This document shows, piece after piece, positions 1 through 51,660 of a stretch of 51,660 bases of DNA; positions within the stretch are counted from its first letter, which is position 1; every line of letters begins with the position of its first letter. A program made the position numbers and the translations under genes. The DNA comes from Elusimicrobiota bacterium. GTDB lineage: Bacteria > Elusimicrobiota > Elusimicrobia > Elusimicrobiales > UBA9959. The stretch lies in the NCBI GenBank assembly GCA_022013385.1, contig JAKLQJ010000061.1, positions 1 to 51,660 on the forward strand, given 5' to 3'. The notes below the pieces were generated by a model. That model ran no database searches, was not told the DNA's origin, and saw only the letters and a list, made by a program, of their open reading frames with translations.

Positions 1-135
1 AAATAACTTGACATTTACTATTTACGCATCTTGCGTCGTGGTTTTAACCCCGCGGGTTTTTTCTACAACCAAGTTTACCCAACCCACGGGGTAAAAACAA
101 GCATTTAAATGTAAAGAAGTGTTGGACGCACTACA

Positions 136-285
136 CTAGGCCAAAGCTTGAGGGTTAATTTTCCATTGCCCAATTTTTACAGCTTTGATTTCCTTTTTGG
201 CAATAATGTCCCGTATCCATTCCTCTGTAATGCCAAGCTTGCGCGCGACCTGACGGACCGTTAGGTATTTTTTTAGATTATCCAT
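136..285 (-). CDS. small helix-turn-helix DNA-binding protein (excisionase/MerR-like HTH_17 type), 49 aa, below ORF-track cutoff
   Basis: Own minus-strand translation: MDNLKKYLTVRQVARKLGITEEWIRDIIAKKEIKAVKIGQWKINPQALA. The LTVxxVAxxLG...AVKIGxW(K/R)I pattern is typical of HTH_17 domains. AGGAG lies about 9 nt upstream of the ATG. Confidence 0.5.
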   Translation of the reverse strand: MDNLKKYLTVRQVARKLGITEEWIRDIIAKKEIKAVKIGQWKINPQALA

Positions 286-436
286 TTACTTATAGCTCCT
301 ACTATTGAGGTTAAACACCCGCTAATCCCTATTTTAATATTTAGGGGATTGCAGGTCAATAAATATTTTCGCGTTTTTTTTATTGCGTTTTTTTTATTTG
401 CCAAGAATAGCTCAATTTTGCTAATATATGTTTACT

Positions 437-748
437 ATGTATGCGATAATTGAAACAGGCGGCAAACAATATTGGATAGTCCCGGGAGAAATTTTGCAGA
501 TTGAGAAACTTTCGGCAAGTCAAGGCGATGAAGTTACTTTTAATGCCCTTTGGAGCGCTTCTCCTGAAGATACTAAACAAACTCAAGAGAAAAAATCATC
601 GGCGAAAGTAGTCGCTCAGGTTTTACGGCATCTCAGAGGCAAAAAAATAATAGTTTTTCGAAAAAAACCTAAAAAAGCCTATGAAAAATCCCGAGGACAC
701 CGTCAGGAACTGACCGAAATACAAATTAAAGATATTCAGCTTTCATAA
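437..748 (+). CDS. rplU: 50S ribosomal protein L21
   Basis: MYAIIETGGKQYWIVPGEILQIEKL is the canonical L21 N-terminus. I prefer the ATG at 437 over 428 because 428 lies inside a -10-like TAATAT. The gene sits in the conserved L21-L27-Obg synteny. Confidence 0.95.
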   Translation: MYAIIETGGKQYWIVPGEILQIEKLSASQGDEVTFNALWSASPEDTKQTQEKKSSAKVVAQVLRHLRGKKIIVFRKKPKKAYEKSRGHRQELTEIQIKDIQLS

Positions 749-798
749 GTTTCTGACAAATCAGCGGTGTTGAACAAACCGCTTGAAATAATTTAATG

Positions 799-866
799 TA
801 TAAGAATTTCAAAGTGTAGTCGCAGCCCCTTCCGCCAAAACAGCGGACAAGTGGGCTGCCTAATTT
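799..866. repeat. intergenic modular repeat (TAAGAATTTCAAAGTGTAG motif plus GC hairpin) between rplU and rpmA
   Basis: Shares the (T)AGGAATTTCAAAGT(G/T)T motif with 5043-5098, 7640-7656 and 35389-35403. Confidence 0.75.
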
Positions 867-879
867 AAGAGGCTCTACT

Positions 880-1143
880 ATGGCACATACCAAAGCTCAA
901 GGCTCAAGCACCAACGGCCGAGATAGTAATGGGCAAAGATTAGGTGTTAAAAGATATGGAGATCAGTTTGTAAACGCCGGAGAAATATTGGTGAGACAAA
1001 GAGGAACAAAATTTCGTCCTGGTTTAAATGTTGGACGCGGCAGTGATGATACGCTGTTCGCCAAAGCTACAGGCGTGGTGAAATTTGAATGGATTAATCG
1101 CAAAAAACAACAAATAAGCGTTTATCCTAAAGTAGCAAACTAA
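880..1143 (+). CDS. rpmA: 50S ribosomal protein L27
   Basis: [54 protein letters not shown] is a near-consensus L27 sequence. Confidence 0.97.
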
Positions 1144-1275
1144 CTCATCCCCCAAAAACATATATGACGCTCCTTCAATCCCGTGAATGCGGGGCGTTCG
1201 TGTGTGAATAACCGCAGACGGCCAAATTTTCTTAAAAAAAAATATCAATAGACAATATGTATGTGTGGTTTTTTT

Positions 1276-2664
1276 ATGTCGAATAATATCAGAAATTCTC
1301 ATCTTGAGTTTATAGATACAATGAAAATATTCCTTAAGGCCGGAACGGGCGGAAACGGCTGTACTTCGTTTAGGCGGGAAAAATTTATTCCTTATGGCGG
1401 ACCTAATGGCGGCAATGGCGGCAAAGGCGGCGACATATACATAAAAACCAGCGCTAATGTTAATACTTTGCTTGAACTTTCAAGAAATCCTCATATCAAA
1501 GCAAAAGACGGTGAACACGGCAAAGGCAAAAATTTATATGGAAGAAAAGGAACGGATATTTTAATTTATGCGCCAATCGGAACTATCATTAAAAAAGATG
1601 ACCGCGTAATACAAGACTTAAAAAAAGACGGAGACATTTTTCTCGCAGCTCGAGGCGGAAGAGGCGGAAGAGGCAATACTTCCTTTAAAACACAAACAAA
1701 TACGGCCCCAAAGATGTCTGAAAACGGAGAACCCGGAGAAGAATTAACTCTTCAACTTGAACTAAAACTTTTAGCCGATGTAGGTTTGGCGGGTTTTCCA
1801 AATGCGGGCAAATCCACTTTTCTTTCCGCGATATCGGATGCTAAACCTCGTATTGCTGATTATCCCTTCACAACTTTAAAACCTAATTTGGGAATGGTAC
1901 TTCACAAACAAAAAGATTTTATAGTGGCTGACATACCGGGACTGATAGAAGGCGCCCACAGCGGAAAGGGACTTGGGGATGTTTTTCTTCGCCATATACA
2001 AAGGACTAAACTGATATTGCATTTTATAGATCCCAATGGTTTTAAAAATGTGTCTCCTGTCGATTCTGTAGAGGTGATAAATACGGAATTAAAAAATTTT
2101 TCATCCGAACTTGCCGGAAAAAAACAATTTTTGGTAATAAACAAAGCCGATTTGCCAAATGCCGAAGAAGTATTCAAAAAAATAAAAAAGAAATATAAAA
2201 GCAGGGAAATATTCTTAGTATCATCCATAACCTCACAAGGCATAACAAAACTTTTGGATAAAATCATTAACACTCTTCCAAAAATTAAAGAAACTTCTTT
2301 TTCGCAAATAAATTTCAAAAAACTTCCGCCGCTAAATCGTTTTATGGAAAAAGGCTTTAAAATTTTTCGCAATAATGAAGGGGTATTGGAAGTAGAAAGC
2401 AAAAACATTGTCAAATTAATCAGTATGACAAATTTCGCGCAGGACGAAGCTGTAGAAAAGTTAAAAAACACATTTAAACTGATAGGTCTTGATAAAGCTC
2501 TTAGGAGAGAGAGAATCAATGAGGGTGAAACTATAAAAATAGCCGGAAAAGAATTTGAATGGTCTAATGATGATCCGTCAACAAATAGAAAAAAATCCAA
2601 ATTTCAGTATAAATACACTCAACAATTAAAGAAACGCCGGAAATTGAAATCGGAAAAGAAATGA
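1276..2664 (+). CDS. obg: GTPase Obg/CgtA with C-terminal OCT-type domain
   Basis: Glycine-rich Obg fold (KAGTGGNGCTSFRREKFIPYGGPNGGNGGKGGDIY) and G1 motif GFPNAGKST. The C-terminal segment resembles the Bacillus-type Obg extension. Start is uncertain (1261, 1276 or 1321). Confidence 0.93.
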   Translation: MSNNIRNSHLEFIDTMKIFLKAGTGGNGCTSFRREKFIPYGGPNGGNGGKGGDIYIKTSANVNTLLELSRNPHIKAKDGEHGKGKNLYGRKGTDILIYAPIGTIIKKDDRVIQDLKKDGDIFLAARGGRGGRGNTSFKTQTNTAPKMSENGEPGEELTLQLELKLLADVGLAGFPNAGKSTFLSAISDAKPRIADYPFTTLKPNLGMVLHKQKDFIVADIPGLIEGAHSGKGLGDVFLRHIQRTKLILHFIDPNGFKNVSPVDSVEVINTELKNFSSELAGKKQFLVINKADLPNAEEVFKKIKKKYKSREIFLVSSITSQGITKLLDKIINTLPKIKETSFSQINFKKLPPLNRFMEKGFKIFRNNEGVLEVESKNIVKLISMTNFAQDEAVEKLKNTFKLIGLDKALRRERINEGETIKIAGKEFEWSNDDPSTNRKKSKFQYKYTQQLKKRRKLKSEKK

Positions 2665-2741
2665 TTCGCGGGGGGAATCGGGACACGCAGTGAAACATCC
2701 CGATATGCGCCCTTGCGCTTGTCTGCCATTACGCAAACATC

Positions 2742-3818
2742 TTAATATTTTATTTTGTTTTTGCTAAACATAGAAACAATAAGAGTTTCTCTTCTAAATC
2801 TATAACCTCTGGCAAACGCGGTATTGCTCAAAAGAATAGGGGGCGTAGCCATTATAGCGGAATAAATCTTGCTTCTTTTTATTTTAGGCGCTGATAATAA
2901 ATCAAGAGGATTACCCTTGACAATCTCGCTAAGAGTATCCATTGCCCAAAAAACTGGCCATACCATAGCGGCGCGCATGGAAAATTCCATTTTAGGAATG
3001 GATGCAAGAAATTTTTCGGATACATCAAGTTTGTTTATCGCCCATCCTATCCATTTAAAAATAATGGGTTCCAAACGCTGTTTGTTAATCGGTTCTAAAA
3101 GAAGCTGTGGACTTAAATTTACGGATTTTAAATCTTCCTGCGGAATATAACATCTTCCCATGCGCAAATCATGAGCCATATCTTTAAGAATATTGGTAAT
3201 TTGAAGCCCCTCTCCAATACTTTTAGCGTCCTTGGTTTGGACAAAACTCTCAGTCATATTAGTGTTTTTTTCGCGCAAAGCCAGTCCATAAAGTTTCGCC
3301 CAGAAAATTCCGGGGACGCCGCCTATATACGCGCAATATTTTTCAAGCTCAGCTTCCGTTTGCAGGGCAAAAACACTCTTTTTATCCTTAAATGGAAAAG
3401 ATAAAATATCAATTTCCATTCCATGCGCAATCCCGTCAACAATTTCAGTAACCAAATCCCTGTAAATTTTCGGCAAGGCCGCGTAAAAATCAAAAATCTC
3501 GGCCATACCATTCATCAAGGACTTTTCTTTAGGATTTTTTATTTTTGCCGCCGAGTCTTTCATTACGCCGGAAAGCTCGTTTCTTACCTCGGCGGACTCA
3601 ATATTATGGAATAATTTTACGGTTTTATATTTGAGATCATTATGTATATCGGGACAATCAACAATAGTATCCGCGGCGCGACACAAAATATAACCTATGC
3701 CCATCACGCTTTTAATCGGATACGGGAAAATATTTATACTCAAATAAAGAGATCTTGAAACATCTTTCAAAATGTCATTTATATGCTTAGGCAATGTCAT
3801 ATTAATTTCTTTTTTCAT
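2742..3818 (-). CDS. squalene/phytoene synthase family protein (SQS-like)
   Basis: SRSLYLSINIFPYPIKSVMGIGYILCRAADTIVD resembles the first Asp-rich region of SQS_PSY enzymes (SRSF...YLVLRALDTVED). Length is 358 aa. Confidence 0.7.
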   Translation of the reverse strand: MKKEINMTLPKHINDILKDVSRSLYLSINIFPYPIKSVMGIGYILCRAADTIVDCPDIHNDLKYKTVKLFHNIESAEVRNELSGVMKDSAAKIKNPKEKSLMNGMAEIFDFYAALPKIYRDLVTEIVDGIAHGMEIDILSFPFKDKKSVFALQTEAELEKYCAYIGGVPGIFWAKLYGLALREKNTNMTESFVQTKDAKSIGEGLQITNILKDMAHDLRMGRCYIPQEDLKSVNLSPQLLLEPINKQRLEPIIFKWIGWAINKLDVSEKFLASIPKMEFSMRAAMVWPVFWAMDTLSEIVKGNPLDLLSAPKIKRSKIYSAIMATPPILLSNTAFARGYRFRRETLIVSMFSKNKIKY

Positions 3819-3878
3819 ATTTTGCTATTCCACGATAATAGATATTTTACAAAAGGTTAACGACCAAAAGAACCTCGC

Positions 3879-4982
3879 TTATCTTATTATTTTCCCCAAT
3901 ATCTTTTTACCTTCGGCCCCGGTTGCCGAATAAGGATGATTTTTTTCTCCGTTTAAAGCTCGCCAAGCCAAAAGCGCAAAACATGCCGGCTCTTTTGATA
4001 ATGGATGCATTGAATAATCCTCAATACTTGAAATTTTCATCGGTTTAAGCAAATCCTTTAAATTTTTCATCAACTCAAGATTAAATACTCCTCCGCCGCT
4101 CACTATCATTTCAGAAGGAATTAAGCGGACATAATGCTTAATTGAAATTTCAATGCTTTTGGCTGTTAAATAATTTAAAGTAGCCATTATATCCGGCATA
4201 TTCTTGCTATTTATATTTCTAAAATGCTTTTTTATGAATTGAAACGAAAAATCATTTCTATCGGCGGATTTTGGAGGTCTCATCATGAAAAAAGATTCTT
4301 TAAGCATTTTCTCTATTTTCCTATAATCAATTTCCCCCTTTTGAGCTAAAGCCCCGTTTTTGTCAAATTGTATTTCCCCCTTTGTTACATTTTGAACAAG
4401 CGAATCCATAAGACAATTTCCGGGACCAGTGTCAAAGGCAAAAGTCTTAACACCTTTTCCAACTAAGGAAAAATTAGCTATCCCGCCTATATTTAAAAGC
4501 AATTTTGGCCCGGCGCCTGCAAACATAAATTCATCTAAAAAAGGAATTAGCGGAGCGCCCTGTCCGCCTAATGCCATATCCATAGGTCTAAAATCGCAAA
4601 CAACAGGCCTGCCGGTCTCTTTAGCAATAAAAGATGCCTCTCCAATTTGAAGAGTATTGGGAATATTCGCAAAAGGACTATGACAAACAGTCTGACCATG
4701 AGAACCTATCACCGCAATATCCTTATACTTTAGATCGATGCTTTTACAAAATTTACGAACACATTTTGCCCATAAATATCCCAACTCAAAATTTAACCCT
4801 GAAAGCTCAAAAGCGTTCATTTTAGAAGCTGAAAGAATCTTTTTTCGCAATTTTAAATCATAAGAATAGGTTTTATATTTTAAAACCTCAATAGCTTTTT
4901 TTGCCGTGTAGATATTAACGGCGGAGATGGAAATTCCATCCGCGGATGTGCCCGACATAAGACCCAAAGCAATTATTTTCAT
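3879..4982 (-). CDS. anmK: anhydro-N-acetylmuramic acid kinase
   Basis: MKIIALGLMSGTSADGISISAV N-terminus, GGGVFN motif, about 367 aa; all typical of AnmK. Confidence 0.88.
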   Translation of the reverse strand: MKIIALGLMSGTSADGISISAVNIYTAKKAIEVLKYKTYSYDLKLRKKILSASKMNAFELSGLNFELGYLWAKCVRKFCKSIDLKYKDIAVIGSHGQTVCHSPFANIPNTLQIGEASFIAKETGRPVVCDFRPMDMALGGQGAPLIPFLDEFMFAGAGPKLLLNIGGIANFSLVGKGVKTFAFDTGPGNCLMDSLVQNVTKGEIQFDKNGALAQKGEIDYRKIEKMLKESFFMMRPPKSADRNDFSFQFIKKHFRNINSKNMPDIMATLNYLTAKSIEISIKHYVRLIPSEMIVSGGGVFNLELMKNLKDLLKPMKISSIEDYSMHPLSKEPACFALLAWRALNGEKNHPYSATGAEGKKILGKIIR

Positions 4983-5040
4983 TCTTTTTTTCCGCTTTTA
5001 AAACCGCCCTTTCATTCCATATTCGGTATTAAATTTATGT

Positions 5041-5141
5041 ATTAGGAATTTCAAGTTAGGCAGCCCAAGGGGCTGCAGCTACACTTTGAAATTCCTATAC
5101 ATCAAAGTGTAGCCTCCCCCGCCATAGGCGGGACTAATTTA
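5041..5141. repeat. palindromic modular repeat (TAGGAATTTCAA...TTGAAATTCCTA arms, then a CCCGCCATAGGCGGG hairpin)
   Basis: The inverted arms are read directly at 5043-5098. The CCCGCC-n4-GGCGGG hairpin is of the type recurring throughout the window. Confidence 0.8.
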
Positions 5142-5322
5142 AAAGATATATTACCATTTTTGCAGTCAAGCAATGTTTAAAACCGCAGGTTAAGATTGAG
5201 ACTTGGGAAAATTTTAATTGTACTCTCGTTACTTAATCCGCTGTCATCGCAGTGCTATTTCTGTTCATTTTTTTTGAGTATAATATAATTGTTTGCAATT
5301 ATCATAATATGAGAGGAAATAT

Positions 5323-6267
5323 ATGAAAATAAAAGATTTTTTAACAGTAGCCGATTATACAAAGGAAGATATAAAAGAAGTTTTTGATTGCGCCGCAAAA
5401 ATTAAAGCTCGTCAAAAAAGCGGAAATCCTTATACTCCCTTTAAAGGAAAATCTCTCGGCATGATTTTTCAAAAATCATCCACACGAACCAGAGTTTCAT
5501 TTGAAATAGGCATGAATCAATTGGGCGGTTATCCGATGTTTCTGGGCGCTAATGACACGCAGCTAAAAAGAGGCGAGACCATAGCTGATACGGCGCGAGT
5601 TTTATCGCGAATGCTTGATGCTATTATGCTAAGAACCTATGACCATAAGGATGTGGAAGAACTGGCTAAATATTCCGCCATTCCCGTAATTAACGGACTG
5701 ACCGATATGCATCATCCCTGCCAAATTATGGCGGATATGTTTACCATACTTGAACATAAGAAAAAACTTGAAGGCCTTACCATTGCTTGGGTAGGCGACG
5801 GTAATAATGTTCTTCATTCATGGATAGAAGGCGCTCCGCTTACGGGCTTAAATTTAAAAATGGCCTTTCCAAAAGGTTATGAGCCGGATAAAAAAATACT
5901 TGCCCGCGGAAAAGAAATCGCGAAGAAAGAAAACACGGAAATGATAACCACAAATGACCCAATTGAAGCCGTTAAAAATGCGGATATAATCTATACCGAT
6001 GTATGGACCAGCATGGGGCAAGACGCGGAAAAAGAGGAAAGATTAAAAGCCTTTGAGGGTTTTCAAATAAATTCCGAACTCTTAAAACATACCGCAAAAG
6101 ATGTTATAGTTATGCATTGCCTGCCCGCTCACAGAGGAGAGGAAATAACCGACGAGGTGGTGGACGGACAGCATTCGGTTGTTTGGGACCAAGCTGAAAA
6201 CAGAATGCATGTTCAAAAAGCAATTTTGGTATTGCATATATTAAGAGGTCAAAAATTGGATATATAA
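5323..6267 (+). CDS. argF: ornithine carbamoyltransferase
   Basis: STRTRVSFE carbamoyl-phosphate motif, HCLPAHRGEE motif, 314 aa. Confidence 0.93.
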   Translation: MKIKDFLTVADYTKEDIKEVFDCAAKIKARQKSGNPYTPFKGKSLGMIFQKSSTRTRVSFEIGMNQLGGYPMFLGANDTQLKRGETIADTARVLSRMLDAIMLRTYDHKDVEELAKYSAIPVINGLTDMHHPCQIMADMFTILEHKKKLEGLTIAWVGDGNNVLHSWIEGAPLTGLNLKMAFPKGYEPDKKILARGKEIAKKENTEMITTNDPIEAVKNADIIYTDVWTSMGQDAEKEERLKAFEGFQINSELLKHTAKDVIVMHCLPAHRGEEITDEVVDGQHSVVWDQAENRMHVQKAILVLHILRGQKLDI

Positions 6268-6289
6268 TAATAGTTAGGCAACAAATTAA

Positions 6290-6480
6290 TTCGGCAACAA
6301 GGCAATAGAAAACAGTAACCAGTAATCAGTGAACAGTAAACAGTAAACAGGTAACTTTGTTTGTAACTGGTGACTGGGCCTGTCCCGCCCAAGGCGGGAG
6401 TGACCCGTTTGTAACTGGCTAACCCCGCCTTTGGCGGGAGCAAACCGGCAACCGGCGCCTGCCGCGCTACATCACTGCCG
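6290..6480. repeat. mosaic repeat block (CAGTAA/CAGTGAACAG microrepeats plus two CCCGCC-n-GGCGGG hairpins)
   Basis: Reverse-complement relative of 21030-21300. For example, GGCCTGTCCCGCCCAAGGCGGGAGTGACCCGTTTGTAACTGG here matches the reverse complement of 21121-21181. Confidence 0.8.
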
Positions 6481-6490
6481 CGCTTTATTC

Positions 6491-7498
6491 TTATATCTTG
6501 TATATCTCAAGTATATCGCCGTTCATTCTAAATCCAAAATTACTATCAATCTCGGGATAAATCACATCTGCATCGCTTATATCCGAAGCCTTCAAAACAA
6601 AATGTGATTCCGCCGGATAAGACACCAAACCAATAATTAAATTATCCGTAAATTTCGCTCCTTTATTGCCCTGAATAAGCTCATAACCGCAGACTAATCT
6701 GTATTCTTTGGATAATTTAACAATTTCGGATTTTTTGGCTATCGCATCACCCAATGCTTCAATCGTAATATCCACAACTTTTTCTGTTCCTCTCGTTATT
6801 TCAACAATGCTGTTTTCGGGAGAACTCATCTTAATAAAAAGTTTTAAGATATATGTATCACCGTCTATATATACTTTTTTACTTCCGCGCATAAACATTG
6901 AAACATTTGCTATTTCCTTGCCATTGACCAAATATTGCTTTCCTTTATCCGTCGTTAAAACTACAAAATATCTATCATTCCCTTTGCAGTTGCTTCCGCC
7001 ATCGGGACAATTAGCGGCTTTCGTTCCGCTCACATGAACTATTGTTCCCTTAGTCGTTTTGAATGTAACCGCCGTCCTAAGATACTTATTCTTTATTTTG
7101 GAAAGATCAAAAGAATAAACGGCCGACGCTGAGTTTAGGGATTTACTGGGAAAAAGCGCCATAGCTTTAGAAGTTTTCAATTTGCCCAAATTACGATCAA
7201 AATACTCAAAAATATCAATATCCTTTCCGGCAGAAACCTTATCACTTATTGAGGGCGCGGGCATTTCTATTTCAACAGAAGCGTCACAATTTTCCGTTGA
7301 ATCCTCAAAGTTTTCATAAAAAATTCCGGCATTTGATAAGCCATAGGCTTGGCCGTCCACGATAGGCATCCCGCCCATGGCGGGACGGCACTGGTAGGCT
7401 TGGCCGTCCACGATAGGCATAGCCTCTGATACGGCACTGCCATAGGCTTGTAAAACGCCAAAAAACAATGCCATAGCCAAAACGCCTATTTTATTCAT
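6491..7498 (-). CDS. secreted hypothetical protein; N-terminal linker encoded by repeat elements
   Basis: Signal-peptide-like MNKIGVLAMALFFGVLQA at the preferred start (7498). No recognisable family. Codons for AYGSAVSEAMPIVDGQAY...MPIVDGQAY are repeat-derived. Confidence 0.6.
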   Translation of the reverse strand: MNKIGVLAMALFFGVLQAYGSAVSEAMPIVDGQAYQCRPAMGGMPIVDGQAYGLSNAGIFYENFEDSTENCDASVEIEMPAPSISDKVSAGKDIDIFEYFDRNLGKLKTSKAMALFPSKSLNSASAVYSFDLSKIKNKYLRTAVTFKTTKGTIVHVSGTKAANCPDGGSNCKGNDRYFVVLTTDKGKQYLVNGKEIANVSMFMRGSKKVYIDGDTYILKLFIKMSSPENSIVEITRGTEKVVDITIEALGDAIAKKSEIVKLSKEYRLVCGYELIQGNKGAKFTDNLIIGLVSYPAESHFVLKASDISDADVIYPEIDSNFGFRMNGDILEIYKI

Positions 7499-7666
7499 AT
7501 TGTTTTCGATAAAACTGTTCATGTTATGTTATAGTATGAGAAACCGGTATTGTCAAGGGACCATAGACCATAGTTAGATCTATTTATGATTTGACAGACG
7601 AACACACAAACCGCCTTTATTTTTAAATTTCTTGATGTATAGGAATTTCAAAGTTTGTACGGCAGA

Positions 7667-7796
7667 GTGGACTACGCTATCGTGTCGTGTGTATGTAGGA
7701 CACGGTTCAATGTTCACCTTGGGATAAACCCATGGTGCCCTGATGCATATCGGGGGCAAGTGGACTACGCTATCGTGTCGTGCGTTTGTAGGACAC
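7667..7796. repeat. two direct copies of GTGGACTACGCTATCGTGTCGTG-n-TGTAGGACAC (7667-7703 and 7760-7796)
   Basis: Read directly. These copies create the spurious 76-aa ORF at 7580-7810. Confidence 0.85.
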
Positions 7797-7810
7797 CCAT
7801 TAGTGATCAA

Positions 7811-7855
7811 GCGTGTTAGCTCTGCGTAGTTGCCTGATTTATCAGGCCTAATTTA
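7811..7855. repeat. 45-bp repeat GCGTGTTAGCTCTGCGTAGTTGCCTGATTTATCAGGCCTAATTTA, copy 1
   Basis: Near-identical copy (1-nt indel) at 28259-28302. Contains the CCTGAT/ATCAGG hairpin. Confidence 0.9.
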
Positions 7856-7914
7856 AACGCCATTATATTATTATTTCCAACGGAACTTCCCATTTAATAT
7901 AATTGAAGCATAAG

Positions 7915-8778
7915 ATGAACAACACGATAAGAAAAACTTTCATTCTGTTATCCATTATCGCCATAGCAACCACGCATTCAAGCGCTAAATGGACAAAACT
8001 GCTCAATTTCGCTTTAACCATAAATCAATCAAAATCCAAAACCGGACAGACAGGGACTTTATACTCAAAAGAAAGTTTGAATTATGGCATTCTCATAAAC
8101 GGAGAACTTACAAAGGACATTGAAAAATATAATTGGAAAAACACATTGAATTTAGAATATTCCAGCACAAAAAACAAAGATGAATCCGATCCCGCTTCAA
8201 GCGGCAAATGGACCGAAAGCAATGATAAATTGACAATTGATTCCATACGCAGATGGAAAACAATTAAGGCCATTAATCCCTATCTCGCCGTAAACTTTCA
8301 AACTTCCATGCGGGACGCGAATCATATGAATGAATGGATGGCATTTCGGCCATTACAATTTAGAGAAAGTACCGGAATAGGAAGCCCTTTAATTTCAAGT
8401 GTAAACCAGGATCTTGTAGTAAGAACAGGTTGTTTTATCCAGCATTATGCCAATATTCCAAAAAACATAGGACTTTATGAAAACTCAAATGGAATAGAAT
8501 TAGTGCTTGATTATAAAAACACCGTTAGAAAAAATATAGCTTTCACATCCAAGGCCGGATTTTATTCAAGTTTCAACAAAACTCAAGATCCTTGGAATTC
8601 CGCGACAAAATCAAAGAAAATAAAACTAGAATGGGATAATACGCTTATAACCGCAATAACAAAATACATAAGCCTAAATATGAGTTGGAACATAGACAAT
8701 ATAGATACGACTTCGGGCCATGCCAATTACGAATGGGAAGAAAAACTCAATATAGCGCTTAATTGGAAAGTTTTTTAG
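7915..8778 (+). CDS. putative outer-membrane beta-barrel protein (possibly DUF3078-like)
   Basis: Signal peptide MNNTIRKTFILLSIIAIATTHSSA, alternating beta-strand-like pattern, and a C-terminal ...NWKVF ending in Phe as in many OMPs. Confidence 0.5.
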   Translation: MNNTIRKTFILLSIIAIATTHSSAKWTKLLNFALTINQSKSKTGQTGTLYSKESLNYGILINGELTKDIEKYNWKNTLNLEYSSTKNKDESDPASSGKWTESNDKLTIDSIRRWKTIKAINPYLAVNFQTSMRDANHMNEWMAFRPLQFRESTGIGSPLISSVNQDLVVRTGCFIQHYANIPKNIGLYENSNGIELVLDYKNTVRKNIAFTSKAGFYSSFNKTQDPWNSATKSKKIKLEWDNTLITAITKYISLNMSWNIDNIDTTSGHANYEWEEKLNIALNWKVF

Positions 8779-8786
8779 ATAATGAT

Positions 8787-9522
8787 AATGGGGTCAGCCA
8801 CCATTTATATGATGTTTATGATATAATCTATATTATGCCAAGAGCAGAGAGAACAGATATTGGTGAATATGTGTACCATGCGCTAAATAGAGCAAACGCT
8901 CGAGTGCGGATATTTGATTGCGACAAAGATTATCAGCTTTTTGAAAATACGCTTGAAGAGGCGGTGAAAAAGCATGACATGAGGCTTTTGTCTTATTGTC
9001 TTATGCCCAATCATTGGCATTTAATCCTCCATCCAAAGAATAATGGAGATATGGCGCAATTTATGGGGTGGCTCACCAACACTCACACAAGAAGGTGGCA
9101 TACCAAGAAAGGCACCATCGGGCAAGGTCACCTTTATCAAGGCAGGTATAAATCATTTCTATGTCAAGATGATAATCATTTTCTTGCCCTTGCGCGCTAT
9201 GTAGAGCGCAATGCCAAAAGGGCAAATTTGGTTAAAAAGGCGGAAAAGTGGAAGTGGTCCAGTTTATGGAGACGAGAGAATGGAACAATTAAAGAAAAGA
9301 AAATTCTCTCAATATGGCCGGTGTATATGCCAAACGATTATTTAAACTGGCTCAACCAAGCGCAAATAGAAGATGAAGAGGAAGGAATCAGAAAATCCAT
9401 TCTTAAAGGCATTCCCTACGGAAATGGTGTTTGGGTAGGCAATGTGGTTAAAAGTTTTGGGCTTGAGCAAACGCTAAGGAAAGTGGGGAGACCAAAAATA
9501 AAAAATGGTGGCTGACCCCATT
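8787..9522. mobile_element. IS200/RAYT-like element bounded by perfect 20-bp inverted repeats
   Basis: AATGGGGTCAGCCACCATTT at 8787-8806 and its exact reverse complement AAATGGTGGCTGACCCCATT at 9503-9522. The element encloses a Y1 HUH transposase gene whose stop codon lies inside the right repeat. Confidence 0.75.
8835..9515 (+). CDS. Y1 (HUH) transposase, IS200-like / REP-associated tyrosine transposase-like
   Basis: HUH motif in LMPNHWHLILHP and a catalytic-Tyr region LARYVERNAKRANL. The ATG at 8835 (MPRAERTDIGEYVYHALNRANARVRIF) is preferred over the ORF-track start at 8763. Confidence 0.85.
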   Translation: MPRAERTDIGEYVYHALNRANARVRIFDCDKDYQLFENTLEEAVKKHDMRLLSYCLMPNHWHLILHPKNNGDMAQFMGWLTNTHTRRWHTKKGTIGQGHLYQGRYKSFLCQDDNHFLALARYVERNAKRANLVKKAEKWKWSSLWRRENGTIKEKKILSIWPVYMPNDYLNWLNQAQIEDEEEGIRKSILKGIPYGNGVWVGNVVKSFGLEQTLRKVGRPKIKNGG

Positions 9523-9546
9523 TGTCCATTTGCATTTCATTTGTCT

Positions 9547-9892
9547 TTATTGGGATATGATTTTTTTAAGTTCTTCAATATTAGGAATCCTGCCTGAAAA
9601 TACAATATTGGAAGCTATGCTTCATAAAGTGTCGGCAGTTATACGAACGACCAATATTTCCGTCAATAGCCAAAGCGGGCGTGGACTGGGCTTTCAAAGG
9701 ACAGCTACGGACACAAGTTCTCGCGCCACCATCTTGCAGTGTAGTCATAGCTCCCATATCAAATATCTTATTTATATCGTCAATCTTCTCTATTTCATAT
9801 TCAATGCCAAGCTCTTTTGCGGCTTGTTTAACCGATTCATAAAGTTTTTCACATTTCGGGCATCCTAGTCCAAGTATTTGTATTTTTTTCAT
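9547..9892 (-). pseudogene. thioredoxin-fold redox-active disulfide protein (paralogue of 11044-11280) disrupted by a 49-bp insertion, plus a 60-nt in-frame extra segment
   Basis: N-terminus MKKIQILGLGCPKCEKLYESVKQAAKELGIEYEIEKIDDINKIFDMG matches the paralogue. Removing 9610-9658 restores AIDGNIVFSGRIPNIEELKKIISQ*, which is collinear with the paralogue's AIDGEVKFSARIPTKEVLKEILSR*. Confidence 0.7.
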
Positions 9893-9937
9893 TTTACTCT
9901 CCTAAAAAATTGCACATAAAAAAGCGTTTTAATTCGA

Positions 9938-10852
9938 CTATTTTTTAAAAAAGTCTTTATCGGAGCAATACTCCGTTTCAAATTGCAAAGTGCAATAACT
10001 AATGCCGTATTTCTCCTTTAAAAGATTTTCAATTTTTTTTGAAATCGGACACACGGCCGAAAGCATGCAATCAGGCATATCTATATGAGCTTCAAAATAA
10101 ACTGTATTTTCGTCAGCTAGCCAAGTATGAACATGGTGAATATTGCTTACCTCGTCCATTGCCTCTATGTCTTTTCGCAAACAATCATAATCAATATCAG
10201 CGGAAGACTGCATTAAAATATCTATTGATTTTTTTAATATCTTCCAGCTTTCAAAAATAATATATGCCGCTATACCGATTGTAAGAAGGGGATCTATCCA
10301 TAATATTCCCCAAAATCTGATAACTATGCCGCCAAGAAGAACTCCAACCGAAGAAACCATGTCTCCCATCATATGCAAATAAGCCGAACGAACATTCATA
10401 TTTCCATGAGAATCCTTTTCAAGCAATACCATGGAAAATAAATTAGCAAAAAGGCCGAAAGCGGCAACACCTATCATAAGAGAGCTGTTTATAATTTCAG
10501 GATTTGTAAAACGCTTCACTCCCTCAAAAATAAGAAATATTGAAATTGCAATCAAAGTTGAAGCATTAATAAAAGCGGCTATAATTTGAGCCCGTTTATA
10601 TCCGTAGGTCTTGCGCATATTTTTTTCTTTGCCGGATATTTTCCATGCGAAAAAGCTCAATGCTATGGATATTGTGTCGCTTAAATTATGTATGGCATCT
10701 GAAAGCAATGCCAAACTTCCGGATAAAATTCCGCCGGCTATTTCAACCGCCGTAATAAAGGCGTTTAAAAGCGTCACCCAAAAGAATTTTTTTGTTGACA
10801 GTTTTCTCGCTCCGTGAGAATGACCTGAACATTTATGATGATGATTTTTCAC
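9938..10852 (-). CDS. cation diffusion facilitator (CDF) family divalent-metal efflux transporter (CzcD/ZitB-like)
   Basis: His-rich N-terminus (KNHHHKCSGHSHG), six predicted TM segments, HxxxD-type motifs (LSDAIHNLSD, HMMGDMV) and a C-terminal cytoplasmic domain. GTG at 10852 is preceded by AGGAGG. Confidence 0.88.
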   Translation of the reverse strand: MKNHHHKCSGHSHGARKLSTKKFFWVTLLNAFITAVEIAGGILSGSLALLSDAIHNLSDTISIALSFFAWKISGKEKNMRKTYGYKRAQIIAAFINASTLIAISIFLIFEGVKRFTNPEIINSSLMIGVAAFGLFANLFSMVLLEKDSHGNMNVRSAYLHMMGDMVSSVGVLLGGIVIRFWGILWIDPLLTIGIAAYIIFESWKILKKSIDILMQSSADIDYDCLRKDIEAMDEVSNIHHVHTWLADENTVYFEAHIDMPDCMLSAVCPISKKIENLLKEKYGISYCTLQFETEYCSDKDFFKK

Positions 10853-10910
10853 TAAGCCTCCTAAAAAAACAAAAAACCGCCGCAAAAAACAATAATGTAA
10901 TTTTTTTCAT

Positions 10911-10984
10911 CCTACCACCTCCTCACTACTAATCTTTGATTGATATTTTTTTTAAGCCGCTTTGCGGTTTGAGGGGTGGTAGGG
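10911..10984. repeat. hairpin element with arms CCTACCACCTCCTCA / TGAGGGGTGGTAGGG
   Basis: Arms are at 10911-10925 and 10970-10984. The same arm family bounds 42697-42824. Confidence 0.75.
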
Positions 10985-11043
10985 TCATAAAATTTCCTCT
11001 GACTTACCTTTCCCCTAATTATCATACGACATTTAAACTTATC

Positions 11044-11280
11044 TTACCTGCTCAATATTTCCTTCAAAACTTCCTTTGTCGGTATTCTGGCCGAAAACTT
11101 AACTTCACCGTCAATGGCTAAAGCGGGAGTAGCCATAACGCCCATATCGGTTATCTTATTTATATCGTTTATCTTTTCCATTTCATATTCAATGCCAAGT
11201 TCTTTTGCGGCTTCTTCAGCTTGAGCGTAAAGATTTTCACATTTCTGGCAACCCATTCCAAGTATTTGTATTTTTTTCAT
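11044..11280 (-). CDS. thioredoxin-fold redox-active disulfide protein (small CxxC protein)
   Basis: MKKIQILGMGCQKCENLY...TPALAIDGEVKFSARIP, with a CxxC motif. GGAGG lies 5 nt upstream of the ATG at 11280. The usual partner genes (permease and ArsR) are adjacent. Confidence 0.8.
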   Translation of the reverse strand: MKKIQILGMGCQKCENLYAQAEEAAKELGIEYEMEKINDINKITDMGVMATPALAIDGEVKFSARIPTKEVLKEILSR

Positions 11281-11388
11281 ACTTTCCTCCAATAATGACA
11301 GATTAATTTTAAAATTAAAAACAACTTATTGTTTTAATTTACAATCTACTCAACTGTTCTCCAATTTCTGTATCGCTGGCGCGCTGTA

Positions 11389-12696
11389 TCATTGCCGCGC
11401 TATCATACTTCCGTATATCATACCGGCCGCCGTGGACATTATGATAACCAAAACAACAAAAACAGCCGTTTTTTTATTTCCCATCACCTGCCTTAAAACC
11501 AGCATATTAGGTAAAGAAAGAGCGGGACCTGACAACAACAAAGCAAGCGCAGGACCTTTACCCATACCATTTCCCATAAGCCCCTCAAGAATAGGCACTT
11601 CCGTCAATGTGGCAAAGTACATAAAAGCTCCAACTATGGACGAGAAAAAATTAGCTCTTAAAGAATTGCCACCCACAGCCATTTCAACCCATTGCGCAGG
11701 AATTATACCTTCATTTCCGGGCCGCCCGAGCAGGAAACCTGCCGCGATTACGCCTATGAATAAAAGCGGCACAATCATCTTCGCGAAATCCCATGATGAA
11801 ACAAACCAATCTTTCATTTCACCTTTAGTTGTATTGAGAATATAGGAAAGACCGATAAAACCCGCGAAAAATGACACGACAGGATACTCTGGCAAAATGA
11901 TAGCAAGAATAATAGAAGGCATTGAGGCAATAATAATTTTGGAAATTTTAATATCAAAATATTTGATAAGAGTAAAAGCAAAAATAATCGCTGACAATGA
12001 AGTTAGAATCCATTTTTTTACATAAATAAAATACCATATCCCCGTTGAAACGGATGGCTTAGCCCAATTGGCAAAAACAAGAACTCCGACCATTGCGCCA
12101 AAATAAACAATAGTCTGCCATAATGGCCTTATTTCCTCTTCTTGCGGTAAATCAATCTGTTTCTTAGCTTTCTCTAATTCTTCTTTCCTGAATATAAAAT
12201 GCATTGAAAGGCCTATAATAAGGCTGAATAAAATAGCTCCAATGGCTCTCGCTATGCCGAGTTCAAAACCCAAAACTCTTGCGGTAAGCGCTATGGCAAG
12301 AATATTTATAGCCGGCCCCGAATATAAAAAGGTTATGGCAGGTCCTAGCCCCGCTCCTCTCTTATAAATTCCCGCAAAAAGCGGAAGTATTGTGCAGGAG
12401 CAAACAGCTAATATCGTTCCCGAAACGGAAGCAACGGCATAAGAAATAACTTTATTGGCTTTTGCGCCGAAATATTTCATCACTGCGTTTTGGCTGACAA
12501 AAACGGCAATCGCTCCGGCTATAAATAAAGCGGGCACAAGGCATAAAATAACATGCTCTCGCGCATACCATTTGATGAGATAAAGAGCCTCAAAAACCGC
12601 ATTGTCAAACCGTTCAAAGCCAACAGGCAAAAAAAAGAAAAAAACGAATAATCCGGCAAGTCCCGCCAAATATTTCCATTCTTTAGTCCAATTCAT
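11389..12696 (-). CDS. multi-pass permease, ArsP/YraQ-type
   Basis: About 10-12 hydrophobic segments and a vicinal-Cys motif AVCSCTILPLFAG, as in ArsP-type permeases. It overlaps the arsR stop by 4 nt. Confidence 0.78.
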   Translation of the reverse strand: MNWTKEWKYLAGLAGLFVFFFFLPVGFERFDNAVFEALYLIKWYAREHVILCLVPALFIAGAIAVFVSQNAVMKYFGAKANKVISYAVASVSGTILAVCSCTILPLFAGIYKRGAGLGPAITFLYSGPAINILAIALTARVLGFELGIARAIGAILFSLIIGLSMHFIFRKEELEKAKKQIDLPQEEEIRPLWQTIVYFGAMVGVLVFANWAKPSVSTGIWYFIYVKKWILTSLSAIIFAFTLIKYFDIKISKIIIASMPSIILAIILPEYPVVSFFAGFIGLSYILNTTKGEMKDWFVSSWDFAKMIVPLLFIGVIAAGFLLGRPGNEGIIPAQWVEMAVGGNSLRANFFSSIVGAFMYFATLTEVPILEGLMGNGMGKGPALALLLSGPALSLPNMLVLRQVMGNKKTAVFVVLVIIMSTAAGMIYGSMIARQ

Positions 12697-13019
12697 ATAT
12701 GCCGCCTTTTTTCTTTGGCTGATATTTCTAAAATCTTAGCAACACAAGACATAAACTCCAATATACACGGACACTTAAGCTTGTAAAAAATCCGATTCCC
12801 CTTTCTGTTGATATCCACAAGGCCGGCATTTTTAAGCACAGAGAGATGCTTTGAAACGGTTGATATGTCATTGCCTATCGCTTTTGTAAGTTCGCATACG
12901 CAAATATCGCGCTTTGAAAGCATATTCACTATTAAAAGCCTTGTCGGATGGGAAAGCGCTTTTATTGCGGAAGCTTGCTGAAGAAACTTCATTTTCAATT
13001 TACTCTTCATATCAATCAC
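12693..13019 (-). CDS. arsR: ArsR/SmtB family metalloregulator
   Basis: LSHPTRLLIVNMLSKRDICVCELTKAIGNDISTVSKHLSVLKNAGLV is a wHTH with the CVC metalloid-binding motif. Confidence 0.9.
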   Translation of the reverse strand: MIDMKSKLKMKFLQQASAIKALSHPTRLLIVNMLSKRDICVCELTKAIGNDISTVSKHLSVLKNAGLVDINRKGNRIFYKLKCPCILEFMSCVAKILEISAKEKRRHI

Positions 13020-13069
13020 CTATTTGTCTATTTTGCCAAATAACCAAATACATGTCAATAAATAATGAT

Positions 13070-13307
13070 AATGGGGTCAGCCACCATTTATATGCAATAT
13101 GGCCGGTGCATATGCCAAACGATTATTTAAACTGGCTCAACCAAGCGCAAATAGAAGATGAAGAGAAAGGAATCAGAAAATCCATTCTTAAAGGCATTCC
13201 CTACGGAAATGGTGTTTGGGTAGGCAATGTGGTTAAAAGTTTTGGGCTTGAGCAAACGCTAAGGAAAGTGGGGAGACCGAAAATAAAAAATGGTGGCTGA
13301 CCCCATT
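13070..13307. mobile_element. internally deleted (about 500 bp missing) copy of the 8787-9522 element, same orientation
   Basis: Same 20-bp ends, at 13070-13089 and 13288-13307. 13094-13307 matches 9310-9522 with 3 mismatches by my count. Only the last 68 or so transposase codons are retained. Confidence 0.8.
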
Positions 13308-13320
13308 ATCCATTATCACA

Positions 13321-14001
13321 TTATACTATTGGCGAAACCATATATTTCGCCAATTCGGCGAAGCGTTCCTTGTGCCTGTGATAAAAGGGCAACAGTGCCT
13401 GATATTCTTTGACCTTGTCGGCGTTCTTTACTTCTATGATCCGGATATCATGGGGAAGGCGTTTTTTGATATTATGGTAGGCGCCGATAAAAATAATTCC
13501 TGTTTGACCGTCGCTCAGTGTTTCATAGATTCTTTTGGCGATAAATTCGTCCCGCTTGTTCAGGAGCCTGTTTTTGCTCAATTTATACATCATAAAAGCG
13601 AGCAATTTGCCGAACAGGGTCTTGGCCCGGGTTATCTTAAGCATCCGGTCACGTTCTTCCCTGACCAGATTAAAATCCTCCGTTTTGATCAACACTGCCC
13701 CTCTTTTCAGAAGCCCCGCGACCAATTCGTAGTTTTTGCTTCCTGATTTCACCCCTTCCTCCACTATTTTCTGCGCGACCTCGCCGTCAGTGATCATCCC
13801 GTCCTGGTACAGCCTAAAACCGGACACCTCAATTGAATTGAGATATTCAATAAGCGCATCCCAGAAGGCCAGGATCGTACGCTCATGCTCCGCCCAGAAT
13901 TCCGGGCCGAAATCCGCCATTCCTCTCTTGGTCACCTCTTTTGCCAAAGAGCCAAGGTCGACGCTTGAATGGATAACAGGAACATAAATTAGAGTTCTCA
14001 T
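13321..14001 (-). CDS. hypothetical protein (226 aa), last co-directional gene of the gvp island
   Basis: Long ORF with AGGAG 7 nt upstream of the ATG. No family recognised; membership of the gvp island is inferred only from position and strand. Confidence 0.55.
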   Translation of the reverse strand: MRTLIYVPVIHSSVDLGSLAKEVTKRGMADFGPEFWAEHERTILAFWDALIEYLNSIEVSGFRLYQDGMITDGEVAQKIVEEGVKSGSKNYELVAGLLKRGAVLIKTEDFNLVREERDRMLKITRAKTLFGKLLAFMMYKLSKNRLLNKRDEFIAKRIYETLSDGQTGIIFIGAYHNIKKRLPHDIRIIEVKNADKVKEYQALLPFYHRHKERFAELAKYMVSPIV

Positions 14002-14081
14002 AATGGTCTCCTATGATGGTCGTTTTATTGGTCGTTCATGGCGCCAATGGTGCCATAGGCGCCACGGGAATGAAGCATAGC

Positions 14082-14364
14082 TTACTGTAGTTTTTTTTCC
14101 AATCGGGTTATTCTTTTTTGCAGTTCATTATTCTCTTTGGCAAGGGCGGAGTCTTTTGCCTTTGTGGATAAGTATTCATCCTGCTGCCACCAATTTATTC
14201 CCATTTCCATGGCCTTGTCGATGGAAGCGACCACAAGCCGTATTTTAATATTGAGCAAGTCAATGTTTGCGATTTGGATCTTAAATATCGCCGGCTATCA
14301 CAATACCTTTATCCAGCACTCTTTCCATGATATCCGCCAGGTTGGTGGCGTCGGTAGCATGCAT
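14082..14364 (-). pseudogene. GvpJ/GvpM-type (GvpA-fold) gene interrupted by a single-nucleotide frameshift
   Basis: Own translation gives MHATDATNLADIMERVLDKGIVIAGDI*. With one T skipped near 14281-14287 it continues KIQIANIDLLNIKIRLVVASIDKAMEMGINWWQQDEYLSTKAKDSALAKENNELQKRITRLEKKLQ*. It is collinear with the intact paralogue at 27181-27477 (GAC ATT AAG ATT there versus GAT ATT T AAG ATC here). Confidence 0.75.
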
Positions 14365-14404
14365 TATTTTTTGTTCAGCCGTGTTATTTCCCCCTCATCT
14401 TATA

Positions 14405-14662
14405 CTAACTTTTTAGCTTTATAATTAAACCTGCTGTTTTCTTGCGCAAATCCGCGATGAAACGACAATTCTTACAGTCCAATTTTTTATCGTCGTAATC
14501 CGGACAAGTCACAAGCACATTTGTTTCTCTCTGTAATTCTTCGGCAAATGCCGCCTTCTCCCGCGCTCTTTTAACCCTGTTAATCTCAGCGGTAATATCT
14601 TTTATTACTATTTCCTGTCTTAAGAATACCGGACAGCTTATTCCCAATTCTTTTTTTTTCAT
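14405..14662 (-). CDS. small Cys-containing hypothetical protein (85 aa)
   Basis: AAGGA RBS, packed between gvp genes. Four Cys residues include CKNC. No family recognised. Confidence 0.5.
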   Translation of the reverse strand: MKKKELGISCPVFLRQEIVIKDITAEINRVKRAREKAAFAEELQRETNVLVTCPDYDDKKLDCKNCRFIADLRKKTAGLIIKLKS

Positions 14663-14669
14663 GTTTTCC

Positions 14670-15224
14670 TTATATCAAATTCCCTAAAGGCCCCAAATCC
14701 AGATTCAGGTCTTCATCCTCAATACCAAAGATTACCTGGATTTCTTTTATCTTTTTCTTTACCGCCTTAAGGCTTAAACCCAATTTCTGGACTTCCGCTT
14801 TTGAAAGGGCGCCTTTTTTTACCCGCCGGAATGCCTCTTTCTCCATAAGCCTTCTTATAAGTTCAACCAGGGTTAAAATTAATTTAGCCAGACCCTGCTC
14901 CGTCTTTTTGGGGCTTCCAAGGTCAATAAGTTTGGGAATATTTTCTTCGGCTCTTTTTATCTCCCTTTGCAGTTTCTGTATATAGGCCGCATCCTCGGGA
15001 GTAAATTCTTTATCCCGGTCGCTGAAATTCTTGCCGGATAATTCTTCCGCCTTGGAAACAGAGGTTAAGATAAGCCTTAACCCCAAAAAGACAAGGTCAA
15101 CATCCGCCACTCTTATTACTATATCGCCATTGATAAGGGCGCCTTTCTCCAAAACCTTATCCAGAGCGTCCACTAATGTCACACGCTCATTTTTATTTAC
15201 CAGGCTATTTGATCGATTAATCAT
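14670..15224 (-). CDS. gvpK: GvpJ-like (GvpA-fold) domain fused to GvpK
   Basis: The N-terminal half, TLVDALDKVLEKGALINGDIVIRVADVDLVFLGLRLILTSVSKAEEL, is GvpA/J/M-fold. The C-terminal half, GLAKLILTLVELIRRLMEKEAFRRVKKGALSKAEVQKLG...LNLDLGPLGNLI, matches the GvpK signature. Confidence 0.85.
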   Translation of the reverse strand: MINRSNSLVNKNERVTLVDALDKVLEKGALINGDIVIRVADVDLVFLGLRLILTSVSKAEELSGKNFSDRDKEFTPEDAAYIQKLQREIKRAEENIPKLIDLGSPKKTEQGLAKLILTLVELIRRLMEKEAFRRVKKGALSKAEVQKLGLSLKAVKKKIKEIQVIFGIEDEDLNLDLGPLGNLI

Positions 15225-15233
15225 AATATTGGG

Positions 15234-16043
15234 TTAAAAAGAAACAAAATTATAAGCGGGCCAGGGGCCGCCACATTCAAGGTAAACCCCTTTTGCCGGC
15301 ATTTTCTGGTTTAAATTTTCAATTTCTTTCTTAAAACCTCCGATTTTCTCCTCAGAAACCAAGTAGGCGGCGTTCGAAACCATGGGTTCGGACTTTCCGG
15401 TTAGTTCTTTTCCCAGGATTTTGCTTTTGACGCAAGCCCCGGATTGCTTTCCAAGAGCTTTAAAGACTTCATCCGCGATATTGTTCACTTCTTTATCCGT
15501 TTCCTCGCCGATAAGCTTCCTTAATTCTTCTTCCATAAAAAAAGCCATCCCTTCAGGCAGAGATGCCATTTCCTTTTCTTTCTCTTTTATTGTTTCGTTT
15601 TTTTCTTTTACCGTCTGTTCTAATTTCCACATGTCTTTCAGGTATATCTTTACGGACCATTCCTGTTTTCCGCGAATTTTGTCCAGGTTTTCCTTAGCCT
15701 TCGCGTAACCTTTATACAGGGTTTCCTCCAAACTTGTTTTTTCTTTAAAAATCGTCCCGAATCTCATAGGAATCACGCTTGAAACCTTATCTTTGTTTTT
15801 CATCGCCTCTTCTATAACTCTCTCATGAGCCAGGGCTTTTTCTTTAATCCATTTTAAGTCTTCCTGCGACTTTTTTTGTATTTCTTCAGAACCAAATTCT
15901 TCCAAAGAAACATTGCTTACCACTGCCTCTAACTCTTTATAAGGAATAGTGAAAACCTCTTCCTCTCCATCAATGCCTTTTATGGAAATCCCCGGTGAAT
16001 TTTCAGTTTTTTCTCTAAGACAGTAAAGATATAAACCTTGCAT
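15234..16043 (-). CDS. gas vesicle protein GvpF/GvpL family (paralogue 1)
   Basis: LYLYCLRE...FTIPYKELEAVVSNVSLEEF...ALAHERVIEEAMK...VIPMRFGTIF is the typical GvpL_GvpF N-terminal pattern. Confidence 0.88.
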   Translation of the reverse strand: MQGLYLYCLREKTENSPGISIKGIDGEEEVFTIPYKELEAVVSNVSLEEFGSEEIQKKSQEDLKWIKEKALAHERVIEEAMKNKDKVSSVIPMRFGTIFKEKTSLEETLYKGYAKAKENLDKIRGKQEWSVKIYLKDMWKLEQTVKEKNETIKEKEKEMASLPEGMAFFMEEELRKLIGEETDKEVNNIADEVFKALGKQSGACVKSKILGKELTGKSEPMVSNAAYLVSEEKIGGFKKEIENLNQKMPAKGVYLECGGPWPAYNFVSF

Positions 16044-16136
16044 TATTCTCTCATTAACCTACGGGGTTATCCAAAGGTTATCCAATTAATCCTTCGACTC
16101 GTTTGGTCGCCGGAGGTTTGTCCTCGCTCGTAAGAT

Positions 16137-16409
16137 TCAATCTTCAGTCGCGGAGATGGTTTGTGCCCGCGCGTAAGATTCAATCTCCATGCCGTCGTTA
16201 AGCTTGACCGTGTAAATATTCCGGTCCTGGACTTTCACGGGAAGTCCGAGGGCTTTCATAAGGGAACTCTCTTCATAAACCTCCGCTTCCACTTCCCAGC
16301 CGTTCCCCGCTTTCACCGCCTTAATAACCTTTGTCTCTTTCACCTTGAGAGTCTTTTTCAGGAATTCGTCGGCCGCTTTTTGGGCTTCTTCAATTTTAAT
16401 TTTGGGCAT
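16137..16409 (-). CDS. gvpO: gas vesicle protein GvpO
   Basis: GNGWEVEAEVYEE...DRNIYTVKLNDGMEIESYAR fits the GvpO pattern (GWxVxVEVxE...YEVxLDxxGxLxxYxR). AAGGAG RBS. Confidence 0.8.
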   Translation of the reverse strand: MPKIKIEEAQKAADEFLKKTLKVKETKVIKAVKAGNGWEVEAEVYEESSLMKALGLPVKVQDRNIYTVKLNDGMEIESYARAQTISATED

Positions 16410-16449
16410 ATCATCTCCTTACCGATTTATTGTCCGCCTGAGGCGGACA

Positions 16450-16698
16450 TTAGCGTAGTCCATTCTCCTTTTCCTTCATTTTTCTAATGGCTTCCAACTT
16501 CGCCAAAATTTCTTTTTCCTGCGCATTATATTCATCCTCATTTATCTCGTCTAATTCAAACCGGAGCTGCAAGGCCATAAGGTTTTCCATCACGCGCCCT
16601 TCGTCGGATACTTCCTTCACATACAGCTCGTCAATCTTCTTGCCCAGCCAAACAAAGCCGTTCAACGGCGAAAGCAAAATATCGTCTATCAAAAACAT
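16450..16698 (-). CDS. gvpG: gas vesicle protein GvpG
   Basis: MFLIDDILLSPLNGFVWLGKKIDELYVKEVSDEG...LMALQLRFELDEINEDEY is the GvpG consensus pattern. Confidence 0.87.
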   Translation of the reverse strand: MFLIDDILLSPLNGFVWLGKKIDELYVKEVSDEGRVMENLMALQLRFELDEINEDEYNAQEKEILAKLEAIRKMKEKENGLR

Positions 16699-16726
16699 TT
16701 TTATTTTCCTTCGGAAACCCCGTCTT

Positions 16727-17503
16727 TCAATCCGTGTTTATTACCAGATTCACAAAATTGAACAGCGGCAATGTCCCCACATATTTAAATTTGATCCTGT
16801 TCCCGTATTTCACGCCCAATTGTTCCACCAGCCTATCAAAGCCCGCTTCTTTATTCTGCTCAACCAGGAACGCTGCGCTTAGAATCATCAGTTCGCCGTA
16901 GTTGCTGTTGACCTTCACTTCCACTGCCAGAGGCGAAAGAATATTTAAAATATCCTCTTTGCAGCGCTCTTTTTCTTTTTGCAGAGCGGCTTCAACCATC
17001 TCGCCTATTGCCATGCGCTGGGCATGTGTCTGGTTAACAGGCAGCACAGCTATTTTTTCCTTCAAGATCCTTATGTCCGCGTGTTTCTCCAAAATATGGC
17101 CGTAAATGTCCTCTTTCCCGCCTGCTTGCGCGCCTTTCGCGTGAAACACGGCTTTTAACCCCAGCTCTTTTTTACCGGACATAACACCTAATAAATCAGA
17201 AAATTTGTCGCGCTCGGTCTCCAGTATCTCCCTGATTTTTTTGTCATCTGCGGCAATGGTGCAAAACCGAACAGGCAAAACGGTGTGTTCCTTCATCACC
17301 TCCTCAATGGCCTTTTCATGGGATATCAGGTTTTCTCTTGAGACCGGATATTTTATTATGGGAGAATTACTCACCACCGCGGCGATATCTTTGAAGGCGA
17401 TGGTATAGAGCTGGTCACCTTTCCCTCCGATTCCCAATGGACCGAAAGTTTGAGTTTTATTTGCCTTAATAATGCAATATATATATCTGCCTTCTTTTTC
17501 CAT
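16727..17503 (-). CDS. gas vesicle protein GvpF/GvpL family (paralogue 2)
   Basis: GRYIYCIIKANKTQTFGPLGIGGKGDQLYTIAFKDIAAVVSNSP...SHEKAIEEVMKEHTVLPVRFCTI. Start taken at MEKEGRYIY (17503). Confidence 0.88.
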   Translation of the reverse strand: MEKEGRYIYCIIKANKTQTFGPLGIGGKGDQLYTIAFKDIAAVVSNSPIIKYPVSRENLISHEKAIEEVMKEHTVLPVRFCTIAADDKKIREILETERDKFSDLLGVMSGKKELGLKAVFHAKGAQAGGKEDIYGHILEKHADIRILKEKIAVLPVNQTHAQRMAIGEMVEAALQKEKERCKEDILNILSPLAVEVKVNSNYGELMILSAAFLVEQNKEAGFDRLVEQLGVKYGNRIKFKYVGTLPLFNFVNLVINTD

Positions 17504-17526
17504 AGTTTTAATCTGTAATGCCCCCG

Positions 17527-18588
17527 TTACTTGACCAATAGTTTGCAACGGGACTCATCAGCGTTGGCCGCGACTAATGCGCCTTTAGCCACGCTTCTTA
17601 AGGGTTGAGATGCCATCCTTACGGAACCAATCGGAATAGGCAGTTTTAATTGGTCCAAGATCTGCTTAAATCTGTTACAAAAACCTTTAGGCAAAGCTGT
17701 GCCTCCGGAGAGAAAGATGGATATGGGTTTTGTAAGCCGCGGTAATTTTTTTGTCCTGGTAATTCTCTCTTTTATGTTCTCAATCACATACTCAATCAAG
17801 TGGTTATAATAAATGGATAAAGCGCTTTCAATCTTGCTTAAGTCTCCTTCCTTACCTAAATCCAGGGATGATTCTTTTATGCTGGAGACCCTGCTCGCTG
17901 TTTCATCCGTTGCCATAGCCACCTGCTGGTCGATCCAATCCCCTGACTTGGCGACGGAAAACTTGAAAATCGGCACAGACATGAAACTTAAACAGACATT
18001 TACCATCCCGCCGCCGAAGGAAATGCCCATCCCGGTGAAATCTTCTTCAGCTAACTCCGATAATACAATCGCATGGGCTTCGTTGATAGCCTTCGGAGCG
18101 TATCCTAATGTCTTCAGGAACCCTTCAACCATTTTTATATGATAAAGGACATTGAATTCCGCGTCCAGGGGTTCGCCCGGGACGGAAAAATAGACTATCT
18201 CGCCTTTATGGGCAGGCTCGCCTACCACGCTTTTTATCAACAACTCTATTATAGGAAGCGCTTCTTTCTCCGAGGGACTTATCACGCCCTTGGAGAGAGG
18301 CCGCCTTGTTTCTTTATTAAACATATTGGCAAATTCCAAGGCCTCATCGCCCACTATATAGAGATTGTTCTCTTTTATAATATATCTTACCCCGGAATTA
18401 TCAAGGATCTTCTTTGTGAAATCAGTATGTTCTATGTCAAAGAAGGCGTTTCGCTGTGATTTAAAGACGACATCATCGCTTTCCTTATGGGCGCATTTTA
18501 CAAACATTGTGCCGATATCCACGCCCTTGCCTTTTTGTATCTGTCCTTTAAGGCTTTCTATTTTCATTCCTTTCTTGGGCTTAGTCAT
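17527..18588 (-). CDS. actin/MreB/Hsp70-NBD-fold ATPase (353 aa) inside the gvp island
   Basis: Three motifs appear in the canonical order: GVDIGTMFVKCA (phosphate-1), GISFGGGMVNV (phosphate-2) and LSGGTALPKGF (adenosine). There is also an MreB-like RRPLSKGVISPSEKEALPIIELLIK segment. GGGGAG RBS; the ATG overlaps the upstream stop. Confidence 0.7.
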   Translation of the reverse strand: MTKPKKGMKIESLKGQIQKGKGVDIGTMFVKCAHKESDDVVFKSQRNAFFDIEHTDFTKKILDNSGVRYIIKENNLYIVGDEALEFANMFNKETRRPLSKGVISPSEKEALPIIELLIKSVVGEPAHKGEIVYFSVPGEPLDAEFNVLYHIKMVEGFLKTLGYAPKAINEAHAIVLSELAEEDFTGMGISFGGGMVNVCLSFMSVPIFKFSVAKSGDWIDQQVAMATDETASRVSSIKESSLDLGKEGDLSKIESALSIYYNHLIEYVIENIKERITRTKKLPRLTKPISIFLSGGTALPKGFCNRFKQILDQLKLPIPIGSVRMASQPLRSVAKGALVAANADESRCKLLVK

Positions 18589-19111
18589 TTTTTCTCCCCT
18601 TTTTATAAATTTCGTTAAGCAATTTCACTGTTTTATCTATATCTGACTTCTCCTTTTCCATCTTTATTCCAATTTTATTGATATTGCTTTCTAAAGCCAG
18701 ACTTTCATCTTCTATGGGAAAATCAAAATCGGTGTTTATTTTTATGCGTTTTTCCGGCGTCTCAAGTTCCGTCTCTTTTCTTATTTCCCTGATAGAAACA
18801 GGGATCTTGATGCCCTTTACGGTCCTCTTCAGCTCGCCGCTGATTTCCCTGGCTACTTCCTCGGCAACCTCTTTAAGCAGTTTCCTGTCGATTTTTGGCG
18901 TTTCTTCCGCCAATAGCGTCTTTATTCTCTCTTTTGCCAGGGAATAATGACCTGCAGAAAAACCAAGATAGCCTTTTCTGAATAAATCACGGCAGAGATA
19001 ACCTATATATTCCAGCGAAAAGCCGACCTGCCTTCGTATCTGGTCTTTTTTCGCCATCCTTAATCTGGCTACACAATTAATGATATCCGCTTCTGTCCCG
19101 GTCAAAGCCAC
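18581..19111 (-). CDS. winged-helix-like N-terminal domain plus charged coiled-coil tail (176 aa)
   Basis: GTG start at 19111 follows GGGAGAA. TEADIINCVARLRMAKKDQIRRQVGFSLEYIGYLCRDLFRKGYLGF...SLAKE aligns with the three small wHTH paralogues at 26124-26940. Confidence 0.55.
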   Translation of the reverse strand: MALTGTEADIINCVARLRMAKKDQIRRQVGFSLEYIGYLCRDLFRKGYLGFSAGHYSLAKERIKTLLAEETPKIDRKLLKEVAEEVAREISGELKRTVKGIKIPVSIREIRKETELETPEKRIKINTDFDFPIEDESLALESNINKIGIKMEKEKSDIDKTVKLLNEIYKKGRKND

Positions 19112-19112
19112 T

Positions 19113-19883
19113 CTATTTCTCCCATTCCTCAGGATAAATGATGATGTTGACGAAATTAAAGGCGGGCAAAGGCCCCGCGTAGGCAAATTTTATCCTGTTT
19201 TTATACTCTTCGCTTAAATCGCTCATAATATTGTCAAATTCTTTTTCCCTGCCTTTGTCCACCAGGAAAGCGGCGTTTATAAACATATTGTCGCCGCTGG
19301 TTTTATTGAGCTTATAACTGACGGAGGTTCTTCTCAGGCGCTCTACTATTTCCTCCGCCTCATTGGTTTTCTTTTTTTGCAGGGCGGCTTCCACCAGTTT
19401 ACCCGCTTCCCCTTTTTTTGGGATATTTTTCACGGTCGCGTCGTTTTGGAGTTTCTCCTTCATCTCGCGGATATCCGCGTTTCCTTTCACAATTTCCTTA
19501 AAAATAACGCCCATGTCCACCCATGTCCCTTTGACGCCCAGTTCCACCTTATGGTCTAAATCGCGCAAAGCGATTTTGAATTCCCCGCGTCTGCGGTCCA
19601 GGAGATTCCTTATTTCATCGGCGCTGGCGGCGATGGTGCCGAATCTGATCGGAAGCGCGCTGTCAAATTCCTTCATCACTTCCTCTATAACCCTCGCGTG
19701 GGCCAGCATGTTTTCGCCTGTTGCCTTAATTTTGGTCAAAGGATGATTGCTTACCACCATGGTTAGGTCGTCATAGCCGATAGTCAGGACTTCGCCGCCG
19801 TTTATGCCTATCGGGCCGAAATTTCTTTCCTGCCTGTCGCCGATTATGCAATAGGCGTATTGGCCTTCTTTTATTATTATCAT
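19113..19883 (-). CDS. gas vesicle protein GvpF/GvpL family (paralogue 3)
   Basis: MIIIKEGQYAYCIIGDRQERNFGPIGINGGEVLTIGYDDLTMVVSNHPL...AHARVIEEVMKEFDSALPIRFGTI. The ORF-track N-terminal extension (MTYGHQTARTGT) is repeat-derived. Confidence 0.88.
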   Translation of the reverse strand: MIIIKEGQYAYCIIGDRQERNFGPIGINGGEVLTIGYDDLTMVVSNHPLTKIKATGENMLAHARVIEEVMKEFDSALPIRFGTIAASADEIRNLLDRRRGEFKIALRDLDHKVELGVKGTWVDMGVIFKEIVKGNADIREMKEKLQNDATVKNIPKKGEAGKLVEAALQKKKTNEAEEIVERLRRTSVSYKLNKTSGDNMFINAAFLVDKGREKEFDNIMSDLSEEYKNRIKFAYAGPLPAFNFVNIIIYPEEWEK

Positions 19884-19938
19884 CGTCCCCGTCCTAGCCG
19901 TCTGATGACCATAGGTCATGATACGGCACAGCCATAGG

Positions 19939-21012
19939 CTAGTCTGTCATTTTAACCAGTATGGCGCTTTCTTTGAATTTTTCTTCGCTGAAGGAGATAT
20001 CCGCCTCACTGCCCGCTGGCCCGCCGTCCGTTTGGCGGGTCTGCTCGCCGGCCCGGCAATAGTCCGCCAGAATTTTATACGCTCTCGCGGCATTGCCGAA
20101 TTCTTTTTCCATTCCGGGCTTATCCGGGTTTTTGTCGGGATGCAAAGCATGCGCCGCGCGGTGATAGTGTCTTTTGATTTCGCTTTTGGTTATTATCATG
20201 GTGGACACCCCTAATTGATTGCGCGCCCACTCCAGGTCCTTAAAATCCAGTTTCTTTATATCAATGGTGTAAAAACTATATGGGGGCAATGGGCCGATGC
20301 ACCGGAAATTCAGCTTTTCGGAGCATTCTTTATTAAGGCTTTCTATACGCGCATAAAATTCCTCTTGTTTAGCTTTGCTTATCAAAAAAGCTGAATTCAT
20401 TACCATCTGGTCATCCATTAATTCATGCGCCTTGCAATCATGGCTCATTCGTTTTAAAGTATCCTGTATCAAACTTGAATAATGCTGCTTTTTTTCGTCC
20501 AATATTTCCATAACCTTAAGGCCGACTTTCATCTGATCGTCCACAGTCACGCCTTTAGCGGCTCCCAAAAGAACTTTTTTTAACTCCGTTATTTCTTTTT
20601 CCTGTCCGATTCCTTTAAGTATTGAACCAAAATCTTTCCATGTGACGGCGACATCTATTTCTATTTTGTCATGAACTTTTGGGATAATTTCTTTTATCAG
20701 ACGATAACCCTTAACCAGAATATCCCGGACTTCCGCGTCATCACAGGCAAATGTCCCTAATCTGATTGGGATAATGGTGTTTCCGAGTTCCATAATATTC
20801 TCAATTGCCTTTTGGTGCCGGACTAGAAGCATGGCCACAGCGTCTTTGCGCATACTCTTGTAATCAATTATTTCGCAGTCGCTTACCACTGCCGCCGCGT
20901 CCCGGTGCGGGATGGTATAAATGCCCGCTAAATCCGGCGCCGCTTCGGCCCCGGGGAATTTTGCCGCGGCGGATGCGATGATTCCATAAAGATATTTTCC
21001 TGTCTTGCGCAT
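19939..21012 (-). CDS. GvpF/GvpL family protein (paralogue 4) fused to a C-terminal J-domain
   Basis: N-terminus: KYLYGIIASA...IYTIPHRDAAAVVSDCEI...RHQKAIENIMELGNTIIPIRLGTF. C-terminus: KSEIKRHYHRAAHALHPDKNPDKPGMEKEFGNAARAYKILAD, with HPD codons at 20134-20142. GGAGGAG RBS. Confidence 0.85.
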   Translation of the reverse strand: MRKTGKYLYGIIASAAAKFPGAEAAPDLAGIYTIPHRDAAAVVSDCEIIDYKSMRKDAVAMLLVRHQKAIENIMELGNTIIPIRLGTFACDDAEVRDILVKGYRLIKEIIPKVHDKIEIDVAVTWKDFGSILKGIGQEKEITELKKVLLGAAKGVTVDDQMKVGLKVMEILDEKKQHYSSLIQDTLKRMSHDCKAHELMDDQMVMNSAFLISKAKQEEFYARIESLNKECSEKLNFRCIGPLPPYSFYTIDIKKLDFKDLEWARNQLGVSTMIITKSEIKRHYHRAAHALHPDKNPDKPGMEKEFGNAARAYKILADYCRAGEQTRQTDGGPAGSEADISFSEEKFKESAILVKMTD

Positions 21013-21029
21013 ATTTTACTCCTCCGTTA

Positions 21030-21300
21030 GTCCGTTTGTCCCGCCATCGGCGGGATTGCCTGTAACCAGTCACCAGTTACAAATAGGTCACCAGTTACAC
21101 ACAGGTCACCAGTTTCTAGTCACCAGTCACCAGTTACAAACAAAGTCACTCCCGCCATAGGCGGGAGACAGGCCTGTCACCTGTCCACCTGTTGCCTGTA
21201 ACCTGTAGCCTGTTCACTGATTACTGTTCACTGATTACTATTCACTGATTACTGTTCACTGATTTCCTTATAGCAGAGCTTTGCTCTGTAGCTACGCTAT
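21030..21300. repeat. mosaic repeat block (CACCAGT microrepeats, CCCGCC-n-GGCGGG hairpins, and about four copies of the 14-bp TGTTCACTGATTAC at 21211-21264)
   Basis: Read directly. Inverted relative of 6290-6480. Confidence 0.85.
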
Positions 21301-21330
21301 TTGGCTACGCGGGTTTAAATCCTTTATTAA

Positions 21331-21393
21331 CCCGAAAAAATTCGTCTGCCAGTGCGGCGGGCGCCCGCTAAAATAACGGACGAATTTTTCGGG
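21331..21393 (-). terminator. long imperfect hairpin (CCCGAAAAAATTCGTC ... GACGAATTTTTCGGG) downstream of the Cdc48-like operon segment
   Basis: 15-16-nt arms at 21331-21346 and 21379-21393. There is no clean U-tract, so a terminator function is tentative. Confidence 0.3.
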
Positions 21394-21413
21394 TAAGGGA
21401 AAAAAAATCGCGC

Positions 21414-21554
21414 TTATTCTTTAGATTTTTCTGCCAGTGCGGGTTCCTTTTGCAGTTCGGTTTTCCGCTCGCCTGCCGGTTGAGCAGACTTGTCAACTTT
21501 ACATGCTTCTTTCTTTTTAAAAAAATTCTTAATCTTTTTTATAATCCCTGTCAT
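21414..21554 (-). CDS. possible small basic ORF (46 aa), below ORF-track cutoff
   Basis: Own translation: MTGIIKKIKNFFKKKEACKVDKSAQPAGERKTELQKEPALAEKSKE. GGAG lies 7 nt upstream. No homology recognised. Confidence 0.25.
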   Translation of the reverse strand: MTGIIKKIKNFFKKKEACKVDKSAQPAGERKTELQKEPALAEKSKE

Positions 21555-21648
21555 TTTAAACTCCTTTTTTGCGTTACTTTATTTTTCCAAGTTCTACTTC
21601 GCTCAGTGATTTTCTCCTGAGCTTTGTAGAAACTTGGGACTATGCCTG

Positions 21649-23829
21649 TCAAACGGACAAGAACGGCTTAATTGCTTCTTCAAAATGTCTCTTTAAAACT
21701 TTCAGCTCCGGTTCCAGTTCAGACGCACCCTTCATGTCGGAGGCCGGGTTCTTTTCTATGTATTCCCGTATCGCCAGCATTACAGCCTTGCGGCAGATCA
21801 ATTCAATGTCAGAGCCCGTCTTGCCTTCGGTCCCTTTCACCAGGTCTTTCAAATCAATATCATGGGCAAGCGGCTTATTGCGGGTATGTATTTTGAATAT
21901 TTCCTCCCGGGTCCCGGGATCAGGTTTGGGCAGAGACAGCAACAGGTCAAACCTGCCGCTGCGAAGGATAGCGGGCTCAATCAAATCCAGTCTATTTGTG
22001 GTTGCTAAAACCAAGACGCCGTTGAGTTCCTCTATACCGTCCATTTCGGTCAAGAATTGGCTGATGACGCGTTCGGTAACATGCGCGTCCGCGCTCGCGG
22101 AACCTCTTATGGGAAGCAAAGCGTCAATTTCGTCAAAAAACAAAATGGTGGGCGAGGCCTGCTTCGCGGTTTTAAACACCTCGCGCAGAGCCTTCTCGCT
22201 TTCCCCTACAAATTTTGAAATAAGGCTCGGCCCCTTTACTGAGATAAAATTCACGCCGGTCTGACTGGCCACAGCCTTTGCCAGCAAGGTCTTTCCCGTG
22301 CCCGGCTCGCCGTAAAGAAGTATCCCCTTGGGCGGCTTTGCGCCCGCTTTTTTAAAAACAGCCGAATACTTAAGCGGCCACTCGACCGCTTCTTTGAGTT
22401 CTTCCTTTATGCTTTCCAACCCTCCGACATCTTCCCACTTCACATCGGGCACTTCCACGAAGAATTCCCTTATGGCCGAAGGCTCTACTTCTTTCATTGC
22501 GTCGGCAAAATTGTCCATGGAAATTTCCAGCTTGAGCAGGGTTTCGTAAGGGATATCATCCTTAGCAAGATCGAGATCGGGCAGAATTTTTCGCAAAGCC
22601 GACATAGCGGCTTCCCTAGCCAGCGCCTCTAAATCCGCTCCCACAAAGCCATGTGTGATTTCAGCCAATTTTTCCGGACTTACATCTTTGGCTAGCGGCA
22701 TGCCTCTGGTGTGAATCTGCAGTATTTGCAGTCTTCCGTTTTTGTCGGGAATGGGGACGGATATCTCCCTGTCAAATCGTCCAGGTCGTCTTAAAGCCGG
22801 ATCTAGGGTATTGGGAATATTCGTAGCTCCTATCACAATAATTTGGCCGCGGGATTTCAAGCCATCCAGTAATGCCAAAAGTTGCGCCACCACGCGCCGC
22901 TCCACCTGCTTTTCACCGCCCATGTCTTCGCGTTTGGGCGCGATGGCGTCTATCTCGTCAATGAAAATGATGGCTGGCGCGTGGGCTTGAGCGTCCTCAA
23001 ATACGCTTCTTAAGCGCCCCTCGCTCTCACCATAAAACTTCCCCATGATTTCAGGGCCGGATATGTGGTTAAAATAAGCGTCGGTTTCATTGGCCACGGC
23101 GCGGGCGATTAAGGTTTTTCCTGTTCCCGGCGGTCCATATAGAAGAACTCCTTTGGGCGCGTCTATTCCCAATCTTTCAAATATCTGAGGATAGCGCAAA
23201 GGCAATTCAATCATCTCCCTGATTCGCCGAATTTGCTGACCAAGTCCGCCGATGTCCTCGTAAGATATCTTGGTTTGTCCGTCTTTCTCTGTTTCTTTTA
23301 CATCCATCCTTAATAGAGTGGATATATTTATCAAAACCGTTCCGTCGGGAACGGTATCCGATACCTTAAAATCGCAAGATCTTGACCCGAATAGCATGGC
23401 CCTGACCCTGTCTCCGCTCGCGACGGGGAGCCCCTCTATGAGCGAACCCAAATATTTGGTGTCCTGATTCTTCCGCGACAGAGAGGAAAGAGACAAAGGG
23501 ATGAGGGTAATTCGGACAGCAGGCTTTGGAACAATTTTGTGAATGTTTACTTTTTCATCCAGTCCGATTTGCGCGTTTTCCCTGCATATTCCATCCATCT
23601 GAATGATGCCCTTTCCTCTATCTTCAGCATAACAAGGCATGGCCTTGGCGGATGTTTTTCTCTTGCCTTCAACCTCAAGGATGTCGCCTACTTCCGCGTT
23701 GAGCGTCTTCAGGTCTTCAGGATCAATTCTCACAATCGCCCTGCCGACATCTTTGGCTAAAGCCTCTTTTACTTTCAATGTCAAGAGCGCGTCGCCTTTT
23801 CCCGTTTTCTTATTTATATCTTTACCCAT
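21649..23829 (-). CDS. Cdc48/VCP/VAT-like AAA+ ATPase (N-domain plus D1 and D2)
   Basis: Cdc48-type N-domain (LKVKEALAKDVGRAIVRIDPEDLKTLNAEVGDILEVEGKRKT). Two Walker A motifs (GPPGTGKTLIARAVANE and GEPGTGKTLLAKAVAS), two DEID Walker B motifs. 726 aa. Confidence 0.93.
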   Translation of the reverse strand: MGKDINKKTGKGDALLTLKVKEALAKDVGRAIVRIDPEDLKTLNAEVGDILEVEGKRKTSAKAMPCYAEDRGKGIIQMDGICRENAQIGLDEKVNIHKIVPKPAVRITLIPLSLSSLSRKNQDTKYLGSLIEGLPVASGDRVRAMLFGSRSCDFKVSDTVPDGTVLINISTLLRMDVKETEKDGQTKISYEDIGGLGQQIRRIREMIELPLRYPQIFERLGIDAPKGVLLYGPPGTGKTLIARAVANETDAYFNHISGPEIMGKFYGESEGRLRSVFEDAQAHAPAIIFIDEIDAIAPKREDMGGEKQVERRVVAQLLALLDGLKSRGQIIVIGATNIPNTLDPALRRPGRFDREISVPIPDKNGRLQILQIHTRGMPLAKDVSPEKLAEITHGFVGADLEALAREAAMSALRKILPDLDLAKDDIPYETLLKLEISMDNFADAMKEVEPSAIREFFVEVPDVKWEDVGGLESIKEELKEAVEWPLKYSAVFKKAGAKPPKGILLYGEPGTGKTLLAKAVASQTGVNFISVKGPSLISKFVGESEKALREVFKTAKQASPTILFFDEIDALLPIRGSASADAHVTERVISQFLTEMDGIEELNGVLVLATTNRLDLIEPAILRSGRFDLLLSLPKPDPGTREEIFKIHTRNKPLAHDIDLKDLVKGTEGKTGSDIELICRKAVMLAIREYIEKNPASDMKGASELEPELKVLKRHFEEAIKPFLSV

Positions 23830-23877
23830 ATTTATTCACCTTATTAAACCGCCATATTCGAAAATGACGGGGGTGGT

Positions 23878-24858
23878 TCACCGCGCATTAAGTTTGCTTG
23901 CTAACGAAGTTTGTAGGTCGCTTTGCGATGCCAATTGAAGGCCGAAAGTATTTAAATCGTTCATGCCTTTAACTTCCCGCGGCCGCAAAAACACGAGGGT
24001 TGTCTTGAGATTTGCGAATTTTTTCTTTATCCGGCTTATATACTTTTCCTGCTCTTTTCTTCTCTCTCTGCAAAATTTGCAATCGCTCGGTTCCATAACA
24101 TTATTGATAACCAATTGTTTCACTTCCACGCCGTAATCGCTCAAACTTTGAATCAATCGCGAGGTTTCCTGAATAGCCATATCTTCGGGAATCGTAACGC
24201 CAATGAACTCACAGCGGTTTTCATCCTTAATAAGTTCTCCTATTTTTTTTACCATCTTTTTCATATTTAGCAGAAAATCATCGGCTTTATCGGGAACATA
24301 TCTGCCGCTGAAGGTTTTAATTATATATCGATACTTCCATCTAATCTTAGCCAACATCTTAATCCAACCATCCAGAAGTTGGGGCATGGTTAAAAGCCGC
24401 AAGGCATGGCCGGTAGGCGCGGTATCAATTATGTATTTATCGAATTCCCCTTTGTCCATAAGATTTAGTACGGTTTTAAAACCCATAACTTCGTCTAACC
24501 CGGGGATAGACAGGGAAAACACGGATTCAATATCGTCTTTGTCTAAATTGGTTGATGTATCCAATATTTCTCTAATCTCTTTGGCATATTCCGTTTTAAA
24601 TTCGCTAAGGGCTTTGTCCGCGTTTATTTCAAGCGCCCACAAATTTTTTATGCCTTTTACCTCTTTTATACTATCTCCGATTTGTTGTCCCAGACTGTCC
24701 GATATGGAATGCGCCGGGTCGGTAGACAAAAGAAGTGTTTTAAATTCTTTGGCCAGAAAAACACCGGTGCTGACAGCGCAGGTCGTTTTTCCCACGCCGC
24801 CTTTGCCACCAAACAGAATAAGCTTTAATGCGCTTTCTTTAAGTCCAATCAGGGGCAT
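23878..24858 (-). CDS. single-domain ArsA/Get3-family ATPase with Get3-type CxxC
   Basis: Deviant Walker A GGKGGVGKTT, and STDPAHSISDSLG. CKFC (24070-24081) is followed by RERRKEQEKYISRI, which resembles the Get3 zinc-motif region. Overlaps the Hsp20 stop by 10 nt. Confidence 0.88.
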   Translation of the reverse strand: MPLIGLKESALKLILFGGKGGVGKTTCAVSTGVFLAKEFKTLLLSTDPAHSISDSLGQQIGDSIKEVKGIKNLWALEINADKALSEFKTEYAKEIREILDTSTNLDKDDIESVFSLSIPGLDEVMGFKTVLNLMDKGEFDKYIIDTAPTGHALRLLTMPQLLDGWIKMLAKIRWKYRYIIKTFSGRYVPDKADDFLLNMKKMVKKIGELIKDENRCEFIGVTIPEDMAIQETSRLIQSLSDYGVEVKQLVINNVMEPSDCKFCRERRKEQEKYISRIKKKFANLKTTLVFLRPREVKGMNDLNTFGLQLASQSDLQTSLASKLNAR

Positions 24859-25370
24859 TTTTTAAGCCTCACTTCGAGAACTCCGTTTTTATAGGACGGG
24901 ATGGGAACCTCGGCCGTCACTTTCGCCGGGAGCAGGATTTCTTTGTGGTATTTCCTGTCACTTGTCCCGGCCCGGATATCCAGGATGTCGCCTTTTAAGT
25001 CCAGCTTTATGTCCGCTTCGTTCACACCTGGCATTTCAGCATACACCCGGATCTCTTCTTTCTCATCAAAGATGTCCGTGATGGGCTCGCGCTCTTCTTC
25101 AACTATAGGGCCCTTGGGCGTTTTTTTGATATTGCCAAATGGTTCAACGACCGCTTTTCCTCCGGCCATGTTCTTTACTGAAAACCCGAAAACGCCTTTC
25201 ATCCCTTTTTTAAGATGGCTTAAATCAATTTCGCCTTCTTTTTTGATTTCGCCGCCCGCATCTTCTAGTTTGCTAGCCAGATCAATCAGTTGCCCAATCC
25301 CCTTAAATAACCCGCCAATGCCAAAATCAAAACCTATTTCTTCTTCCTTTTTCTTCTTTTCCTTTGCCAT
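24849..25370 (-). CDS. Hsp20/alpha-crystallin family small heat-shock protein
   Basis: C-terminal ACD: EIRVYAEMPGVNEADIKLDLKGDILDIRAG...KEILLPAKV...SYKNGVLEVRLKK. GGAGG RBS. Confidence 0.9.
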   Translation of the reverse strand: MAKEKKKKEEEIGFDFGIGGLFKGIGQLIDLASKLEDAGGEIKKEGEIDLSHLKKGMKGVFGFSVKNMAGGKAVVEPFGNIKKTPKGPIVEEEREPITDIFDEKEEIRVYAEMPGVNEADIKLDLKGDILDIRAGTSDRKYHKEILLPAKVTAEVPIPSYKNGVLEVRLKKCP

Positions 25371-25418
25371 AGATTACCTCCATAGAAACTTAGGCTCTTT
25401 TACAAGAAAGAACCCTTC

Positions 25419-25796
25419 TTACTTTTTATAAACGATCCCTATTCCTTTACATAATAAACAGGGTAGATTGCCGCCTTTTTCCCTTCCCCTCCCTCTGCAA
25501 GTAGGGCATATCTCTACTTTGCTAGTAGGGACGCTCACAACCCCTTTTCCCCTACAGACAGAACAGGTAAGGTCGCGATTTATATGTGATTTTCCTGAAC
25601 CATTACAATAAGCGCAGACCACTGCCGGCGGTTGAACCTTTATTGTCCCGGCGCCCAAACAAACATTACACTTCATGCTTTTTTTAGATCCTCTTCCTGT
25701 GCAGAAGCCACATCTATATATGTGTTCATTGAGAACTTCACCCTTTCTGCCTGTTCTGCCTGATAGTTGGCTCTTAAAATTCATGGTTTTCCACAT
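25419..25796 (-). CDS. zinc-finger protein with six DnaJ-CRD-type CxxCxGxG repeats (paralogue 2)
   Basis: The six repeats are CGFCTGRG, CNVCLGAG, CAYCNGSG, CSVCRGKG, CPTCRGRG and CLLCKGIG. GGGAGG RBS. Confidence 0.8.
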   Translation of the reverse strand: MWKTMNFKSQLSGRTGRKGEVLNEHIYRCGFCTGRGSKKSMKCNVCLGAGTIKVQPPAVVCAYCNGSGKSHINRDLTCSVCRGKGVVSVPTSKVEICPTCRGRGREKGGNLPCLLCKGIGIVYKK

Positions 25797-25824
25797 TTTT
25801 TTTCCTCCCGATTATATCTTCTTT

Positions 25825-26127
25825 TCAATATTGTAAAGGCACAGTCTTCCAGTCTTTTTCAGATTTTTTAAATTCTTTTCCCACACTTTCTTTTCTCTCG
25901 ACTTCTTGCTTTTGTAATTCGTCCATCTGCTTATTAACATCATCGAGTTTCTTTCGGATATCCTTTATCCTTTTATCTAAAGGATAGAGTTCTTTTTCCA
26001 ACCTATCTTTTTCTTTATATAGTATATGTAAGTGACCAAAGATTTCTAACTGTGAGATAGACCTTTTGTCGCTTGAGCTCATACTCCGGTTGTTTCTTAA
26101 ACCGCTAATTTCCGATACATCCTTCAT
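25825..26127 (-). CDS. coiled-coil hypothetical protein ending in WKTVPLQY (paralogue of 27630-27953)
   Basis: Shares M(K/R)DV..GL, KRSI, (L/I)Y..KEK(D/E)RL.KE and the terminal (D/E)WKxxPLxY with its paralogue. ATGA start/stop overlap with the upstream gene. Confidence 0.6.
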   Translation of the reverse strand: MKDVSEISGLRNNRSMSSSDKRSISQLEIFGHLHILYKEKDRLEKELYPLDKRIKDIRKKLDDVNKQMDELQKQEVERKESVGKEFKKSEKDWKTVPLQY

Positions 26128-26333
26128 TTTATCATGCCCTTTCCTTTTACAGTTATTCTACAAGATGAGGGCGAAAAAAATCCCACGCAATCTTGTCTTT
26201 CTAATGCCTTGCACAATATATAAGTATAGCCAATTTCAAAGCCTGCTTTGGTGCTCAGTTCCTTCATACATATCAAATCGTTTTTTTCCTTTATAATCCT
26301 TAATATCTCTAATTCCGTAGCGGTTACAGTCAT
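26124..26333 (-). CDS. small winged-helix-like protein (69 aa), paralogue c
   Basis: TATELEILRIIKEKNDLICMKELSTKAGFEIGYTYILCKALERQDCVGF...ITVKGKG aligns with 26342-26650, 26665-26940 and 18581-19111. Confidence 0.55.
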   Translation of the reverse strand: MTVTATELEILRIIKEKNDLICMKELSTKAGFEIGYTYILCKALERQDCVGFFSPSSCRITVKGKGMIK

Positions 26334-26341
26334 TGGCCATT

Positions 26342-26650
26342 CTAATAATTTATAGTTTCTATATTTTTTAAGATTCTCTTTTTATTTTTTTCTCTGGACT
26401 TTTTAATATTTTCTTTCTGCCTTTTAAGCTTAAAAAACCGATTTTTTTCTATTACTTCTTTTCCTTTTTCCGTCAGGCCGCATATCCCTCTAAAGGTATC
26501 AAAATCAACATAATCACTTCTTTCTAAGCCCTTACAAATTACATAGGCATAATGCTCACTTATCCTCAACCCTTGAGCGATTATATAATAATGAATCCGG
26601 TCTTCATTTTGGGCAATAATATCTAAAGTTTCCTGCTCCATGCTGGTCAT
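26342..26650 (-). CDS. small winged-helix-like protein (102 aa), paralogue b
   Basis: EQETLDIIAQNEDRIHYYIIAQGLRISEHYAYVICKGLERSDYVDF...LTEKGKEV followed by a basic tail. Confidence 0.55.
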   Translation of the reverse strand: MTSMEQETLDIIAQNEDRIHYYIIAQGLRISEHYAYVICKGLERSDYVDFDTFRGICGLTEKGKEVIEKNRFFKLKRQKENIKKSREKNKKRILKNIETINY

Positions 26651-26664
26651 CTATTAGCCCGTTA

Positions 26665-26940
26665 TTAGAAAGTTTTCCATTTGGCGCGGTCTTCTAAATA
26701 TCTTTTGAATCCGTCTGAGGCCGCCTTAGGCTTTTTACCTAATGCTACGCAACCTTTGTCTGCAATTCTGACTTTTCCAGATCTAAAAATATCTATGATA
26801 TCATTTTCACCCATAGAGCGAAGAATTATCCTAACATAACCAGGGTCCAGGCGCATTTTCTTAGCAATCCTGCCTATACCGCACTCCCCACCTTCAGTTT
26901 CAATTATCTTAAGAATTTTGGCCTCATCCGGCGTTGGCAT
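26665..26940 (-). CDS. small winged-helix-like protein (91 aa), paralogue a
   Basis: PDEAKILKIIETEGGECGIGRIAKKMRLDPGYVRIILRSMGENDIIDI...IADKGCVA. Strong GGGAGGA RBS. Confidence 0.6.
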   Translation of the reverse strand: MPTPDEAKILKIIETEGGECGIGRIAKKMRLDPGYVRIILRSMGENDIIDIFRSGKVRIADKGCVALGKKPKAASDGFKRYLEDRAKWKTF

Positions 26941-26959
26941 TCTTTATCCTCCCTCTAGC

Positions 26960-27166
26960 TCAAGTGGATTTTTCCATTTGGCGGATCTTTCTACGCAATG
27001 CTATGTTTTCTATTCTAAGCCTTCGTCTTTTTAATGCGCTTTCATTTCGTTTGAGTCTGATGTCATCTTTTGGTCTGCTACAACCGCTGAGGCTCTTTGG
27101 TATAGACAAGGTTGACCTGCCGTTACACATGGTCATAATCTCATCACAAGTCTTGATCGGGCGCAT
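26960..27166 (-). CDS. small basic coiled-coil (bZIP-like) protein, 68 aa
   Basis: A GGGGA RBS follows the gvpJ stop directly. KRNESALKRRRLRIENIALRRKIRQMEK is a basic stretch followed by heptad hydrophobics. Confidence 0.45.
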   Translation of the reverse strand: MRPIKTCDEIMTMCNGRSTLSIPKSLSGCSRPKDDIRLKRNESALKRRRLRIENIALRRKIRQMEKST

Positions 27167-27180
27167 AGCTCATCCCCTAA

Positions 27181-27477
27181 TTATTTTATCTTCGCTTCTA
27201 AGCGCTCAAGTCGCTTTTTGAGTGTCATATTTTCTTTTTCTATCTCAGATTCTTTTGCTTTTGAGGAAAGAAAATCATCAGTTTGCCACCAATTTATACC
27301 CATCTGCATTGCTTTATCCACAGAAGCGACTAAAAGTCTTATCTTGATAGTGAGCAAATCTACATCAGCAACTTGAATCTTAATGTCACCGGCAATGACT
27401 ATTCCTTTATCTAAGACTCTTTCTAATATATCAGCGAGATTGATGGTTTCAACAGCGTGGACTATCTGATTAGGCAT
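27181..27477 (-). CDS. gvpJ: gas vesicle protein GvpJ/GvpM type (GvpA fold)
   Basis: INLADILERVLDKGIVIAGDIKIQVADVDLLTIKIRLLVASVDKAMQMGINWW. The ATG at 27477, 7 nt after AGGAGG, is preferred over the GTG at 27486. Confidence 0.88.
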   Translation of the reverse strand: MPNQIVHAVETINLADILERVLDKGIVIAGDIKIQVADVDLLTIKIRLLVASVDKAMQMGINWWQTDDFLSSKAKESEIEKENMTLKKRLERLEAKIK

Positions 27478-27495
27478 TTTTAACACCTCCTGGAT

Positions 27496-27657
27496 TTATT
27501 CTTCTTCTTTTGCCATCTCTTCTTTTCGCGCATACGAAACTACTTCCAAGTCATCCGTCAATTTAATCTCATAAATATTTCTATCCTGCGCCCTGATAGG
27601 TAGGCCAAAAGATTTATCACATTCCTGTTTTAATAACTCAAAGGCATCTTTTTCCAT
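27496..27657 (-). CDS. mini GvpO-like ORF (53 aa), below ORF-track cutoff
   Basis: Own translation: MEKDAFELLKQECDKSFGLPIRAQDRNIYEIKLTDDLEVVSYARKEEMAKEEE. It matches the GvpO (16137-16409) C-terminus ALGLPVKVQDRNIYTVKLNDGMEIESYARAQ. It overlaps the upstream gene's 3-prime end by 28 nt and has a weak RBS. Confidence 0.45.
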   Translation of the reverse strand: MEKDAFELLKQECDKSFGLPIRAQDRNIYEIKLTDDLEVVSYARKEEMAKEEE

Positions 27658-27953
27658 TCTTTTTTGACGCTATTGCCTTGCGGATATGAAGAGTTTGTGT
27701 TTGCGCTAGATTTTGCAATGGCTTCTGCCTCTTGCAATTTACCCATCTCAGAGTCAACCTCTTTTAGGCGTTTCTCAATGAGAGTACCTCTTAAACTCAC
27801 TCTCTCACCTTCCTTTAGAAGCCTTTCCTTCTCTTTACCCAGCATATACAAATCTAAATAAGCAGAGCTCTGAACTCTGGGTATAGAACGCTTTTTTGTG
27901 CTCAGCATGGTCTTTGATCCATGGAGGCCTTTCACAGTATTCACATCTCTCAT
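27630..27953 (-). CDS. coiled-coil hypothetical protein ending in WKKMPLSY (paralogue of 25825-26127)
   Basis: Start taken at MRDVNTVKGL (27953) by alignment with the paralogue's MKDVSEISGL. The ORF-track upstream extension overlaps the AbrB-like gene. Confidence 0.6.
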   Translation of the reverse strand: MRDVNTVKGLHGSKTMLSTKKRSIPRVQSSAYLDLYMLGKEKERLLKEGERVSLRGTLIEKRLKEVDSEMGKLQEAEAIAKSSANTNSSYPQGNSVKKEWKKMPLSY

Positions 27954-27981
27954 AGCTATCTTCTCCCTAAAATATACTGAC

Positions 27982-28152
27982 CTACCTTGCGCTACCTCTG
28001 GTTGAAACCAGAATATTCTTTTTTCTGGATGCCCCGACAATCTTAAGTTCAATCAACTGACATTCTTTTAAGTCAGCTGCGCGTCGAATATTGCGGGGGA
28101 GTTTTATATTACCCTCTTTATCCACCCGAGAAAAGGCTCGTATCAAAGTCAT
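27982..28152 (-). CDS. AbrB/MazE/SpoVT-type DNA-binding protein (56 aa)
   Basis: RVDKEGNIKLPRNIRRAADLKECQLIELKI fits the swapped-hairpin AbrB motif. GGAGGTG lies 7 nt before the ATG at 28152. It is the first gene after a 128-bp repeat-bearing gap. Confidence 0.7.
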   Translation of the reverse strand: MTLIRAFSRVDKEGNIKLPRNIRRAADLKECQLIELKIVGASRKKNILVSTRGSAR

Positions 28153-28258
28153 TTCTCTCACCTCCATTATCAATTTATCATCTTTGTAGTTCTCTAACGG
28201 CAAAGCTCCGCTTTGCAGCTACATAAGCTTGTTGTTTTTGGCCATTTGTAGCGGCAGA

Positions 28259-28302
28259 GCGTGTTAGCTCTGCGTAGTTGCTGATTTATCAGGCCTAATT
28301 TA
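28259..28302. repeat. 45-bp repeat, copy 2 (see 7811-7855)
   Basis: GCGTGTTAGCTCTGCGTAGTTGCTGATTTATCAGGCCTAATTTA, located in the gap between gvpN and the AbrB-like gene. Confidence 0.9.
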
Positions 28303-28331
28303 TTGCCGACTTATTATAGAGATTAGTATTT

Positions 28332-29300
28332 TTATATAGCTACAGTCTCTTTCTTTGCTTCTTTCTTTATATCAACAGTTTTTCCCTTGCCAAGTTCTTT
28401 TTCCACAAGCCCCTTAATTATGTCCTTTACTCTAGCCTGATTCGTCTTAGAACCAACCCTGCTTGTCTCTGAGGCCAGAATATCCTGACATGTTTTCATA
28501 AACCCATCAGATTTAGAGGGGGTGAAGTTTTGAGCTTTAAGGGTTTTGGCAATCATAATGCAGCCACGGACTGTGGGCGCAAACTCACACTTTCCAGAGT
28601 CTCTTAAGCCTCTGACAATATTGACTATTACTTCTGCATGGGGTTTAGAAAGTTTAGACTTTGCCAGAGTGATAGCCAGTTCTGTCTCATAGTCAAAGCA
28701 GTCCAAATCCATTGTTATCATTCTATCCCGAAGAGCATCCTGGCTCCTATGAACACCAGCATATTCCTCAGGGTTAGAGGTAAAGATCGCTGTAAACTCA
28801 GGATCTACCCTTAAATACGGCTCCGCTCCATCTCTTCCCACTGGCATATCCATCATCTTCTCCTGCAAAATAGAAAGGAGGATGTTATTTGCCTCAGGCC
28901 GTGAGCGAGTAAACTCATCATAGATTAGTGTAAATCCATATTTACAGGCAACGGTCAGGCGGTTATCCACCCAGCGCTTTACCATATCCTCTTCTACTTT
29001 TAAAACCCGGGAGACAAAGCGATCAACAATCTTTTTAAACCGATAGCCGTGCTCACCACCCACTAAATCCGAAGTGGTAAACTCCTCATCTCCATGAATC
29101 ATTACTACCGGCCTTCCTATTTTACTTGAAATGTGCATAGCCAGTGTAGTCTTGCCGGTGCCAGAGATTCCTCTAAAATGCACCGGAAAACCAGCCTTAA
29201 TATAGGAAAGAGTCCTATTAGTGATATCCTTAACATATTTTGTCTCAACAAAGTCCGGCAGGGGACTGGGTTCTAATACTGTAGTCATCTCATCAATCAT
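28332..29300 (-). CDS. gvpN: gas vesicle AAA+ ATPase GvpN
   Basis: FPVHFRGISGTGKTTLAMHISSKIGRPVVMIHGDEEFTTSDLVGGEHGY and LIYDEFTRSRPEANN are typical of GvpN. 322 aa. Confidence 0.92.
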   Translation of the reverse strand: MIDEMTTVLEPSPLPDFVETKYVKDITNRTLSYIKAGFPVHFRGISGTGKTTLAMHISSKIGRPVVMIHGDEEFTTSDLVGGEHGYRFKKIVDRFVSRVLKVEEDMVKRWVDNRLTVACKYGFTLIYDEFTRSRPEANNILLSILQEKMMDMPVGRDGAEPYLRVDPEFTAIFTSNPEEYAGVHRSQDALRDRMITMDLDCFDYETELAITLAKSKLSKPHAEVIVNIVRGLRDSGKCEFAPTVRGCIMIAKTLKAQNFTPSKSDGFMKTCQDILASETSRVGSKTNQARVKDIIKGLVEKELGKGKTVDIKKEAKKETVAI

Positions 29301-29306
29301 TTTTCC

Positions 29307-29504
29307 TCACTCTCCTTTCTTAATTTTTTGCTTCTTTTTCTCCAATATTTCACTCGTTTCTTTCCAGATTATAGTTGCTTCTTCTAAATCTTCCACTATC
29401 TCCTTTTTCTTCTTCATAAACTCTTCTCTGAAGGAATTGAGTTTGGTTAAGGATTCTTCCTTCCTTTTAATAAATCCATATCTATAATTGCTCAATTCCT
29501 TCAT
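29307..29504 (-). CDS. small charged coiled-coil protein (65 aa)
   Basis: The ATG at 29504 forms an ATGA overlap with the stop of the zinc-finger gene. No family recognised. Confidence 0.45.
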   Translation of the reverse strand: MKELSNYRYGFIKRKEESLTKLNSFREEFMKKKKEIVEDLEEATIIWKETSEILEKKKQKIKKGE

Positions 29505-29857
29505 TTCGCTATCTTTTTCTTTAAGATAATCCCTTTGCCTCTGCATTCAATACAAGGAAGGCCGCTATCAAATGCTGCGCCTGTGCCTTTACACTTAGGA
29601 CACCCTTCAGTCGCGCCTTTAACAGTGACACTTCCCTTGCCATTACAGACAGTGCAGGTAAGCCGTCTATGGGGATAAACGCCGGCGCCGTTACAAAAGA
29701 CACATTTTATTGCCGGTTCTATTACCTCAACTTTACCCCTTCCTCCGCAGACTTGACAGGTGGCAAACTCAGACAACAAATCAAAGGGGTCTTTACCTGT
29801 GCCTTTGCAGAAAGCGCACCCTGCCTCTTTAAAGGCATACTTTATTTTTTTCATCAT
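29501..29857 (-). CDS. zinc-finger protein with six DnaJ-CRD-type CxxCxGxG repeats (paralogue 1)
   Basis: The six repeats are CAFCKGTG, CQVCGGRG, CVFCNGAG, CTVCNGKG, CPKCKGTG and CIECRGKG. Confidence 0.8.
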   Translation of the reverse strand: MMKKIKYAFKEAGCAFCKGTGKDPFDLLSEFATCQVCGGRGKVEVIEPAIKCVFCNGAGVYPHRRLTCTVCNGKGSVTVKGATEGCPKCKGTGAAFDSGLPCIECRGKGIILKKKIAK

Positions 29858-30187
29858 CGTCCCATCCTTTTCAAAAGATTAACTCTTTTACCAGTTTAGT
29901 CCAACCATTCCTCCGTCGAAAACTTAGTAGCAAGGTTTAACCATTAAAACAAATGCAGCTTTGCCTATTTTAGAGGCAGAGCAAGCCGTTGATACAAGAC
30001 TCTGTCAGTGCTCCCGCCTTTGGCGGGACTATGCGTGTCCCGCCACTACTGCATCGGCGGGCAGGCAGACGGCAAGGCTATGTCCCGCTCTTTTTGGTTG
30101 AAGTTTCCAAAAGGGGCGGGGCAAGTGTTGGAAGTTATATGAACGACCACAACTAAGTCCACCCTGCCTCTAAAAACAACTAAATTG

Positions 30188-30955
30188 TTACCTCTTTTTC
30201 CCTTTCCTTCCTCTTTTTTTACCTTTCCCTTTCCCTTTCGGCTTTTTAACAGTCTTTACTTCTGCAGTGGCTTTTATCTTGACACGATTGCCTTTCCCTT
30301 TCGGCTTTTTAACAGTCTCTACTTCTGTAGCAGCTTCTATCTTGACAGGCCCGCCTTCTCTTTTCTTAGCCATCATGGTAACCAAATCCTGCCAATTTGC
30401 CGCCATCTTTTCTCTTTCGGTCTTGAAGGCTTCCAGCGTATCGAGAACTTCTTTATTTCTCTCATCCTGTCTTGCCCGAATTACATCTATTAGTTTCTTA
30501 GTTTCATTAACCACATCCTTCACATATTTTTGGGTACCATTCATCATTTTCTTGAAGTCTGCAAGCCTATCCGTTTCTCCTTTTGCAAGGCTTTTCTCAA
30601 GCTCATCCGCCATAGCCGCGTGGTCTTTTGTAAAGTTTTCTAATAGATCTGCCACGCCATTAGCTCTCTCCTTGCCTTCTTTCTGAATTCCTTTCATTAA
30701 TTTAGCGGTCTCATTAACCATGTCCTGCACAAACTTCTTAATCTCAGTCCACATTGCTTTGAAGGCAACAAGCCTGTCTGTTTCTCCTTTCGCAAGGACC
30801 CCTCTCAGATTATCAGCCATCTCCTTATGCTCGGTGTGAAAACCTTTGAGCATTTGGTGAGTATCTTTTACTAATCTTCCTATTGCCTTTACCCGTGTAT
30901 CATAAGAGGCAACAATATCTTCACCAAGTACTTTGATATCAGTAGCTATTCCCAT
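30188..30955 (-). CDS. alpha-helical repeat protein (about 68-aa period) with Lys/Gly-rich tandem tail; candidate GvpC-like shell-associated protein
   Basis: Two repeat units align: LKGFHTEHKEMADNLRGVLAKGETDRLVAFKAMW... and LENFTKDHAAMADELEKSLAKGETDRLADFKKMM... The tail is VKKPKGKG x2 followed by KKRGRKGKKR. AGGAGG RBS before the ATG at 30955. It is the second gene downstream of gvpA. Confidence 0.65.
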   Translation of the reverse strand: MGIATDIKVLGEDIVASYDTRVKAIGRLVKDTHQMLKGFHTEHKEMADNLRGVLAKGETDRLVAFKAMWTEIKKFVQDMVNETAKLMKGIQKEGKERANGVADLLENFTKDHAAMADELEKSLAKGETDRLADFKKMMNGTQKYVKDVVNETKKLIDVIRARQDERNKEVLDTLEAFKTEREKMAANWQDLVTMMAKKREGGPVKIEAATEVETVKKPKGKGNRVKIKATAEVKTVKKPKGKGKGKKRGRKGKKR

Positions 30956-31016
30956 TTTTACTTCCTCCTTTTTCTTTTTCAAGTTATTACTAATACATTA
31001 CAAACCAAGGCTAAAA

Positions 31017-31754
31017 TCAAACCTTGGCAACTTCTTTTTTTTCTTCTGTCTCACTTCCTTTCAGGCTATCTGTTATTTTATGCCAATGAGAAGCCATGGC
31101 AAAATGTTCTTTTCTGAATTCATCTAATTTCTTCCTAATCTCTTCTTCCCGCTCTGACTGTCTTATGCGGATGTTTTTTACCATCTCTTTAAAGTCCTTA
31201 ATGCGTATGGCTTCTCCTTTATTTAAAAGGCTGTGCAGCGATTCGGCCATCTCCTTATATTCTTCCTGAAACGCTTCTAATCTTGTTCTTATTTCATCCT
31301 CTCTGGCCTTCTGCCTAACCTGAATATCTTGCAGCATTTTTCTAAAATCGTCTATCCTGACTTTTTCAGTCCCTGTCAAGCTCTTCTTAATAACCTCAGC
31401 TATCTCCTTTTGCTCTTCAAAAAAAGTCTTTAATAAATTCCGCACCTCTTTTTCTCTTTCATCTTGATGGGACAATATATCTTGCATCATGTCATCAAAA
31501 TCTTTTTTTCTTAGGGATTCTTCTTTGGAGAGAATATCTTTGAGTTGATCGCTCATTTCATTTCTTCTGGTTTTAAAATCCTCTAGCAACTGACGAGTAT
31601 CATCTACAATCATGGCAACTGTAGAAATTCTGGATTGATAAGACGAAACTATTTCTTCAGCGACTCTCTTCATATCCTCGGCAATTTTCATGATTTTACT
31701 CTTTAAATTTTTTACTTTTTTTAAATGGGAAGGAGGAATTTCTTGGCTAACCAT
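31017..31754 (-). CDS. alpha-helical repeat protein (about 51-aa period, 3.3 units); candidate GvpC-like shell-associated protein
   Basis: Units begin LEDFKTRRNEMSDQLKDILSKEESLRKKDFDDMMQDI..., LKTFFEEQKEIAEVIKKSLTGTEKVRIDDFRKMLQDI... and LEAFQEEYKEMAESLHSLLNKGEAIRIKDFKEMVKNI... It lies immediately downstream of gvpA. Start is uncertain (31754 or 31691). Confidence 0.65.
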   Translation of the reverse strand: MVSQEIPPSHLKKVKNLKSKIMKIAEDMKRVAEEIVSSYQSRISTVAMIVDDTRQLLEDFKTRRNEMSDQLKDILSKEESLRKKDFDDMMQDILSHQDEREKEVRNLLKTFFEEQKEIAEVIKKSLTGTEKVRIDDFRKMLQDIQVRQKAREDEIRTRLEAFQEEYKEMAESLHSLLNKGEAIRIKDFKEMVKNIRIRQSEREEEIRKKLDEFRKEHFAMASHWHKITDSLKGSETEEKKEVAKV

Positions 31755-31814
31755 GCTTTTTCCTGCTTCCGCAGGATAAGGGTGGTCGGGCAAGAAATCC
31801 TCTTTACCTTATCC

Positions 31815-32021
31815 TTAGGCGGCTGTTGCCGTTAAGCCGATGGCTTCCGCGTACTTAAGGTAAGTCTCAACTGAAGCGACCACCACGCGGGCTTCTATCG
31901 CGAGTAGTTCAATACCCACGAGCGAAATCCTTACCCACGCGTCAATTACTATACCCTTGTCCAGTATGCGGTCAATGACTTCAACCAGGCTGGATGAACC
32001 GATTGCTTTTTCTACGGCCAT
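31815..32021 (-). CDS. gvpA: major gas vesicle structural protein GvpA
   Basis: [62 protein letters not shown] is a near-consensus GvpA sequence. AAGGAGG RBS. Confidence 0.97.
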
Positions 32022-32198
32022 GTTATCCTCCTTTAAGTTCGGAACGCGTCACTTCACATTCCGTTTTTGTCGTACAAACAACTACATGCTAAATTTGGTC
32101 GTTCGCATAGCTTCCAATATTGAAAGTTCTCTTAACTGTTCTCCCGACAATTGCCCCTTTTATTATTCACTATCAATAAATCTTAACAGTTAATGTAT

Positions 32199-32214
32199 AC
32201 CTTATTAATAAGGT
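32199..32214. promoter_or_regulatory. perfect 16-bp palindrome ACCTTATTAATAAGGT in the gvpA upstream region; candidate operator
   Basis: Read directly. It lies about 180 nt upstream of the gvpA ATG. The nearby direct repeats AAC(T/A)GTTAAGA fall at about 32127-32137 and 32180-32190. Confidence 0.3.
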
Positions 32215-32244
32215 TTATATTACCTTAACAAAACAAATCTTTCA

Positions 32245-32589
32245 TCAAAGTTCGCTACAGAAATAGTCATCTTTGGCCGTCTGATAAGCATAGCTTCTTG
32301 ATACGGCACCCAGCATAGCCTTGGCATAACGCGGTTTTTTTATAATGCTTTTGTATCTTTGCTTTTCCCCCGTTTTTGAATACCCGCGGAAATTTCCCGT
32401 GAAATCTACCAATACATCATAAGTCCAAACAATAGCGGGTTTTAATGTATTGCGAAATTTTTCCGTTATGTCAACACTGACACGCCAAATGTCTTTTTCT
32501 TTTGATATTTTGCGTATTATAGGAAAATCAAATCCCGTAAATTCCGCCAAATTGTTTTTGGCGATTTTGATTAATTCCTTTTCATTCAT
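32245..32589 (-). CDS. GvpO-like protein (114 aa) upstream of gvpA; C-terminal tail repeat-encoded
   Basis: LAEFTGFDFPIIRKISKEKDIWRVSVDITEK...WTYDVLVDFTGNFRGYSKTGEKQRY follows the GvpO pattern (DxWxVxV..E...YDVxVDxxGxxxxY...RY). The last 25 or so codons read through a CATAGC-type repeat (32288-32325). Confidence 0.5.
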   Translation of the reverse strand: MNEKELIKIAKNNLAEFTGFDFPIIRKISKEKDIWRVSVDITEKFRNTLKPAIVWTYDVLVDFTGNFRGYSKTGEKQRYKSIIKKPRYAKAMLGAVSRSYAYQTAKDDYFCSEL

Positions 32590-32774
32590 TCCGCTTTATT
32601 CCTTCCTTTAAAACGCTTTTCCGATTTTGACCGTCTAAAAAGCACAGCCTATATGGTGCCTGACAATAGGTTCTGAAACTTCTGTAGTGTAAAATTATAA
32701 CAGTTAATATAAACCCTGTCAACAGGGCTAGCATTAACTTAACAAAAGTCAAATTTTTCATTATACTTTGAGTC

Positions 32775-33104
32775 ATGGATATTTACAAAGAAATCGGAAA
32801 GCGAATATTATTTGCAAGAAAAACCCTCAATTTAACACAGGAAAACATCGCTGAAGCAGCGGGGATAGAAACTTCTTTCTATGGACAAATTGAAAGAGGA
32901 GCGAATATTCCAAGCATATTTACACTTAGCAAAATCGCAAAAGCTTTAAATATTGAAACTTCAGATTTATTTCCATCATCTGCCAAAAGGCAAAGTCCGC
33001 AAACAAAAATAATAATCAATATGATTGAAAAGTTTTCGCCCCAAAATAAAGAGTTTGTTGTTGATATGCTTATGAAATTATCTAAACGCCTTAGAAAATA
33101 TTGA
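32775..33104 (+). CDS. XRE-family helix-turn-helix transcriptional regulator, divergent from the gvp island
   Basis: LTQENIAEAAGIETSFYGQIERGANIPSIFTLSKIAKALNIETSDLF is the HTH_3/XRE signature. Confidence 0.85.
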   Translation: MDIYKEIGKRILFARKTLNLTQENIAEAAGIETSFYGQIERGANIPSIFTLSKIAKALNIETSDLFPSSAKRQSPQTKIIINMIEKFSPQNKEFVVDMLMKLSKRLRKY

Positions 33105-33232
33105 CCTAACACAATTATCGGAAGCTATGCGAACGACCAATCTAAAGACTGCAGTCGGTTAGAGTTACAGTGCAAAAGCTGGCAGACAGACAAATTTAAA
33201 CCAAATACACCTCGGAGGTGTATTTGGTTATA

Positions 33233-34471
33233 TTATTTTTTTGTTTCTTTTAATGCCTCGCCTATCATATCGGACGCGTATTTAAGGTCTTCTTTTGAAT
33301 GCCTGTAAGCGATATAACCGTGATGATAAGGCTGAAGAAAAACTTTTCGTCTTATTAATTGGGTGTAAAACTCTTTCCTCAATTTTTTATAGAGGCCGGT
33401 TTTATCCTTATTAAAGATTATATAAGGCATCCACGGCTCGCCGGAAAATGAGCAGTTTACTCCGCTGTTTTTAATCTGATCTTTTACATTTTCGGCAAAA
33501 CCATTTCCTTTCGCCTTGATATCATCCAATATATTATCCCTTTGAAGGACTTCTATTGTTTTTAGAGAGGCCGCCATGCCTAAGCTATTTGAAAAAAAAG
33601 TGGAGCTCGCGAAAACTTTTTGAACAACGGTGTCCATGATTTCCTTTTTTCCCGCCACCATGCTTATTTCATAACCGTTTGCCATGGCCTTGCCGAAAAC
33701 GGATAAATGAGGCGTAATGCCCAATAGCTTTTGAGCTCCGCCCATATCAACTCTAAAGCCTGTTCTTATTTCGTCAAAAACCAAAACAGTATCGTATCTT
33801 TCAGCCAATTCTTTTAAACCTTCAAGAAAACCCGGTTTTGGCATTTCAACGGGATATGCCAAGGGATGACCTATGGGAGTTACTATTATTGCGGCGGTGT
33901 CATTGCCATGTTCCTTCATCATCGCTTCAGCCTGCTCAAGATTATTGTATTCAAATTCCAGAGTGTCTTCGTATAATTTGGAAGGTATTCCGCCTTTAAC
34001 TTCCACGCACCAGTCATGCCAGCCGTGATAACCGCAGCGAAGGATTTTAGTCTTATCTGTATATCCGCGGGCTATTCTGGTCGCCAGAGTTGTGGCATCG
34101 GAACCGGTTTTAACAAAAATTACTTTCTCGGCGGAAGGAATAATATCTATCATTTTTTCTGCCAAGGTGTTTTGAATCTCTTGCACCAGCGACATGCAAA
34201 ACCCTTTTTCTCTGATTTGAGCGATAGCCGCATTGTCTATTTCTTCTTCTCTATGACCGATTATTATAGGGCCATAGGCGCAAAGCATATCTATATATTC
34301 ATTGCCGTCCGCGTCAATAACTTTTCCGCCTTTGGCGGTTTCAAAAAATATCGGATATTCGCCGACTACAAAATTATAAGGGCGCCTGATTCCGAGCATT
34401 CCGCCCGGGATTAATTCCTGAGCTCTTTTATAAAGCTGCTCGGATTTTTCAAGTTTTAAATGTTCCGTCAT
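33233..34471 (-). CDS. class III PLP-dependent aminotransferase (GSA-aminomutase-like)
   Basis: LIPGG...YIDMLCAYGPIIIGH...VFDEIRTGFR...FGKAMANGY contains the PLP-binding Lys. The second ATG (34471) has better spacing from GGAG. Confidence 0.85.
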   Translation of the reverse strand: MTEHLKLEKSEQLYKRAQELIPGGMLGIRRPYNFVVGEYPIFFETAKGGKVIDADGNEYIDMLCAYGPIIIGHREEEIDNAAIAQIREKGFCMSLVQEIQNTLAEKMIDIIPSAEKVIFVKTGSDATTLATRIARGYTDKTKILRCGYHGWHDWCVEVKGGIPSKLYEDTLEFEYNNLEQAEAMMKEHGNDTAAIIVTPIGHPLAYPVEMPKPGFLEGLKELAERYDTVLVFDEIRTGFRVDMGGAQKLLGITPHLSVFGKAMANGYEISMVAGKKEIMDTVVQKVFASSTFFSNSLGMAASLKTIEVLQRDNILDDIKAKGNGFAENVKDQIKNSGVNCSFSGEPWMPYIIFNKDKTGLYKKLRKEFYTQLIRRKVFLQPYHHGYIAYRHSKEDLKYASDMIGEALKETKK

Positions 34472-34477
34472 AATCAT

Positions 34478-35110
34478 CTCCTAAAAAAACACTATGTGTT
34501 TTTTTACCCCCCGTGCTTAGATTTTACTATTTCCCGCGTTTAGATTCCTCTGGAATTAGCGGGGAATAAAATCTACGGGGGGTTACACTATGGTCGTTCG
34601 ATGTGCATAGCACCTTGTTACGGAACACGAACCTTTTGGTTCATCAGGTGTCGTAAGTTATACGAACGACCGACACCCAGCATAGCCTCGTGTTTTTTTA
34701 CCCCTTGTGCCTAGATTTCAATATTTCCTGCGACTATTCCGCTATGCGGAACGCAGGAAATAAAATCTACGGGGGGTTATACTTCTATGTGTTTTTTTAC
34801 CCCCCGTGCTTAGATTTCGCCGCCCGATAGGCATAGCCTCTGATACGGCACTGCCATAGGCTTGTACTATTTTCCCGCGTTAAAATTCCTTTGGAATTAG
34901 CGGGGAATTAAATCTACGGGGGGTTATACTTCCTCGTGTTTTTTTACCCCCCGTGCTTAGATTGCGCCGCCCGATAGGCATAGCACCTTGTTACGACACC
35001 CGCCTGTCATGGGTTTATCCCATGGGCATAGCCTTGGCCGTCTTGTTCGCATAGCGTTTGTTACGGCACCCAGCATAGCCTTGTATTTTTTTACTCCTTT
35101 GGGGTTATAA
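34478..35110. repeat. array of four nested-hairpin modules interspersed with CATAGC-type repeats
   Basis: Left arms GTGTTTTTTTACCCCCCGTGCTTAGATT occur at 34495, 34690, 34788 and 34926. Right arms AAATCTACGGGGGGTTA occur near 34569, 34762 and 34910. The inner hairpins are TTCCCGC...GCGGGGAA. Confidence 0.85.
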
Positions 35111-35498
35111 TTCAAATTATAGAAAAAACCAAGTTTTTAATCTTTATTTATTTCCTTTTTTTAGCGGTATACAATATGTAACCATCAACTAATATATAGT
35201 TTTGCAATCGAAAAAAATTTGGCATATTGAGCAAAAAAAACTAACTTTCAGTCAATTTTTATTTTATCATTTTAAAATTTCTCATTCACTATCATTGTTT
35301 ACCCGTTCAGAGGTTTCCGAGCTTTAACCAACAATTCACAAATGTCGAGTTCCGTTTTTATCTCATTACACGACTTTTATTTTATTAGGAATTTCAAAGT
35401 TTGATGAATTTTATTTTAGGGATATTTGGCCATTCACATAGTTCATGACATCTGATAAGCCATATGTCCATAGTTTGTATTTGATAAAACCGTTATAT

Positions 35499-36401
35499 TC
35501 ATTGTCCTATAGGCAGGTCAAATATTGAGTCTATCAATAATTGCGTTTTTCCGGATAAGCATATCCCCGCGCCGTGTTTTGAGTTTCGGGCAATAAGTCC
35601 TTTTTGCAAGGGAGTCCATTGCGCGGCTATGCTGCCGAATCCATTTCCGTATTTCATCTTTAAATATTTTTCATAAACACATTCTTCAAAATCATTGAAA
35701 ATTATGCGCTTATCTTCCTCTTCGGATTTGACGAATGTTCCTTTATAACCGTCGCATACATAGGAGTGTCCCGTTTTTAGACTTATGGCTCTTATCATAT
35801 AATGGTTCGCAAAAAGAATATTGCCAACGCTTAATTTGCTTGGATCATTCCAACTATTCACAATTTCAAAGATATAATCTTGTGATAAATGTTCTGCCAA
35901 ATGTTCTTTTAATCTTTTCGCGTGCGTCAGACAATTCCACGCTCCGGTTCCAACATTTAAAACGGCATTTCCATAATAAAATCTGCCGGCTTTTACAATT
36001 TCTCGGAGCTTTTGTTTTTCTTGATTTTTTGTTTCTTCGCTTGTGTCAACTTGAGCATCGATCAGAAAAAATCCTGTCGCTTCAAAATAATTTCTCGCTT
36101 CTTGAGAGGTATATCCTGACATCGGCCTTATATTTTTACTCAATTCCTTAAGACGATAGAGACCGCTCGGAAGATAATTATCATTAAGGCGGTTATAACA
36201 AATGGAGCACTTTAAAATATCAGGTTTTTCTAATTGTGTTTGTTGCGCCGCTGAAACTTTAGGAACGGGAACGGAGACTTCCGAATTTCCCAAACGAGAG
36301 CTGAAATCATAATCATTCAGTAAATTATAGTCCTCAGCTCGGATTGCAATAGAGCAGGCTAAAACTGTACCCCACAATAATAAAAATCCCTTACTTTTCA
36401 T
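35499..36401 (-). CDS. secreted hypothetical protein (300 aa)
   Basis: Signal-peptide-like MKSKGFLLLWGTVLACSIAIRA. No family recognised. Confidence 0.5.
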   Translation of the reverse strand: MKSKGFLLLWGTVLACSIAIRAEDYNLLNDYDFSSRLGNSEVSVPVPKVSAAQQTQLEKPDILKCSICYNRLNDNYLPSGLYRLKELSKNIRPMSGYTSQEARNYFEATGFFLIDAQVDTSEETKNQEKQKLREIVKAGRFYYGNAVLNVGTGAWNCLTHAKRLKEHLAEHLSQDYIFEIVNSWNDPSKLSVGNILFANHYMIRAISLKTGHSYVCDGYKGTFVKSEEEDKRIIFNDFEECVYEKYLKMKYGNGFGSIAAQWTPLQKGLIARNSKHGAGICLSGKTQLLIDSIFDLPIGQ

Positions 36402-36647
36402 AATGCCCCTGAAAAAAATTGTCGGTATAGTTTAGGGGATATCACTTGACTTGTCAAGGGTAATATGCAGTTTGTCATTTAAAAATTAAAAGTGCACAGT
36501 TTTTGATAGATTTAAAATTTAAAAGTGCACACCTTTAAACACGCTGTTTTTAAGTTTTTGAAAAAATTTCAGCGATTCTTAGATATGCAAATAGCTTGTA
36601 AATTAAATTCCGGCATAAATATTTCCGGTTAACGGAGCATTGCCATA

Positions 36648-37832
36648 TTAAAAATAAAGTGTAAATGCGGCTTCAAAATAGGTTGATGGAAATTCCAATG
36701 AAATAAGCTCCATCTCCGTTTCTGAGTACGGGGAATTTCTATCCTTAACAATTGTCGTAAAAGATTTCTTTGCTGAACTAAGAGCGGCATTGCCAAAAAG
36801 AGACAAACCAAACCTTGACTGAGGCCTCCATTCCACTCCTAAGCGAGCTATGGGCGCGGAAAGTCGAACGCTGGTTTCCTGTGTCGAAAAATCATAGTTA
36901 CCGACAGTCGCATAACCATTATCTTTACCTTTAATCCCCATTTTGGCAGTAAAATATTGCAGTCCAGCATAAAGCCGAAAATATTTACTGAGTTTATAAG
37001 GGCAAGCAATGCTTAGTCGCTGAGAAGAGATTGAAAAATTTATTGGAACATTCGGCTGTGGACCGCCGTCCGTAACAATCTCAACACGAAATTCTTCTTC
37101 GCTCGGCATAAAGAATGTTCCTTCAATAATGAGCCATGATTTTGGAAAATACTTAAATCCTAGTCCTTCGCTGAATCCATGTTCGTCTATTCGTGGTGTG
37201 CCTTCAAGCCAATAACCGGCTCCTGTGAAAGTTTGTGGCAAACCGGCTTTAGGAGAATAAATATCCGCAAGCACAATCTGAAGCCCGATTGCCTGAGTGT
37301 CAGGAATTAAAGTAAGGTATCGCTTGGCGTCCGCGTCAAATACTTTAATGGGCACTTCAAAAATTTCCGGCGCCACGATCTCGGCGGTTTCCGTGTCCAC
37401 AATGCGCATGCTAATCTGATAGGACTTTCCAAGCCGTGAAACACTTCCCAGAATCAATAGTCGCGCTCCTATAAGGTTTCCCACTTTAACGGCTGTTTCA
37501 GTGTCAATGGCGCCTGATAATCCAAGTTTCTGCTCCCTTAAAACCATATCAAGCTGATTGCTCTCTATAAGATTAAACTTACTGAATTTAAAAATCTGTT
37601 GCGATAGAATTTCACTCACCGCGAAGTTCACACGCATTTGCGCCAGTTTCTCATCCGTTTGGAACGGAAAGACGGCTACGGATACATTGGTAAATCCTTT
37701 AGATTCCGCGATTTGGATTAATTTTTTAGCGGATTTTTCCATTTTTGAATCCAAATCGCCGGCTGTAATAGTGGCAACAGTTACAATTGAAAGTACTAAT
37801 GCCAATAAACCTGATTCGTATAGTTTCTTCAT
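36648..37832 (-). CDS. outer-membrane protein: periplasmic CsgG/FlgO/LpoB-like N-domain plus predicted beta-barrel
   Basis: Signal peptide present. VAVFPFQTDEK...ESNQLDMVLREQKLGLSGAID...GARLLILGSVSRLGKSYQISMRIVDTETAEIV is typical of that fold. The C-terminus ends ...FTLYF. Confidence 0.55.
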   Translation of the reverse strand: MKKLYESGLLALVLSIVTVATITAGDLDSKMEKSAKKLIQIAESKGFTNVSVAVFPFQTDEKLAQMRVNFAVSEILSQQIFKFSKFNLIESNQLDMVLREQKLGLSGAIDTETAVKVGNLIGARLLILGSVSRLGKSYQISMRIVDTETAEIVAPEIFEVPIKVFDADAKRYLTLIPDTQAIGLQIVLADIYSPKAGLPQTFTGAGYWLEGTPRIDEHGFSEGLGFKYFPKSWLIIEGTFFMPSEEEFRVEIVTDGGPQPNVPINFSISSQRLSIACPYKLSKYFRLYAGLQYFTAKMGIKGKDNGYATVGNYDFSTQETSVRLSAPIARLGVEWRPQSRFGLSLFGNAALSSAKKSFTTIVKDRNSPYSETEMELISLEFPSTYFEAAFTLYF

Positions 37833-37932
37833 ATTTTCCTCATCTGGTTATATTGTCAAATGCCACTTTTCGTAATTTGCGTGAAAGCATATCGGATTCT
37901 CACGATGCAATAGTGCTATCAGTTTCTTTTTT

Positions 37933-38085
37933 CTATTTTTTTTCTTCAAGTTTTTTCACTATGAAAGTTGCCACATCTTCCGCGTAAGTTTCGGAGCCAA
38001 AACCGGCGTCATAGCTCAATTCTTTGGCAAGTTTATTGTTTATTCGCGGCCCTCCGGCTATTATAATGAACTTATCTCGCAGTTT
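37933..38085 (-). pseudogene. C-terminal remnant of a B12-binding-domain protein (lysine/ornithine aminomutase beta-subunit-like)
   Basis: Own translation: KLRDKFIIIAGGPRINNKLAKELSYDAGFGSETYAEDVATFIVKKLEEKK*. It is preceded by an in-frame TAA and has no start codon. It resembles the ends of B12-binding domains of aminomutases (from memory). Confidence 0.4.
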
Positions 38086-38108
38086 TTATGTCAGAGCCTC
38101 AGTAGTCT

Positions 38109-39218
38109 TCATTTTTTTATTTCGCTGTGTATTTTTTTCGCCACGGCATTCGCCATATCAAGAGTGGAATCGTTTCCCCCCATATCATAAGTTCGGGTTT
38201 CGCCTTCTTTAATCACTTGAGCGACAGCGCTTTCAACTTGTTTCGCCAATTCAATTTCTCCGAGCCAATACATCATCATTTTCGCCGCGAGAATTGAAGC
38301 AATTGGATTTACTTTATATTGGCCGGCGTATTTCGGAGCGGAACCATGACTCGGTTCAAAAACGGCGTAATTGTCTCCAATATTGCCGCTGCATCCAAAA
38401 CCCAATCCCCCGACCAATTGCGCGGCCAGATCGGAAATTATGTCGCCGTAAAGATTGGGCGCCACCAAAACATCATAATCAAACGGATTTTTTAGAAGCC
38501 ACATGCACATGGCGTCAATATTCGCGCTGTCAAAAGCGATTTCAGGATATTCCTTGCTTATTTCTTTCGCGGTTTCCAAAAACAAGCCGTCGGTAATGCG
38601 AATAACATTGGCTTTTTGAACGGATGTGACTTTTTTTCTCTTGTTTTTTCTCGCGAATTCAAAAGCTGCTCTTATGATGCGCTCGCATCCTTTTTTTGTG
38701 TTGATTTTCAAAGAAACGGCCGCGTCTTTCGGGACTTTTTCCATCCCTTTGATTTTCAACATTTCTTCGGAAAGCTTTGAGAATTCAACGCCGGAATAAA
38801 GGTCTTCCGTGTTTTCCCTGAAAATCACCAAATCTATTCCGTCTTTGAAATTCAAGGGATTGCCCGGATATGCCTTGCACGGTCTGAGGCATATGTATAA
38901 ATCAAGCAATTGTCTCATTAAAACAATTGGGCTTCTATAGCTGAATCCTTTTTCTTTCAATGCGGGAGAAAGTTCTTTTTCGGCTTCTTTTTTTGGTTTT
39001 GAAGTAATGGCGCCGAAGAAAGCGCAATCGGTGCTTTTCATCAAATCAATTGTCCTCTGAGGCAGAGGGTTCCCTTCTTTTATCCAGAACTCCCATCCGA
39101 TATCGCCCGGAATATATTCGGCGTCCAAATTGACCGCTTTAAGCACAATCATTGTCGCTTCGCTGATATCTTTGCCAACGCCATCGCCCTCAAGCCACGC
39201 TATTTTATATTTTGCCAT
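38109..39218 (-). CDS. isocitrate/isopropylmalate/homoisocitrate dehydrogenase family protein (IDH-like signature)
   Basis: NLYGDIISDLAAQLVGGLGFGCSGNIGDNYAVFEPSHGSAPKYAGQYKVNP; the APKYAGQxKVNP stretch is IDH-like. 369 aa. Substrate cannot be assigned by eye. Confidence 0.85.
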   Translation of the reverse strand: MAKYKIAWLEGDGVGKDISEATMIVLKAVNLDAEYIPGDIGWEFWIKEGNPLPQRTIDLMKSTDCAFFGAITSKPKKEAEKELSPALKEKGFSYRSPIVLMRQLLDLYICLRPCKAYPGNPLNFKDGIDLVIFRENTEDLYSGVEFSKLSEEMLKIKGMEKVPKDAAVSLKINTKKGCERIIRAAFEFARKNKRKKVTSVQKANVIRITDGLFLETAKEISKEYPEIAFDSANIDAMCMWLLKNPFDYDVLVAPNLYGDIISDLAAQLVGGLGFGCSGNIGDNYAVFEPSHGSAPKYAGQYKVNPIASILAAKMMMYWLGEIELAKQVESAVAQVIKEGETRTYDMGGNDSTLDMANAVAKKIHSEIKK

Positions 39219-39440
39219 TTTTCCTCCAAATACACAGATTCTCGCAAAGAACGCAAATTTTTTCTATTTCCTTGTCTTCATTCGCGTTTTTTTCTTTGTA
39301 TTAGCCTGCGACTACTATTTTAGCAAAGGCCGACCACATAGTTCTCGGCATCTGCCTGCCCGCCGACGCAGTAGTGGCGGGATGAACCAAAAGGTTCGTT
39401 GTTCCACAAGCTTTGCGACTACTTACCGTTTCCTTAATTT

Positions 39441-39938
39441 CTATTTTCCGTATTTTTTTTGCAAAGACGCGATAAGCCCGCCGCCTTCTATAAGTTCCAA
39501 AGCTTGCTTTGGAAGCGAGATCGCGCTTATGTCTTTATCGCTTGTTAAGTTTTTTATCTTTCCTTTGTCAAAATCAATTTCAATTTCTTCCGATTCTTGC
39601 ATCTCTTTGGCGGCATCCTGACTTATAATGAGCGGAAGTCCCAAATTGATTGAATTTCTGTAAAAAATTCTCGCGAACGATTTAGCGATAACCGCCCCGA
39701 TATTCGCGTATTTTATCGCGGCTGTCGCTTGCTCTCTGCTTGAACCGCAACCGAAATTCGCTCCCGCGACTATAATATTTCCGTTTTGGATTTTCGCCCT
39801 TAAATCGGGGTGCGACATTTCAAAAAGATGTTTCGGAGTTTCCAATTTATCCGTTATATTCAAAAAACGACCCGGGTAAATCAAATCCGTGTCAATATTA
39901 TCGCCTAAAACTATAACCACTTTTCCTTTGATTTTCAT
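39441..39938 (-). CDS. aconitase-family small subunit (LeuD/HacB type)
   Basis: 165 aa with GANFGCGSSREQA, abutting the large-subunit gene. Confidence 0.87.
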   Translation of the reverse strand: MKIKGKVVIVLGDNIDTDLIYPGRFLNITDKLETPKHLFEMSHPDLRAKIQNGNIIVAGANFGCGSSREQATAAIKYANIGAVIAKSFARIFYRNSINLGLPLIISQDAAKEMQESEEIEIDFDKGKIKNLTSDKDISAISLPKQALELIEGGGLIASLQKKYGK

Positions 39939-41261
39939 TTAAACCTCCAATTTTTTATCGCTGAAATAGCTTTTTTCTTTATCGTTGGAATCTTTTAATC
40001 GGTCGGGGAGAGCCAAATATCCTTTTATCGCCGAAGCCGCCACAACCGCCGGCGAAGCCAAATAAAGATTTGAGTCTTTGCTTCCCATCCTTCCCTGAAA
40101 ATTTCTGTTTGTGCTGGAAACACAATTTTCACCCGCCGCTATCACGCCTTGATGAATTCCAAGACATGGCCCGCAGCCGGGAGGATTCACGATTGCTCCG
40201 GCCCTTATGAATATTTCAATATATTTTCTTTCCAAAGCCTGCAAATATATTTCCTGGGAAGCCGGAACGATAACTAAACGGCAATCGGGATGAATTTTAT
40301 TTCCGTCCAAAATTTTTGCCGCGACTTCCAAATCTTCAAGCCTTCCGTTTGTGCAGGAACCCAAAACGCCTTGATTGACATTTACCCGCCCCAATTTGGA
40401 AATAGGTTTGATATTGTCAACCTCGTGCGGACAAGCTATTTGAGGTTCGGTTATTTCCTTTTCGGCGTCTATGACTATTTCTTCGGCGTATTTGGCGTCA
40501 GGATCCGCTTTAAGCGTCCAATCGGGATTTCCCTTAACATCTCTTTTAGCGAGATAATCTTTGAGTTTTTCGTCAATGGGCGTAAACGCCGTTTTCGCTC
40601 CCATTTCCATTGAGAGATTGGTTAAAACCATCCTTGAAGCGATAGTCATATCGTCAATCGTCTCGCCGCAAAATTCAACGGCCGAATAATCGGCTCCGTT
40701 AGAGGAAATCTTCCCAATCACATAAAGGATAACATCTTTCGCGTAAACATTCGGATTAAGCTTTCCGTTGATTGTGATTTTAATGGTGCGCGGCACTTTG
40801 AACCAAAGTTTTCCTTCCGTCCATACTCCGGCCATTTCGGTCGCGCCTATTCCGGTCGCCAAAGCTCCAAAAGCGCCGTGAGTCGTGGTATGCGAATCCG
40901 TTCCGACCAAAACCGCTCCCGGCCACACATAACCTTCATCGGGCAAAATTTGATGGCAGATTCCCCCTCTTCCGACATCAAAGAAATTTTTTATTCCTTG
41001 CGCTTTCACGAATTCTCTGAGAGCTTTGTGACTCGTGGCGGTTTTTTCCGATTCAGCGGGGATTCTATGGTCAAAGATGATTACTATCTTATTCGGGTCC
41101 CATACTTTATCCACTCCGATTTCAAGAAAACTTTTTCTTACCATATCGCCATTTTCATGAGACATGGCTATATCAATATCCGCTATCACTATTTCATCGG
41201 GACGAACTTCTTTTTTCCCGCTCGCTCTGGCGAGAATTTTTTCAGCTATTGTCATTGGCAT
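39939..41261 (-). CDS. aconitase-family large subunit (LeuC/HacA type, short archaeal-like form)
   Basis: MTIAEKILA...GTDSHTTTHGAFGALATGIG...GSCTNGRLEDL...CGPCLG, including the Fe-S Cys ligands. 440 aa. Confidence 0.9.
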   Translation of the reverse strand: MPMTIAEKILARASGKKEVRPDEIVIADIDIAMSHENGDMVRKSFLEIGVDKVWDPNKIVIIFDHRIPAESEKTATSHKALREFVKAQGIKNFFDVGRGGICHQILPDEGYVWPGAVLVGTDSHTTTHGAFGALATGIGATEMAGVWTEGKLWFKVPRTIKITINGKLNPNVYAKDVILYVIGKISSNGADYSAVEFCGETIDDMTIASRMVLTNLSMEMGAKTAFTPIDEKLKDYLAKRDVKGNPDWTLKADPDAKYAEEIVIDAEKEITEPQIACPHEVDNIKPISKLGRVNVNQGVLGSCTNGRLEDLEVAAKILDGNKIHPDCRLVIVPASQEIYLQALERKYIEIFIRAGAIVNPPGCGPCLGIHQGVIAAGENCVSSTNRNFQGRMGSKDSNLYLASPAVVAASAIKGYLALPDRLKDSNDKEKSYFSDKKLEV

Positions 41262-41500
41262 TTTTGTTCTCCTTTTAAACGCAGATTACCCTAACACCTG
41301 CGCGTGGCGCTTATAGCGCCACAATATTTGCGGCAGCTTTGCTGCCTGCGCGAGTGGTATGGTTATGCTAAAAACTCTCAAAAACCGCAAAAAACAAAAT
41401 TAAAATTTTAAACTTTATTTCTGTTCTTTGCCTGTGTGTCTTGATTCCCTTGCGCCTTAACATTATCCTTTTTGTTTTTGCGCTCTTTACGCCTTTTCTT

Positions 41501-42697
41501 TTATATTATTTTTTCTTCTTTTAATTCCTCTATCTCTTTTTCGGCATATCCCAAATCCAAAAGTATTTCTTTTGTGTGTTCTGAAAGCTTTGGCGGAGGC
41601 GAATCCACCGAACCGGGCGTTTTTTCAAATTTCGCCGCGAGATTAAATACCGGAACGGCTTTGTTCAGTTCGGAAATATATACCTCGCCTATTGTGTTCC
41701 TGTGAGACACCTGCGGAGCTTTTAAAGCCGAATAAAGATCCAAAATCTCGCCGGAAGGAATTCCCTTTTCATTTAAAGCTTTTTGCCAGTGCTCGGTCGT
41801 ATTTGTTTTTAAAATTTCCTCCAGCAAAGGCGTGAGTTCTTTTCTGTTTTTCTTTCTTATGTCCCGTTCCTGAAATCTCGGGTCGGTTTTAAGATGAGGG
41901 ATACCGAGAACTTGCGTCAAATTTTCCCACTGCTTTTGTTCATTGGCGGCTATATTCAGATAACCGTCTTTCGTCTTGAATGTTCCCGACGGAGCGGCCG
42001 TGAAATTGTCATTTCCCAGCAGAGTCGGTTTTTGCCCGCCGATAAGCAAATTCGCCGCGACCCAGCCCATTAGAGGCATTATGGAATCTATCATGGCTAT
42101 ATCGATTTTTTGCGCCACGCCGTGCCGCTCGCGATGGTATAAAGCGCCCATTATCGCGAAGGCCGCGTTTAAACCGCCAACGGTGTCGCATACGGGAAAC
42201 CCCGCTCTCATGGGATTAAATTGTTCACTTCCGTTTACCGCCATTACTCCGCTTAAACCCTGAATTATTTGGTCATAGGCGGGTTTCATCGCGTCAGGCC
42301 CTGTTTGTCCGAATCCCGAAATGGCGCAATAAATGAGTTTTGGATTTATTTGAGACAGGGTTTTATAAGATAATCCGAGTCTATCCATTACGCCCGGTCT
42401 AAAATTTTCAACCAAAACATCCGCTCTCTTGATAAGTTTTTTAAAGATTTTTTTTGCCGCTTCGCTTTTAAGGTTCAATGTTAATGATTTTTTGTTTGAA
42501 TTTTGCGCTATAAAACTCGTTCCCATGAATTTTTTATTGATTTCGGGAAGACACCCCAGCTTGCGAGCCAAATCTCCCCCTTCCGGATTTTCTATTTTTA
42601 TGACTTGAGCGCCGCAAAGCGCCAATAATTCCGTGCAAAAGGGGCCTGACAGCACATTCGTCATGTCCACGACTTTTATCCCTTCAAGAAGTTTCAC
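41501..42697 (-). CDS. family III CoA-transferase (CaiB/BaiF type)
   Basis: LEGIKVVDMTNVLSGPFCTELLALCGAQVIKIE...VENFRPG. GTG start; its SD (GAGGGGG) is provided by the arm of repeat 42697-42824. Confidence 0.87.
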   Translation of the reverse strand: MKLLEGIKVVDMTNVLSGPFCTELLALCGAQVIKIENPEGGDLARKLGCLPEINKKFMGTSFIAQNSNKKSLTLNLKSEAAKKIFKKLIKRADVLVENFRPGVMDRLGLSYKTLSQINPKLIYCAISGFGQTGPDAMKPAYDQIIQGLSGVMAVNGSEQFNPMRAGFPVCDTVGGLNAAFAIMGALYHRERHGVAQKIDIAMIDSIMPLMGWVAANLLIGGQKPTLLGNDNFTAAPSGTFKTKDGYLNIAANEQKQWENLTQVLGIPHLKTDPRFQERDIRKKNRKELTPLLEEILKTNTTEHWQKALNEKGIPSGEILDLYSALKAPQVSHRNTIGEVYISELNKAVPVFNLAAKFEKTPGSVDSPPPKLSEHTKEILLDLGYAEKEIEELKEEKII

Positions 42698-42824
42698 CCT
42701 ACCACCCCCTCAGTGGCGCCTATGGCGCCACTCAAAAGAATACAAATCCCTGCCCGCCAAGAACGCAACCAACGATGGTTTATGTATTTGGCAGGCGGGA
42801 AAGATTTGTGAGGAGGTGGTAGGG
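42697..42824. repeat. MITE-like element bounded by CCCTACCACCCCCTCA / TGAGGAGGTGGTAGGG, exactly filling the intergenic gap
   Basis: Arms are at 42697-42712 and 42809-42824. The inner hairpins are AGTGGCGCCTATGGCGCCACT and CCCGCC...GGCGGG. Confidence 0.8.
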
Positions 42825-43745
42825 TCATTCTGCCACCTCCGGTTTTAAACCAGTTTTGTGAATTATTCCAGGCAAAGAGCGTTCAAAGAATTTTTCCGCT
42901 TCTTTGGCGACCGAAATAATTTTATCAATCTCAATTTCCTCTTTCACGCCCATTTTGCTGAACATGTGAATCATATCTTCGCTACATACATTGCCCGAAC
43001 TTATCGCCGTAAAAGGGCAGCCGCCAAGCCCGGCGAAAGCGGATTCAAAATATTTAACGCCGGTTTTATAAGCCGCGTAAACATTGGCAAGTCCGAGACC
43101 ATAAGTGTCATGAAAATGACAGGCGCATTCAAGCTGTGAACTTAAAGCTAAAACTTCGCCGAAAAGATTTTCAACTCGCGAAGGGTCGGCGTAGCCCGCC
43201 GTGTCCGCAAGGCTTATCAGTTTTAAATCCGCGTCCAAAAATCTTTTAACAATTTTAAGGACATTTTCTTTGTCGATACGCCCCTCATAACTGCAACCGA
43301 ACGCTGATTGAACCGAAACCTGAACTTTCTTGCCCGCGTCAATCGTTTTTTTAGCCATTGCTATTATTCGTTCTGTCGCATTTGAAACACTCATTCCTGT
43401 ATTTTTTTTGCTATGGGTTTCGCTTGCTGAAACCCCCATGCAAAACATGTCCACTCCGCAGGCAAGACCTCTCTCAAGCCCTTTTTCATTCAAAACAAGA
43501 GCTGAAAGAACGCTATCTTTTCCCTTTCCGGATTTGGCGAAATGAGCGAATATTTCATCTGTATCGGCCATTTGAGGAACTCTTTTGGGGTGAACGAAAG
43601 AACCGACTTGAATCATATCCATCCCCGAACCAATCAAACTTTCAATCCACTTAATCTTGATTTCGGCGGGAACGATTTTTTCTTCAATTTGAAGTCCGTC
43701 TCTTATTCCGACTTCGTGTATGATAATTTTATCCGCGCTAAAAAT
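42825..43745 (-). CDS. HMG-CoA-lyase-like (HMGL family) enzyme; probable non-canonical ATT start
   Basis: GLGGCPF and HFHDTYG motifs. Homology clearly continues upstream of the ORF-track TTG (43637): KIIIHEVGIRDGLQIEEKIVPAEIKIKWIESL. There is no ATG, GTG or TTG between the upstream stop and that TTG. GGGAGG precedes in-frame ATT codons at 43748 and 43745. Confidence 0.75.
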   Translation of the reverse strand: MFSADKIIIHEVGIRDGLQIEEKIVPAEIKIKWIESLIGSGMDMIQVGSFVHPKRVPQMADTDEIFAHFAKSGKGKDSVLSALVLNEKGLERGLACGVDMFCMGVSASETHSKKNTGMSVSNATERIIAMAKKTIDAGKKVQVSVQSAFGCSYEGRIDKENVLKIVKRFLDADLKLISLADTAGYADPSRVENLFGEVLALSSQLECACHFHDTYGLGLANVYAAYKTGVKYFESAFAGLGGCPFTAISSGNVCSEDMIHMFSKMGVKEEIEIDKIISVAKEAEKFFERSLPGIIHKTGLKPEVAE

Positions 43746-43891
43746 AATGCCTCCCGCTTGCGTCTCATTCCGCCACAGACTTCCGGAGGATTTCCCCTTC
43801 GCATGGCCGCCTGCAGTTTTAACTGCTTTTATAACCCGTCTTATTATAGCTTATTATAGGCCGAGGGATTTTACTTATTATTCGTTGCCAA

Positions 43892-45214
43892 TTATTCTTT
43901 TGTTTCTTTGAAATGGATTCCGTTTTCCATTTCCTCCAACTCTTTTAATATGGGCTCATATATGGCGGGTATTACTGGAATATGCACACCTTCGCCCTTA
44001 ATTTTGCCTTCCAGAATAAGCCTTGCCGCGATAGCGGCGGGCAGACTTACGGTTCGGGCCATAGATGTGTCTCCATGCGGAAGGCCGAAGTCAATTAAAG
44101 TTGAATTTATTTTTTCGGTCTTGCCGCCGGACGGATATTCCGTCATGAATTCATGATGCATTACAATCATATCGCGCTCTCCCGGAGCGTATGACATTTT
44201 CTCTATCATGCGCGCTGTCATAATATCAAGCGGAGAACCCTTCTCAATCGGCAATTTTTCATCGCTGAAAAGTCCGAGCCAATCCAACCACTCAATGCCA
44301 TGAAAATCAACGGAAACTCCCCATTTGAGCGCAATGTCCTTTTTGACTGTTTCGAGGCTTGCGCCGGGAATAACGGATGCCGTGAAAGAATTAAAAGTCA
44401 TGTCTTTGAAATCTCTTTCTTTATCGTCGAGCAATCCCGAATTGACAATTCTCCTCATCGCGGCGCACCAGCCCTTATTGCGCAAAGTGCCGCGAAATAC
44501 GGTTTGAGCTTCCTCAAGTCCGTAAATGCCAATATAGCCCATGGAATCTCTGTTCGGATACGACTCAAGCTCGCCTATATCCGGCACATTGAGAATATGC
44601 GTGTCCGCGAAAAGCTCGGGACCCGGAATATCCACCCGCTTGCCGTCTTTCAAGTAAAGGGCGGAGTTTTTTCCCGCCGTTAGCACGCCCCGAGGACTCC
44701 ACGAGAATTTGTATCCCCATATATTTGTGTTGGCTTCAGGCGCGGGCAGACCTCCGCAATAGGATTTGAAACTGGTGATTTTTCCGCCATTTCCCTTCAC
44801 GCGGTCAATGATTTTCATGGCGGACATATGGTCTATGCCCGGGTCCACACCTATTTCATTAAGTATTAATATGCCGGCTTTTTTTGCCTCATTATCCAAT
44901 GCTCGCATTTCGGGGCTGATGTAGGAAGTGGTAACCATAAACTTTTTTTGCGCTAAGCATTCCTTCGCGACCATAGTATGATGCGCGGCCGGCAAAAGGC
45001 TTACCGCTAGATCGTTTTCGTTTATTAAAATTTTCAAACCGGTTTTATCTTCGGCAGTCCACAACTTGGCCGCGCCGTTTGGGTGATTGTCAAGTAAAGC
45101 TTCCGCTTTGCTGACCGTCCGGCTCGCCACCGTCACTAAAAAACCTTTTTCAAGCAAATATCGAACAAGCGGCTTTGAAACCAAGCCCGCTCCCAGCACT
45201 AATATTTTTTTCAT
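43892..45214 (-). CDS. saccharopine dehydrogenase/reductase (LYS9 / AASS-SDH-like)
   Basis: MKKILVLGAGLVSKPLVRYLLEKGFLVTVASR Rossmann N-terminus. 440 aa and overall collinearity with saccharopine reductases. Confidence 0.82.
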   Translation of the reverse strand: MKKILVLGAGLVSKPLVRYLLEKGFLVTVASRTVSKAEALLDNHPNGAAKLWTAEDKTGLKILINENDLAVSLLPAAHHTMVAKECLAQKKFMVTTSYISPEMRALDNEAKKAGILILNEIGVDPGIDHMSAMKIIDRVKGNGGKITSFKSYCGGLPAPEANTNIWGYKFSWSPRGVLTAGKNSALYLKDGKRVDIPGPELFADTHILNVPDIGELESYPNRDSMGYIGIYGLEEAQTVFRGTLRNKGWCAAMRRIVNSGLLDDKERDFKDMTFNSFTASVIPGASLETVKKDIALKWGVSVDFHGIEWLDWLGLFSDEKLPIEKGSPLDIMTARMIEKMSYAPGERDMIVMHHEFMTEYPSGGKTEKINSTLIDFGLPHGDTSMARTVSLPAAIAARLILEGKIKGEGVHIPVIPAIYEPILKELEEMENGIHFKETKE

Positions 45215-45270
45215 GTAGTCTCCTAAAAAACACTTGCGTGTTTTTTACCACCCGTACTTAGATTTAGCCG

Positions 45271-45351
45271 CCTGCCCGCCGATGCAGTAGTGGCGGGCCT
45301 GCCCGCCGATGCAGTAGTGGCGGGCCTGCCCGCCGATGCAGTAGTGGCGGG
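45271..45351. repeat. three exact tandem copies of the 27-bp unit CCTGCCCGCCGATGCAGTAGTGGCGGG
   Basis: Units at 45271-45297, 45298-45324 and 45325-45351. Single related copies occur near 30037-30066 (inverted) and 39350-39380. Confidence 0.95.
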
Positions 45352-45389
45352 ATAGGGGGATATTCATCTCCATATATTGAAGCCTAACC

Positions 45390-46763
45390 TCAATTTTTTT
45401 TCGGCTTGTCCTCCGCGCTTATCCCGCCATAGGCGGAATCTGCGGGGGCAACGAATTTCGCCAAATAACGATAGTCCGGCGTAAGTTTTCCCTGATACAC
45501 GATTATCGCCTTTTTTATAGTTTCGGGTAAAGCGCATTCCTCAAAGCTTACCGACATATCCGCTTTCGCTATTTCCGGCGCGAACGAAATAAGCGCCCTG
45601 CTGAATTCTCTGGAAGAATCCTCAGGCAGTTCCGCGGGCAAATTATCCACGGACAATATTACCGGTCCCGTCCCGCCGCATCCGTCTTTTATTAAAGTCG
45701 TCAAAGGATTATATACGAAAACGGGATTTCCCGAATTCATTATCTTGGCATTGCATTCTATAGCTCCGTTTATGTCGCAGCTTATGTCTCCGATGACTTT
45801 TAATTTTGGGCTTGCTTGCCCCGAATAAAGTTTTTTTAAATAATCTTTTGTGACAAGACGAGGATATTTCGCGTCCCAATAAACGGCGTTGACAATGACC
45901 GTAAGATAAGGAATATATTCTTCAAAGCGGGATTTATATTTTTCAGGATGCAGGTAGTAGTCTTGAAGTTCGAATTTATCGTCGGGCGAAACAGGTTTAA
46001 CCATATGTTCTTCGCGGAACACGACTTTGAATATCCGGGTTTTTATTTTGTCGCGGTCGGAGTTCCGGAAAAAGGATGCCAATCGTTCGGGTTTAATTTC
46101 TTCAACAGGGAAATTCTCAAGAATTTTTTGAGCGCCTAACGATACATTCCCATATCCGGCAAAGCCGATTATTACGGGAGCGATAATATCGGGAAGACCG
46201 CCGGAAGCCAGTTGTTTTCCTATTTCAGCGAGGGATTTGTCGGCATCCGCCAAATTACGATATTCAATTGTCTGTTTGACGGCGCTAAAGGGATTGGGAA
46301 CTTTTTCCCATTCAAGCTTTTTGCCCAGCGCCCAGAGAGAATCTATCATGCCCGCAAGTCCGGCGTGTTTACCGAAAAACACGAGCCGTCTGCCTTTCTC
46401 ATCCATCATCTTTTCGTAATCTATCAACTGGCAACCTAATTCCATAATCCTGCCAAGCAAAGGCATATTGTGCGCTTGGCCTTTGATCGTGTGAGAAAAG
46501 AAGACATAGGTTTTTCCTTTTTGGATGAATTGGACGGGAATTTCCTTGATGCCAAAAATCGCGGCGCATGGAGACATGTCTTCCGCAATTTCCGCGCCGG
46601 CGCGGATGAATTCTTCTTCTCTAATTATCCTCAAATCCGATTTCTGCACCAAAACACCAATGTTATGCTTATTAATGAGATCGGCGACATGTTCGGGAAT
46701 AATAGGCACTCGCCTTTCCCATCGGTTTTTGTCTTCTCTGCGTATTCCAATTGCAATTTGCAT
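45390..46763 (-). CDS. lysine-ketoglutarate reductase-like (AlaDH/PNT-fold, AASS LKR-domain-like)
   Basis: IGIRREDKNRWERRVPIIPEHVADLINKHNIGVLVQKS..RIIREEEFIRAGAEI parallels the LKR N-terminus (RREDxNxWERRAPLxPxH). The ATG at 46763 lies 7 nt after GAGG. Confidence 0.8.
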   Translation of the reverse strand: MQIAIGIRREDKNRWERRVPIIPEHVADLINKHNIGVLVQKSDLRIIREEEFIRAGAEIAEDMSPCAAIFGIKEIPVQFIQKGKTYVFFSHTIKGQAHNMPLLGRIMELGCQLIDYEKMMDEKGRRLVFFGKHAGLAGMIDSLWALGKKLEWEKVPNPFSAVKQTIEYRNLADADKSLAEIGKQLASGGLPDIIAPVIIGFAGYGNVSLGAQKILENFPVEEIKPERLASFFRNSDRDKIKTRIFKVVFREEHMVKPVSPDDKFELQDYYLHPEKYKSRFEEYIPYLTVIVNAVYWDAKYPRLVTKDYLKKLYSGQASPKLKVIGDISCDINGAIECNAKIMNSGNPVFVYNPLTTLIKDGCGGTGPVILSVDNLPAELPEDSSREFSRALISFAPEIAKADMSVSFEECALPETIKKAIIVYQGKLTPDYRYLAKFVAPADSAYGGISAEDKPKKN

Positions 46764-46808
46764 AAGATACCTCACACATATTCTTTTTCAGATTCAGACT
46801 TCGTGGTA

Positions 46809-48368
46809 TCAAACATCAAACTTTACGCCTTGCGCCAAAGGTATTTCATCCGACCAATTTATTCCAACCGTTTGCCTTCGCATATACATTTTCCAAGCGT
46901 CCGAACCGGCTTCTCTTCCGCCGCCCGTTTCTTTCTCGCCGCCAAAAGCTCCGCCTATTTCAGCTCCGCTTGTGCTCATATTAATGTTGGCGATTCCGCA
47001 ATCGCTTCCGAGAGCACTGAGAAAAAGCTCTTCTTCTTTTAAGTTTTGAGTAAATAAAGCTGAAGAAAGCCCCTGCTCCACTCCGTTTTGCAATTCAACG
47101 GCTTCTTTAACATTTGAAACTTTAAATACATAAAGGATAGGAGCGAAGGTCTCTTTTAGAACCATTCCCATTCCTTTATGCGCCTCGACGATACACGGAG
47201 TAACATAACATTTGCTCGGGTAATCTTTAAGCCAATCGCCCCCGCAAAGTATTTTTCCGCCTTCTTTTTTAATTGTTTCGAGAGCTTCCATCATGATGTT
47301 TTTAATGTTTTCGCCCACTAAGGGGCCCATGGTAACGCTTCTATCCAAAGGATTGCCGATTTTGACTTTAGCGTATGTTTTGGAGAGTTTTTTTACCATA
47401 TCATCGTAGATATTCTCATGCAAGATAAGTCTTCTCACAGTCGTGCATCTTTGTCCCGCGGTTCCGACCGCTCCGAAAAAAACGGATTTCAAAGCCAAGT
47501 CAAGGTCGGCGCTCGGCATAACTATTATCGCGTTATTGCCTCCAAGCTCCAATATTATTTTCCCGAGTTTCTTGGCCGCGGCTTCAGCGACTTTGTGTCC
47601 CAATCTACAGCTTCCGGTGGCGCTTACCAATGGAACTCTAGTATCGTTAATCAACTTTTCGCCAATAATTTCGCCTTTGCCGATTACTAAATTCGTCACG
47701 CCTTTCCAGTTTTTCATAATGGGAGCGACAATATTGTGAATAGCTATGGCGCATAAAGGAGTTTTGGAAGACGGTTTCCATATAACGGTGTCTCCGCATA
47801 TAAAAGCGAGCATCGCGTTCCATCCCCATACCGCCATTGGAAAATTGAAAGCGGTGATAACGCCTATATTCCCCAAAGGGTGCCATTGCTCATAGAGTCT
47901 ATGGCTCGCCCTTTCGCTTTGCGTCGTTACGCCATAGAGCTGGCGAGACATGCCAACCGCCAAATCGGCCATATCAATGATTTCCTGAACTTCACCCTCG
48001 GCTTCGGAAAGGATTTTTCCCATTTCCATTGTCAAGAGTTTAGCGAGAGCGATTTTATGTTTTCTTAAAGCGTTGCCTATTTGTCTGACGAGCTCGCCTC
48101 TTTTAGGCGCGGGATACATTGCCCACTTGGCGGAGATTTTTTGTGCGCTTTGAATGATTTTCTCATAATCTTCTTCATTGGCCATTTTCACGCTTGCTAT
48201 TTTTTTACCGTCAACCGGGGAAAGATTTTCAAGCGTATCCCCTTTTTCGTTTTTCAGCCAATCACCGTCAAAAGCCCCGTAATTTACGGGATTAATTCCC
48301 AATTCGGATAAAAATGTTTTATCCGATAAACTCGTTTCATTAAGTTTTATTTTGCTTTTGGTTTCCAT
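46809..48368 (-). CDS. ALDH7-type aldehyde dehydrogenase (alpha-aminoadipic semialdehyde dehydrogenase-like)
   Basis: PAPKRGELVRQIGNALRKHK...LEMGKILSEAEGEVQEIIDMADLAVGMSRQLYG closely parallels the antiquitin-family motif PAPKRGEIVRQIGDAL...GEVQEYVDxCDYAVGLSR. Confidence 0.87.
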   Translation of the reverse strand: METKSKIKLNETSLSDKTFLSELGINPVNYGAFDGDWLKNEKGDTLENLSPVDGKKIASVKMANEEDYEKIIQSAQKISAKWAMYPAPKRGELVRQIGNALRKHKIALAKLLTMEMGKILSEAEGEVQEIIDMADLAVGMSRQLYGVTTQSERASHRLYEQWHPLGNIGVITAFNFPMAVWGWNAMLAFICGDTVIWKPSSKTPLCAIAIHNIVAPIMKNWKGVTNLVIGKGEIIGEKLINDTRVPLVSATGSCRLGHKVAEAAAKKLGKIILELGGNNAIIVMPSADLDLALKSVFFGAVGTAGQRCTTVRRLILHENIYDDMVKKLSKTYAKVKIGNPLDRSVTMGPLVGENIKNIMMEALETIKKEGGKILCGGDWLKDYPSKCYVTPCIVEAHKGMGMVLKETFAPILYVFKVSNVKEAVELQNGVEQGLSSALFTQNLKEEELFLSALGSDCGIANINMSTSGAEIGGAFGGEKETGGGREAGSDAWKMYMRRQTVGINWSDEIPLAQGVKFDV

Positions 48369-48471
48369 AAGTCACCTCTTGAATTTAAATTTGAACTGAT
48401 AAACCGCCAATCAAAAATATATCCCGATTTCCGTGAATTACGAATTTCTTTTTCATACAAATTATAGCACA

Positions 48472-49131
48472 TTAAAATCTGGAAAGTTTTCCAGCTACCG
48501 TCAAATTTGCTTCGGTGTTTTTTATGACTTCGTCCACAGTTGTGTTTTCAGCTATTTCCTCAAGCACAAGTCCTTTTTTTGTAACTCGGATAAAAGCCAT
48601 ATCGGTTACAATTATATCCACTTCTCCTTTGGCGGTAAGAGGAAGCGTGCATTTTTTAAGTATTTTGCACTGGCCTTTTTTGTTTAGATGCTCCATTGCT
48701 ATAATGACGGTTTTGGCGCCTACAACAAGATCCATGGCTCCGCCCATGCCGGGAACCATTTTGCCGGGTATCATATAGTTGGCAAGATTGCCTTGCTCAT
48801 CAACTTCCAATGCGCCGAGCACCGTATAATCCACATGCCGCCCTCGTATGATTGAAAATGACATGGAGGAATCAAAAAAACATCCTCCGGGCGCTATGCT
48901 TACGGGTTTTCCCCCCGCGTTTACCAAATCTTTATCTTCATTTTTTTCTTCAGGTTTTGGGCCGAGCCCGATAAAACCATTTTCAGACTGCAAAAGTATA
49001 GTTTTGTCTTTAGGAAGAAAATTAGCCACTATGGTAGGCATTCCAATTCCCAAATTCACAAGCGCTCCGTCCGGAAATTCATTGGCTATTCTTGTGGCTA
49101 TTCTCGCTCTCTTAATTTCTTTTTCATCCAT
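48472..49131 (-). CDS. family I 3-oxoacid CoA-transferase, subunit B
   Basis: VNLGIGMPT...LQSENGFIGLGP contains the catalytic-Glu SENG motif. Confidence 0.9.
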   Translation of the reverse strand: MDEKEIKRARIATRIANEFPDGALVNLGIGMPTIVANFLPKDKTILLQSENGFIGLGPKPEEKNEDKDLVNAGGKPVSIAPGGCFFDSSMSFSIIRGRHVDYTVLGALEVDEQGNLANYMIPGKMVPGMGGAMDLVVGAKTVIIAMEHLNKKGQCKILKKCTLPLTAKGEVDIIVTDMAFIRVTKKGLVLEEIAENTTVDEVIKNTEANLTVAGKLSRF

Positions 49132-49153
49132 TTCAAAATCTCCCCTAAATTAT

Positions 49154-49834
49154 TTAATTCCAAAAGTTATTGGCTTGATCTTCTTTTTTTGACGGCGCTA
49201 TTATATTTACGAAAACGCCGGGGACGGTAACATTTTCAGGGTCAAGCTCGCCCGGTTCCACAATCTTATCAGCTTCAACAATAACTGTTTTAGCGGCCAT
49301 AGCCATGACAAGATTAAAATTTTTAGCCGATTTAGCTATAAAACAATTGCCATATTTATCGCAAATATTGGCTTTTATAATTGCAAAATCCGCTTCTATA
49401 GGAGTTTCAAGCAAATAATCTTTTTCCGTTACCGTAATTTTTTGTTTTCCGTTTTCAACTTCAGTGCCTATGCCCGTGGGGGTTAATACTCCGCCGAGCC
49501 CGGCGCCTTTTGCTCTTATTCTTTCGGCCAATGTGCCTTGCGGAACAAGTTCTACTTCCAATTCCTTTGAATTCATTTTTTTGCCCGCCACAGGATTTAA
49601 GCCTATATGAGAAACGATAAGTTTTTTTGTTCGGTTCTGGCAAACAAGTTTGCCTATGCCGACATCTGGAAAACCCGCATCATTTGTAATTAAAGTGAGG
49701 TTTTTAACGCCACTGTCGATAATTGCATTGATAACTGAAAAAGGATGGCCGCAACACATAAAACCGCCTATCATTATTGATGAGTTATCTCGGATATTTG
49801 CCGCCGCTTCTTGAGGAGTTTTGATTGGTTTCAT
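49154..49834 (-). CDS. family I 3-oxoacid CoA-transferase, subunit A
   Basis: MKPIKTPQEAAANIRDNSSIMIGGF... The ATG at 49834 follows GGAG. The ORF-track upstream extension is AT-rich junk. Confidence 0.9.
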   Translation of the reverse strand: MKPIKTPQEAAANIRDNSSIMIGGFMCCGHPFSVINAIIDSGVKNLTLITNDAGFPDVGIGKLVCQNRTKKLIVSHIGLNPVAGKKMNSKELEVELVPQGTLAERIRAKGAGLGGVLTPTGIGTEVENGKQKITVTEKDYLLETPIEADFAIIKANICDKYGNCFIAKSAKNFNLVMAMAAKTVIVEADKIVEPGELDPENVTVPGVFVNIIAPSKKEDQANNFWN

Positions 49835-49971
49835 TGTTTTTCTCCGCTTATTGTGGGAACGAAGGGATAAATATATTGTATCAAAATAATTATAAAACCT
49901 TACAAAAATTATAAAAAACATTTTACAAACATTCACTTAATATCTAACACGAATTCCTCTTGGAATTATAG

Positions 49972-50187
<216 letters not shown>

Positions 50188-50239
50188 CCTGTCCCACTTC
50201 GGAAGTGGGATTGGTTCTAAGCAGAGTCTTAGTCGTATT

Positions 50240-50944
50240 TTATTTTCCGGCAGGTTCTTCGGTGTTGGTCGTTTGATGCGCATAGCACCTTGTGACGACA
50301 CCCGGCATAGCCTTGAATTTTTGGTCATGCAAGACAAGGATGAAAGAAACAATAGCCGCCACTGTCTTTTTGGAATAATCATAAGTGTTAAAATAACCGC
50401 TTATATTGTGGCTGTCTATCGCAAGATTCAATCGAAAATCGTTTATGTTGTAAGAGAATCTACCATCATTAAAACGCTTATTCAGCATAACATTTATATA
50501 TTTGTGCTGCTGTTCGTCGTAAATATTGCCACTGATGACATAATCTTCATTCCATTTACTCATTGTAAGATTAATGCCATTGCCACTTAGATGGTAGTTA
50601 TCATTAGCCGCCTTTCTTATGTCGCTCCATTTATAATCGGAATCAACTATTGAACGAACGCTATAATTATTGGCAAAAACTTTTTTAACTATCACATCGA
50701 TTCGAGCGAAAGAATCGTCGGCTTTAGTTTCATTTATGGCGCTAAAACACCTTATTTGCATCAATAGACTTATTTGAGCATTGCTACTTTTTTTATTGGA
50801 TTTTTGAACTTCCTTTGCGGCTATGGGCTGTATTATTCCAATATCGGACAATTGTAAATCGGACGCTTTAATATTATCAAGTTGAAAAGCGTGTATAGAA
50901 CTTATAAAAAAAAAAACAAAAATTAAAAAAAAGAACGGCTTCAT
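50240..50944 (-). CDS. secreted hypothetical protein; C-terminal tail repeat-encoded
   Basis: Signal peptide MKPFFFLIFVFFFISSIHA. The last 25 or so codons (KAMPGVVTRCYAHQTTN...) read through a CATAGC-type repeat at 50268-50318. Confidence 0.5.
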   Translation of the reverse strand: MKPFFFLIFVFFFISSIHAFQLDNIKASDLQLSDIGIIQPIAAKEVQKSNKKSSNAQISLLMQIRCFSAINETKADDSFARIDVIVKKVFANNYSVRSIVDSDYKWSDIRKAANDNYHLSGNGINLTMSKWNEDYVISGNIYDEQQHKYINVMLNKRFNDGRFSYNINDFRLNLAIDSHNISGYFNTYDYSKKTVAAIVSFILVLHDQKFKAMPGVVTRCYAHQTTNTEEPAGK

Positions 50945-51077
50945 TGTTTTGCCTCCATGCTCACAATATTATACAAATATTCGTTTTGGTTTAAGAGAAT
51001 TTTGGCCTATTCAAACATGAGCATTAATGAGCATTAAGACCTATGCGGCAGGTAAATAATTTGCTAGATTTTCAACT

Positions 51078-51329
51078 ATGAATGATATTAAAATTCTTCT
51101 TATAGCGCTTGCCTTGTCCGCTGATACATTCGCGGTATCTGTGGCAAGCGGCGCCAACATTAAACAATCTTATTTGGCCAATGCGCTTAAAATGGGGATT
51201 ATCTTTGCCGCGTTTCAGGGTTTAATGCCTATCATAGGGTGGCTTGCCGGTAATGGGATGGAAAAATTTGTTTCGGGTTTTGCTCACTGGATAGCGTTCC
51301 TGCTTCTTATTATTATCGGCGGAAAATGA
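51078..51329 (+). CDS. mntP: manganese efflux pump MntP, N-terminal half (first DUF204 repeat)
   Basis: LIALALSADTFAVSVASG...GLMPIIGW...HWIAFLLLIIIGGK is collinear with the first half of MntP. Confidence 0.8.
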   Translation: MNDIKILLIALALSADTFAVSVASGANIKQSYLANALKMGIIFAAFQGLMPIIGWLAGNGMEKFVSGFAHWIAFLLLIIIGGK

Positions 51330-51637
51330 TTCGGGAATCTTTTAAAAAAAATGACAATAAAGGAAAAGATGTTTTCAGGCTTTCCATTATTTTTCTTCTT
51401 GCCATAGCCACCAGTATAGATGCTTTAGCCATTGGCATAACTTTCTCAATGCTTAATGTTTCCATATTTTATCCCGCCATAATCATTGGGATAATAACAT
51501 TTATCGTCGCGCTTTTGGGTGCGTTTATTGGAAAAAAAATGGCTCATTTTTTTGAAAATAGGCTTAAATTTCTCGGCGGCGCGATACTGATTCTTATCGG
51601 CCTTAAAGTTCTTCTTGAACGCTTAATTAAGGAATAA
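51326..51637 (+). CDS. mntP: manganese efflux pump MntP, C-terminal half (second DUF204 repeat)
   Basis: MIRESFKK...LLAIATSIDALAIGITFS...ILIGLKVL. Its start overlaps the stop of the first half (ATGA at 51326-51329). Confidence 0.8.
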   Translation: MIRESFKKNDNKGKDVFRLSIIFLLAIATSIDALAIGITFSMLNVSIFYPAIIIGIITFIVALLGAFIGKKMAHFFENRLKFLGGAILILIGLKVLLERLIKE

Positions 51638-51660
51638 GAGTATTTGGCTATTCGATAGGC

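Follow-up and report, generated by a model that had tools for sequence, protein, structure and literature searches.

A TIRtron and its internally deleted copy beside a resident metal-resistance operon in an Elusimicrobiota genome

Two related elements lie in the same orientation on either side of a metal-resistance operon in an Elusimicrobiota MAG of 299 contigs (GCA_022013385.1, JAKLQJ010000061.1:1-51660; the whole 51,660-nucleotide stretch is referred to below as the window). The element at 8787-9522 is very likely a TIRtron, the one at 13070-13307 a deleted, MITE-like copy of it, and the operon between them resident DNA beside which both elements arrived. The element belongs to an already described class, that of the TIRtrons with their TIR-associated tyrosine transposases, TIRYT (Di Nocera et al. 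2013, BMC Genomics 14:522; PMC3733652), and is not a resistance transposon.

Results

Anatomy of the full unit

The features discussed below are as follows.

8776-8786, plus strand: sub-terminal 9-11 nt, TAGATAATGAT, outside the inverted repeat and common to copy 2
8787-9522: full unit (copy 1), 736 bp, bounded by perfect inverted repeats of 20 bp and encoding a 226-aa Y1/HUH protein
8787-8806, plus strand: left TIR, AATGGGGTCAGCCACCATTT, located by 20-mer search
8835-9515, plus strand: TIRYT gene, RAYT-like Y1/HUH tyrosine transposase, 226 aa, ATG start, Pfam Y1_Tnp
9503-9522, minus strand: right TIR of the full unit, 20-mer match
9523-9548: CATTT-rich tail, TGTCCATTTGCATTTCATTTGTCT, with no congener counterpart
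9549-9892, minus strand: trx1, thioredoxin-like pseudogene interrupted by two dispersed repeats, with its remaining thioredoxin-like reading at 9581-9892
9938-10885, minus strand: CDF-family cation efflux transporter
11044-11292, minus strand: trx2, intact MTH895/ArsE-type thioredoxin-like gene
11389-12696, minus strand: PF03773 (ArsP_1) permease
12693-13019, minus strand: ArsR/SmtB metalloregulator
13059-13069, plus strand: sub-terminal 11 nt of copy 2, TAAATAATGAT
13070-13307, plus strand: copy 2, 238 bp, non-autonomous internal-deletion derivative in the same orientation as the full unit
13321-14001, minus strand: first ORF of the strain-specific gas-vesicle (gvp) island, 226 aa, no Pfam family

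The left TIR contains the core GGGGTCAG, itself included in AATGGGGTCAGCC, which matches the motif GGGGWSAS defined for TIRtron TIRs (PMC3733652; PMC6006769). Within the window, AATGGGGTCAGCCACCATTT is found at four sites (8787-8806 and 13070-13089 on the plus strand, 9503-9522 and 13288-13307 on the minus strand), compared with 0.01 expected from shuffles, and the inverted repeats match perfectly for 20 bp in the full unit and for 23 bp in copy 2. On its own, a TIR folds weakly as a hairpin (-3.6 kcal/mol, z -2.2), and inspection revealed no GT[AG]G tetranucleotide in it; the TIR variant of the congener G001 is a perfect palindrome (-10.5 kcal/mol), also without GT[AG]G. Around the left TIR, 8776-8811 and 13059-13094 match at 97%, and TAGATAATGAT probably formed part of the copied unit, while homology with G001 and G002 to the left of copy 1 ends at GTTTTTTA (8777). 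To the left of each copy lies TA[G/A]ATAATGAT, which the first-pass annotation had put forward as a possible target-site feature. As a general target motif this did not hold up: other insertions lack ATAATGAT, which was therefore more probably carried along in the copied unit. No target-site duplication was seen at the insertions compared. Half-TIR or CATTT repeats resembling the 9523-9548 tail also trail TIRs at other loci.

The transposase

The final codons and the TGA stop of the TIRYT gene fall inside the right TIR; TGATATAAT lies 8-9 nt upstream of the ATG, before which no Shine-Dalgarno sequence is visible. The protein matches Pfam Y1_Tnp (62.7 bits) and comprises an HuH motif (N59-H60-W61-H62), Tyr122 within YVERNA and a helical C-terminal extension, with H60, H62 and Y122 invariant in 28 homologues. 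The NA of YVERNA is conserved throughout the close clade and departs from the class-2 Y-x3-N-P motif, whereas in more distant relatives with flanking TIRs the corresponding motif is YIEGNP or YIERNP; the [FY]Q motif reads GHLYQGRY. The NCBIfam model REP_Tyr_transpos (NF047646) scores 63.8 bits, short of its equivalog cutoff of 80, and the IS200 model (NF033573), whose cutoff is 55, gives 14.1 bits. When the AlphaFold model (pLDDT 87.7) was compared with the PDB using Foldseek, the top fold match was E. coli TnpA-REP (4ER8; E 7.7e-8, 143 columns), followed by ISDra2 (E 3.5e-5); a PDB profile search placed ISDra2 TnpA (6.6e-6) and TnpA-REP (1.5e-5) at about the same level. Beyond Y1_Tnp, the whole protein has no Pfam match at E values up to 10, and there is none in residues 141-226. 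The C-terminal extension is modelled confidently as helical, has no assigned fold, and its tail matches none of Bac_DnaA_C, HTH_23 and HTH_28.

The deleted copy and the gas-vesicle junction

Copy 2 consists of 8787-8811 fused to 9310-9522, with 498 bp (8812-9309) missing; the deletion is in frame and its joint is without microhomology. It differs from the full unit at 3 of 213 positions (9324, 9381 and 9494; 98.6% identity), and the longest exact run common to the two is 112 bp. It retains the left TIR with the adjoining 5 nt, followed by the final 193 nt of the interior, from the 3′ end of the ORF, and then the right TIR; the promoter, start codon and catalytic core have been lost. The two copies resemble each other precisely as far as the outer edge of the right TIR on one side, and for 9-11 nt beyond the left TIR on the other. 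On the left, homology among four genomes stops right before 13059, after TGTCAA; on the right, 13 bp separate copy 2 from ORF 13321-14001, confirming the adjacency to the gvp island noted in the first-pass annotation. This island of ~19 kb, with copy 2 at its junction, is missing in congeners; in G005, a 65%-identical homologue of ORF 13321-14001 is located ~4 kb from gvp genes.

The repeat family and its distribution

The first-pass annotation called for a search for the terminus elsewhere, and the MAG contains the 20-mer TIR as a dispersed repeat, 17 times on 8 contigs, with 15 of the copies exact and the other 2 near matches; a reversed 20-mer used as control gave no match in the MAG. The TIRs are arranged as singles, pairs and one head-to-head doublet, and the TIR doublet in C83 folds at -26 kcal/mol. 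TIR pairs enclose unrelated DNA, and at two loci a 166-bp host gene fragment and another REP lie between TIRs. Every TIR locus compared is at a synteny breakpoint. The MAG carries one intact TIRYT gene and one deletion copy, its other Y1 genes being 25-37% identical.

In a tree restricted to within-clade sequences, without subclass reference sequences, the orthologues from the congeners G001 and G003 form a clade with the TIRYT gene studied here (100/99 support). Both are located between rpmB and yjbQ, a spacer which in the present genome is empty (84 bp) and flanked by the two intact genes; the whole unit therefore relocates. The closest homologue found (L035, 85% identical) groups with the TIRYT gene and occupies a third site. 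More broadly, at least 113 contigs from other phyla, chiefly Patescibacteria, contain the terminus, and the same TIR accompanies 66-85% identical proteins in MAGs of Patescibacteria, Elusimicrobiota, Omnitrophota, and a few Bacteroidota and Proteobacteria. Loci elsewhere include ~20 full units (718-758 bp), six derivatives retaining pieces of the ORF and six doublets (51-69 bp), a series leading from full units through internal deletions to doublets; many genomes contain deletion derivatives that keep both TIRs at their ends, so that the production of non-autonomous, MITE-like derivatives proposed from the window alone extends well beyond it. Distant homologues (222-226 aa) from the same bacterial family have flanking inverted repeats of their own, containing GGGGACAG or GGGACAG. 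The close copy is single in each of five Patescibacteria genomes, and the TIRYT gene is single-copy in most genomes examined, and thus may move very rarely.

The metal-resistance operon

All genes between the copies are on the minus strand. The repeats interrupting trx1 (9597-9658 and 9681-9741) measure ~50-60 bp each, and the gene is considered disrupted because its family match covers residues 3-51 only. The operator-like region upstream of arsR (to 13058) is kept in all four genomes of the genus. The first-pass annotation, which described the two elements and the five genes correctly, had interpreted the 3.5 kb between the elements as the content of a composite or recombination-built cassette, and had named beforehand the finding that would speak against this, namely, the same gene order in relatives without the elements. 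This is what we found. The order DUF3078-trx-CDF-ArsP-ArsR is syntenic in congeners lacking any element there: in G001 and G002 the module adjoins the same DUF3078 gene with order and orientation kept, and in G003 arsP-arsR are arranged likewise, again with the elements absent. The composition of the module is typical of the genome, not foreign, both in GC content (0.377 vs 0.393) and in tetranucleotide usage, for which 54% of random genome chunks deviate from the genome at least as strongly as the module does. Both copies sit at synteny breakpoints, copy 1 standing where the congener cluster has nifX-like and arsC genes, and congener homology extends right up to the outer edge of each element. 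The arsR-arsP-trx-CDF-trx operon is resident DNA and was not imported by the elements.

Discussion

Comparison with known systems

With TIRtrons, the unit shares a RAYT-like Y1/HUH gene between long terminal inverted repeats that are not GTAG REPs, TIRs with GGGGWSAS, one of which overlaps the 3′ end of the gene, and a moderately abundant TIR family occurring as singles, dimers and clusters. It differs in that the present clade is found mainly in Patescibacteria and Elusimicrobiota MAGs and in that its 20-mer is almost invariant across phyla; neither a graded internal-deletion series nor relocation of the whole unit between congeners was found described in the literature searched. REPtrons (E. 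coli TnpA-REP/RayT with REP/BIME; Pseudomonas RAYT-REPIN) provide the best structural match and likewise have one gene between inverted repeats that are also dispersed in the genome, some as inverted doublets folding into long hairpins. However, canonical REPs are stable palindromes with a 5′ GT[AG]G foot, whereas here the guide tetranucleotide is lacking, a single repeat folds weakly, copies number in the tens, not hundreds, and the gene has moved and been duplicated, with a phylogeny showing transfer between phyla. The initial RAYT/REP label therefore stands as regards the arrangement of a gene between inverted repeats and fails as regards the repeats themselves; TIRtron/TIRYT is more precise.

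TnpA-Y1 subclass 2.1 (Quentin et al. 2018, PMC6006769) corresponds to RAYT Group 1 (Bertels et al. 2017, PMC5581495). The protein resembles this subclass in length (226 aa vs a median of 238), NHxH-type HuH motif, [FY]Q motif, C-terminal extension and low gene copy number with occasional duplication, and the 17 TIR copies compare with flanking 16-mers at ~12 per replicon. Nevertheless, its Y motif is YVERNA, not the Y-x3-N-P (YIELNP or Y[IV]HLNP) of class 2.1/Group 1 (PMC6006769; PMC5581495), its HuH motif is NHWH, and a cognate repeat family is clearly present, whereas members of subclass 2.1 reportedly lack associated repeats (same sources). Placement in subclass 2.1 is not secured because the C-terminal tail matches no HTH family, including those named above.

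Alternative explanations

The copies might instead delimit a 4.5-kb mobile unit that brought, or through recombination built, the module. Their outer ends, the left one of copy 1 and the right one of copy 2, have the orientation needed to bracket 8787-13307, and TIR pairs in the MAG can enclose foreign DNA, one such unit being present at two loci; yet the element-free synteny in the three congeners, the genome-typical composition and the homology reaching the outer edge of each element make such a cassette highly improbable. Even less credence can be given to an ordinary IS200/IS605 insertion sequence with subterminal hairpins of its own. Members such as IS608 and ISDra2 share with our element the Y1/HUH catalytic fold (Pfam Y1_Tnp) and the lack of target-site duplication, ISDra2 TnpA scores about as well as TnpA-REP in the PDB profile search, and the apparent extension of the copied unit a few nucleotides past the left terminal structure recalls the offset cleavage sites of IS608. 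IS200-type TnpA proteins, however, are about 130-150 aa long with a Y-x3-Q motif, whereas the present one is ~80 aa longer, with a C-terminal extension and a class-2 type Y motif (Y-x3-N); the ends are perfect inverted repeats, tnpB is absent, there is one intact gene per genome in place of several near-identical copies, the IS200 model scores far below its cutoff, and the best fold match is TnpA-REP. This suggests that the protein lies outside IS200/IS605 subclass 1.1.

Two further readings concern copy 2. The gene could be immobile and domesticated, with copy 2 generated by segmental duplication or recombination and the congener locus explained by rearrangement around it. Its single-copy status in most genomes and the mere 3.5 kb between the copies are compatible with this, as is a high rearrangement background, judged from the position of all compared TIR loci at synteny breakpoints. 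Against it, the similarity between the copies stops exactly at the right TIR edge and, on the left, 9-11 nt past the TIR, the site between rpmB and yjbQ is cleanly empty, the 85% identical homologue is at a third site, and TIR-bounded deletion derivatives recur in many genomes; we consider this reading improbable. That copy 2, or its adjacency to gvp, is an artefact of metagenome assembly through repeat joining could be suspected from the fragmented MAG and the 112-bp exact stretch, but is very improbable: the unique deletion joint and three private substitutions indicate that copy 2 is a distinct physical sequence, and the conserved region upstream of arsR runs unbroken into its left flank.

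Proposed mechanism and implications

Under the preferred reading, a TIRtron with a deleted copy beside a resident operon, the element would plausibly work as IS608, ISDra2 and E. coli TnpA-REP do. H60, H62 and Tyr122 would cleave single-stranded DNA at the repeats and ligate it again, moving the DNA between two inverted TIRs without target-site duplication, and the gene would maintain the small TIR family of the MAG. On this reading, copy 2 represents a whole unit copied elsewhere and subsequently deprived of 498 internal bp, and the same decay in other genomes yields the 51-69-bp doublets, which resemble REPINs. The elements arrived on either side of the operon at points of genome rearrangement, copy 1 in place of the nifX-like and arsC genes that the ancestral cluster contained; the element may be active at present, and the copies may have had a causal role in the rearrangements.

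Taken together, the two elements offer a clear example of TIRtron-type elements moving and decaying into miniature repeats. Tentatively, the TIRYT clade might still be active, self-mobilising and able to cross phyla (Patescibacteria, Elusimicrobiota, Omnitrophota, Bacteroidota), repeatedly seeding REPIN-like doublets by internal deletion, and its copies might also serve as breakpoints for deletions and island gain, as for the gas-vesicle island here, a possibility that we regard as somewhat doubtful. Bertels and Rainey proposed a route from an autonomous IS-like ancestor to domesticated RAYT-REPIN systems; if the clade is indeed active, it would be a living intermediate on that route.

Anatomy of the element and its deletion derivative

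The 20-mer AATGGGGTCAGCCACCATTT has four matches in the window, as against 0.01 predicted by shuffles, and these delimit a full unit (copy 1) and a second copy shortened by an internal deletion (copy 2), just as the first-pass annotation had described them.

Features of the locus (window coordinates)
8787 (plus), 9503 (minus), 13070 (plus), 13288 (minus): 20-bp terminal inverted repeat (TIR), AATGGGGTCAGCCACCATTT
8787-9522: copy 1, full unit of 736 bp, with a 226-aa ATG ORF at 8835-9515 (Pfam Y1_Tnp, 62.7 bits)
9549-9892, minus: trx1, thioredoxin-like, disrupted; family match limited to residues 3-51
between the copies, minus: CDF transporter gene
between the copies, minus: trx2, MTH895/ArsE-type thioredoxin-like, intact
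between the copies, minus: PF03773 (ArsP) permease gene
between the copies, minus: ArsR gene
13070-13307: copy 2, the first 25 bp plus the last 213 bp of the full unit

Copy 2 is without the 498 bp corresponding to 8812-9309 of copy 1; the deletion joint is blunt, with no microhomology, and the two copies mismatch at 3 of 213 positions. Because the start codon and the entire catalytic core were deleted, copy 2 is unable to encode the enzyme. Upstream of the copy 1 ORF, in the stretch 8818-8837, an extended -10-like sequence, TGATATAAT, read by eye, lies 8-9 nt before the ATG, and a Shine-Dalgarno sequence is absent; a similar box occupies the same position in several inspected homologues of other phyla. 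A consensus promoter scan called no promoter in the left end of copy 1. These features suggest, despite the negative consensus scan, that the transposase transcript is leaderless.

Both copies are directly preceded by TA[G/A]ATAATGAT, which had been put forward as a possible target-site feature. This candidate was rejected: ATAATGAT directly precedes the TIR at none of the 13 other TIR sites in this genome (on contig C83 it lies 17 nt upstream of a repeat doublet, amid degenerate ATAATG repeats) and is not common to approximately 35 sites in other genomes, where the bases immediately outside the repeat are mostly GRA, with the complement on the opposite side. No target-site duplication was visible at the repeat loci of other genomes.

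The transposase is a TIRYT

The protein is nearer to RAYTs than to IS200 transposases. It scores 63.8 bits against the NCBIfam REP_Tyr_transpos model (below the cutoff of 80) and 14.1 bits against the IS200 model (below the cutoff of 55). A structure model built from a 28-sequence alignment is confident (pLDDT 87.7, pTM 0.86), and its best fold match in the PDB is E. coli TnpA-REP with a REP hairpin (4ER8; E 7.7e-8, 143 columns), the matches to ISDra2 and IS608 TnpA being at E 3.5e-5 or weaker over approximately 106 columns. ISDra2 TnpA and TnpA-REP were separated by the fold search only: a single-sequence search of the PDB gave no relevant match, and a profile search did not distinguish the two. 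H60 and H62 of the NHWH motif and Y122 of the YVERNA motif are invariant in the alignment, and residues ~143-214 are modelled with confidence as a helical extension, which matches no Pfam family.

Di Nocera et al. (2013; PMC3733652) gave the names TIRtron and TIRYT to RAYT-like genes lying within long inverted repeats and to their proteins; the repeats share a GGGGWSAS motif, and the families occur as singles, dimers, and clusters. The TIR here contains GGGGTCAG, which fits this published motif. According to Quentin et al. (2018; PMC6006769), TIRYTs largely correspond to TnpA-Y1 subclass 2.1, equivalent to RAYT Group 1 of Bertels. The main survey of TIRYT (subclass 2.1) genes reported neither associated repeats nor IS features. 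More distant homologues of 222-226 aa from the same bacterial family (34-39% identity, with the standard YIE[GR]NP motif) have their own flanking inverted repeats of 17-27 nt containing GGGGACAG or GGGACAG. The RAYT-type reading is supported and can be sharpened: the element is a TIRtron and its protein a TIRYT, a kind already defined in the literature. Assignment to a subclass is provisional and draws on motifs, HMM scores, the fold match, and the repeat motif.

The repeat family in this genome

Beyond the window, where the first-pass annotation had proposed to look for it, the terminus recurs. The MAG (2.85 Mb in 299 contigs, 97.7% complete) contains 17 TIRs, 15 exact and two with 1-2 mismatches, and none of the reversed control. 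It encodes one intact gene of the TIRYT type and eight other Y1 genes, 25-37% identical.

TIRs outside the window
C75, C77, C189: pairs, the latter two with a captured fragment (C77:291-435 and C189:6530-6777)
C83: head-to-head doublet, folding at -26 kcal/mol
C120, C189, C255: singles

A lone TIR is a weak hairpin (-3.6 kcal/mol), and half-repeats (AAATGGGGTCAG or GACCCCATTT) or runs of CATTT are frequent in the flanks. The sequence enclosed by the pairs outside the window is unrelated to the transposase. Those on C189 and C77 each enclose a 96%-identical copy of the 166 bp at the 3′ end of a pseudouridine-synthase-like gene (source gene on C291, 1781-1946) and one palindromic repeat from a separate, 35-bp family, so that a repeat-bounded unit with captured host DNA exists at two loci. 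One of the two carries a further deletion.

The 35-bp family consists of perfect palindromes, AACCATTTTCCACCTCWGAGGTGGAAAATGGTT, exemplified by C291:2000-2040, C189:6553-6587, and C77:378-412, with members on at least 20 further contigs; the gene to which it is cognate may be among the eight other Y1 genes. A region specific to this genome, C189:9492-13522, adjoins TIRs and encodes TPR-like proteins and a reverse transcriptase (12524-13522). A 373-aa ORF there (9550-10671) starts within a TIR (MKMVADPI...), its start codon thus being supplied by the repeat.

Distribution in other phyla and the decay series

A search for homologous proteins gave 6025 matches, the best 120 of which have 66-85% identity and lengths of 222-252 aa; where a source is named for these 120, it is a Patescibacteria or Omnitrophota MAG. 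For three homologues, the context was inspected: their terminal repeat is nearly identical, the right one overlapping the conserved C-terminus (...GRPKNGG-stop). In an exact-pattern scan of one genome per species, the TIR was found in at least 113 stretches; among the matches listed, the hosts are many classes of Patescibacteria, Elusimicrobiota, Omnitrophota, and a few Bacteroidota and Proteobacteria MAGs. The same listed matches hold 201 repeat copies; full units (718-758 bp) number approximately 20, and shorter inverted pairs 15. Six of the shorter pairs (91-427 bp) retain fragments of the transposase ORF and have, therefore, arisen by internal deletion; another six are bare doublets, 51-69 bp long. 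Together, this locus and its relatives show a full decay series, from the 736-bp unit to 51-bp doublets, and copy 2 and the six ORF-bearing pairs bear out the proposal that the element produces MITE-like derivatives. Each of five Patescibacteria genomes has one close gene copy, one of them also having three divergent paralogues; the lifestyle is, therefore, RAYT-like (one gene, many repeats) rather than IS-like.

Relocation of the unit among congeners

In a maximum likelihood tree, the gene of this genome (G000), its nearest relative (locus L035), and the genes of the congeners G001 and G003 form one clade (100/99 support) that falls within Patescibacteria sequences; a Bacteroidota sequence is nested in another part of the tree. 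A separate acquisition of the G000 gene, which is 80% identical to Patescibacteria copies versus 75-77% to the congeners' copies, was considered and is rejected by this clade. In G001 and G003, the gene is located between rpmB and yjbQ; in G000, rpmB and yjbQ sit side by side on C28, and the 84 bp between them contain no repeat; and in L035 the gene occupies a third site. No close homologue was found in G002. These observations provide useful evidence that the whole gene-plus-repeat unit shifts between sites in closely related genomes.

The repeats around the congener gene are a perfect palindrome, AAATGGGGTC[A/T]GACCCCATTT (-10.5 kcal/mol), found at 1463-1485 and 2166-2187 of L010 (G001:C230) and also at L011 (G003:C145). 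The branch leading to the G001 and G003 genes is long, and this, with the palindromic repeat, may reflect co-evolution of enzyme and repeat. Repeat counts follow gene presence loosely: compared with the 17 TIRs of G000, G001 has three relics of that type and three of its own palindromic type, G002 has five G000-type repeats, mostly mutated, and G003 (78% complete) has none of the G000 type.

The module between the copies is resident

The two copies had been read as bracketing a composite, transposon-like metal/arsenical cassette, a reading refuted, by the criterion that the first-pass annotation itself had set, by the gene order of congeners, which is the same without the elements. In G001, DUF3078, nifX-like, arsC, trx (intact), CDF, ArsP, and ArsR genes follow in the same relative order and orientation, with three C11-peptidase paralogues after ArsR; G002 has DUF3078, nifX-like, arsC, trx, CDF, and trx2, and carries ArsP-ArsR on another, short contig; and G003 has trx2, ArsP, ArsR, and a C11 peptidase. 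Nor does composition indicate a foreign origin of the module: its GC content is 0.377 versus 0.393 for the genome, and its tetranucleotide usage is ordinary. The operon is chromosomal and ancestral, not a mobile resistance cassette.

On the left, homology to G001 and G002 ends after GTTTTTTA, at the second base of the DUF3078 stop codon, and picks up again at the trx1 stop codon (9549-9551). G000 has lost two genes of the G001 and G002 cluster, arsC (of the LMW-PTP type) and the nifX-like gene, neither of which has a match elsewhere in the MAG, and copy 1 thus fills the place of ~0.9-2.5 kb of the ancestral cluster (window 8777-9549 compared with 9366-10269 of L031, G001:C274). On the right, the four genomes agree through TGTCAA (13058) upstream of arsR and diverge beyond. 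The congeners have C11 peptidases at the position beyond copy 2, those of G000 being on C178; the window continues with a ~19-kb region encoding gvpF/L, gvpG, gvpO, a gvpJ-K fusion, and volactin. No DNA of G001-G003 matches this region, and among 40 relatives a single other genus has its GvpF/L protein. A metagenome scan with the arsR-upstream 22-mer for strain variants of the copy 2 site returned one unrelated contig only. The other repeat loci compared (C83, C75, and C189) likewise lie at synteny breaks with the congeners. This is an association only: the elements may have caused the breaks, or variable regions may just collect them.

Small repeats are unusually abundant in the genus, and contigs terminate within them (for example, at the start of C178). 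The trx1 gene beside copy 1 is a pseudogene, its orthologue being intact in G001; it is interrupted by two dispersed repeats of ~50-60 bp (9597-9658 and 9681-9741) from families with dozens of copies in G001-G003. Further short dispersed repeats, likewise with many copies in G001-G003, occupy intergenic spaces around the module (10901-10999, 7399-7452, 7665-7717, and 7759-7811).

Proposed mechanism and implications

By analogy with IS608, ISDra2, and E. coli TnpA-REP, as described in two published accounts (PMC3333891, PMC3479197), Tyr122 would cut single-stranded DNA near the repeat, forming a 5′-phosphotyrosine link before the ends are rejoined. As in REPINs, a long hairpin can form from two inverted repeats on one strand. 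The copies share 9-11 nt to the left of both, and their similarity ends exactly at the right repeat, which suggests an offset left cleavage site like that of IS608. Copy 2 would rely on enzyme produced by copy 1, and the 213-bp direct repeats would expose the module to loss via homologous recombination.

For annotation, the metal/arsenical operon here should not be labelled a mobile resistance cassette. The TIRtron/TIRYT class itself is known; this locus adds useful evidence for relocation of such units and their decay into doublets. TIRYT (subclass 2.1) genes are common and barely studied, and the compact 226-aa enzyme with its 20-nt substrate is suited to biochemical tests. Since this locus and its relatives combine a cognate repeat family, whole-unit movement, and a decay series down to doublets, they make the proposed origin of REP/REPIN-type repeats from an autonomous ancestor directly examinable.

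What the first reader, a model, noticed from the sequence alone, without database searches (positions are those of the whole stretch)
19939..21012. GvpF/L paralogue fused to a C-terminal J-domain with an intact HPD motif
**What is seen.**
- The first 260 or so residues show the GvpL_GvpF pattern: KYLYGII..., IYTIPHRDAAAVVSD, IIPIRLGTF.
- The last 100 or so residues are a J-domain: KSEIKRHYHRAAHALHPDKNPDKPGMEKEFGNAARAYKILAD, with HPD codons at 20134-20142.

**Why it matters.**
- J-domains recruit and activate Hsp70 ATPases.
- GvpF/L proteins are thought to contact the GvpA shell or nucleate assembly.
- A covalent GvpF/L-J fusion would target Hsp70-type chaperone activity directly to nascent gas vesicles. 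I am not aware of a described example.
Basis: partly seen in the sequence, partly recalled or inferred. Interest (0 to 1): 0.78.

Follow-up and report, generated by a model that had tools for sequence, protein, structure and literature searches.

The report
Gas-vesicle GvpF/L protein carrying J-domain
One gene in a gas-vesicle cluster of an uncultured Elusimicrobia bacterium fuses a GvpF/L assembly factor to an intact Hsp70-activating J-domain; the fusion is conserved across many uncultured bacterial phyla but I found no paper describing it, and it implies that Hsp70 helps build gas vesicles in these organisms.

Summary
ORF 19939-21012 (- strand, 357 aa) is one uninterrupted protein. It has a GvpL_GvpF domain (residues 5-248, E 1.8e-50) and a J-domain (267-317 by Pfam, E 2.7e-11, above the gathering score). 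The HPD codons lie at 20134-20142.

It is not an assembly chimera:
- 119 of the 120 best database homologues carry both domains.
- 72 of 73 complete orthologous ORFs in species-representative genomes keep HPD. All of the 80 loci kept are MAGs or SAGs, with more than 12 phylum-level labels.
- dN/dS of the J core is 0.12-0.20.

The AlphaFold2 model is confident (pLDDT 92, pTM 0.84). It matches the GvpF crystal structures and the DnaK-bound DnaJ J-domain.

The gene holds a fixed place in a conserved, chaperone-rich gvp cluster: DnaJ-type zinc-finger protein, GvpN, HSP20, ArsA/Get3-like ATPase, CDC48, the fusion, then further gvpF/L, G, O, J-K and A genes. No Hsp70 gene lies in the window or in any of the 80 related loci.

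The 17527-18588 protein is an actin-like Volactin-family protein, not an Hsp70, and occurs in only 7 of 80 loci.

Best reading: a client-specific class-C J-domain protein that couples a GvpA-binding GvpF/L module to the housekeeping DnaK. The architecture is common in databases, but I found no paper describing it.

The parts
19939..21012 (-). Complete gene for the GvpF/L-J fusion protein (357 aa plus stop codon)
   Evidence: Single ORF. Identical to an NCBI protein from an Elusimicrobia MAG on a 51660-base contig (P0001).
21021..21025 (-). Shine-Dalgarno sequence GGAGG, 8 nt upstream of the ATG
   Evidence: Read directly from the sequence.
20269..21000 (-). GvpL_GvpF domain (residues 5-248)
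   Evidence: Pfam PF06386, E 1.8e-50. Foldseek matches GvpF 6l5d and 4qsg with E 1e-13 to 1e-14 and target-normalised TM-score of about 0.8.
20026..20244 (-). J-domain (residues about 257-329; helices 257-267, 276-290 and 301-329)
   Evidence: Pfam PF00226 at 43.9 bits, above the 27.8 cut-off. Secondary structure from the AF2 model. Foldseek matches J-domains including 5nro_B, rmsd 1.6 A over 55 columns.
20134..20142 (-). HPD motif codons (H291 P292 D293)
   Evidence: Invariant in 119 of 119 aligned homologues. Present in 72 of 73 complete orthologous ORFs in GTDB loci.
19942..20025 (-). Conserved C-terminal tail (residues 330-357, ...SFSEEKFKESAILVKMTD), ending in a hydrophobic-basic beta-strand
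   Evidence: L352 and V353 are nearly invariant. The motif occurs in 109 of 120 homologues. AF2 predicts strands at 338-340 and 351-355, with pLDDT about 91 at the end of the protein.
21649..23829 (-). CDC48-family double-ring AAA+ ATPase, the conserved gene immediately upstream
   Evidence: NCBIfam TIGR01243 at 927.9 bits, above the 802.65 cut-off. Immediately upstream of the fusion in 70 of 71 loci.
23878..24858 (-). ArsA/GET3/TRC40-family ATPase
   Evidence: Pfam ArsA_ATPase, E 1e-80. TIGR00345 at 277 bits. Present in 37 of 43 loci of at least 14 kb.
24849..25370 (-). HSP20-family small heat-shock protein
   Evidence: Pfam HSP20 and ArsA_HSP20. NCBIfam Hsp20, E 1.3e-39. Present in 42 of 43 loci of at least 14 kb.
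25419..25796 (-). Small protein made only of a DnaJ-type CXXCXGXG zinc finger
   Evidence: Pfam DnaJ_CXXCXGXG, E 5.6e-11.
29501..29857 (-). Second small protein made only of a DnaJ-type zinc finger
   Evidence: Pfam DnaJ_CXXCXGXG, E 1.4e-11.
28332..29300 (-). GvpN-like AAA+ ATPase
   Evidence: Pfam AAA_5, E 1.5e-18. Conserved position in related loci.
27181..27486 (-). GvpA-family shell protein, the presumed client
   Evidence: Pfam Gas_vesicle, E 1.8e-17.
19113..19919 (-). GvpF/L paralogue immediately downstream (the likely true start is the inner ATG near 19883)
   Evidence: Pfam GvpL_GvpF, E 5.3e-59. It is the downstream neighbour in 68 of 72 loci and lies close to the fusion's stop codon in most loci: 2 nt after it in L081/L082.
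16727..17548 (-). Third GvpF/L paralogue
   Evidence: Pfam GvpL_GvpF, E 7.9e-60.
15234..16043 (-). Fourth GvpF/L paralogue (GvpL-like)
   Evidence: Pfam GvpL_GvpF, E 2.1e-56. In NCBIfam the GvpL model outscores the GvpF model.
14670..15224 (-). Fusion of a GvpA/J-like domain with GvpK
   Evidence: Pfam Gas_vesicle plus GvpK.

Best explanation
The gene encodes a client-specific, class-C (type III) J-domain protein dedicated to gas-vesicle biogenesis.

**Proposed mechanism**
- The N-terminal GvpF/L domain is the client-binding module. By homology with GvpF it should bind the hydrophobic GvpA-family shell protein or a GvpA-containing assembly intermediate.
- The C-terminal J-domain docks on ATP-bound housekeeping DnaK, which is encoded elsewhere in the genome. 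Through its HPD loop it triggers ATP hydrolysis, so that DnaK clamps onto the client held by the GvpF/L domain.
- This keeps the aggregation-prone shell protein soluble and passes it on to, or releases it at, the growing vesicle.
- It works within a conserved set of co-encoded proteostasis factors: an sHSP, DnaJ-type zinc-finger proteins, an ArsA/Get3-like ATPase and a CDC48 unfoldase.

**Shown here**
- The fusion is intact.
- The features that define a J-domain are present.
- The fusion is strongly conserved under purifying selection.
- Its place in the gene cluster is fixed.
- No Hsp70 gene lies in the cluster.

**Inferred**
- That DnaK is the partner.
- That GvpA is the client.
- Which assembly step is served.
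For: **The fusion is real and both domains are sound**
- Both domains score above Pfam gathering thresholds in one ORF.
- The AF2 model has pLDDT 92.2 and pTM 0.84. Its N-terminal part matches GvpF crystal structures (6l5d, 4qsg; target-normalised TM-score about 0.8). Its C-terminal part matches J-domains, including the DnaK-bound DnaJ J-domain 5nro_B (rmsd 1.6 A over 55 columns, 34% identity).

**The J-domain looks functional** (the contact list is from my own knowledge)
- HPD is invariant in 119 of 119 homologues.
- Positions aligned with the E. coli DnaJ residues that contact DnaK are kept:

| E. coli DnaJ | In the homologues | Count of 119 |
|---|---|---|
| R22 | K or R | 118 |
| R27 | R or K | 100 |
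| R36 | K or R | 117 |
| N37 | N | 116 |
| F47 | F or Y | 119 |

- Helix II-HPD-helix III is the Hsp70-stimulating interface (PMC10410713). D35 of the HPD pairs with DnaK R167 (PMC7289447).

**Conservation**
- dN/dS is 0.12-0.20 for the J core and 0.10-0.13 for the GvpF/L domain.
- 119 of the 120 best homologues carry both Pfam domains.
- 72 of 73 complete ORFs in GTDB species representatives keep HPD.
- Synteny is near-invariant, with CDC48 upstream in 70 of 71 loci and a gvpF/L paralogue downstream in 68 of 72.
- Independent gene calls on a 182-kb JGI contig show the same architecture.

**Fit with published work**
- GvpF is proposed to be the primary, transient, chaperone-like binder of the hydrophobic face of GvpA (Iburg et al. 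2024, PMC11445434).
- GvpA overproduction causes proteotoxic stress (PMC12848028).

**Class assignment**
- The protein has no G/F region, zinc finger or DnaJ C-terminal domains, so it is class C. Such proteins typically recruit Hsp70 to one specific client (PMC10410713).
Against: - No Hsp70 or GrpE gene lies in the 51.7-kb window or within 10 kb of the fusion in any of the 80 related loci. The partner is therefore assumed, not observed.
- Every carrier among the 80 loci kept is a MAG or SAG, and I found no report of gas vesicles observed in these lineages.
- The high pTM and the beta-strands in the tail suggest the J-domain is packed rigidly against the rest of the protein. I could not inspect coordinates, so I do not know whether the HPD face is exposed.
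- This paralogue is only 24-29% identical to the three other GvpF/L copies and scores far below the GvpF and GvpL equivalog cut-offs. Its client may therefore not be GvpA.
- The near-obligate adjacency to CDC48 has no explanation in a pure DnaK model.
Confidence: 0.65

Rival explanations
1. The molecule is the same but the job is different: an auxilin-like release or recycling factor. The GvpF/L domain sits on the assembly complex or on the nascent shell. The J-domain brings in DnaK to strip GvpF/L-type factors (itself, or the adjacent paralogue) or mis-inserted GvpA off the structure, rather than to deliver soluble GvpA.
For: - The GvpF-GvpA interaction is transient and is displaced by GvpG in B. 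megaterium (PMC11445434).
- The fusion gene lies close to the next gvpF/L paralogue in most loci: 2 nt after the fusion's stop codon in L081/L082. That would fit a hetero-complex, though I did not test it.
- Class-C J-domain proteins include disassembly factors such as auxilin (PMC10410713).
- A CDC48 unfoldase is always adjacent, which fits an extraction or quality-control module.
Against: No data here separate delivery from release. Both use the same sequence features.
Confidence: 0.2
2. The J-domain does not act on DnaK. It acts on a cluster-encoded ATPase: the adjacent CDC48, the ArsA/Get3-like ATPase, or the actin-fold Volactin-like protein, whose fold resembles the Hsp70 nucleotide-binding domain.
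For: - CDC48 is immediately upstream in 70 of 71 loci.
- No Hsp70 gene lies in any locus.
Against: - The Volactin-like gene accompanies the fusion in only 7 of 80 loci and shows no DnaK similarity.
- The J-domain keeps exactly the residues that contact the DnaK nucleotide-binding domain and linker.
- I know of no precedent for a J-domain activating a CDC48 or Get3 ATPase (own knowledge).
- ArsA is missing from several loci that still carry the fusion.
Confidence: 0.05
3. The J-domain is a structural relic: a J-like fold used only for packing or oligomerisation, as in Pam16/Tim16-type J-like domains, with no Hsp70 function.
For: The model suggests the domain is docked rigidly, with a conserved tail strand. 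Helix IV is not canonical.
Against: - J-like domains typically lose the HPD motif (own knowledge). Here HPD is invariant in 119 of 119 homologues, and the flanking residues that contact Hsp70 are conserved.
- The J core is under purifying selection.
Confidence: 0.05
4. The fusion is an artefact: an assembly chimera or a missed frameshift that joins a gvpF/L gene to a dnaJ fragment.
For: The window comes from a MAG. A second gvpA copy in the same window does carry a frameshift.
Against: - The same continuous ORF recurs in more than 100 independent assemblies from different studies and phyla.
- The junction region (residues 249-262, including W262 and A263) is itself conserved.
Confidence: 0.01

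Closest known systems
GvpF (Microcystis aeruginosa 4QSG, Anabaena 6L5D; functional studies in Halobacterium salinarum and Bacillus megaterium)
   Same: - Residues 5-248 have the same fold and Pfam family.
- The gene lies in a gvp cluster beside gvpG, gvpO, gvpJ/K and other gvpF/L copies.
- GvpF is proposed to act as a chaperone-like binder of GvpA (PMC11445434).
   Different: - It carries a C-terminal J-domain and a conserved tail that the characterised GvpF and GvpL proteins lack.
- Identity to the crystallised GvpFs is only about 20-22%.
- It scores far below the NCBIfam GvpF and GvpL equivalog cut-offs.
Client-specific class-C J-domain proteins (HscB/Hsc20 delivering IscU to HscA/Ssq1; auxilin bringing Hsc70 to clathrin)
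   Same: One J-domain with HPD is joined to a dedicated client-binding domain, with no G/F region, zinc finger or C-terminal domains. The logic is to recruit Hsp70 to one assembly pathway (PMC10410713).
   Different: - The J-domain is C-terminal and apparently docked rigidly.
- The client domain is GvpF/L.
- No dedicated Hsp70 paralogue is encoded nearby, whereas hscB lies next to hscA (the latter from my own knowledge).
DnaJ (class A Hsp40)
   Same: The J-domain sequence is closest to bacterial DnaJ J-domains. The DnaJ-type CXXCXGXG zinc finger is present in the cluster, but on separate small proteins.
   Different: It is not a DnaJ orthologue. NCBIfam DnaJ models score 22-37 bits against cut-offs of 338-619. 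It has no G/F region or C-terminal domains.
gvp clusters containing ArsA and Hsp20 (Castillo & Saier 2010: Pelodictyon luteolum, Polaribacter irgensii, Geobacter uraniireducens)
   Same: gvp genes are co-encoded with an ArsA homologue and hsp20, and there are several L/F paralogues (PMC2963123).
   Different: - That paper does not mention a J-domain or CDC48.
- The ArsA proteins it reports in gvp clusters are two-domain proteins of about 600 aa. Here ArsA is a single-domain protein of 326 aa.
- This cluster type adds CDC48, zinc-finger proteins and the J-domain fusion.

Membership tests
GvpL/GvpF family (PF06386) | The profile HMM match is above the curated threshold and covers the whole domain. 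| tested here: met
   172.7 bits against a 23.6 cut-off, profile positions 1-244 of 245.
GvpL/GvpF family (PF06386) | The GvpF fold (two alpha/beta subdomains). | tested here: met
   AF2 model against 6l5d and 4qsg: E 1e-13 to 1e-14, target-normalised TM-score 0.78-0.81.
GvpL/GvpF family (PF06386) | Encoded within a gas-vesicle gene cluster. | tested here: met
   GvpA, N, G, O, J-K and three further F/L genes lie on the same strand. The synteny is conserved.
GvpL/GvpF family (PF06386) | Binds a GvpA-family protein and is required for vesicle formation. | not testable with these tools
   This needs interaction and genetic assays.
GvpF or GvpL orthologue (NCBIfam equivalogs NF052351 and NF045778) | The score is above the equivalog cut-off. 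| tested here: not met
   75.3 bits against 350 (GvpF) and 56.9 against 200 (GvpL). It is a distinct paralogue.
J-domain protein | The J-domain HMM match is above the gathering score. | tested here: met
   PF00226 at 43.9 bits against 27.8.
J-domain protein | An HPD tripeptide lies between helix II and helix III. | tested here: met
   H291-P292-D293 lie between helices 276-290 and 301-329. The motif is invariant in 119 of 119 homologues.
J-domain protein | A helical hairpin fold that superposes on known J-domains, with a basic helix II. | tested here: met
   5nro_B rmsd 1.6 A over 55 columns, with further J-domain hits. K280, R281 and R285 are conserved. Helix IV is not canonical.
J-domain protein | Stimulates Hsp70 ATPase in an HPD-dependent manner. 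| not testable with these tools
   A biochemical assay is required.
J-domain protein, class C (type III) | Lacks the G/F region, the zinc-finger-like region and the DnaJ C-terminal domains. | tested here: met
   Only PF06386 and PF00226 score above their gathering cut-offs (a third match, DUF2115, reaches 14.4 bits against a cut-off of 25 and is disregarded). There is no DnaJ_C or DnaJ_CXXCXGXG hit at E of 1 or less.
DnaJ (class A chaperone, NCBIfam TIGR02349 and PRK models) | A full-length match above the cut-off. | tested here: not met
   22-37 bits against cut-offs of 338-619, and only the J-domain region aligns.

The most novel reading that the evidence does not exclude
The fusion marks a distinct, ATP-driven gas-vesicle assembly pathway used by a dozen or more uncultured phyla. 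In it, Hsp70 is an obligatory assembly factor. The GvpF/L-J protein hands the hydrophobic GvpA to DnaK. A co-inherited set of factors (CDC48 unfoldase, Get3/ArsA-like targeting ATPase, sHSP and DnaJ-type zinc-finger holdases) forms a dedicated client pipeline. It would be analogous to tail-anchored protein targeting combined with disaggregation, but would deliver protein to a gas-water interface instead of a membrane.
Probability: 0.3. Interest if true: 0.8.

Novelty: new variant of a known kind. Interest (0 to 1): 0.6.

Why it matters
How the extremely hydrophobic GvpA is kept soluble and inserted into a growing gas vesicle is a long-standing open question. GvpF has only recently been proposed to act like a chaperone.

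A domain fusion kept under purifying selection in many phyla is 'Rosetta-stone' evidence of two things:
- A GvpF/L paralogue works as a client adaptor in an ATP-dependent chaperone cycle.
- Hsp70 takes part in vesicle assembly.

This gives directly testable predictions: HPD mutants, dnaK hosts and ATPase stimulation.

It is also relevant to engineering gas vesicles as acoustic reporters, where many clusters fail to assemble in foreign hosts and chaperone capacity is suspected to be limiting.

Finally, it points to a whole chaperone-rich gvp cluster type (CDC48, Get3/ArsA, sHSP, zinc-finger proteins) for which I found no experimental study.

Tried and rejected
**Hsp70 in the window or related loci.** The best hit in the window had E = 6, and there were no hits in the 80 loci. 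No PF00012 gene appears in the independent gene calls. The idea of a cluster-encoded Hsp70 partner is therefore rejected.

**The Volactin-like protein (17527-18588) as partner.** Rejected, for three reasons:
- It belongs to an actin-like family and gives only a weak MamK match.
- It has no DnaK similarity.
- It occurs in only 7 of 80 loci.

**Assembly chimera.** Rejected.

**Literature.** Eight full-text searches on gas vesicles combined with J-domain, DnaJ, DnaK, Hsp70, CDC48/ArsA/Hsp20, GvpL_GvpF or Omnitrophota found no description of the fusion.
- The large J-domain-protein census (PMC10410713) does not mention Gvp in its main text, and its supplements are not held.
- The paper on the DnaK-J-domain crystal structure (Kityk et al. 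2018) is not held. The list of contact residues therefore rests on my own knowledge, plus PMC7289447 for D35-R167.

- I could not inspect the model coordinates, so where the C-terminal tail docks and whether HPD is exposed remain unknown.
- I did not test whether gvp clusters that lack the fusion also lack CDC48.
Full report

Yes. The window holds one uninterrupted ORF at 19939..21012 on the - strand (357 aa, ATG start). A GGAGG ribosome-binding site lies 8 nt upstream.

Pfam places GvpL_GvpF on residues 5-248 (E 1.8e-50). It places DnaJ on residues 267-317 (E 2.7e-11, 43.9 bits against a gathering score of 27.8).

An AlphaFold2 model built on 119 homologues is confident throughout (mean pLDDT 92.2, pTM 0.84). 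Foldseek matches:
- GvpF structures 6l5d and 4qsg, with E 1e-13 to 1e-14 and target-normalised TM-score of about 0.8.
- A series of J-domains, including the DnaJ J-domain bound to DnaK (5nro_B; rmsd 1.6 A over 55 columns, 34% identity).

One refinement: the J-domain proper is about residues 257-329. Residues 330-357 are a separate conserved tail (...F.EEEFKKNAILVKV..) predicted to form short beta-strands.

**2. Artefact or real gene?**

It is real.
- The protein is identical to an NCBI entry from an Elusimicrobia MAG whose contig has the length of this window.
- Of the 120 best homologues (each a 90%-identity cluster), 119 carry both PF00226 and PF06386. The exception is a truncated fragment on a 1-kb contig.
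- A scan of one genome per GTDB species found 139 relatives, of which the best 80 loci were kept. Of these, 73 hold complete ORFs and 72 have HPD. The odd one, L050, is a fragment in a rearranged locus.
- The record titles carry more than a dozen phylum-level labels: Elusimicrobiota, Desantisbacteria, Omnitrophota, Planctomycetota (Pirellulales, Phycisphaerae), Nitrospirota, Nitrospinota, Latescibacterota, Atribacterota, Ignavibacteriales/Melioribacteraceae, Aminicenantes, Chlamydiota, Cloacimonadota, Sumerlaeota and others. All 80 loci kept are MAGs or SAGs.
- Independent gene calls on a 182-kb JGI contig show the same two-domain protein.
- Against the closest relatives, dN/dS is 0.12-0.20 for the J core and 0.10-0.13 for the GvpF/L domain. 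Both are under purifying selection.
- A search with only the J-domain and tail against 1.84 billion representative proteins finds its best matches mostly at the C-terminus of proteins of about 330-415 aa, or in shorter proteins. This J/tail subtype therefore seems to be found mainly in this architecture.

**3. Does the J-domain look functional?**

HPD is invariant in 119 of 119 homologues. I aligned the domain to E. coli DnaJ at an offset of 258 residues. The residues that I know to contact DnaK in the 5NRO complex are conserved (the contact list is my own knowledge):

| E. coli DnaJ | In the homologues | Count of 119 |
|---|---|---|
| R22 | K or R | 118 |
| K23 | K or R | 112 |
| Y25 | Y or F | 103 |
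| R27 | R or K | 100 |
| R36 | K or R | 117 |
| N37 | N | 116 |
| F47 | F or Y | 119 |

Helix II-HPD-helix III is the Hsp70-stimulating surface (PMC10410713). D35 of the HPD pairs with DnaK R167 (PMC7289447).

The protein has no G/F region, zinc finger or DnaJ C-terminal domains, and it falls far below all NCBIfam DnaJ cut-offs. It is a class-C J-domain protein, not a DnaJ orthologue.

**4. Genomic context**

The gene lies in a gvp cluster about 19 kb long on the - strand, from roughly 13.3 to 32.6 kb. In the direction of transcription it contains:
- A GvpO-like protein and two unknown proteins.
- A DnaJ-type zinc-finger protein, then GvpN.
- GvpA.
- Three small winged-helix-like proteins and a coiled-coil protein.
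- A second zinc-finger protein.
- HSP20.
- An ArsA/Get3-family ATPase.
- A CDC48-family AAA+ ATPase.
- The fusion.
- A GvpF/L paralogue.
- An unknown protein and a Volactin-family actin-like protein.
- A GvpF/L paralogue, GvpG and GvpO.
- A GvpL-like paralogue and a GvpJ-GvpK fusion.
- Small proteins, a frameshifted second gvpA, and a conserved unknown protein.

Across 50 related loci of at least 12 kb the order is almost invariant: Zn-N-(Zn)-HSP20-ArsA-CDC48-fusion-FL-FL-G-O-FL-JK-...-A.
- CDC48 is the immediate upstream neighbour in 70 of 71 cases.
- A GvpF/L paralogue is the downstream neighbour in 68 of 72 cases, and it lies close to the fusion's stop codon: 2 nt after it in L081/L082.

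No Hsp70 gene was found in the window (best tblastn E = 6) or in any of the 80 loci, and none appears in the precomputed Pfam calls.

It has no DnaK similarity. It occurs, always next to the unknown gene at 18581-19186 wherever the locus extends that far, in only 7 of 80 loci. It cannot be the general partner of the J-domain.

**5. Most likely mechanism**

GvpF is the one accessory protein consistently found to bind GvpA. Iburg et al. propose that it binds GvpA's hydrophobic face transiently, like a chaperone, before GvpG takes over (PMC11445434). GvpA overproduction is proteotoxic (PMC12848028).

Class-C J-domain proteins generally couple one specific client-binding domain to Hsp70 (PMC10410713).

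The best-supported reading follows from these points. The GvpF/L domain holds a GvpA-family client, and the J-domain recruits and fires the housekeeping DnaK on it. This either keeps the client soluble for delivery or releases it (or the assembly factors) at the vesicle, which is the auxilin-like variant.

The other conserved cluster genes point to a dedicated proteostasis pipeline around the shell protein. They are the sHSP, the zinc-finger proteins that resemble the DnaJ zinc-finger module in isolation, the Get3/ArsA-like ATPase and the CDC48 unfoldase.

What is shown and what is inferred:
- Shown: the domain identities, the conservation of functional residues, purifying selection, the synteny and the absence of a local Hsp70.
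- Inferred: DnaK as partner, GvpA as client, and the step served.

Confidence that this is a functional Hsp70 co-chaperone acting in vesicle biogenesis is about 0.65.

**6. Comparison with what is known, and novelty**

ArsA homologues and hsp20 in gvp clusters were noted in 2010, in Pelodictyon, Polaribacter and Geobacter uraniireducens, without any mention of DnaJ or a J-domain (PMC2963123).

None of eight full-text searches on gas vesicles returned a paper that describes a GvpF/L-J fusion or an Hsp70 role in vesicle assembly. MAG papers that mention gas-vesicle genes in such phyla do not discuss it.

The sequences themselves have long been in databases under automatic names: 'GvpL/GvpF family gas vesicle protein', 'J domain-containing protein', 'Chaperone protein DnaJ'.

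The architecture is therefore common but, as far as I can find, uncharacterised. It is a new variant of two known kinds, the GvpF/L assembly factors and the class-C J-domain proteins. It is not a categorically new system.

**7. Verdict**

- The fusion is widespread rather than unusual.
- The proposed in-cluster partner is an actin homologue, not an Hsp70.
- Hsp70 involvement is still an inference.

Interest is 0.6. The value lies in a strong, testable link between the Hsp70 system and gas-vesicle assembly, and in pointing to a whole chaperone-rich cluster type for which I found no experimental study.

Noticed in passing
window 17527-18588 (-) and 18581-19186 (-): A Volactin-family actin-like protein (Pfam E 6.7e-95; weak MamK and MreB matches) is paired with an unknown 201-aa protein, inserted between two gvpF/L genes. 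The actin-like gene occurs in only 7 of 80 related loci, next to the unknown gene wherever the locus extends that far (for example L012, L024, L041, L063, L071). It could be a filament-plus-adaptor system that positions gas vesicles, by analogy with MamK and magnetosomes.
   Followed up: partly
window 21649-25796 (-) and 29501-29857 (-): A conserved block of proteostasis genes lies inside the gvp cluster: CDC48-family AAA+ ATPase, single-domain ArsA/Get3-like ATPase, HSP20, and two small proteins that consist only of a DnaJ-type CXXCXGXG zinc finger. The modules of DnaJ (J-domain, zinc finger) are thus spread over separate cluster genes. CDC48 is immediately upstream of the fusion in 70 of 71 loci.
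   Followed up: partly
window 14082-14375 (-): A second gvpA-like gene is split by a frameshift. The N-terminal part (MHATDATNLADIMERVLDKGIVIAGDI*) is in one frame and the rest (..IKIRLVVASIDKAMEMGINWWQ..) in another. This is either a pseudogene or a MAG consensus error. Related loci have an intact gvpA at this position.
   Followed up: partly
window 21013-21648: The gap between CDC48 and the fusion is unusually long at 636 bp; the median in related loci is 107 nt. It contains a 46-aa ORF with a good ribosome-binding site (21414-21554, -). It also has two tandem-repeat arrays (14-nt unit x3.9 at 21210-21264; 18-nt unit x3.9 at 21069-21142). Two similar GC hairpins (CCCGCC-NATG-GCGGG) are present, one of them terminator-like at 21149-21167.
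   Followed up: partly
window 26124-26940 (-) and the N-terminal part of 18581-19186 (-): Three tandem small paralogues (69, 102 and 91 aa) have a winged-helix-like motif (..Y.Y..C..L...). One gives a weak MarR hit. The unknown partner of the actin-like protein appears to carry a similar N-terminal motif, judged by eye.
   Followed up: no
window 25825-26127 (-) and 27630-28052 (-): Two coiled-coil proteins with no Pfam family share a C-terminal motif (..EKDWKTVPLQY and ..KKEWKKMPLSY). They appear to be paralogues specific to this cluster type; the 27630 type occurs in 13 of 80 loci.
   Followed up: no
window 13321-14001 (-), 14405-14662 (-), 30188-30982 (-), 31017-31793 (-): Cluster proteins with no Pfam or NCBIfam match. 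The 226-aa protein at 13321-14001 closes the cluster in 37 of 43 long loci, and the 85-aa protein at 14405-14662 is present in 27 of 43. They are uncharacterised candidate Gvp accessory proteins.
   Followed up: no
window 14670-15224 (-): A GvpA/J-like domain (Gas_vesicle) is fused to GvpK in one polypeptide. The same fusion appears in the independent gene calls of L081 and L082.
   Followed up: no
window 8763-9515 (+); loci L081 and L082, 1-2650: An IS200-like (Y1 transposase) gene lies about 4 kb outside the cluster in the window. In another lineage the same cluster type follows a PAS histidine kinase, a sigma-54 activator and a response regulator. The near-identical synteny at only 45-55% identity across phyla suggests the cluster moves horizontally.
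   Followed up: no

Follow-up and report, generated by a model that had tools for sequence, protein, structure and literature searches.

A Get3-like single-domain ATPase encoded beside an Hsp20 gene in the gas vesicle cluster of an Elusimicrobiota bacterium

We report that a gas vesicle (gvp) gene cluster of an Elusimicrobiota bacterium encodes, directly downstream of an Hsp20 gene, a single-domain ATPase of 326 aa which on sequence comparison belongs to the Get3 branch of the ArsA family and not to arsenite-pump ArsA. The gene occupies positions 23878-24858 on the minus strand of the window, by which we mean the whole stretch of 51,660 nt that was analyzed (contig JAKLQJ010000061.1). We lean, if only moderately, toward the view that the protein is a homodimeric, zinc-clamped and ATP-hydrolysing member of the Get3 branch which has been recruited to gas vesicle biogenesis, where it would shield clients of the GvpA family.

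The open reading frame matches the Pfam family ArsA_ATPase at 1e-80, and in an NCBIfam profile scan it scored 277 bits on TIGR00345 (GET3_arsA_TRC40; cut-off 135 bits); since this profile also takes in ArsA, the score places the protein to superfamily level only. On the profile arsen_driv_ArsA (TIGR04291) it reached 131 bits against a cut-off of 650 bits, and on NF041417 173 bits against 800. The top PDB sequence matches were the archaeal Get3 structures 3zq6 and 3ug6 (~192 bits), and when an AF2 model of the protein (pLDDT 76.6) was searched with Foldseek the best 50 matches were Get3/TRC40 without exception (50/50). Sequence identity amounted to 33-35% with archaeal and eukaryotic Get3 (34-38% in the comparison with the archaeal Get3 structures), 36% with the N-terminal halves of gvp-linked tandem ATPases and 26% with the halves of E. 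coli ArsA. The first-pass annotation had set the protein apart from the arsenite pump, and a grouping with ArsA finds no support in the identity, the ArsA profile score or the structural matches. By sequence, the ATPase is nearer to the Get3 proteins of archaea and eukaryotes than it is to ArsA, and the top 50 structural matches point the same way.

The catalytic motifs are intact. The deviant Walker A P-loop (GGKGGVGKTT, residues 17-26; 24781-24810, minus strand) lines up with the P-loops of both Get3 and ArsA and is invariant in 31 homologues, as are STDPAHS, which contains the switch I Asp47, the switch II motif D145TAPTGH and the A-loop E295xxG298; switch I, switch II and the A-loop align with those of MjGet3, MtGet3 and CtGet3. 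The reading frame and the GGKGGVGKTT and TDPAHS motifs named in the first-pass annotation were thereby confirmed, with the motifs unchanged in 31/31 homologues. Four cysteines are conserved in the homologue alignment (C27, C216, C260 and C263), of which C260 and C263 form the sequence CKFC (24070-24081, minus strand). This motif is aligned with CDFC of MjGet3, CEFC of MtGet3 and CEQC of CtGet3, while E. coli ArsA is without a CxxC at the aligned position, so that coordinates and alignment both agree with the original description of CKFC as a counterpart of the zinc-coordinating CxxC of Get3 and not of ArsA. In Get3 the CxxC binds one Zn2+ that bridges the two subunits of the homodimer, and the ATPase may likewise dimerise through zinc. 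A lack of conservation among orthologues, which would have spoken against the first-pass annotation, was not seen in the closest homologues, 119/120 of which have the motif. Its first cysteine is nevertheless missing in several gvp-linked orthologues that keep the synteny: in Chlorobiaceae, in one Chitinophaga-labelled Bacteroidota MAG and in one Patescibacteria member.

In the AF2 model the helices 80-136 and 152-211 make up the helical subdomain, the putative client-binding part. Its helices are amphipathic and it counts 121 residues, where archaeal Get3 has 126-127 and E. coli ArsA 90-106. Methionine accounts for 5% of this subdomain versus 10-11% in archaeal Get3, and several residues are lacking from the loop that corresponds to the TRC40 insert (~9-10 alignment columns at that place), the subdomain as a whole being 5-6 residues shorter. 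The long helix of the subdomain carries a clade-specific motif, A-K-x-R-W-K-Y-R-Y (residues 170-178; 24325-24351, minus strand), in which R173, W174, K175, Y176, R177 and Y178 are invariant in homologue alignment A1; the residues found at the position of RWKYRY in Get3 of archaea and eukaryotes bear no relation to it.

The gene upstream (24849-25370, minus strand) encodes an archaeal-type Hsp20 of 173 aa. It passes the Pfam cut-offs for HSP20 (25.9 bits; cut-off 20.8) and ArsA_HSP20 (25.5 bits; cut-off 22.5), scores 135.4 bits on NCBIfam NF041800 ('archaeal Hsp20'), slightly under the 140-bit cut-off, and has 4rzk ('small heat shock protein hsp20 family') as its top PDB match with an E value of 1.2e-18. 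GvpH was considered as its identity and rejected, with no Pfam GvpH match at E <= 0.01. The start of the ATPase gene overlaps the Hsp20 stop by 10 nt (24849-24858), as first described: on the minus strand the junction reads GTG AGG CTT AAA AAA TGC CCC TGA, with the Hsp20 TGA at 24851-24849, the ATPase ATG within the sequence at 24858-24856 and a GAGG ~9 nt 5' of this ATG. The same 10-nt overlap recurs in locus L003, and in 11 other loci the distance from the end of the Hsp20 match to the ATPase start is 1-9 nt. With their stop and start codons overlapping, Hsp20 and the ATPase would be made from one mRNA.

Both genes lie in a gvp island of ~13.3-32.6 kb which includes gvpA, gvpN, four gvpF/L genes, gvpG, gvpJ, gvpK and gvpO-like genes. 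Separated by 48 nt from the 3' end of the Get3-like gene is the gene of a CDC48-type double AAA+ ATPase of 726 aa (21649-23829, minus strand; TIGR01243, 928 bits against a cut-off of 803), with the Pfam domains CDC48_N, CDC48_2 and two AAA. A GvpF/L protein with a C-terminal J-domain fused to it is encoded at 19939-21012 (minus strand; Pfam GvpL_GvpF 1.8e-50, DnaJ 2.7e-11). Directly 5' of Hsp20 there is a DnaJ-type CXXCXGXG zinc-finger-only protein (25419-25796, minus strand; Pfam DnaJ_CXXCXGXG 5.6e-11), which has a paralogue at 29501-29857 and homologues in loci L001, L004 and L006. The island also encodes the AAA+ ATPase GvpN (28332-29300, minus strand; TIGR02640, 326 bits against a cut-off of 267) and an actin-fold volactin homologue; the gene of the latter is unique to the window, whereas the Get3-like ATPase is conserved across loci.

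Three products of the island are candidate clients: the major shell protein GvpA of 68 aa (31815-32021, minus strand; Pfam Gas_vesicle 6.5e-17), a GvpJ/M-like member of the GvpA family (27181-27486, minus strand; Gas_vesicle 1.8e-17; KD 1.44) and a GvpJ-like::GvpK fusion (14670-15224, minus strand; Pfam Gas_vesicle and GvpK; KD 1.97). The most hydrophobic segments of the island's gas vesicle proteins are those of GvpA, GvpJ and GvpJ::K, residues 24-42 of GvpA (KD 1.92) being the second most hydrophobic 19-residue window among these proteins. A 64-aa open reading frame at 32582-32776 has a strongly hydrophobic N-terminal segment. Among all island proteins no tail-anchored protein was found, in that no C-terminal segment reaches transmembrane-level hydrophobicity, and Pfam and NCBIfam scans of the island proteins returned no receptor-like family.

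Single-domain relatives at 46-80% identity were found within gvp clusters at every one of 22 loci (21 distinct places). They come from at least nine phyla, with sources in Omnitrophica, Pirellulales, Nitrospinota, Chlorobiaceae, Bacteroidota, Desulfovirgula, Spirochaetales, Patescibacteria and Dehalococcoidales. The usual order at these loci is Hsp20, ATPase, CDC48 and GvpF::J-domain: Hsp20 is immediately 5' of the ATPase in 18 of the 21 loci that have upstream sequence, CDC48 is immediately 3' in all 18 of the loci L001-L018 (17 distinct places, as L002 duplicates L001), and the GvpF::J-domain fusion comes after CDC48 in L001, L003 and L004. The orthologues are bordered by gvp genes on either side and have no ars genes alongside. 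The block of Hsp20, ATPase and CDC48 is situated inside the gvp operon, between gvpN/gvpJ and gvpF/L; in at least nine phyla its genes share one strand and are spaced by 0-100 nt. In an NJ tree, where the E. coli ArsA halves form long branches, the single-domain gvp-linked clade was monophyletic in 79/100 bootstraps; a group consisting of Get3 only was recovered in 25/100, and the deep order of the gvp clades with respect to archaeal and eukaryotic Get3 is left unsettled by this tree. The Chlorobiaceae loci (L010, L011 and L014; 53-54% identity) fall within the single-domain clade that includes the window ATPase.

More distant relatives of tandem, two-domain type are mostly gvp-linked too (~30 loci), among them proteins from Acidobacteriota, Dehalococcoidia, Doudnabacteria, Verrucomicrobiota and Nostoc. 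These are fused pseudo-dimers of 620-740 aa, unlike the window ATPase, and their N-terminal halves are its nearest relatives outside its own clade; a CxxC is present in both halves of 21/22 complete non-cyanobacterial members. The tandem genes are usually located after gvpF-gvpG and before gvpJ/K, and in such clusters Hsp20, if present, adjoins CDC48 elsewhere and not the ATPase. In many ATPase-bearing gvp clusters no Hsp20 was detected within 10 kb. An apparent fusion of a tandem ATPase with GvpJ::GvpK in the Verrucomicrobiota locus L034, which would have pointed to the client, was discarded, there being a stop codon between two abutting in-frame genes. The Hsp20-ATPase pairing emphasized in the first-pass annotation is usual at the single-domain loci and fails in the tandem-type clusters. 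Given the cysteine losses in orthologues, the layout of the tandem clusters and the clusters lacking Hsp20, neither the CxxC nor adjacency to Hsp20 is essential to the gvp-linked family. Where the pair does occur in other genomes it is strongly linked to gvp genes and is not a generic one: a tblastn search with one query, and at the sensitivity of that query, showed no Hsp20 neighbour outside gvp clusters at 20 archaeal Get3, four bacterial single-domain and five cyanobacterial tandem loci.

Archaeal Get3 (M. jannaschii 3ug6/3ug7; M. thermautotrophicus 3zq6) is the closest match of the window ATPase in both sequence and structure. The proteins are in the same length class (324-349 aa) and have in common the P-loop, switches I and II, the A-loop and the CxxC, but the window ATPase differs in its shorter insert loop, its fewer methionines in the helical subdomain and its added RWKYRY motif, and the archaeal Get3 genes sampled are without gvp, Hsp20 or CDC48 neighbours. 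The clients of Get3/TRC40 are tail-anchored membrane proteins, which it hands over to a receptor in the membrane, Get1/2 or WRB/CAML; in the island neither a membrane receptor nor a tail-anchored client was found. A second point of comparison is Get3d of cyanobacteria, green bacteria and chloroplasts, a Get3-fold protein fused to an alpha-crystallin domain, for which a chaperone or tail-anchored protein-binding role has been proposed (Barlow et al., 2023; PMC10248533). The likeness consists in a Get3 fold combined with an Hsp20-fold module, the window Hsp20 being one that passes the ArsA_HSP20 cut-off. Get3d, however, has its alpha-crystallin domain at the C-terminus, lacks the CxxC helix and an intact A-loop and is found in a photosynthesis context (PMC10248533), while the window ATPase ends at residue 326, past the A-loop helix and with no alpha-crystallin domain fused to it, has an intact CxxC and A-loop, and is accompanied by a separate upstream Hsp20 gene in a gas vesicle context.

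It should be noted that the linkage of an ArsA-family gene and hsp20 to gvp genes is not new; the only paper we found describing it dates from 2010 (Castillo and Saier, 2010, Int J Microbiol; PMC2963123). According to passages of that paper, the clusters contain gvpN, L/F, G, J, K and M in an operon without ars genes, the hosts are Pelodictyon, Polaribacter, Geobacter uraniireducens, Anabaena/Nostoc and an acidobacterium, and the homologues, of two domains and ~600 aa, would "energize a biogenic step"; the window ATPase differs from the homologues as described there in being single-domain and CxxC-bearing. The passages searched for Get3 and a CxxC make no link to either, and in these passages there is no mention of CDC48, GvpF::DnaJ or zinc-finger neighbours. 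Literature searches gave no paper on gas vesicles and Get3, "tail-anchored" appeared in the gas vesicle literature in the reference list of a single paper only, and the papers on gas vesicles and CDC48, judged by their titles and abstracts, deal with haloarchaea or are of a general kind.

A chaperone role of the ATPase toward GvpA, GvpJ and GvpM can reasonably be proposed. The zinc-finger holdase, Hsp20, the Get3-like ATPase, the CDC48-type unfoldase and the GvpF::J-domain protein may form a proteostasis block in the gvp operon, in which Hsp20 would serve as an upstream or co-operating holdase for GvpA-family clients. In the closed, ATP-bound ATPase the amphipathic helices would cover the aggregation-prone hydrophobic segment of newly made GvpA or GvpJ/M, and ATP hydrolysis would set the client free at the growing vesicle, the site of action of GvpF/L, GvpG and GvpN. 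Which proteins are clients, that Hsp20 and CDC48 work together with the ATPase and that the client is passed on to the vesicle are inferences. A point against them is that GvpA in the assembled shell forms a beta-hairpin with its hydrophobic part, unlike the transmembrane helix of canonical Get3 clients. To our knowledge the well-studied gvp clusters of Halobacterium, B. megaterium and Serratia form vesicles without any Get3-like gene, and the role would therefore be an accessory one. The less Met-rich helical subdomain, the shorter insert loop, a CxxC that some gvp-linked orthologues do without, the Hsp20-CDC48 pairing in tandem clusters and the many clusters in which no Hsp20 was detected are likewise counted against the proposed role; the existence of a natural fusion of Get3 and alpha-crystallin (Get3d; PMC10248533) is counted in its favor. 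A bolder version, which we put forward as tentative and doubtful, is that a Get3-family targeting factor has been re-purposed for a protein-shelled, membrane-less organelle, so that an archaeal-flavoured relay of the ATPase, the zinc-finger holdase, Hsp20, the CDC48 unfoldase and the GvpF-fused J-domain would keep GvpA-family proteins in solution and insert them at the gas-water interface of the growing vesicle.

Arsenite-pump identity of the ATPase was ruled out by profile scores, domain number, cysteines and context. ArsA is of the same Pfam family and likewise shows a deviant Walker A and the DTAPTGH signature, but R773-type ArsA of E. coli (PDB 1f48) combines two domains in tandem within 585 aa and has two P-loops as opposed to one. 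The metalloid-binding cysteines of R773 ArsA are presumably C113, C172 and C422, and we take the cysteine of its GS-C-TTE segment to be the ligand C113; no cysteine of the ATPase is aligned to that of GS-C-TTE in the N-terminal half of E. coli ArsA. The operon of arsenite-pump ArsA holds arsR and arsD, and arsB as well, in contrast to the gvp, Hsp20 and CDC48 neighbours seen here. The window does encode ArsR (12693-13019) and an ArsP_1 permease (11389-12696), which together with an IS200-type transposase near them (8763-9515) lie ~11 kb from the ATPase gene, in agreement with the mobile-element-flanked module originally noted, and a passage of Castillo and Saier (PMC2963123) proposes that ArsA homologues may energise ArsP. 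That the ATPase powers, as catalytic subunit, the efflux of arsenite or another anion together with this permease and ArsR, its gvp location being incidental, is nevertheless scarcely credible in view of its ArsA equivalog score and identity, its single domain and missing cysteine, and the gvp-flanked orthologues; the ArsR/ArsP module was not found at the orthologous loci L001, L003 and L004.

We think it unlikely that Hsp20, the Get3-like ATPase and CDC48 are a general stress or quality-control operon of broad client range which travels with gvp genes, for instance because vesicle formation is co-regulated with stress. In favor of it, one paper interpreted an hsp20 beside gvp genes as pointing to regulation by heat shock (PMC7325909), yeast Get3 doubles as a redox-regulated holdase of general kind, as cited in a passage of PMC10248533, the three proteins belong to general chaperone families whose top matches are housekeeping archaeal versions, and their genes are non-contiguous in tandem-type clusters. 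Against this stand the tight, same-strand placement of the three genes within gvp operons of at least nine phyla, the monophyly of a single-domain clade in which each sampled member is gvp-linked, and the next gene, whose GvpF::J-domain fusion implies that chaperone recruitment is tied to a Gvp protein. A chiefly redox function of the CxxC, whereby oxidation in buoyant anaerobes rising to oxygen would turn the ATPase into an ATP-independent holdase guarding vesicle proteins, would fit the conserved motif, the invariant C27 and C216 and the redox-chaperone function of the Get3 CxxC cited in that same passage; the idea is speculative, no redox partner is encoded nearby and several gvp-linked orthologues have lost the CxxC while keeping synteny, so we judge it clearly improbable. 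Just as poor a prospect, or slightly poorer, is a ParA/MinD-like positioner of the SIMIBI class that spaces or anchors vesicles, perhaps with the volactin-type actin of the island. The deviant Walker A and weak CbiA, ParA and AAA_31 matches are compatible with this, but the ParA and CbiA matches extend barely beyond the P-loop region and are at or under cut-off, the helical subdomain and CxxC helix are Get3-specific, as are the top 50 structural matches, and the volactin gene is unique to the window.

By what means the very hydrophobic GvpA stays in solution and enters the growing vesicle is a standing problem: the need for chaperoning of GvpA is acknowledged, and for GvpF and GvpG of model clusters a chaperone role has been hypothesised only (PMC11445434). 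In many gvp clusters from the environment Hsp20, the Get3-like ATPase, CDC48 and GvpF::J-domain occur together as a dedicated block. Should they act as a chaperone relay for specific clients, the role of the Get3 family would extend from membrane targeting to a protein-shelled organelle, and the block would offer parts with which to better acoustic reporter genes. Heterologous expression of gas vesicles leads to proteotoxic stress, as reported in a passage of PMC12848028, and should the re-purposing of a Get3-family targeting factor be true, transplanting the block would ease the proteotoxicity that limits such expression.

The ATPase, whose sequence agrees at 100% identity with an NCBI entry called 'ArsA family ATPase [Elusimicrobia bacterium]', is encoded by a gene (23878-24858, minus strand; 326 aa; Pfam ArsA_ATPase 1e-80) that follows an Hsp20 gene (24849-25370, minus strand; 173 aa) whose product exceeds the gathering scores of both Pfam HSP20 and ArsA_HSP20. 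The 10-nt overlap of Hsp20 stop and ATPase start reported in the first-pass annotation is borne out by the reading frames and by the junction itself (minus strand, ...GTG AGG CTT AAA AAA TGC CCC TGA), the ATPase ATG occupying 24858-24856 and the Hsp20 TGA 24851-24849, with a GAGG about 9 nt 5' of the ATG. The two genes are thereby arranged in a co-transcription geometry. The Hsp20 is an ordinary small heat shock protein of the type that NCBIfam labels archaeal; its best PDB match, at E 1e-18, is 4rzk ("small heat shock protein hsp20 family"), while its NF041800 score of 135 bits stays under the 140-bit cut-off. The annotated motifs of the ATPase were all located, i.e., the P-loop GGKGGVGKTT (residues 17-26), STDPAHS and CKFC (residues 260-263; 24070-24081), together with DTAPTGH. 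An alignment of 31 homologues shows no variation in the switch I Asp, switch II or the A-loop, all of which are intact in the ATPase. Beyond the CxxC, C216 (24211-24213) and C27 (24778-24780; both minus strand) are invariant in the same alignment; the VCVC cysteine pair of fungal Get3 aligns a few residues after C216.

The proposal that this protein resembles Get3 rather than ArsA is supported by profile scores, alignment and structure. The ATPase reaches 277 bits against NCBIfam TIGR00345 (GET3_arsA_TRC40; cut-off 135 bits) and falls far under the cut-offs of the two arsenical-pump models (131 vs 650 and 173 vs 800). In a PDB sequence search the top single-domain matches were archaeal Get3 of M. 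thermautotrophicus (3zq6) and M. jannaschii (3ug6), at 192 bits each, followed by eukaryotic Get3/TRC40 at 136-165 bits, while E. coli ArsA reached only 132 bits with both halves summed. Mean identity is 36% to the N-terminal halves of two-domain (tandem) gvp-linked relatives, 34-35% to archaeal Get3, 33% to fungal Get3 and 26% to the E. coli ArsA halves. CKFC aligns with CDFC, CEFC and CEQC in M. jannaschii, M. thermautotrophicus and C. thermophilum Get3, and the helix that ensues (R-x-x-K-x-Q-x-K-Y-I/L-x-x-I) is common to the ATPase and Get3, whereas E. coli ArsA has neither CxxC nor helix at this place. An AlphaFold2 model (pLDDT 76.6, pTM 0.77) shows the topology of Get3, with its helical subdomain, and the best 50 Foldseek matches in the PDB were all Get3/TRC40 chains, archaeal ones first (TM 0.67-0.82). 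The helical subdomain, with its amphipathic helices, measures 121 residues against 126-127 in archaeal Get3 and 90-106 in the E. coli ArsA halves; it differs from archaeal Get3 in being poorer in Met and in an insert loop several residues shorter, and carries an invariant, clade-specific A-K-x-R-W-K-Y-R-Y. A neighbour-joining tree recovered the single-domain gvp clade as monophyletic (79/100 bootstraps) and left the deep branching order unsettled. Taken at the level of sequence and predicted structure, these comparisons place the ATPase in the Get3 clade, with its catalytic and putative zinc-site motifs intact.

The genomic context of the family was analyzed in 80 loci from a search that took a single genome for each GTDB species and in five added metagenome loci, screened by tblastn with the Gvp, Hsp20 and CDC48 proteins of the window. 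Metagenomes contain hundreds of homologues of 65-80% identity, and three on long contigs (L001, L003, L004) have one order: GvpA ... GvpN ... (zinc finger) Hsp20 - ATPase - CDC48 - GvpF::DnaJ - GvpF/L - GvpG - ... - GvpK - GvpJ. All 22 loci with single-domain bacterial relatives (46-80% identity) lie in gvp clusters, in hosts as diverse as Omnitrophica, Pirellulales, Nitrospinota, Chlorobiaceae, several Bacteroidota, Desulfovirgula, Spirochaetales, Patescibacteria and Dehalococcoidales. Hsp20 is directly 5' of the ATPase in 18 of the 21 having upstream sequence, and CDC48 directly 3' in 18/18 loci L001-L018 (17 distinct places, L002 being a duplicate of L001). About 31 loci with tandem relatives (620-740 aa, 28-46% identity) are likewise gvp-linked, from Acidobacteriota, Dehalococcoidia, Anaerolineales, Doudnabacteria, Verrucomicrobiota, Hydrogenedentes, Gemmatimonadota, Myxococcota, Brocadiaceae and Nostoc/Dolichospermum. 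Each half carries a CxxC in 21 of 22 complete non-cyanobacterial tandem proteins, which is what a fused pseudo-dimer keeping its zinc clamp would look like. The synteny of the ATPase with gvp genes is deep and multi-phylum.

Archaeal single-domain Get3 (20 loci from Asgard, methanogens and haloarchaea; 31-37% identity) carries the CxxC in 19/20, and tblastn with the window proteins found no gvp, Hsp20 or CDC48 neighbours there. In one Methanomicrobiaceae locus (L029, 954-10834) a single-domain CPFC protein of 35% identity is encoded inside a gvp cluster that also has Hsp20 and a zinc-finger protein, and in an Altiarchaeota contig (L022, 1599-4184) a tandem ATPase adjoins GvpN. The matches of Hsp20, CDC48, Get3 and volactin are also archaeal in flavour, and together with these gvp-linked archaeal members they hint that the module arose in archaea or was exchanged with them. 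The CDC48-type gene of gvp clusters is kept across phyla; in cyanobacterial clusters only a region of about 500 aa matches (47-49% identity), adjoining the tandem ATPase, and a CDC48-matching gene also adjoins non-gvp tandem ATPases in Lyngbya, Oscillatoriophycideae and Leptolyngbya (L062, L067, L069).

Neither the CxxC nor the Hsp20 pairing is universal. The CxxC is kept in 119/120 of the closest homologues; Chlorobiaceae loci (ESGFC) and a Chitinophaga-labelled MAG (EGDFC) have another residue in place of the first Cys but retain the Hsp20-ATPase-CDC48 synteny, and a Patescibacteria locus (L020, ETDFA), in which both cysteines are substituted, has another gene order and no Hsp20. Since these orthologues are gvp-linked, the zinc clamp would seem ancestral and usual, yet dispensable for the gvp-linked role. 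The annotated Hsp20-ATPase pair stands as a trait of the single-domain clade and does not extend to tandem-type clusters, where the ATPase is several kb away from an Hsp20 that lies directly 5' of CDC48 (L034, L037, L046, L058, L070); tblastn detected no Hsp20 within 10 kb in many clusters of Acidobacteriota, Myxococcota and cyanobacteria. What is conserved is thus a loose grouping of Get3-like ATPase, Hsp20 and CDC48 inside gvp clusters and not a fixed two-gene cassette.

In the window the ATPase gene is part of a minus-strand gas-vesicle island of some 19 kb, with GvpA (31815-32021), GvpN (28332-29300), a GvpJ/M-like protein (27181-27486), two GvpO-like ORFs, four GvpF/L paralogues, GvpG, and a 184-aa GvpJ::GvpK (14670-15224) that joins GvpA-family (Gas_vesicle) and GvpK domains in one ORF. 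GvpJ and GvpK are separate genes in L001, L003 and L004, unlike in the window, and the tandem ATPase gene of L034 has a comparable GvpJ::K gene abutting it. The chaperone block runs zinc-finger-only protein (DnaJ-type CXXCXGXG, 25419-25796; second copy at 29501-29857), Hsp20, ATPase, CDC48-type double AAA+ protein (21649-23829; TIGR01243, 928 bits) and a GvpF/L paralogue with C-terminal J-domain (19939-21012), all on the minus strand. This GvpF::J-domain gene is directly 3' of CDC48 also in L001 (13542-14591), L003 (13147-14196) and L004 (13380-14513), and the fusion implies that host Hsp70 may be recruited to a Gvp assembly factor. Homologues of the zinc-finger-only proteins occur in many related gvp clusters, and similar zinc-finger-only holdases exist in other systems. 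As annotated, ars-type genes lie about 11 kb from the ATPase with a mobile element: ArsR (12693-13019), an ArsP_1-type permease (11389-12696), a CDF cation-efflux protein and an IS200-type Y1 transposase (8763-9515) form a module (8763-13019) that adjoins the downstream end of the island and is missing from L001, L003 and L004.

Several further minus-strand genes of the island deserve mention. Directly 3' of gvpA, two genes (30188-30982 and 31017-31793) encode internally repetitive helical proteins of some 260 aa each, in the place expected for GvpC-like outer-shell proteins; they have weak apolipoprotein-like matches only, and unnamed ORFs are syntenic with them in L001, L003 and L004. Three consecutive small ORFs mid-island (26124-26940; 69, 102 and 91 aa), two with weak winged-helix matches (HTH_24, MarR), are possible cluster regulators. 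Two coiled-coil ORFs (25825-26127 and 27630-28052) appear to be paralogues (C-termini ..KDWKTVPLQY and ..KEWKKMPLSY), and family searches returned no match for them. Between GvpF paralogues lies a 353-aa actin-fold protein (17527-18588; Pfam Volactin, an archaeal actin family, 6.7e-95, 319 bits), adjoined by an ORF without assigned family (18581-19186). As tblastn (1e-4) found no homologue of it in the other 85 loci, this gene looks like a window-specific insertion; its product may be a vesicle-positioning filament.

That ArsA-family genes with hsp20 occur among gvp genes is already known, and the window gene is a further example. Castillo and Saier 2010 (PMC2963123) describe ArsA homologues co-localising with gvp genes and hsp20, without ars genes, in Chlorobi, Bacteroidetes, a Geobacter, cyanobacteria and an acidobacterium, the gvp-linked forms being two-domain proteins of about 600 aa; the passages searched draw no link to Get3 or the CxxC. 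The novelty is modest in view of that report. Hsp20 beside gvp genes has elsewhere been read as a hint of heat-shock regulation (PMC7325909), and a further paper makes no mention of the ATPase. Our literature search found nothing joining Get3 or tail-anchored targeting to gas vesicles, and papers naming both gas vesicles and CDC48 are, to judge from title and abstract, either general or on haloarchaea. New here are the placement in the Get3 and not the ArsA branch, a large single-domain, CxxC-bearing and gvp-dedicated clade, and the conserved Hsp20 - Get3-like - CDC48 - GvpF::J-domain block.

The interpretation given in the first-pass annotation is supported in part: the family placement and gvp linkage are solid, the client and mechanism are what we infer. 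The ATPase would act as a zinc-bridged homodimer whose helical subdomain, in the ATP state, closes over hydrophobic segments of GvpA-family clients; Hsp20, the zinc-finger proteins, CDC48 and the GvpF J-domain, the last recruiting host DnaK, would form a relay around it. The case for these clients is indirect. No tail-anchored protein was found encoded in the island, and its most hydrophobic segments (KD) are in GvpJ::K (1.97), GvpA (1.92), GvpJ (1.44) and the GvpG N-terminus (1.32). Against this model, the hydrophobic part of GvpA in the shell is a beta-hairpin and not a helix. To our knowledge model gvp clusters work without a Get3-like gene, so the role would be an accessory one. In favour of it, also indirectly, GvpA is recognised to need chaperoning, a task that in the B. 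megaterium system is given no more than tentatively to GvpF/G (PMC11445434); and Get3d, a natural Get3-fold/alpha-crystallin fusion, binds a TA protein in vitro (PMC10248533).

A Get3-clade ATPase dedicated to gas-vesicle biogenesis, and not to arsenic, is very probably what the gene encodes, and an arsenite pump is extremely improbable, being contradicted by scores, architecture, cysteines and context alike. That the block is a general stress operon hitch-hiking with gvp is unlikely, as it is placed inside the gvp operon in at least nine phyla and adjoins a GvpF::J-domain fusion. A redox-switch holdase acting through the CxxC, perhaps as an add-on, is quite improbable given that the CxxC is dispensable in some orthologues, and a ParA-like positioning ATPase is marginally less probable again, the Get3-specific subdomain and the structural neighbours speaking against it. 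A chaperone or targeting factor for gas-vesicle proteins is the role that we somewhat favour. On this reading the ATPase is a concrete, testable handle on how gas-vesicle shell proteins get chaperoned, and the block a possible parts list for gas-vesicle engineering.
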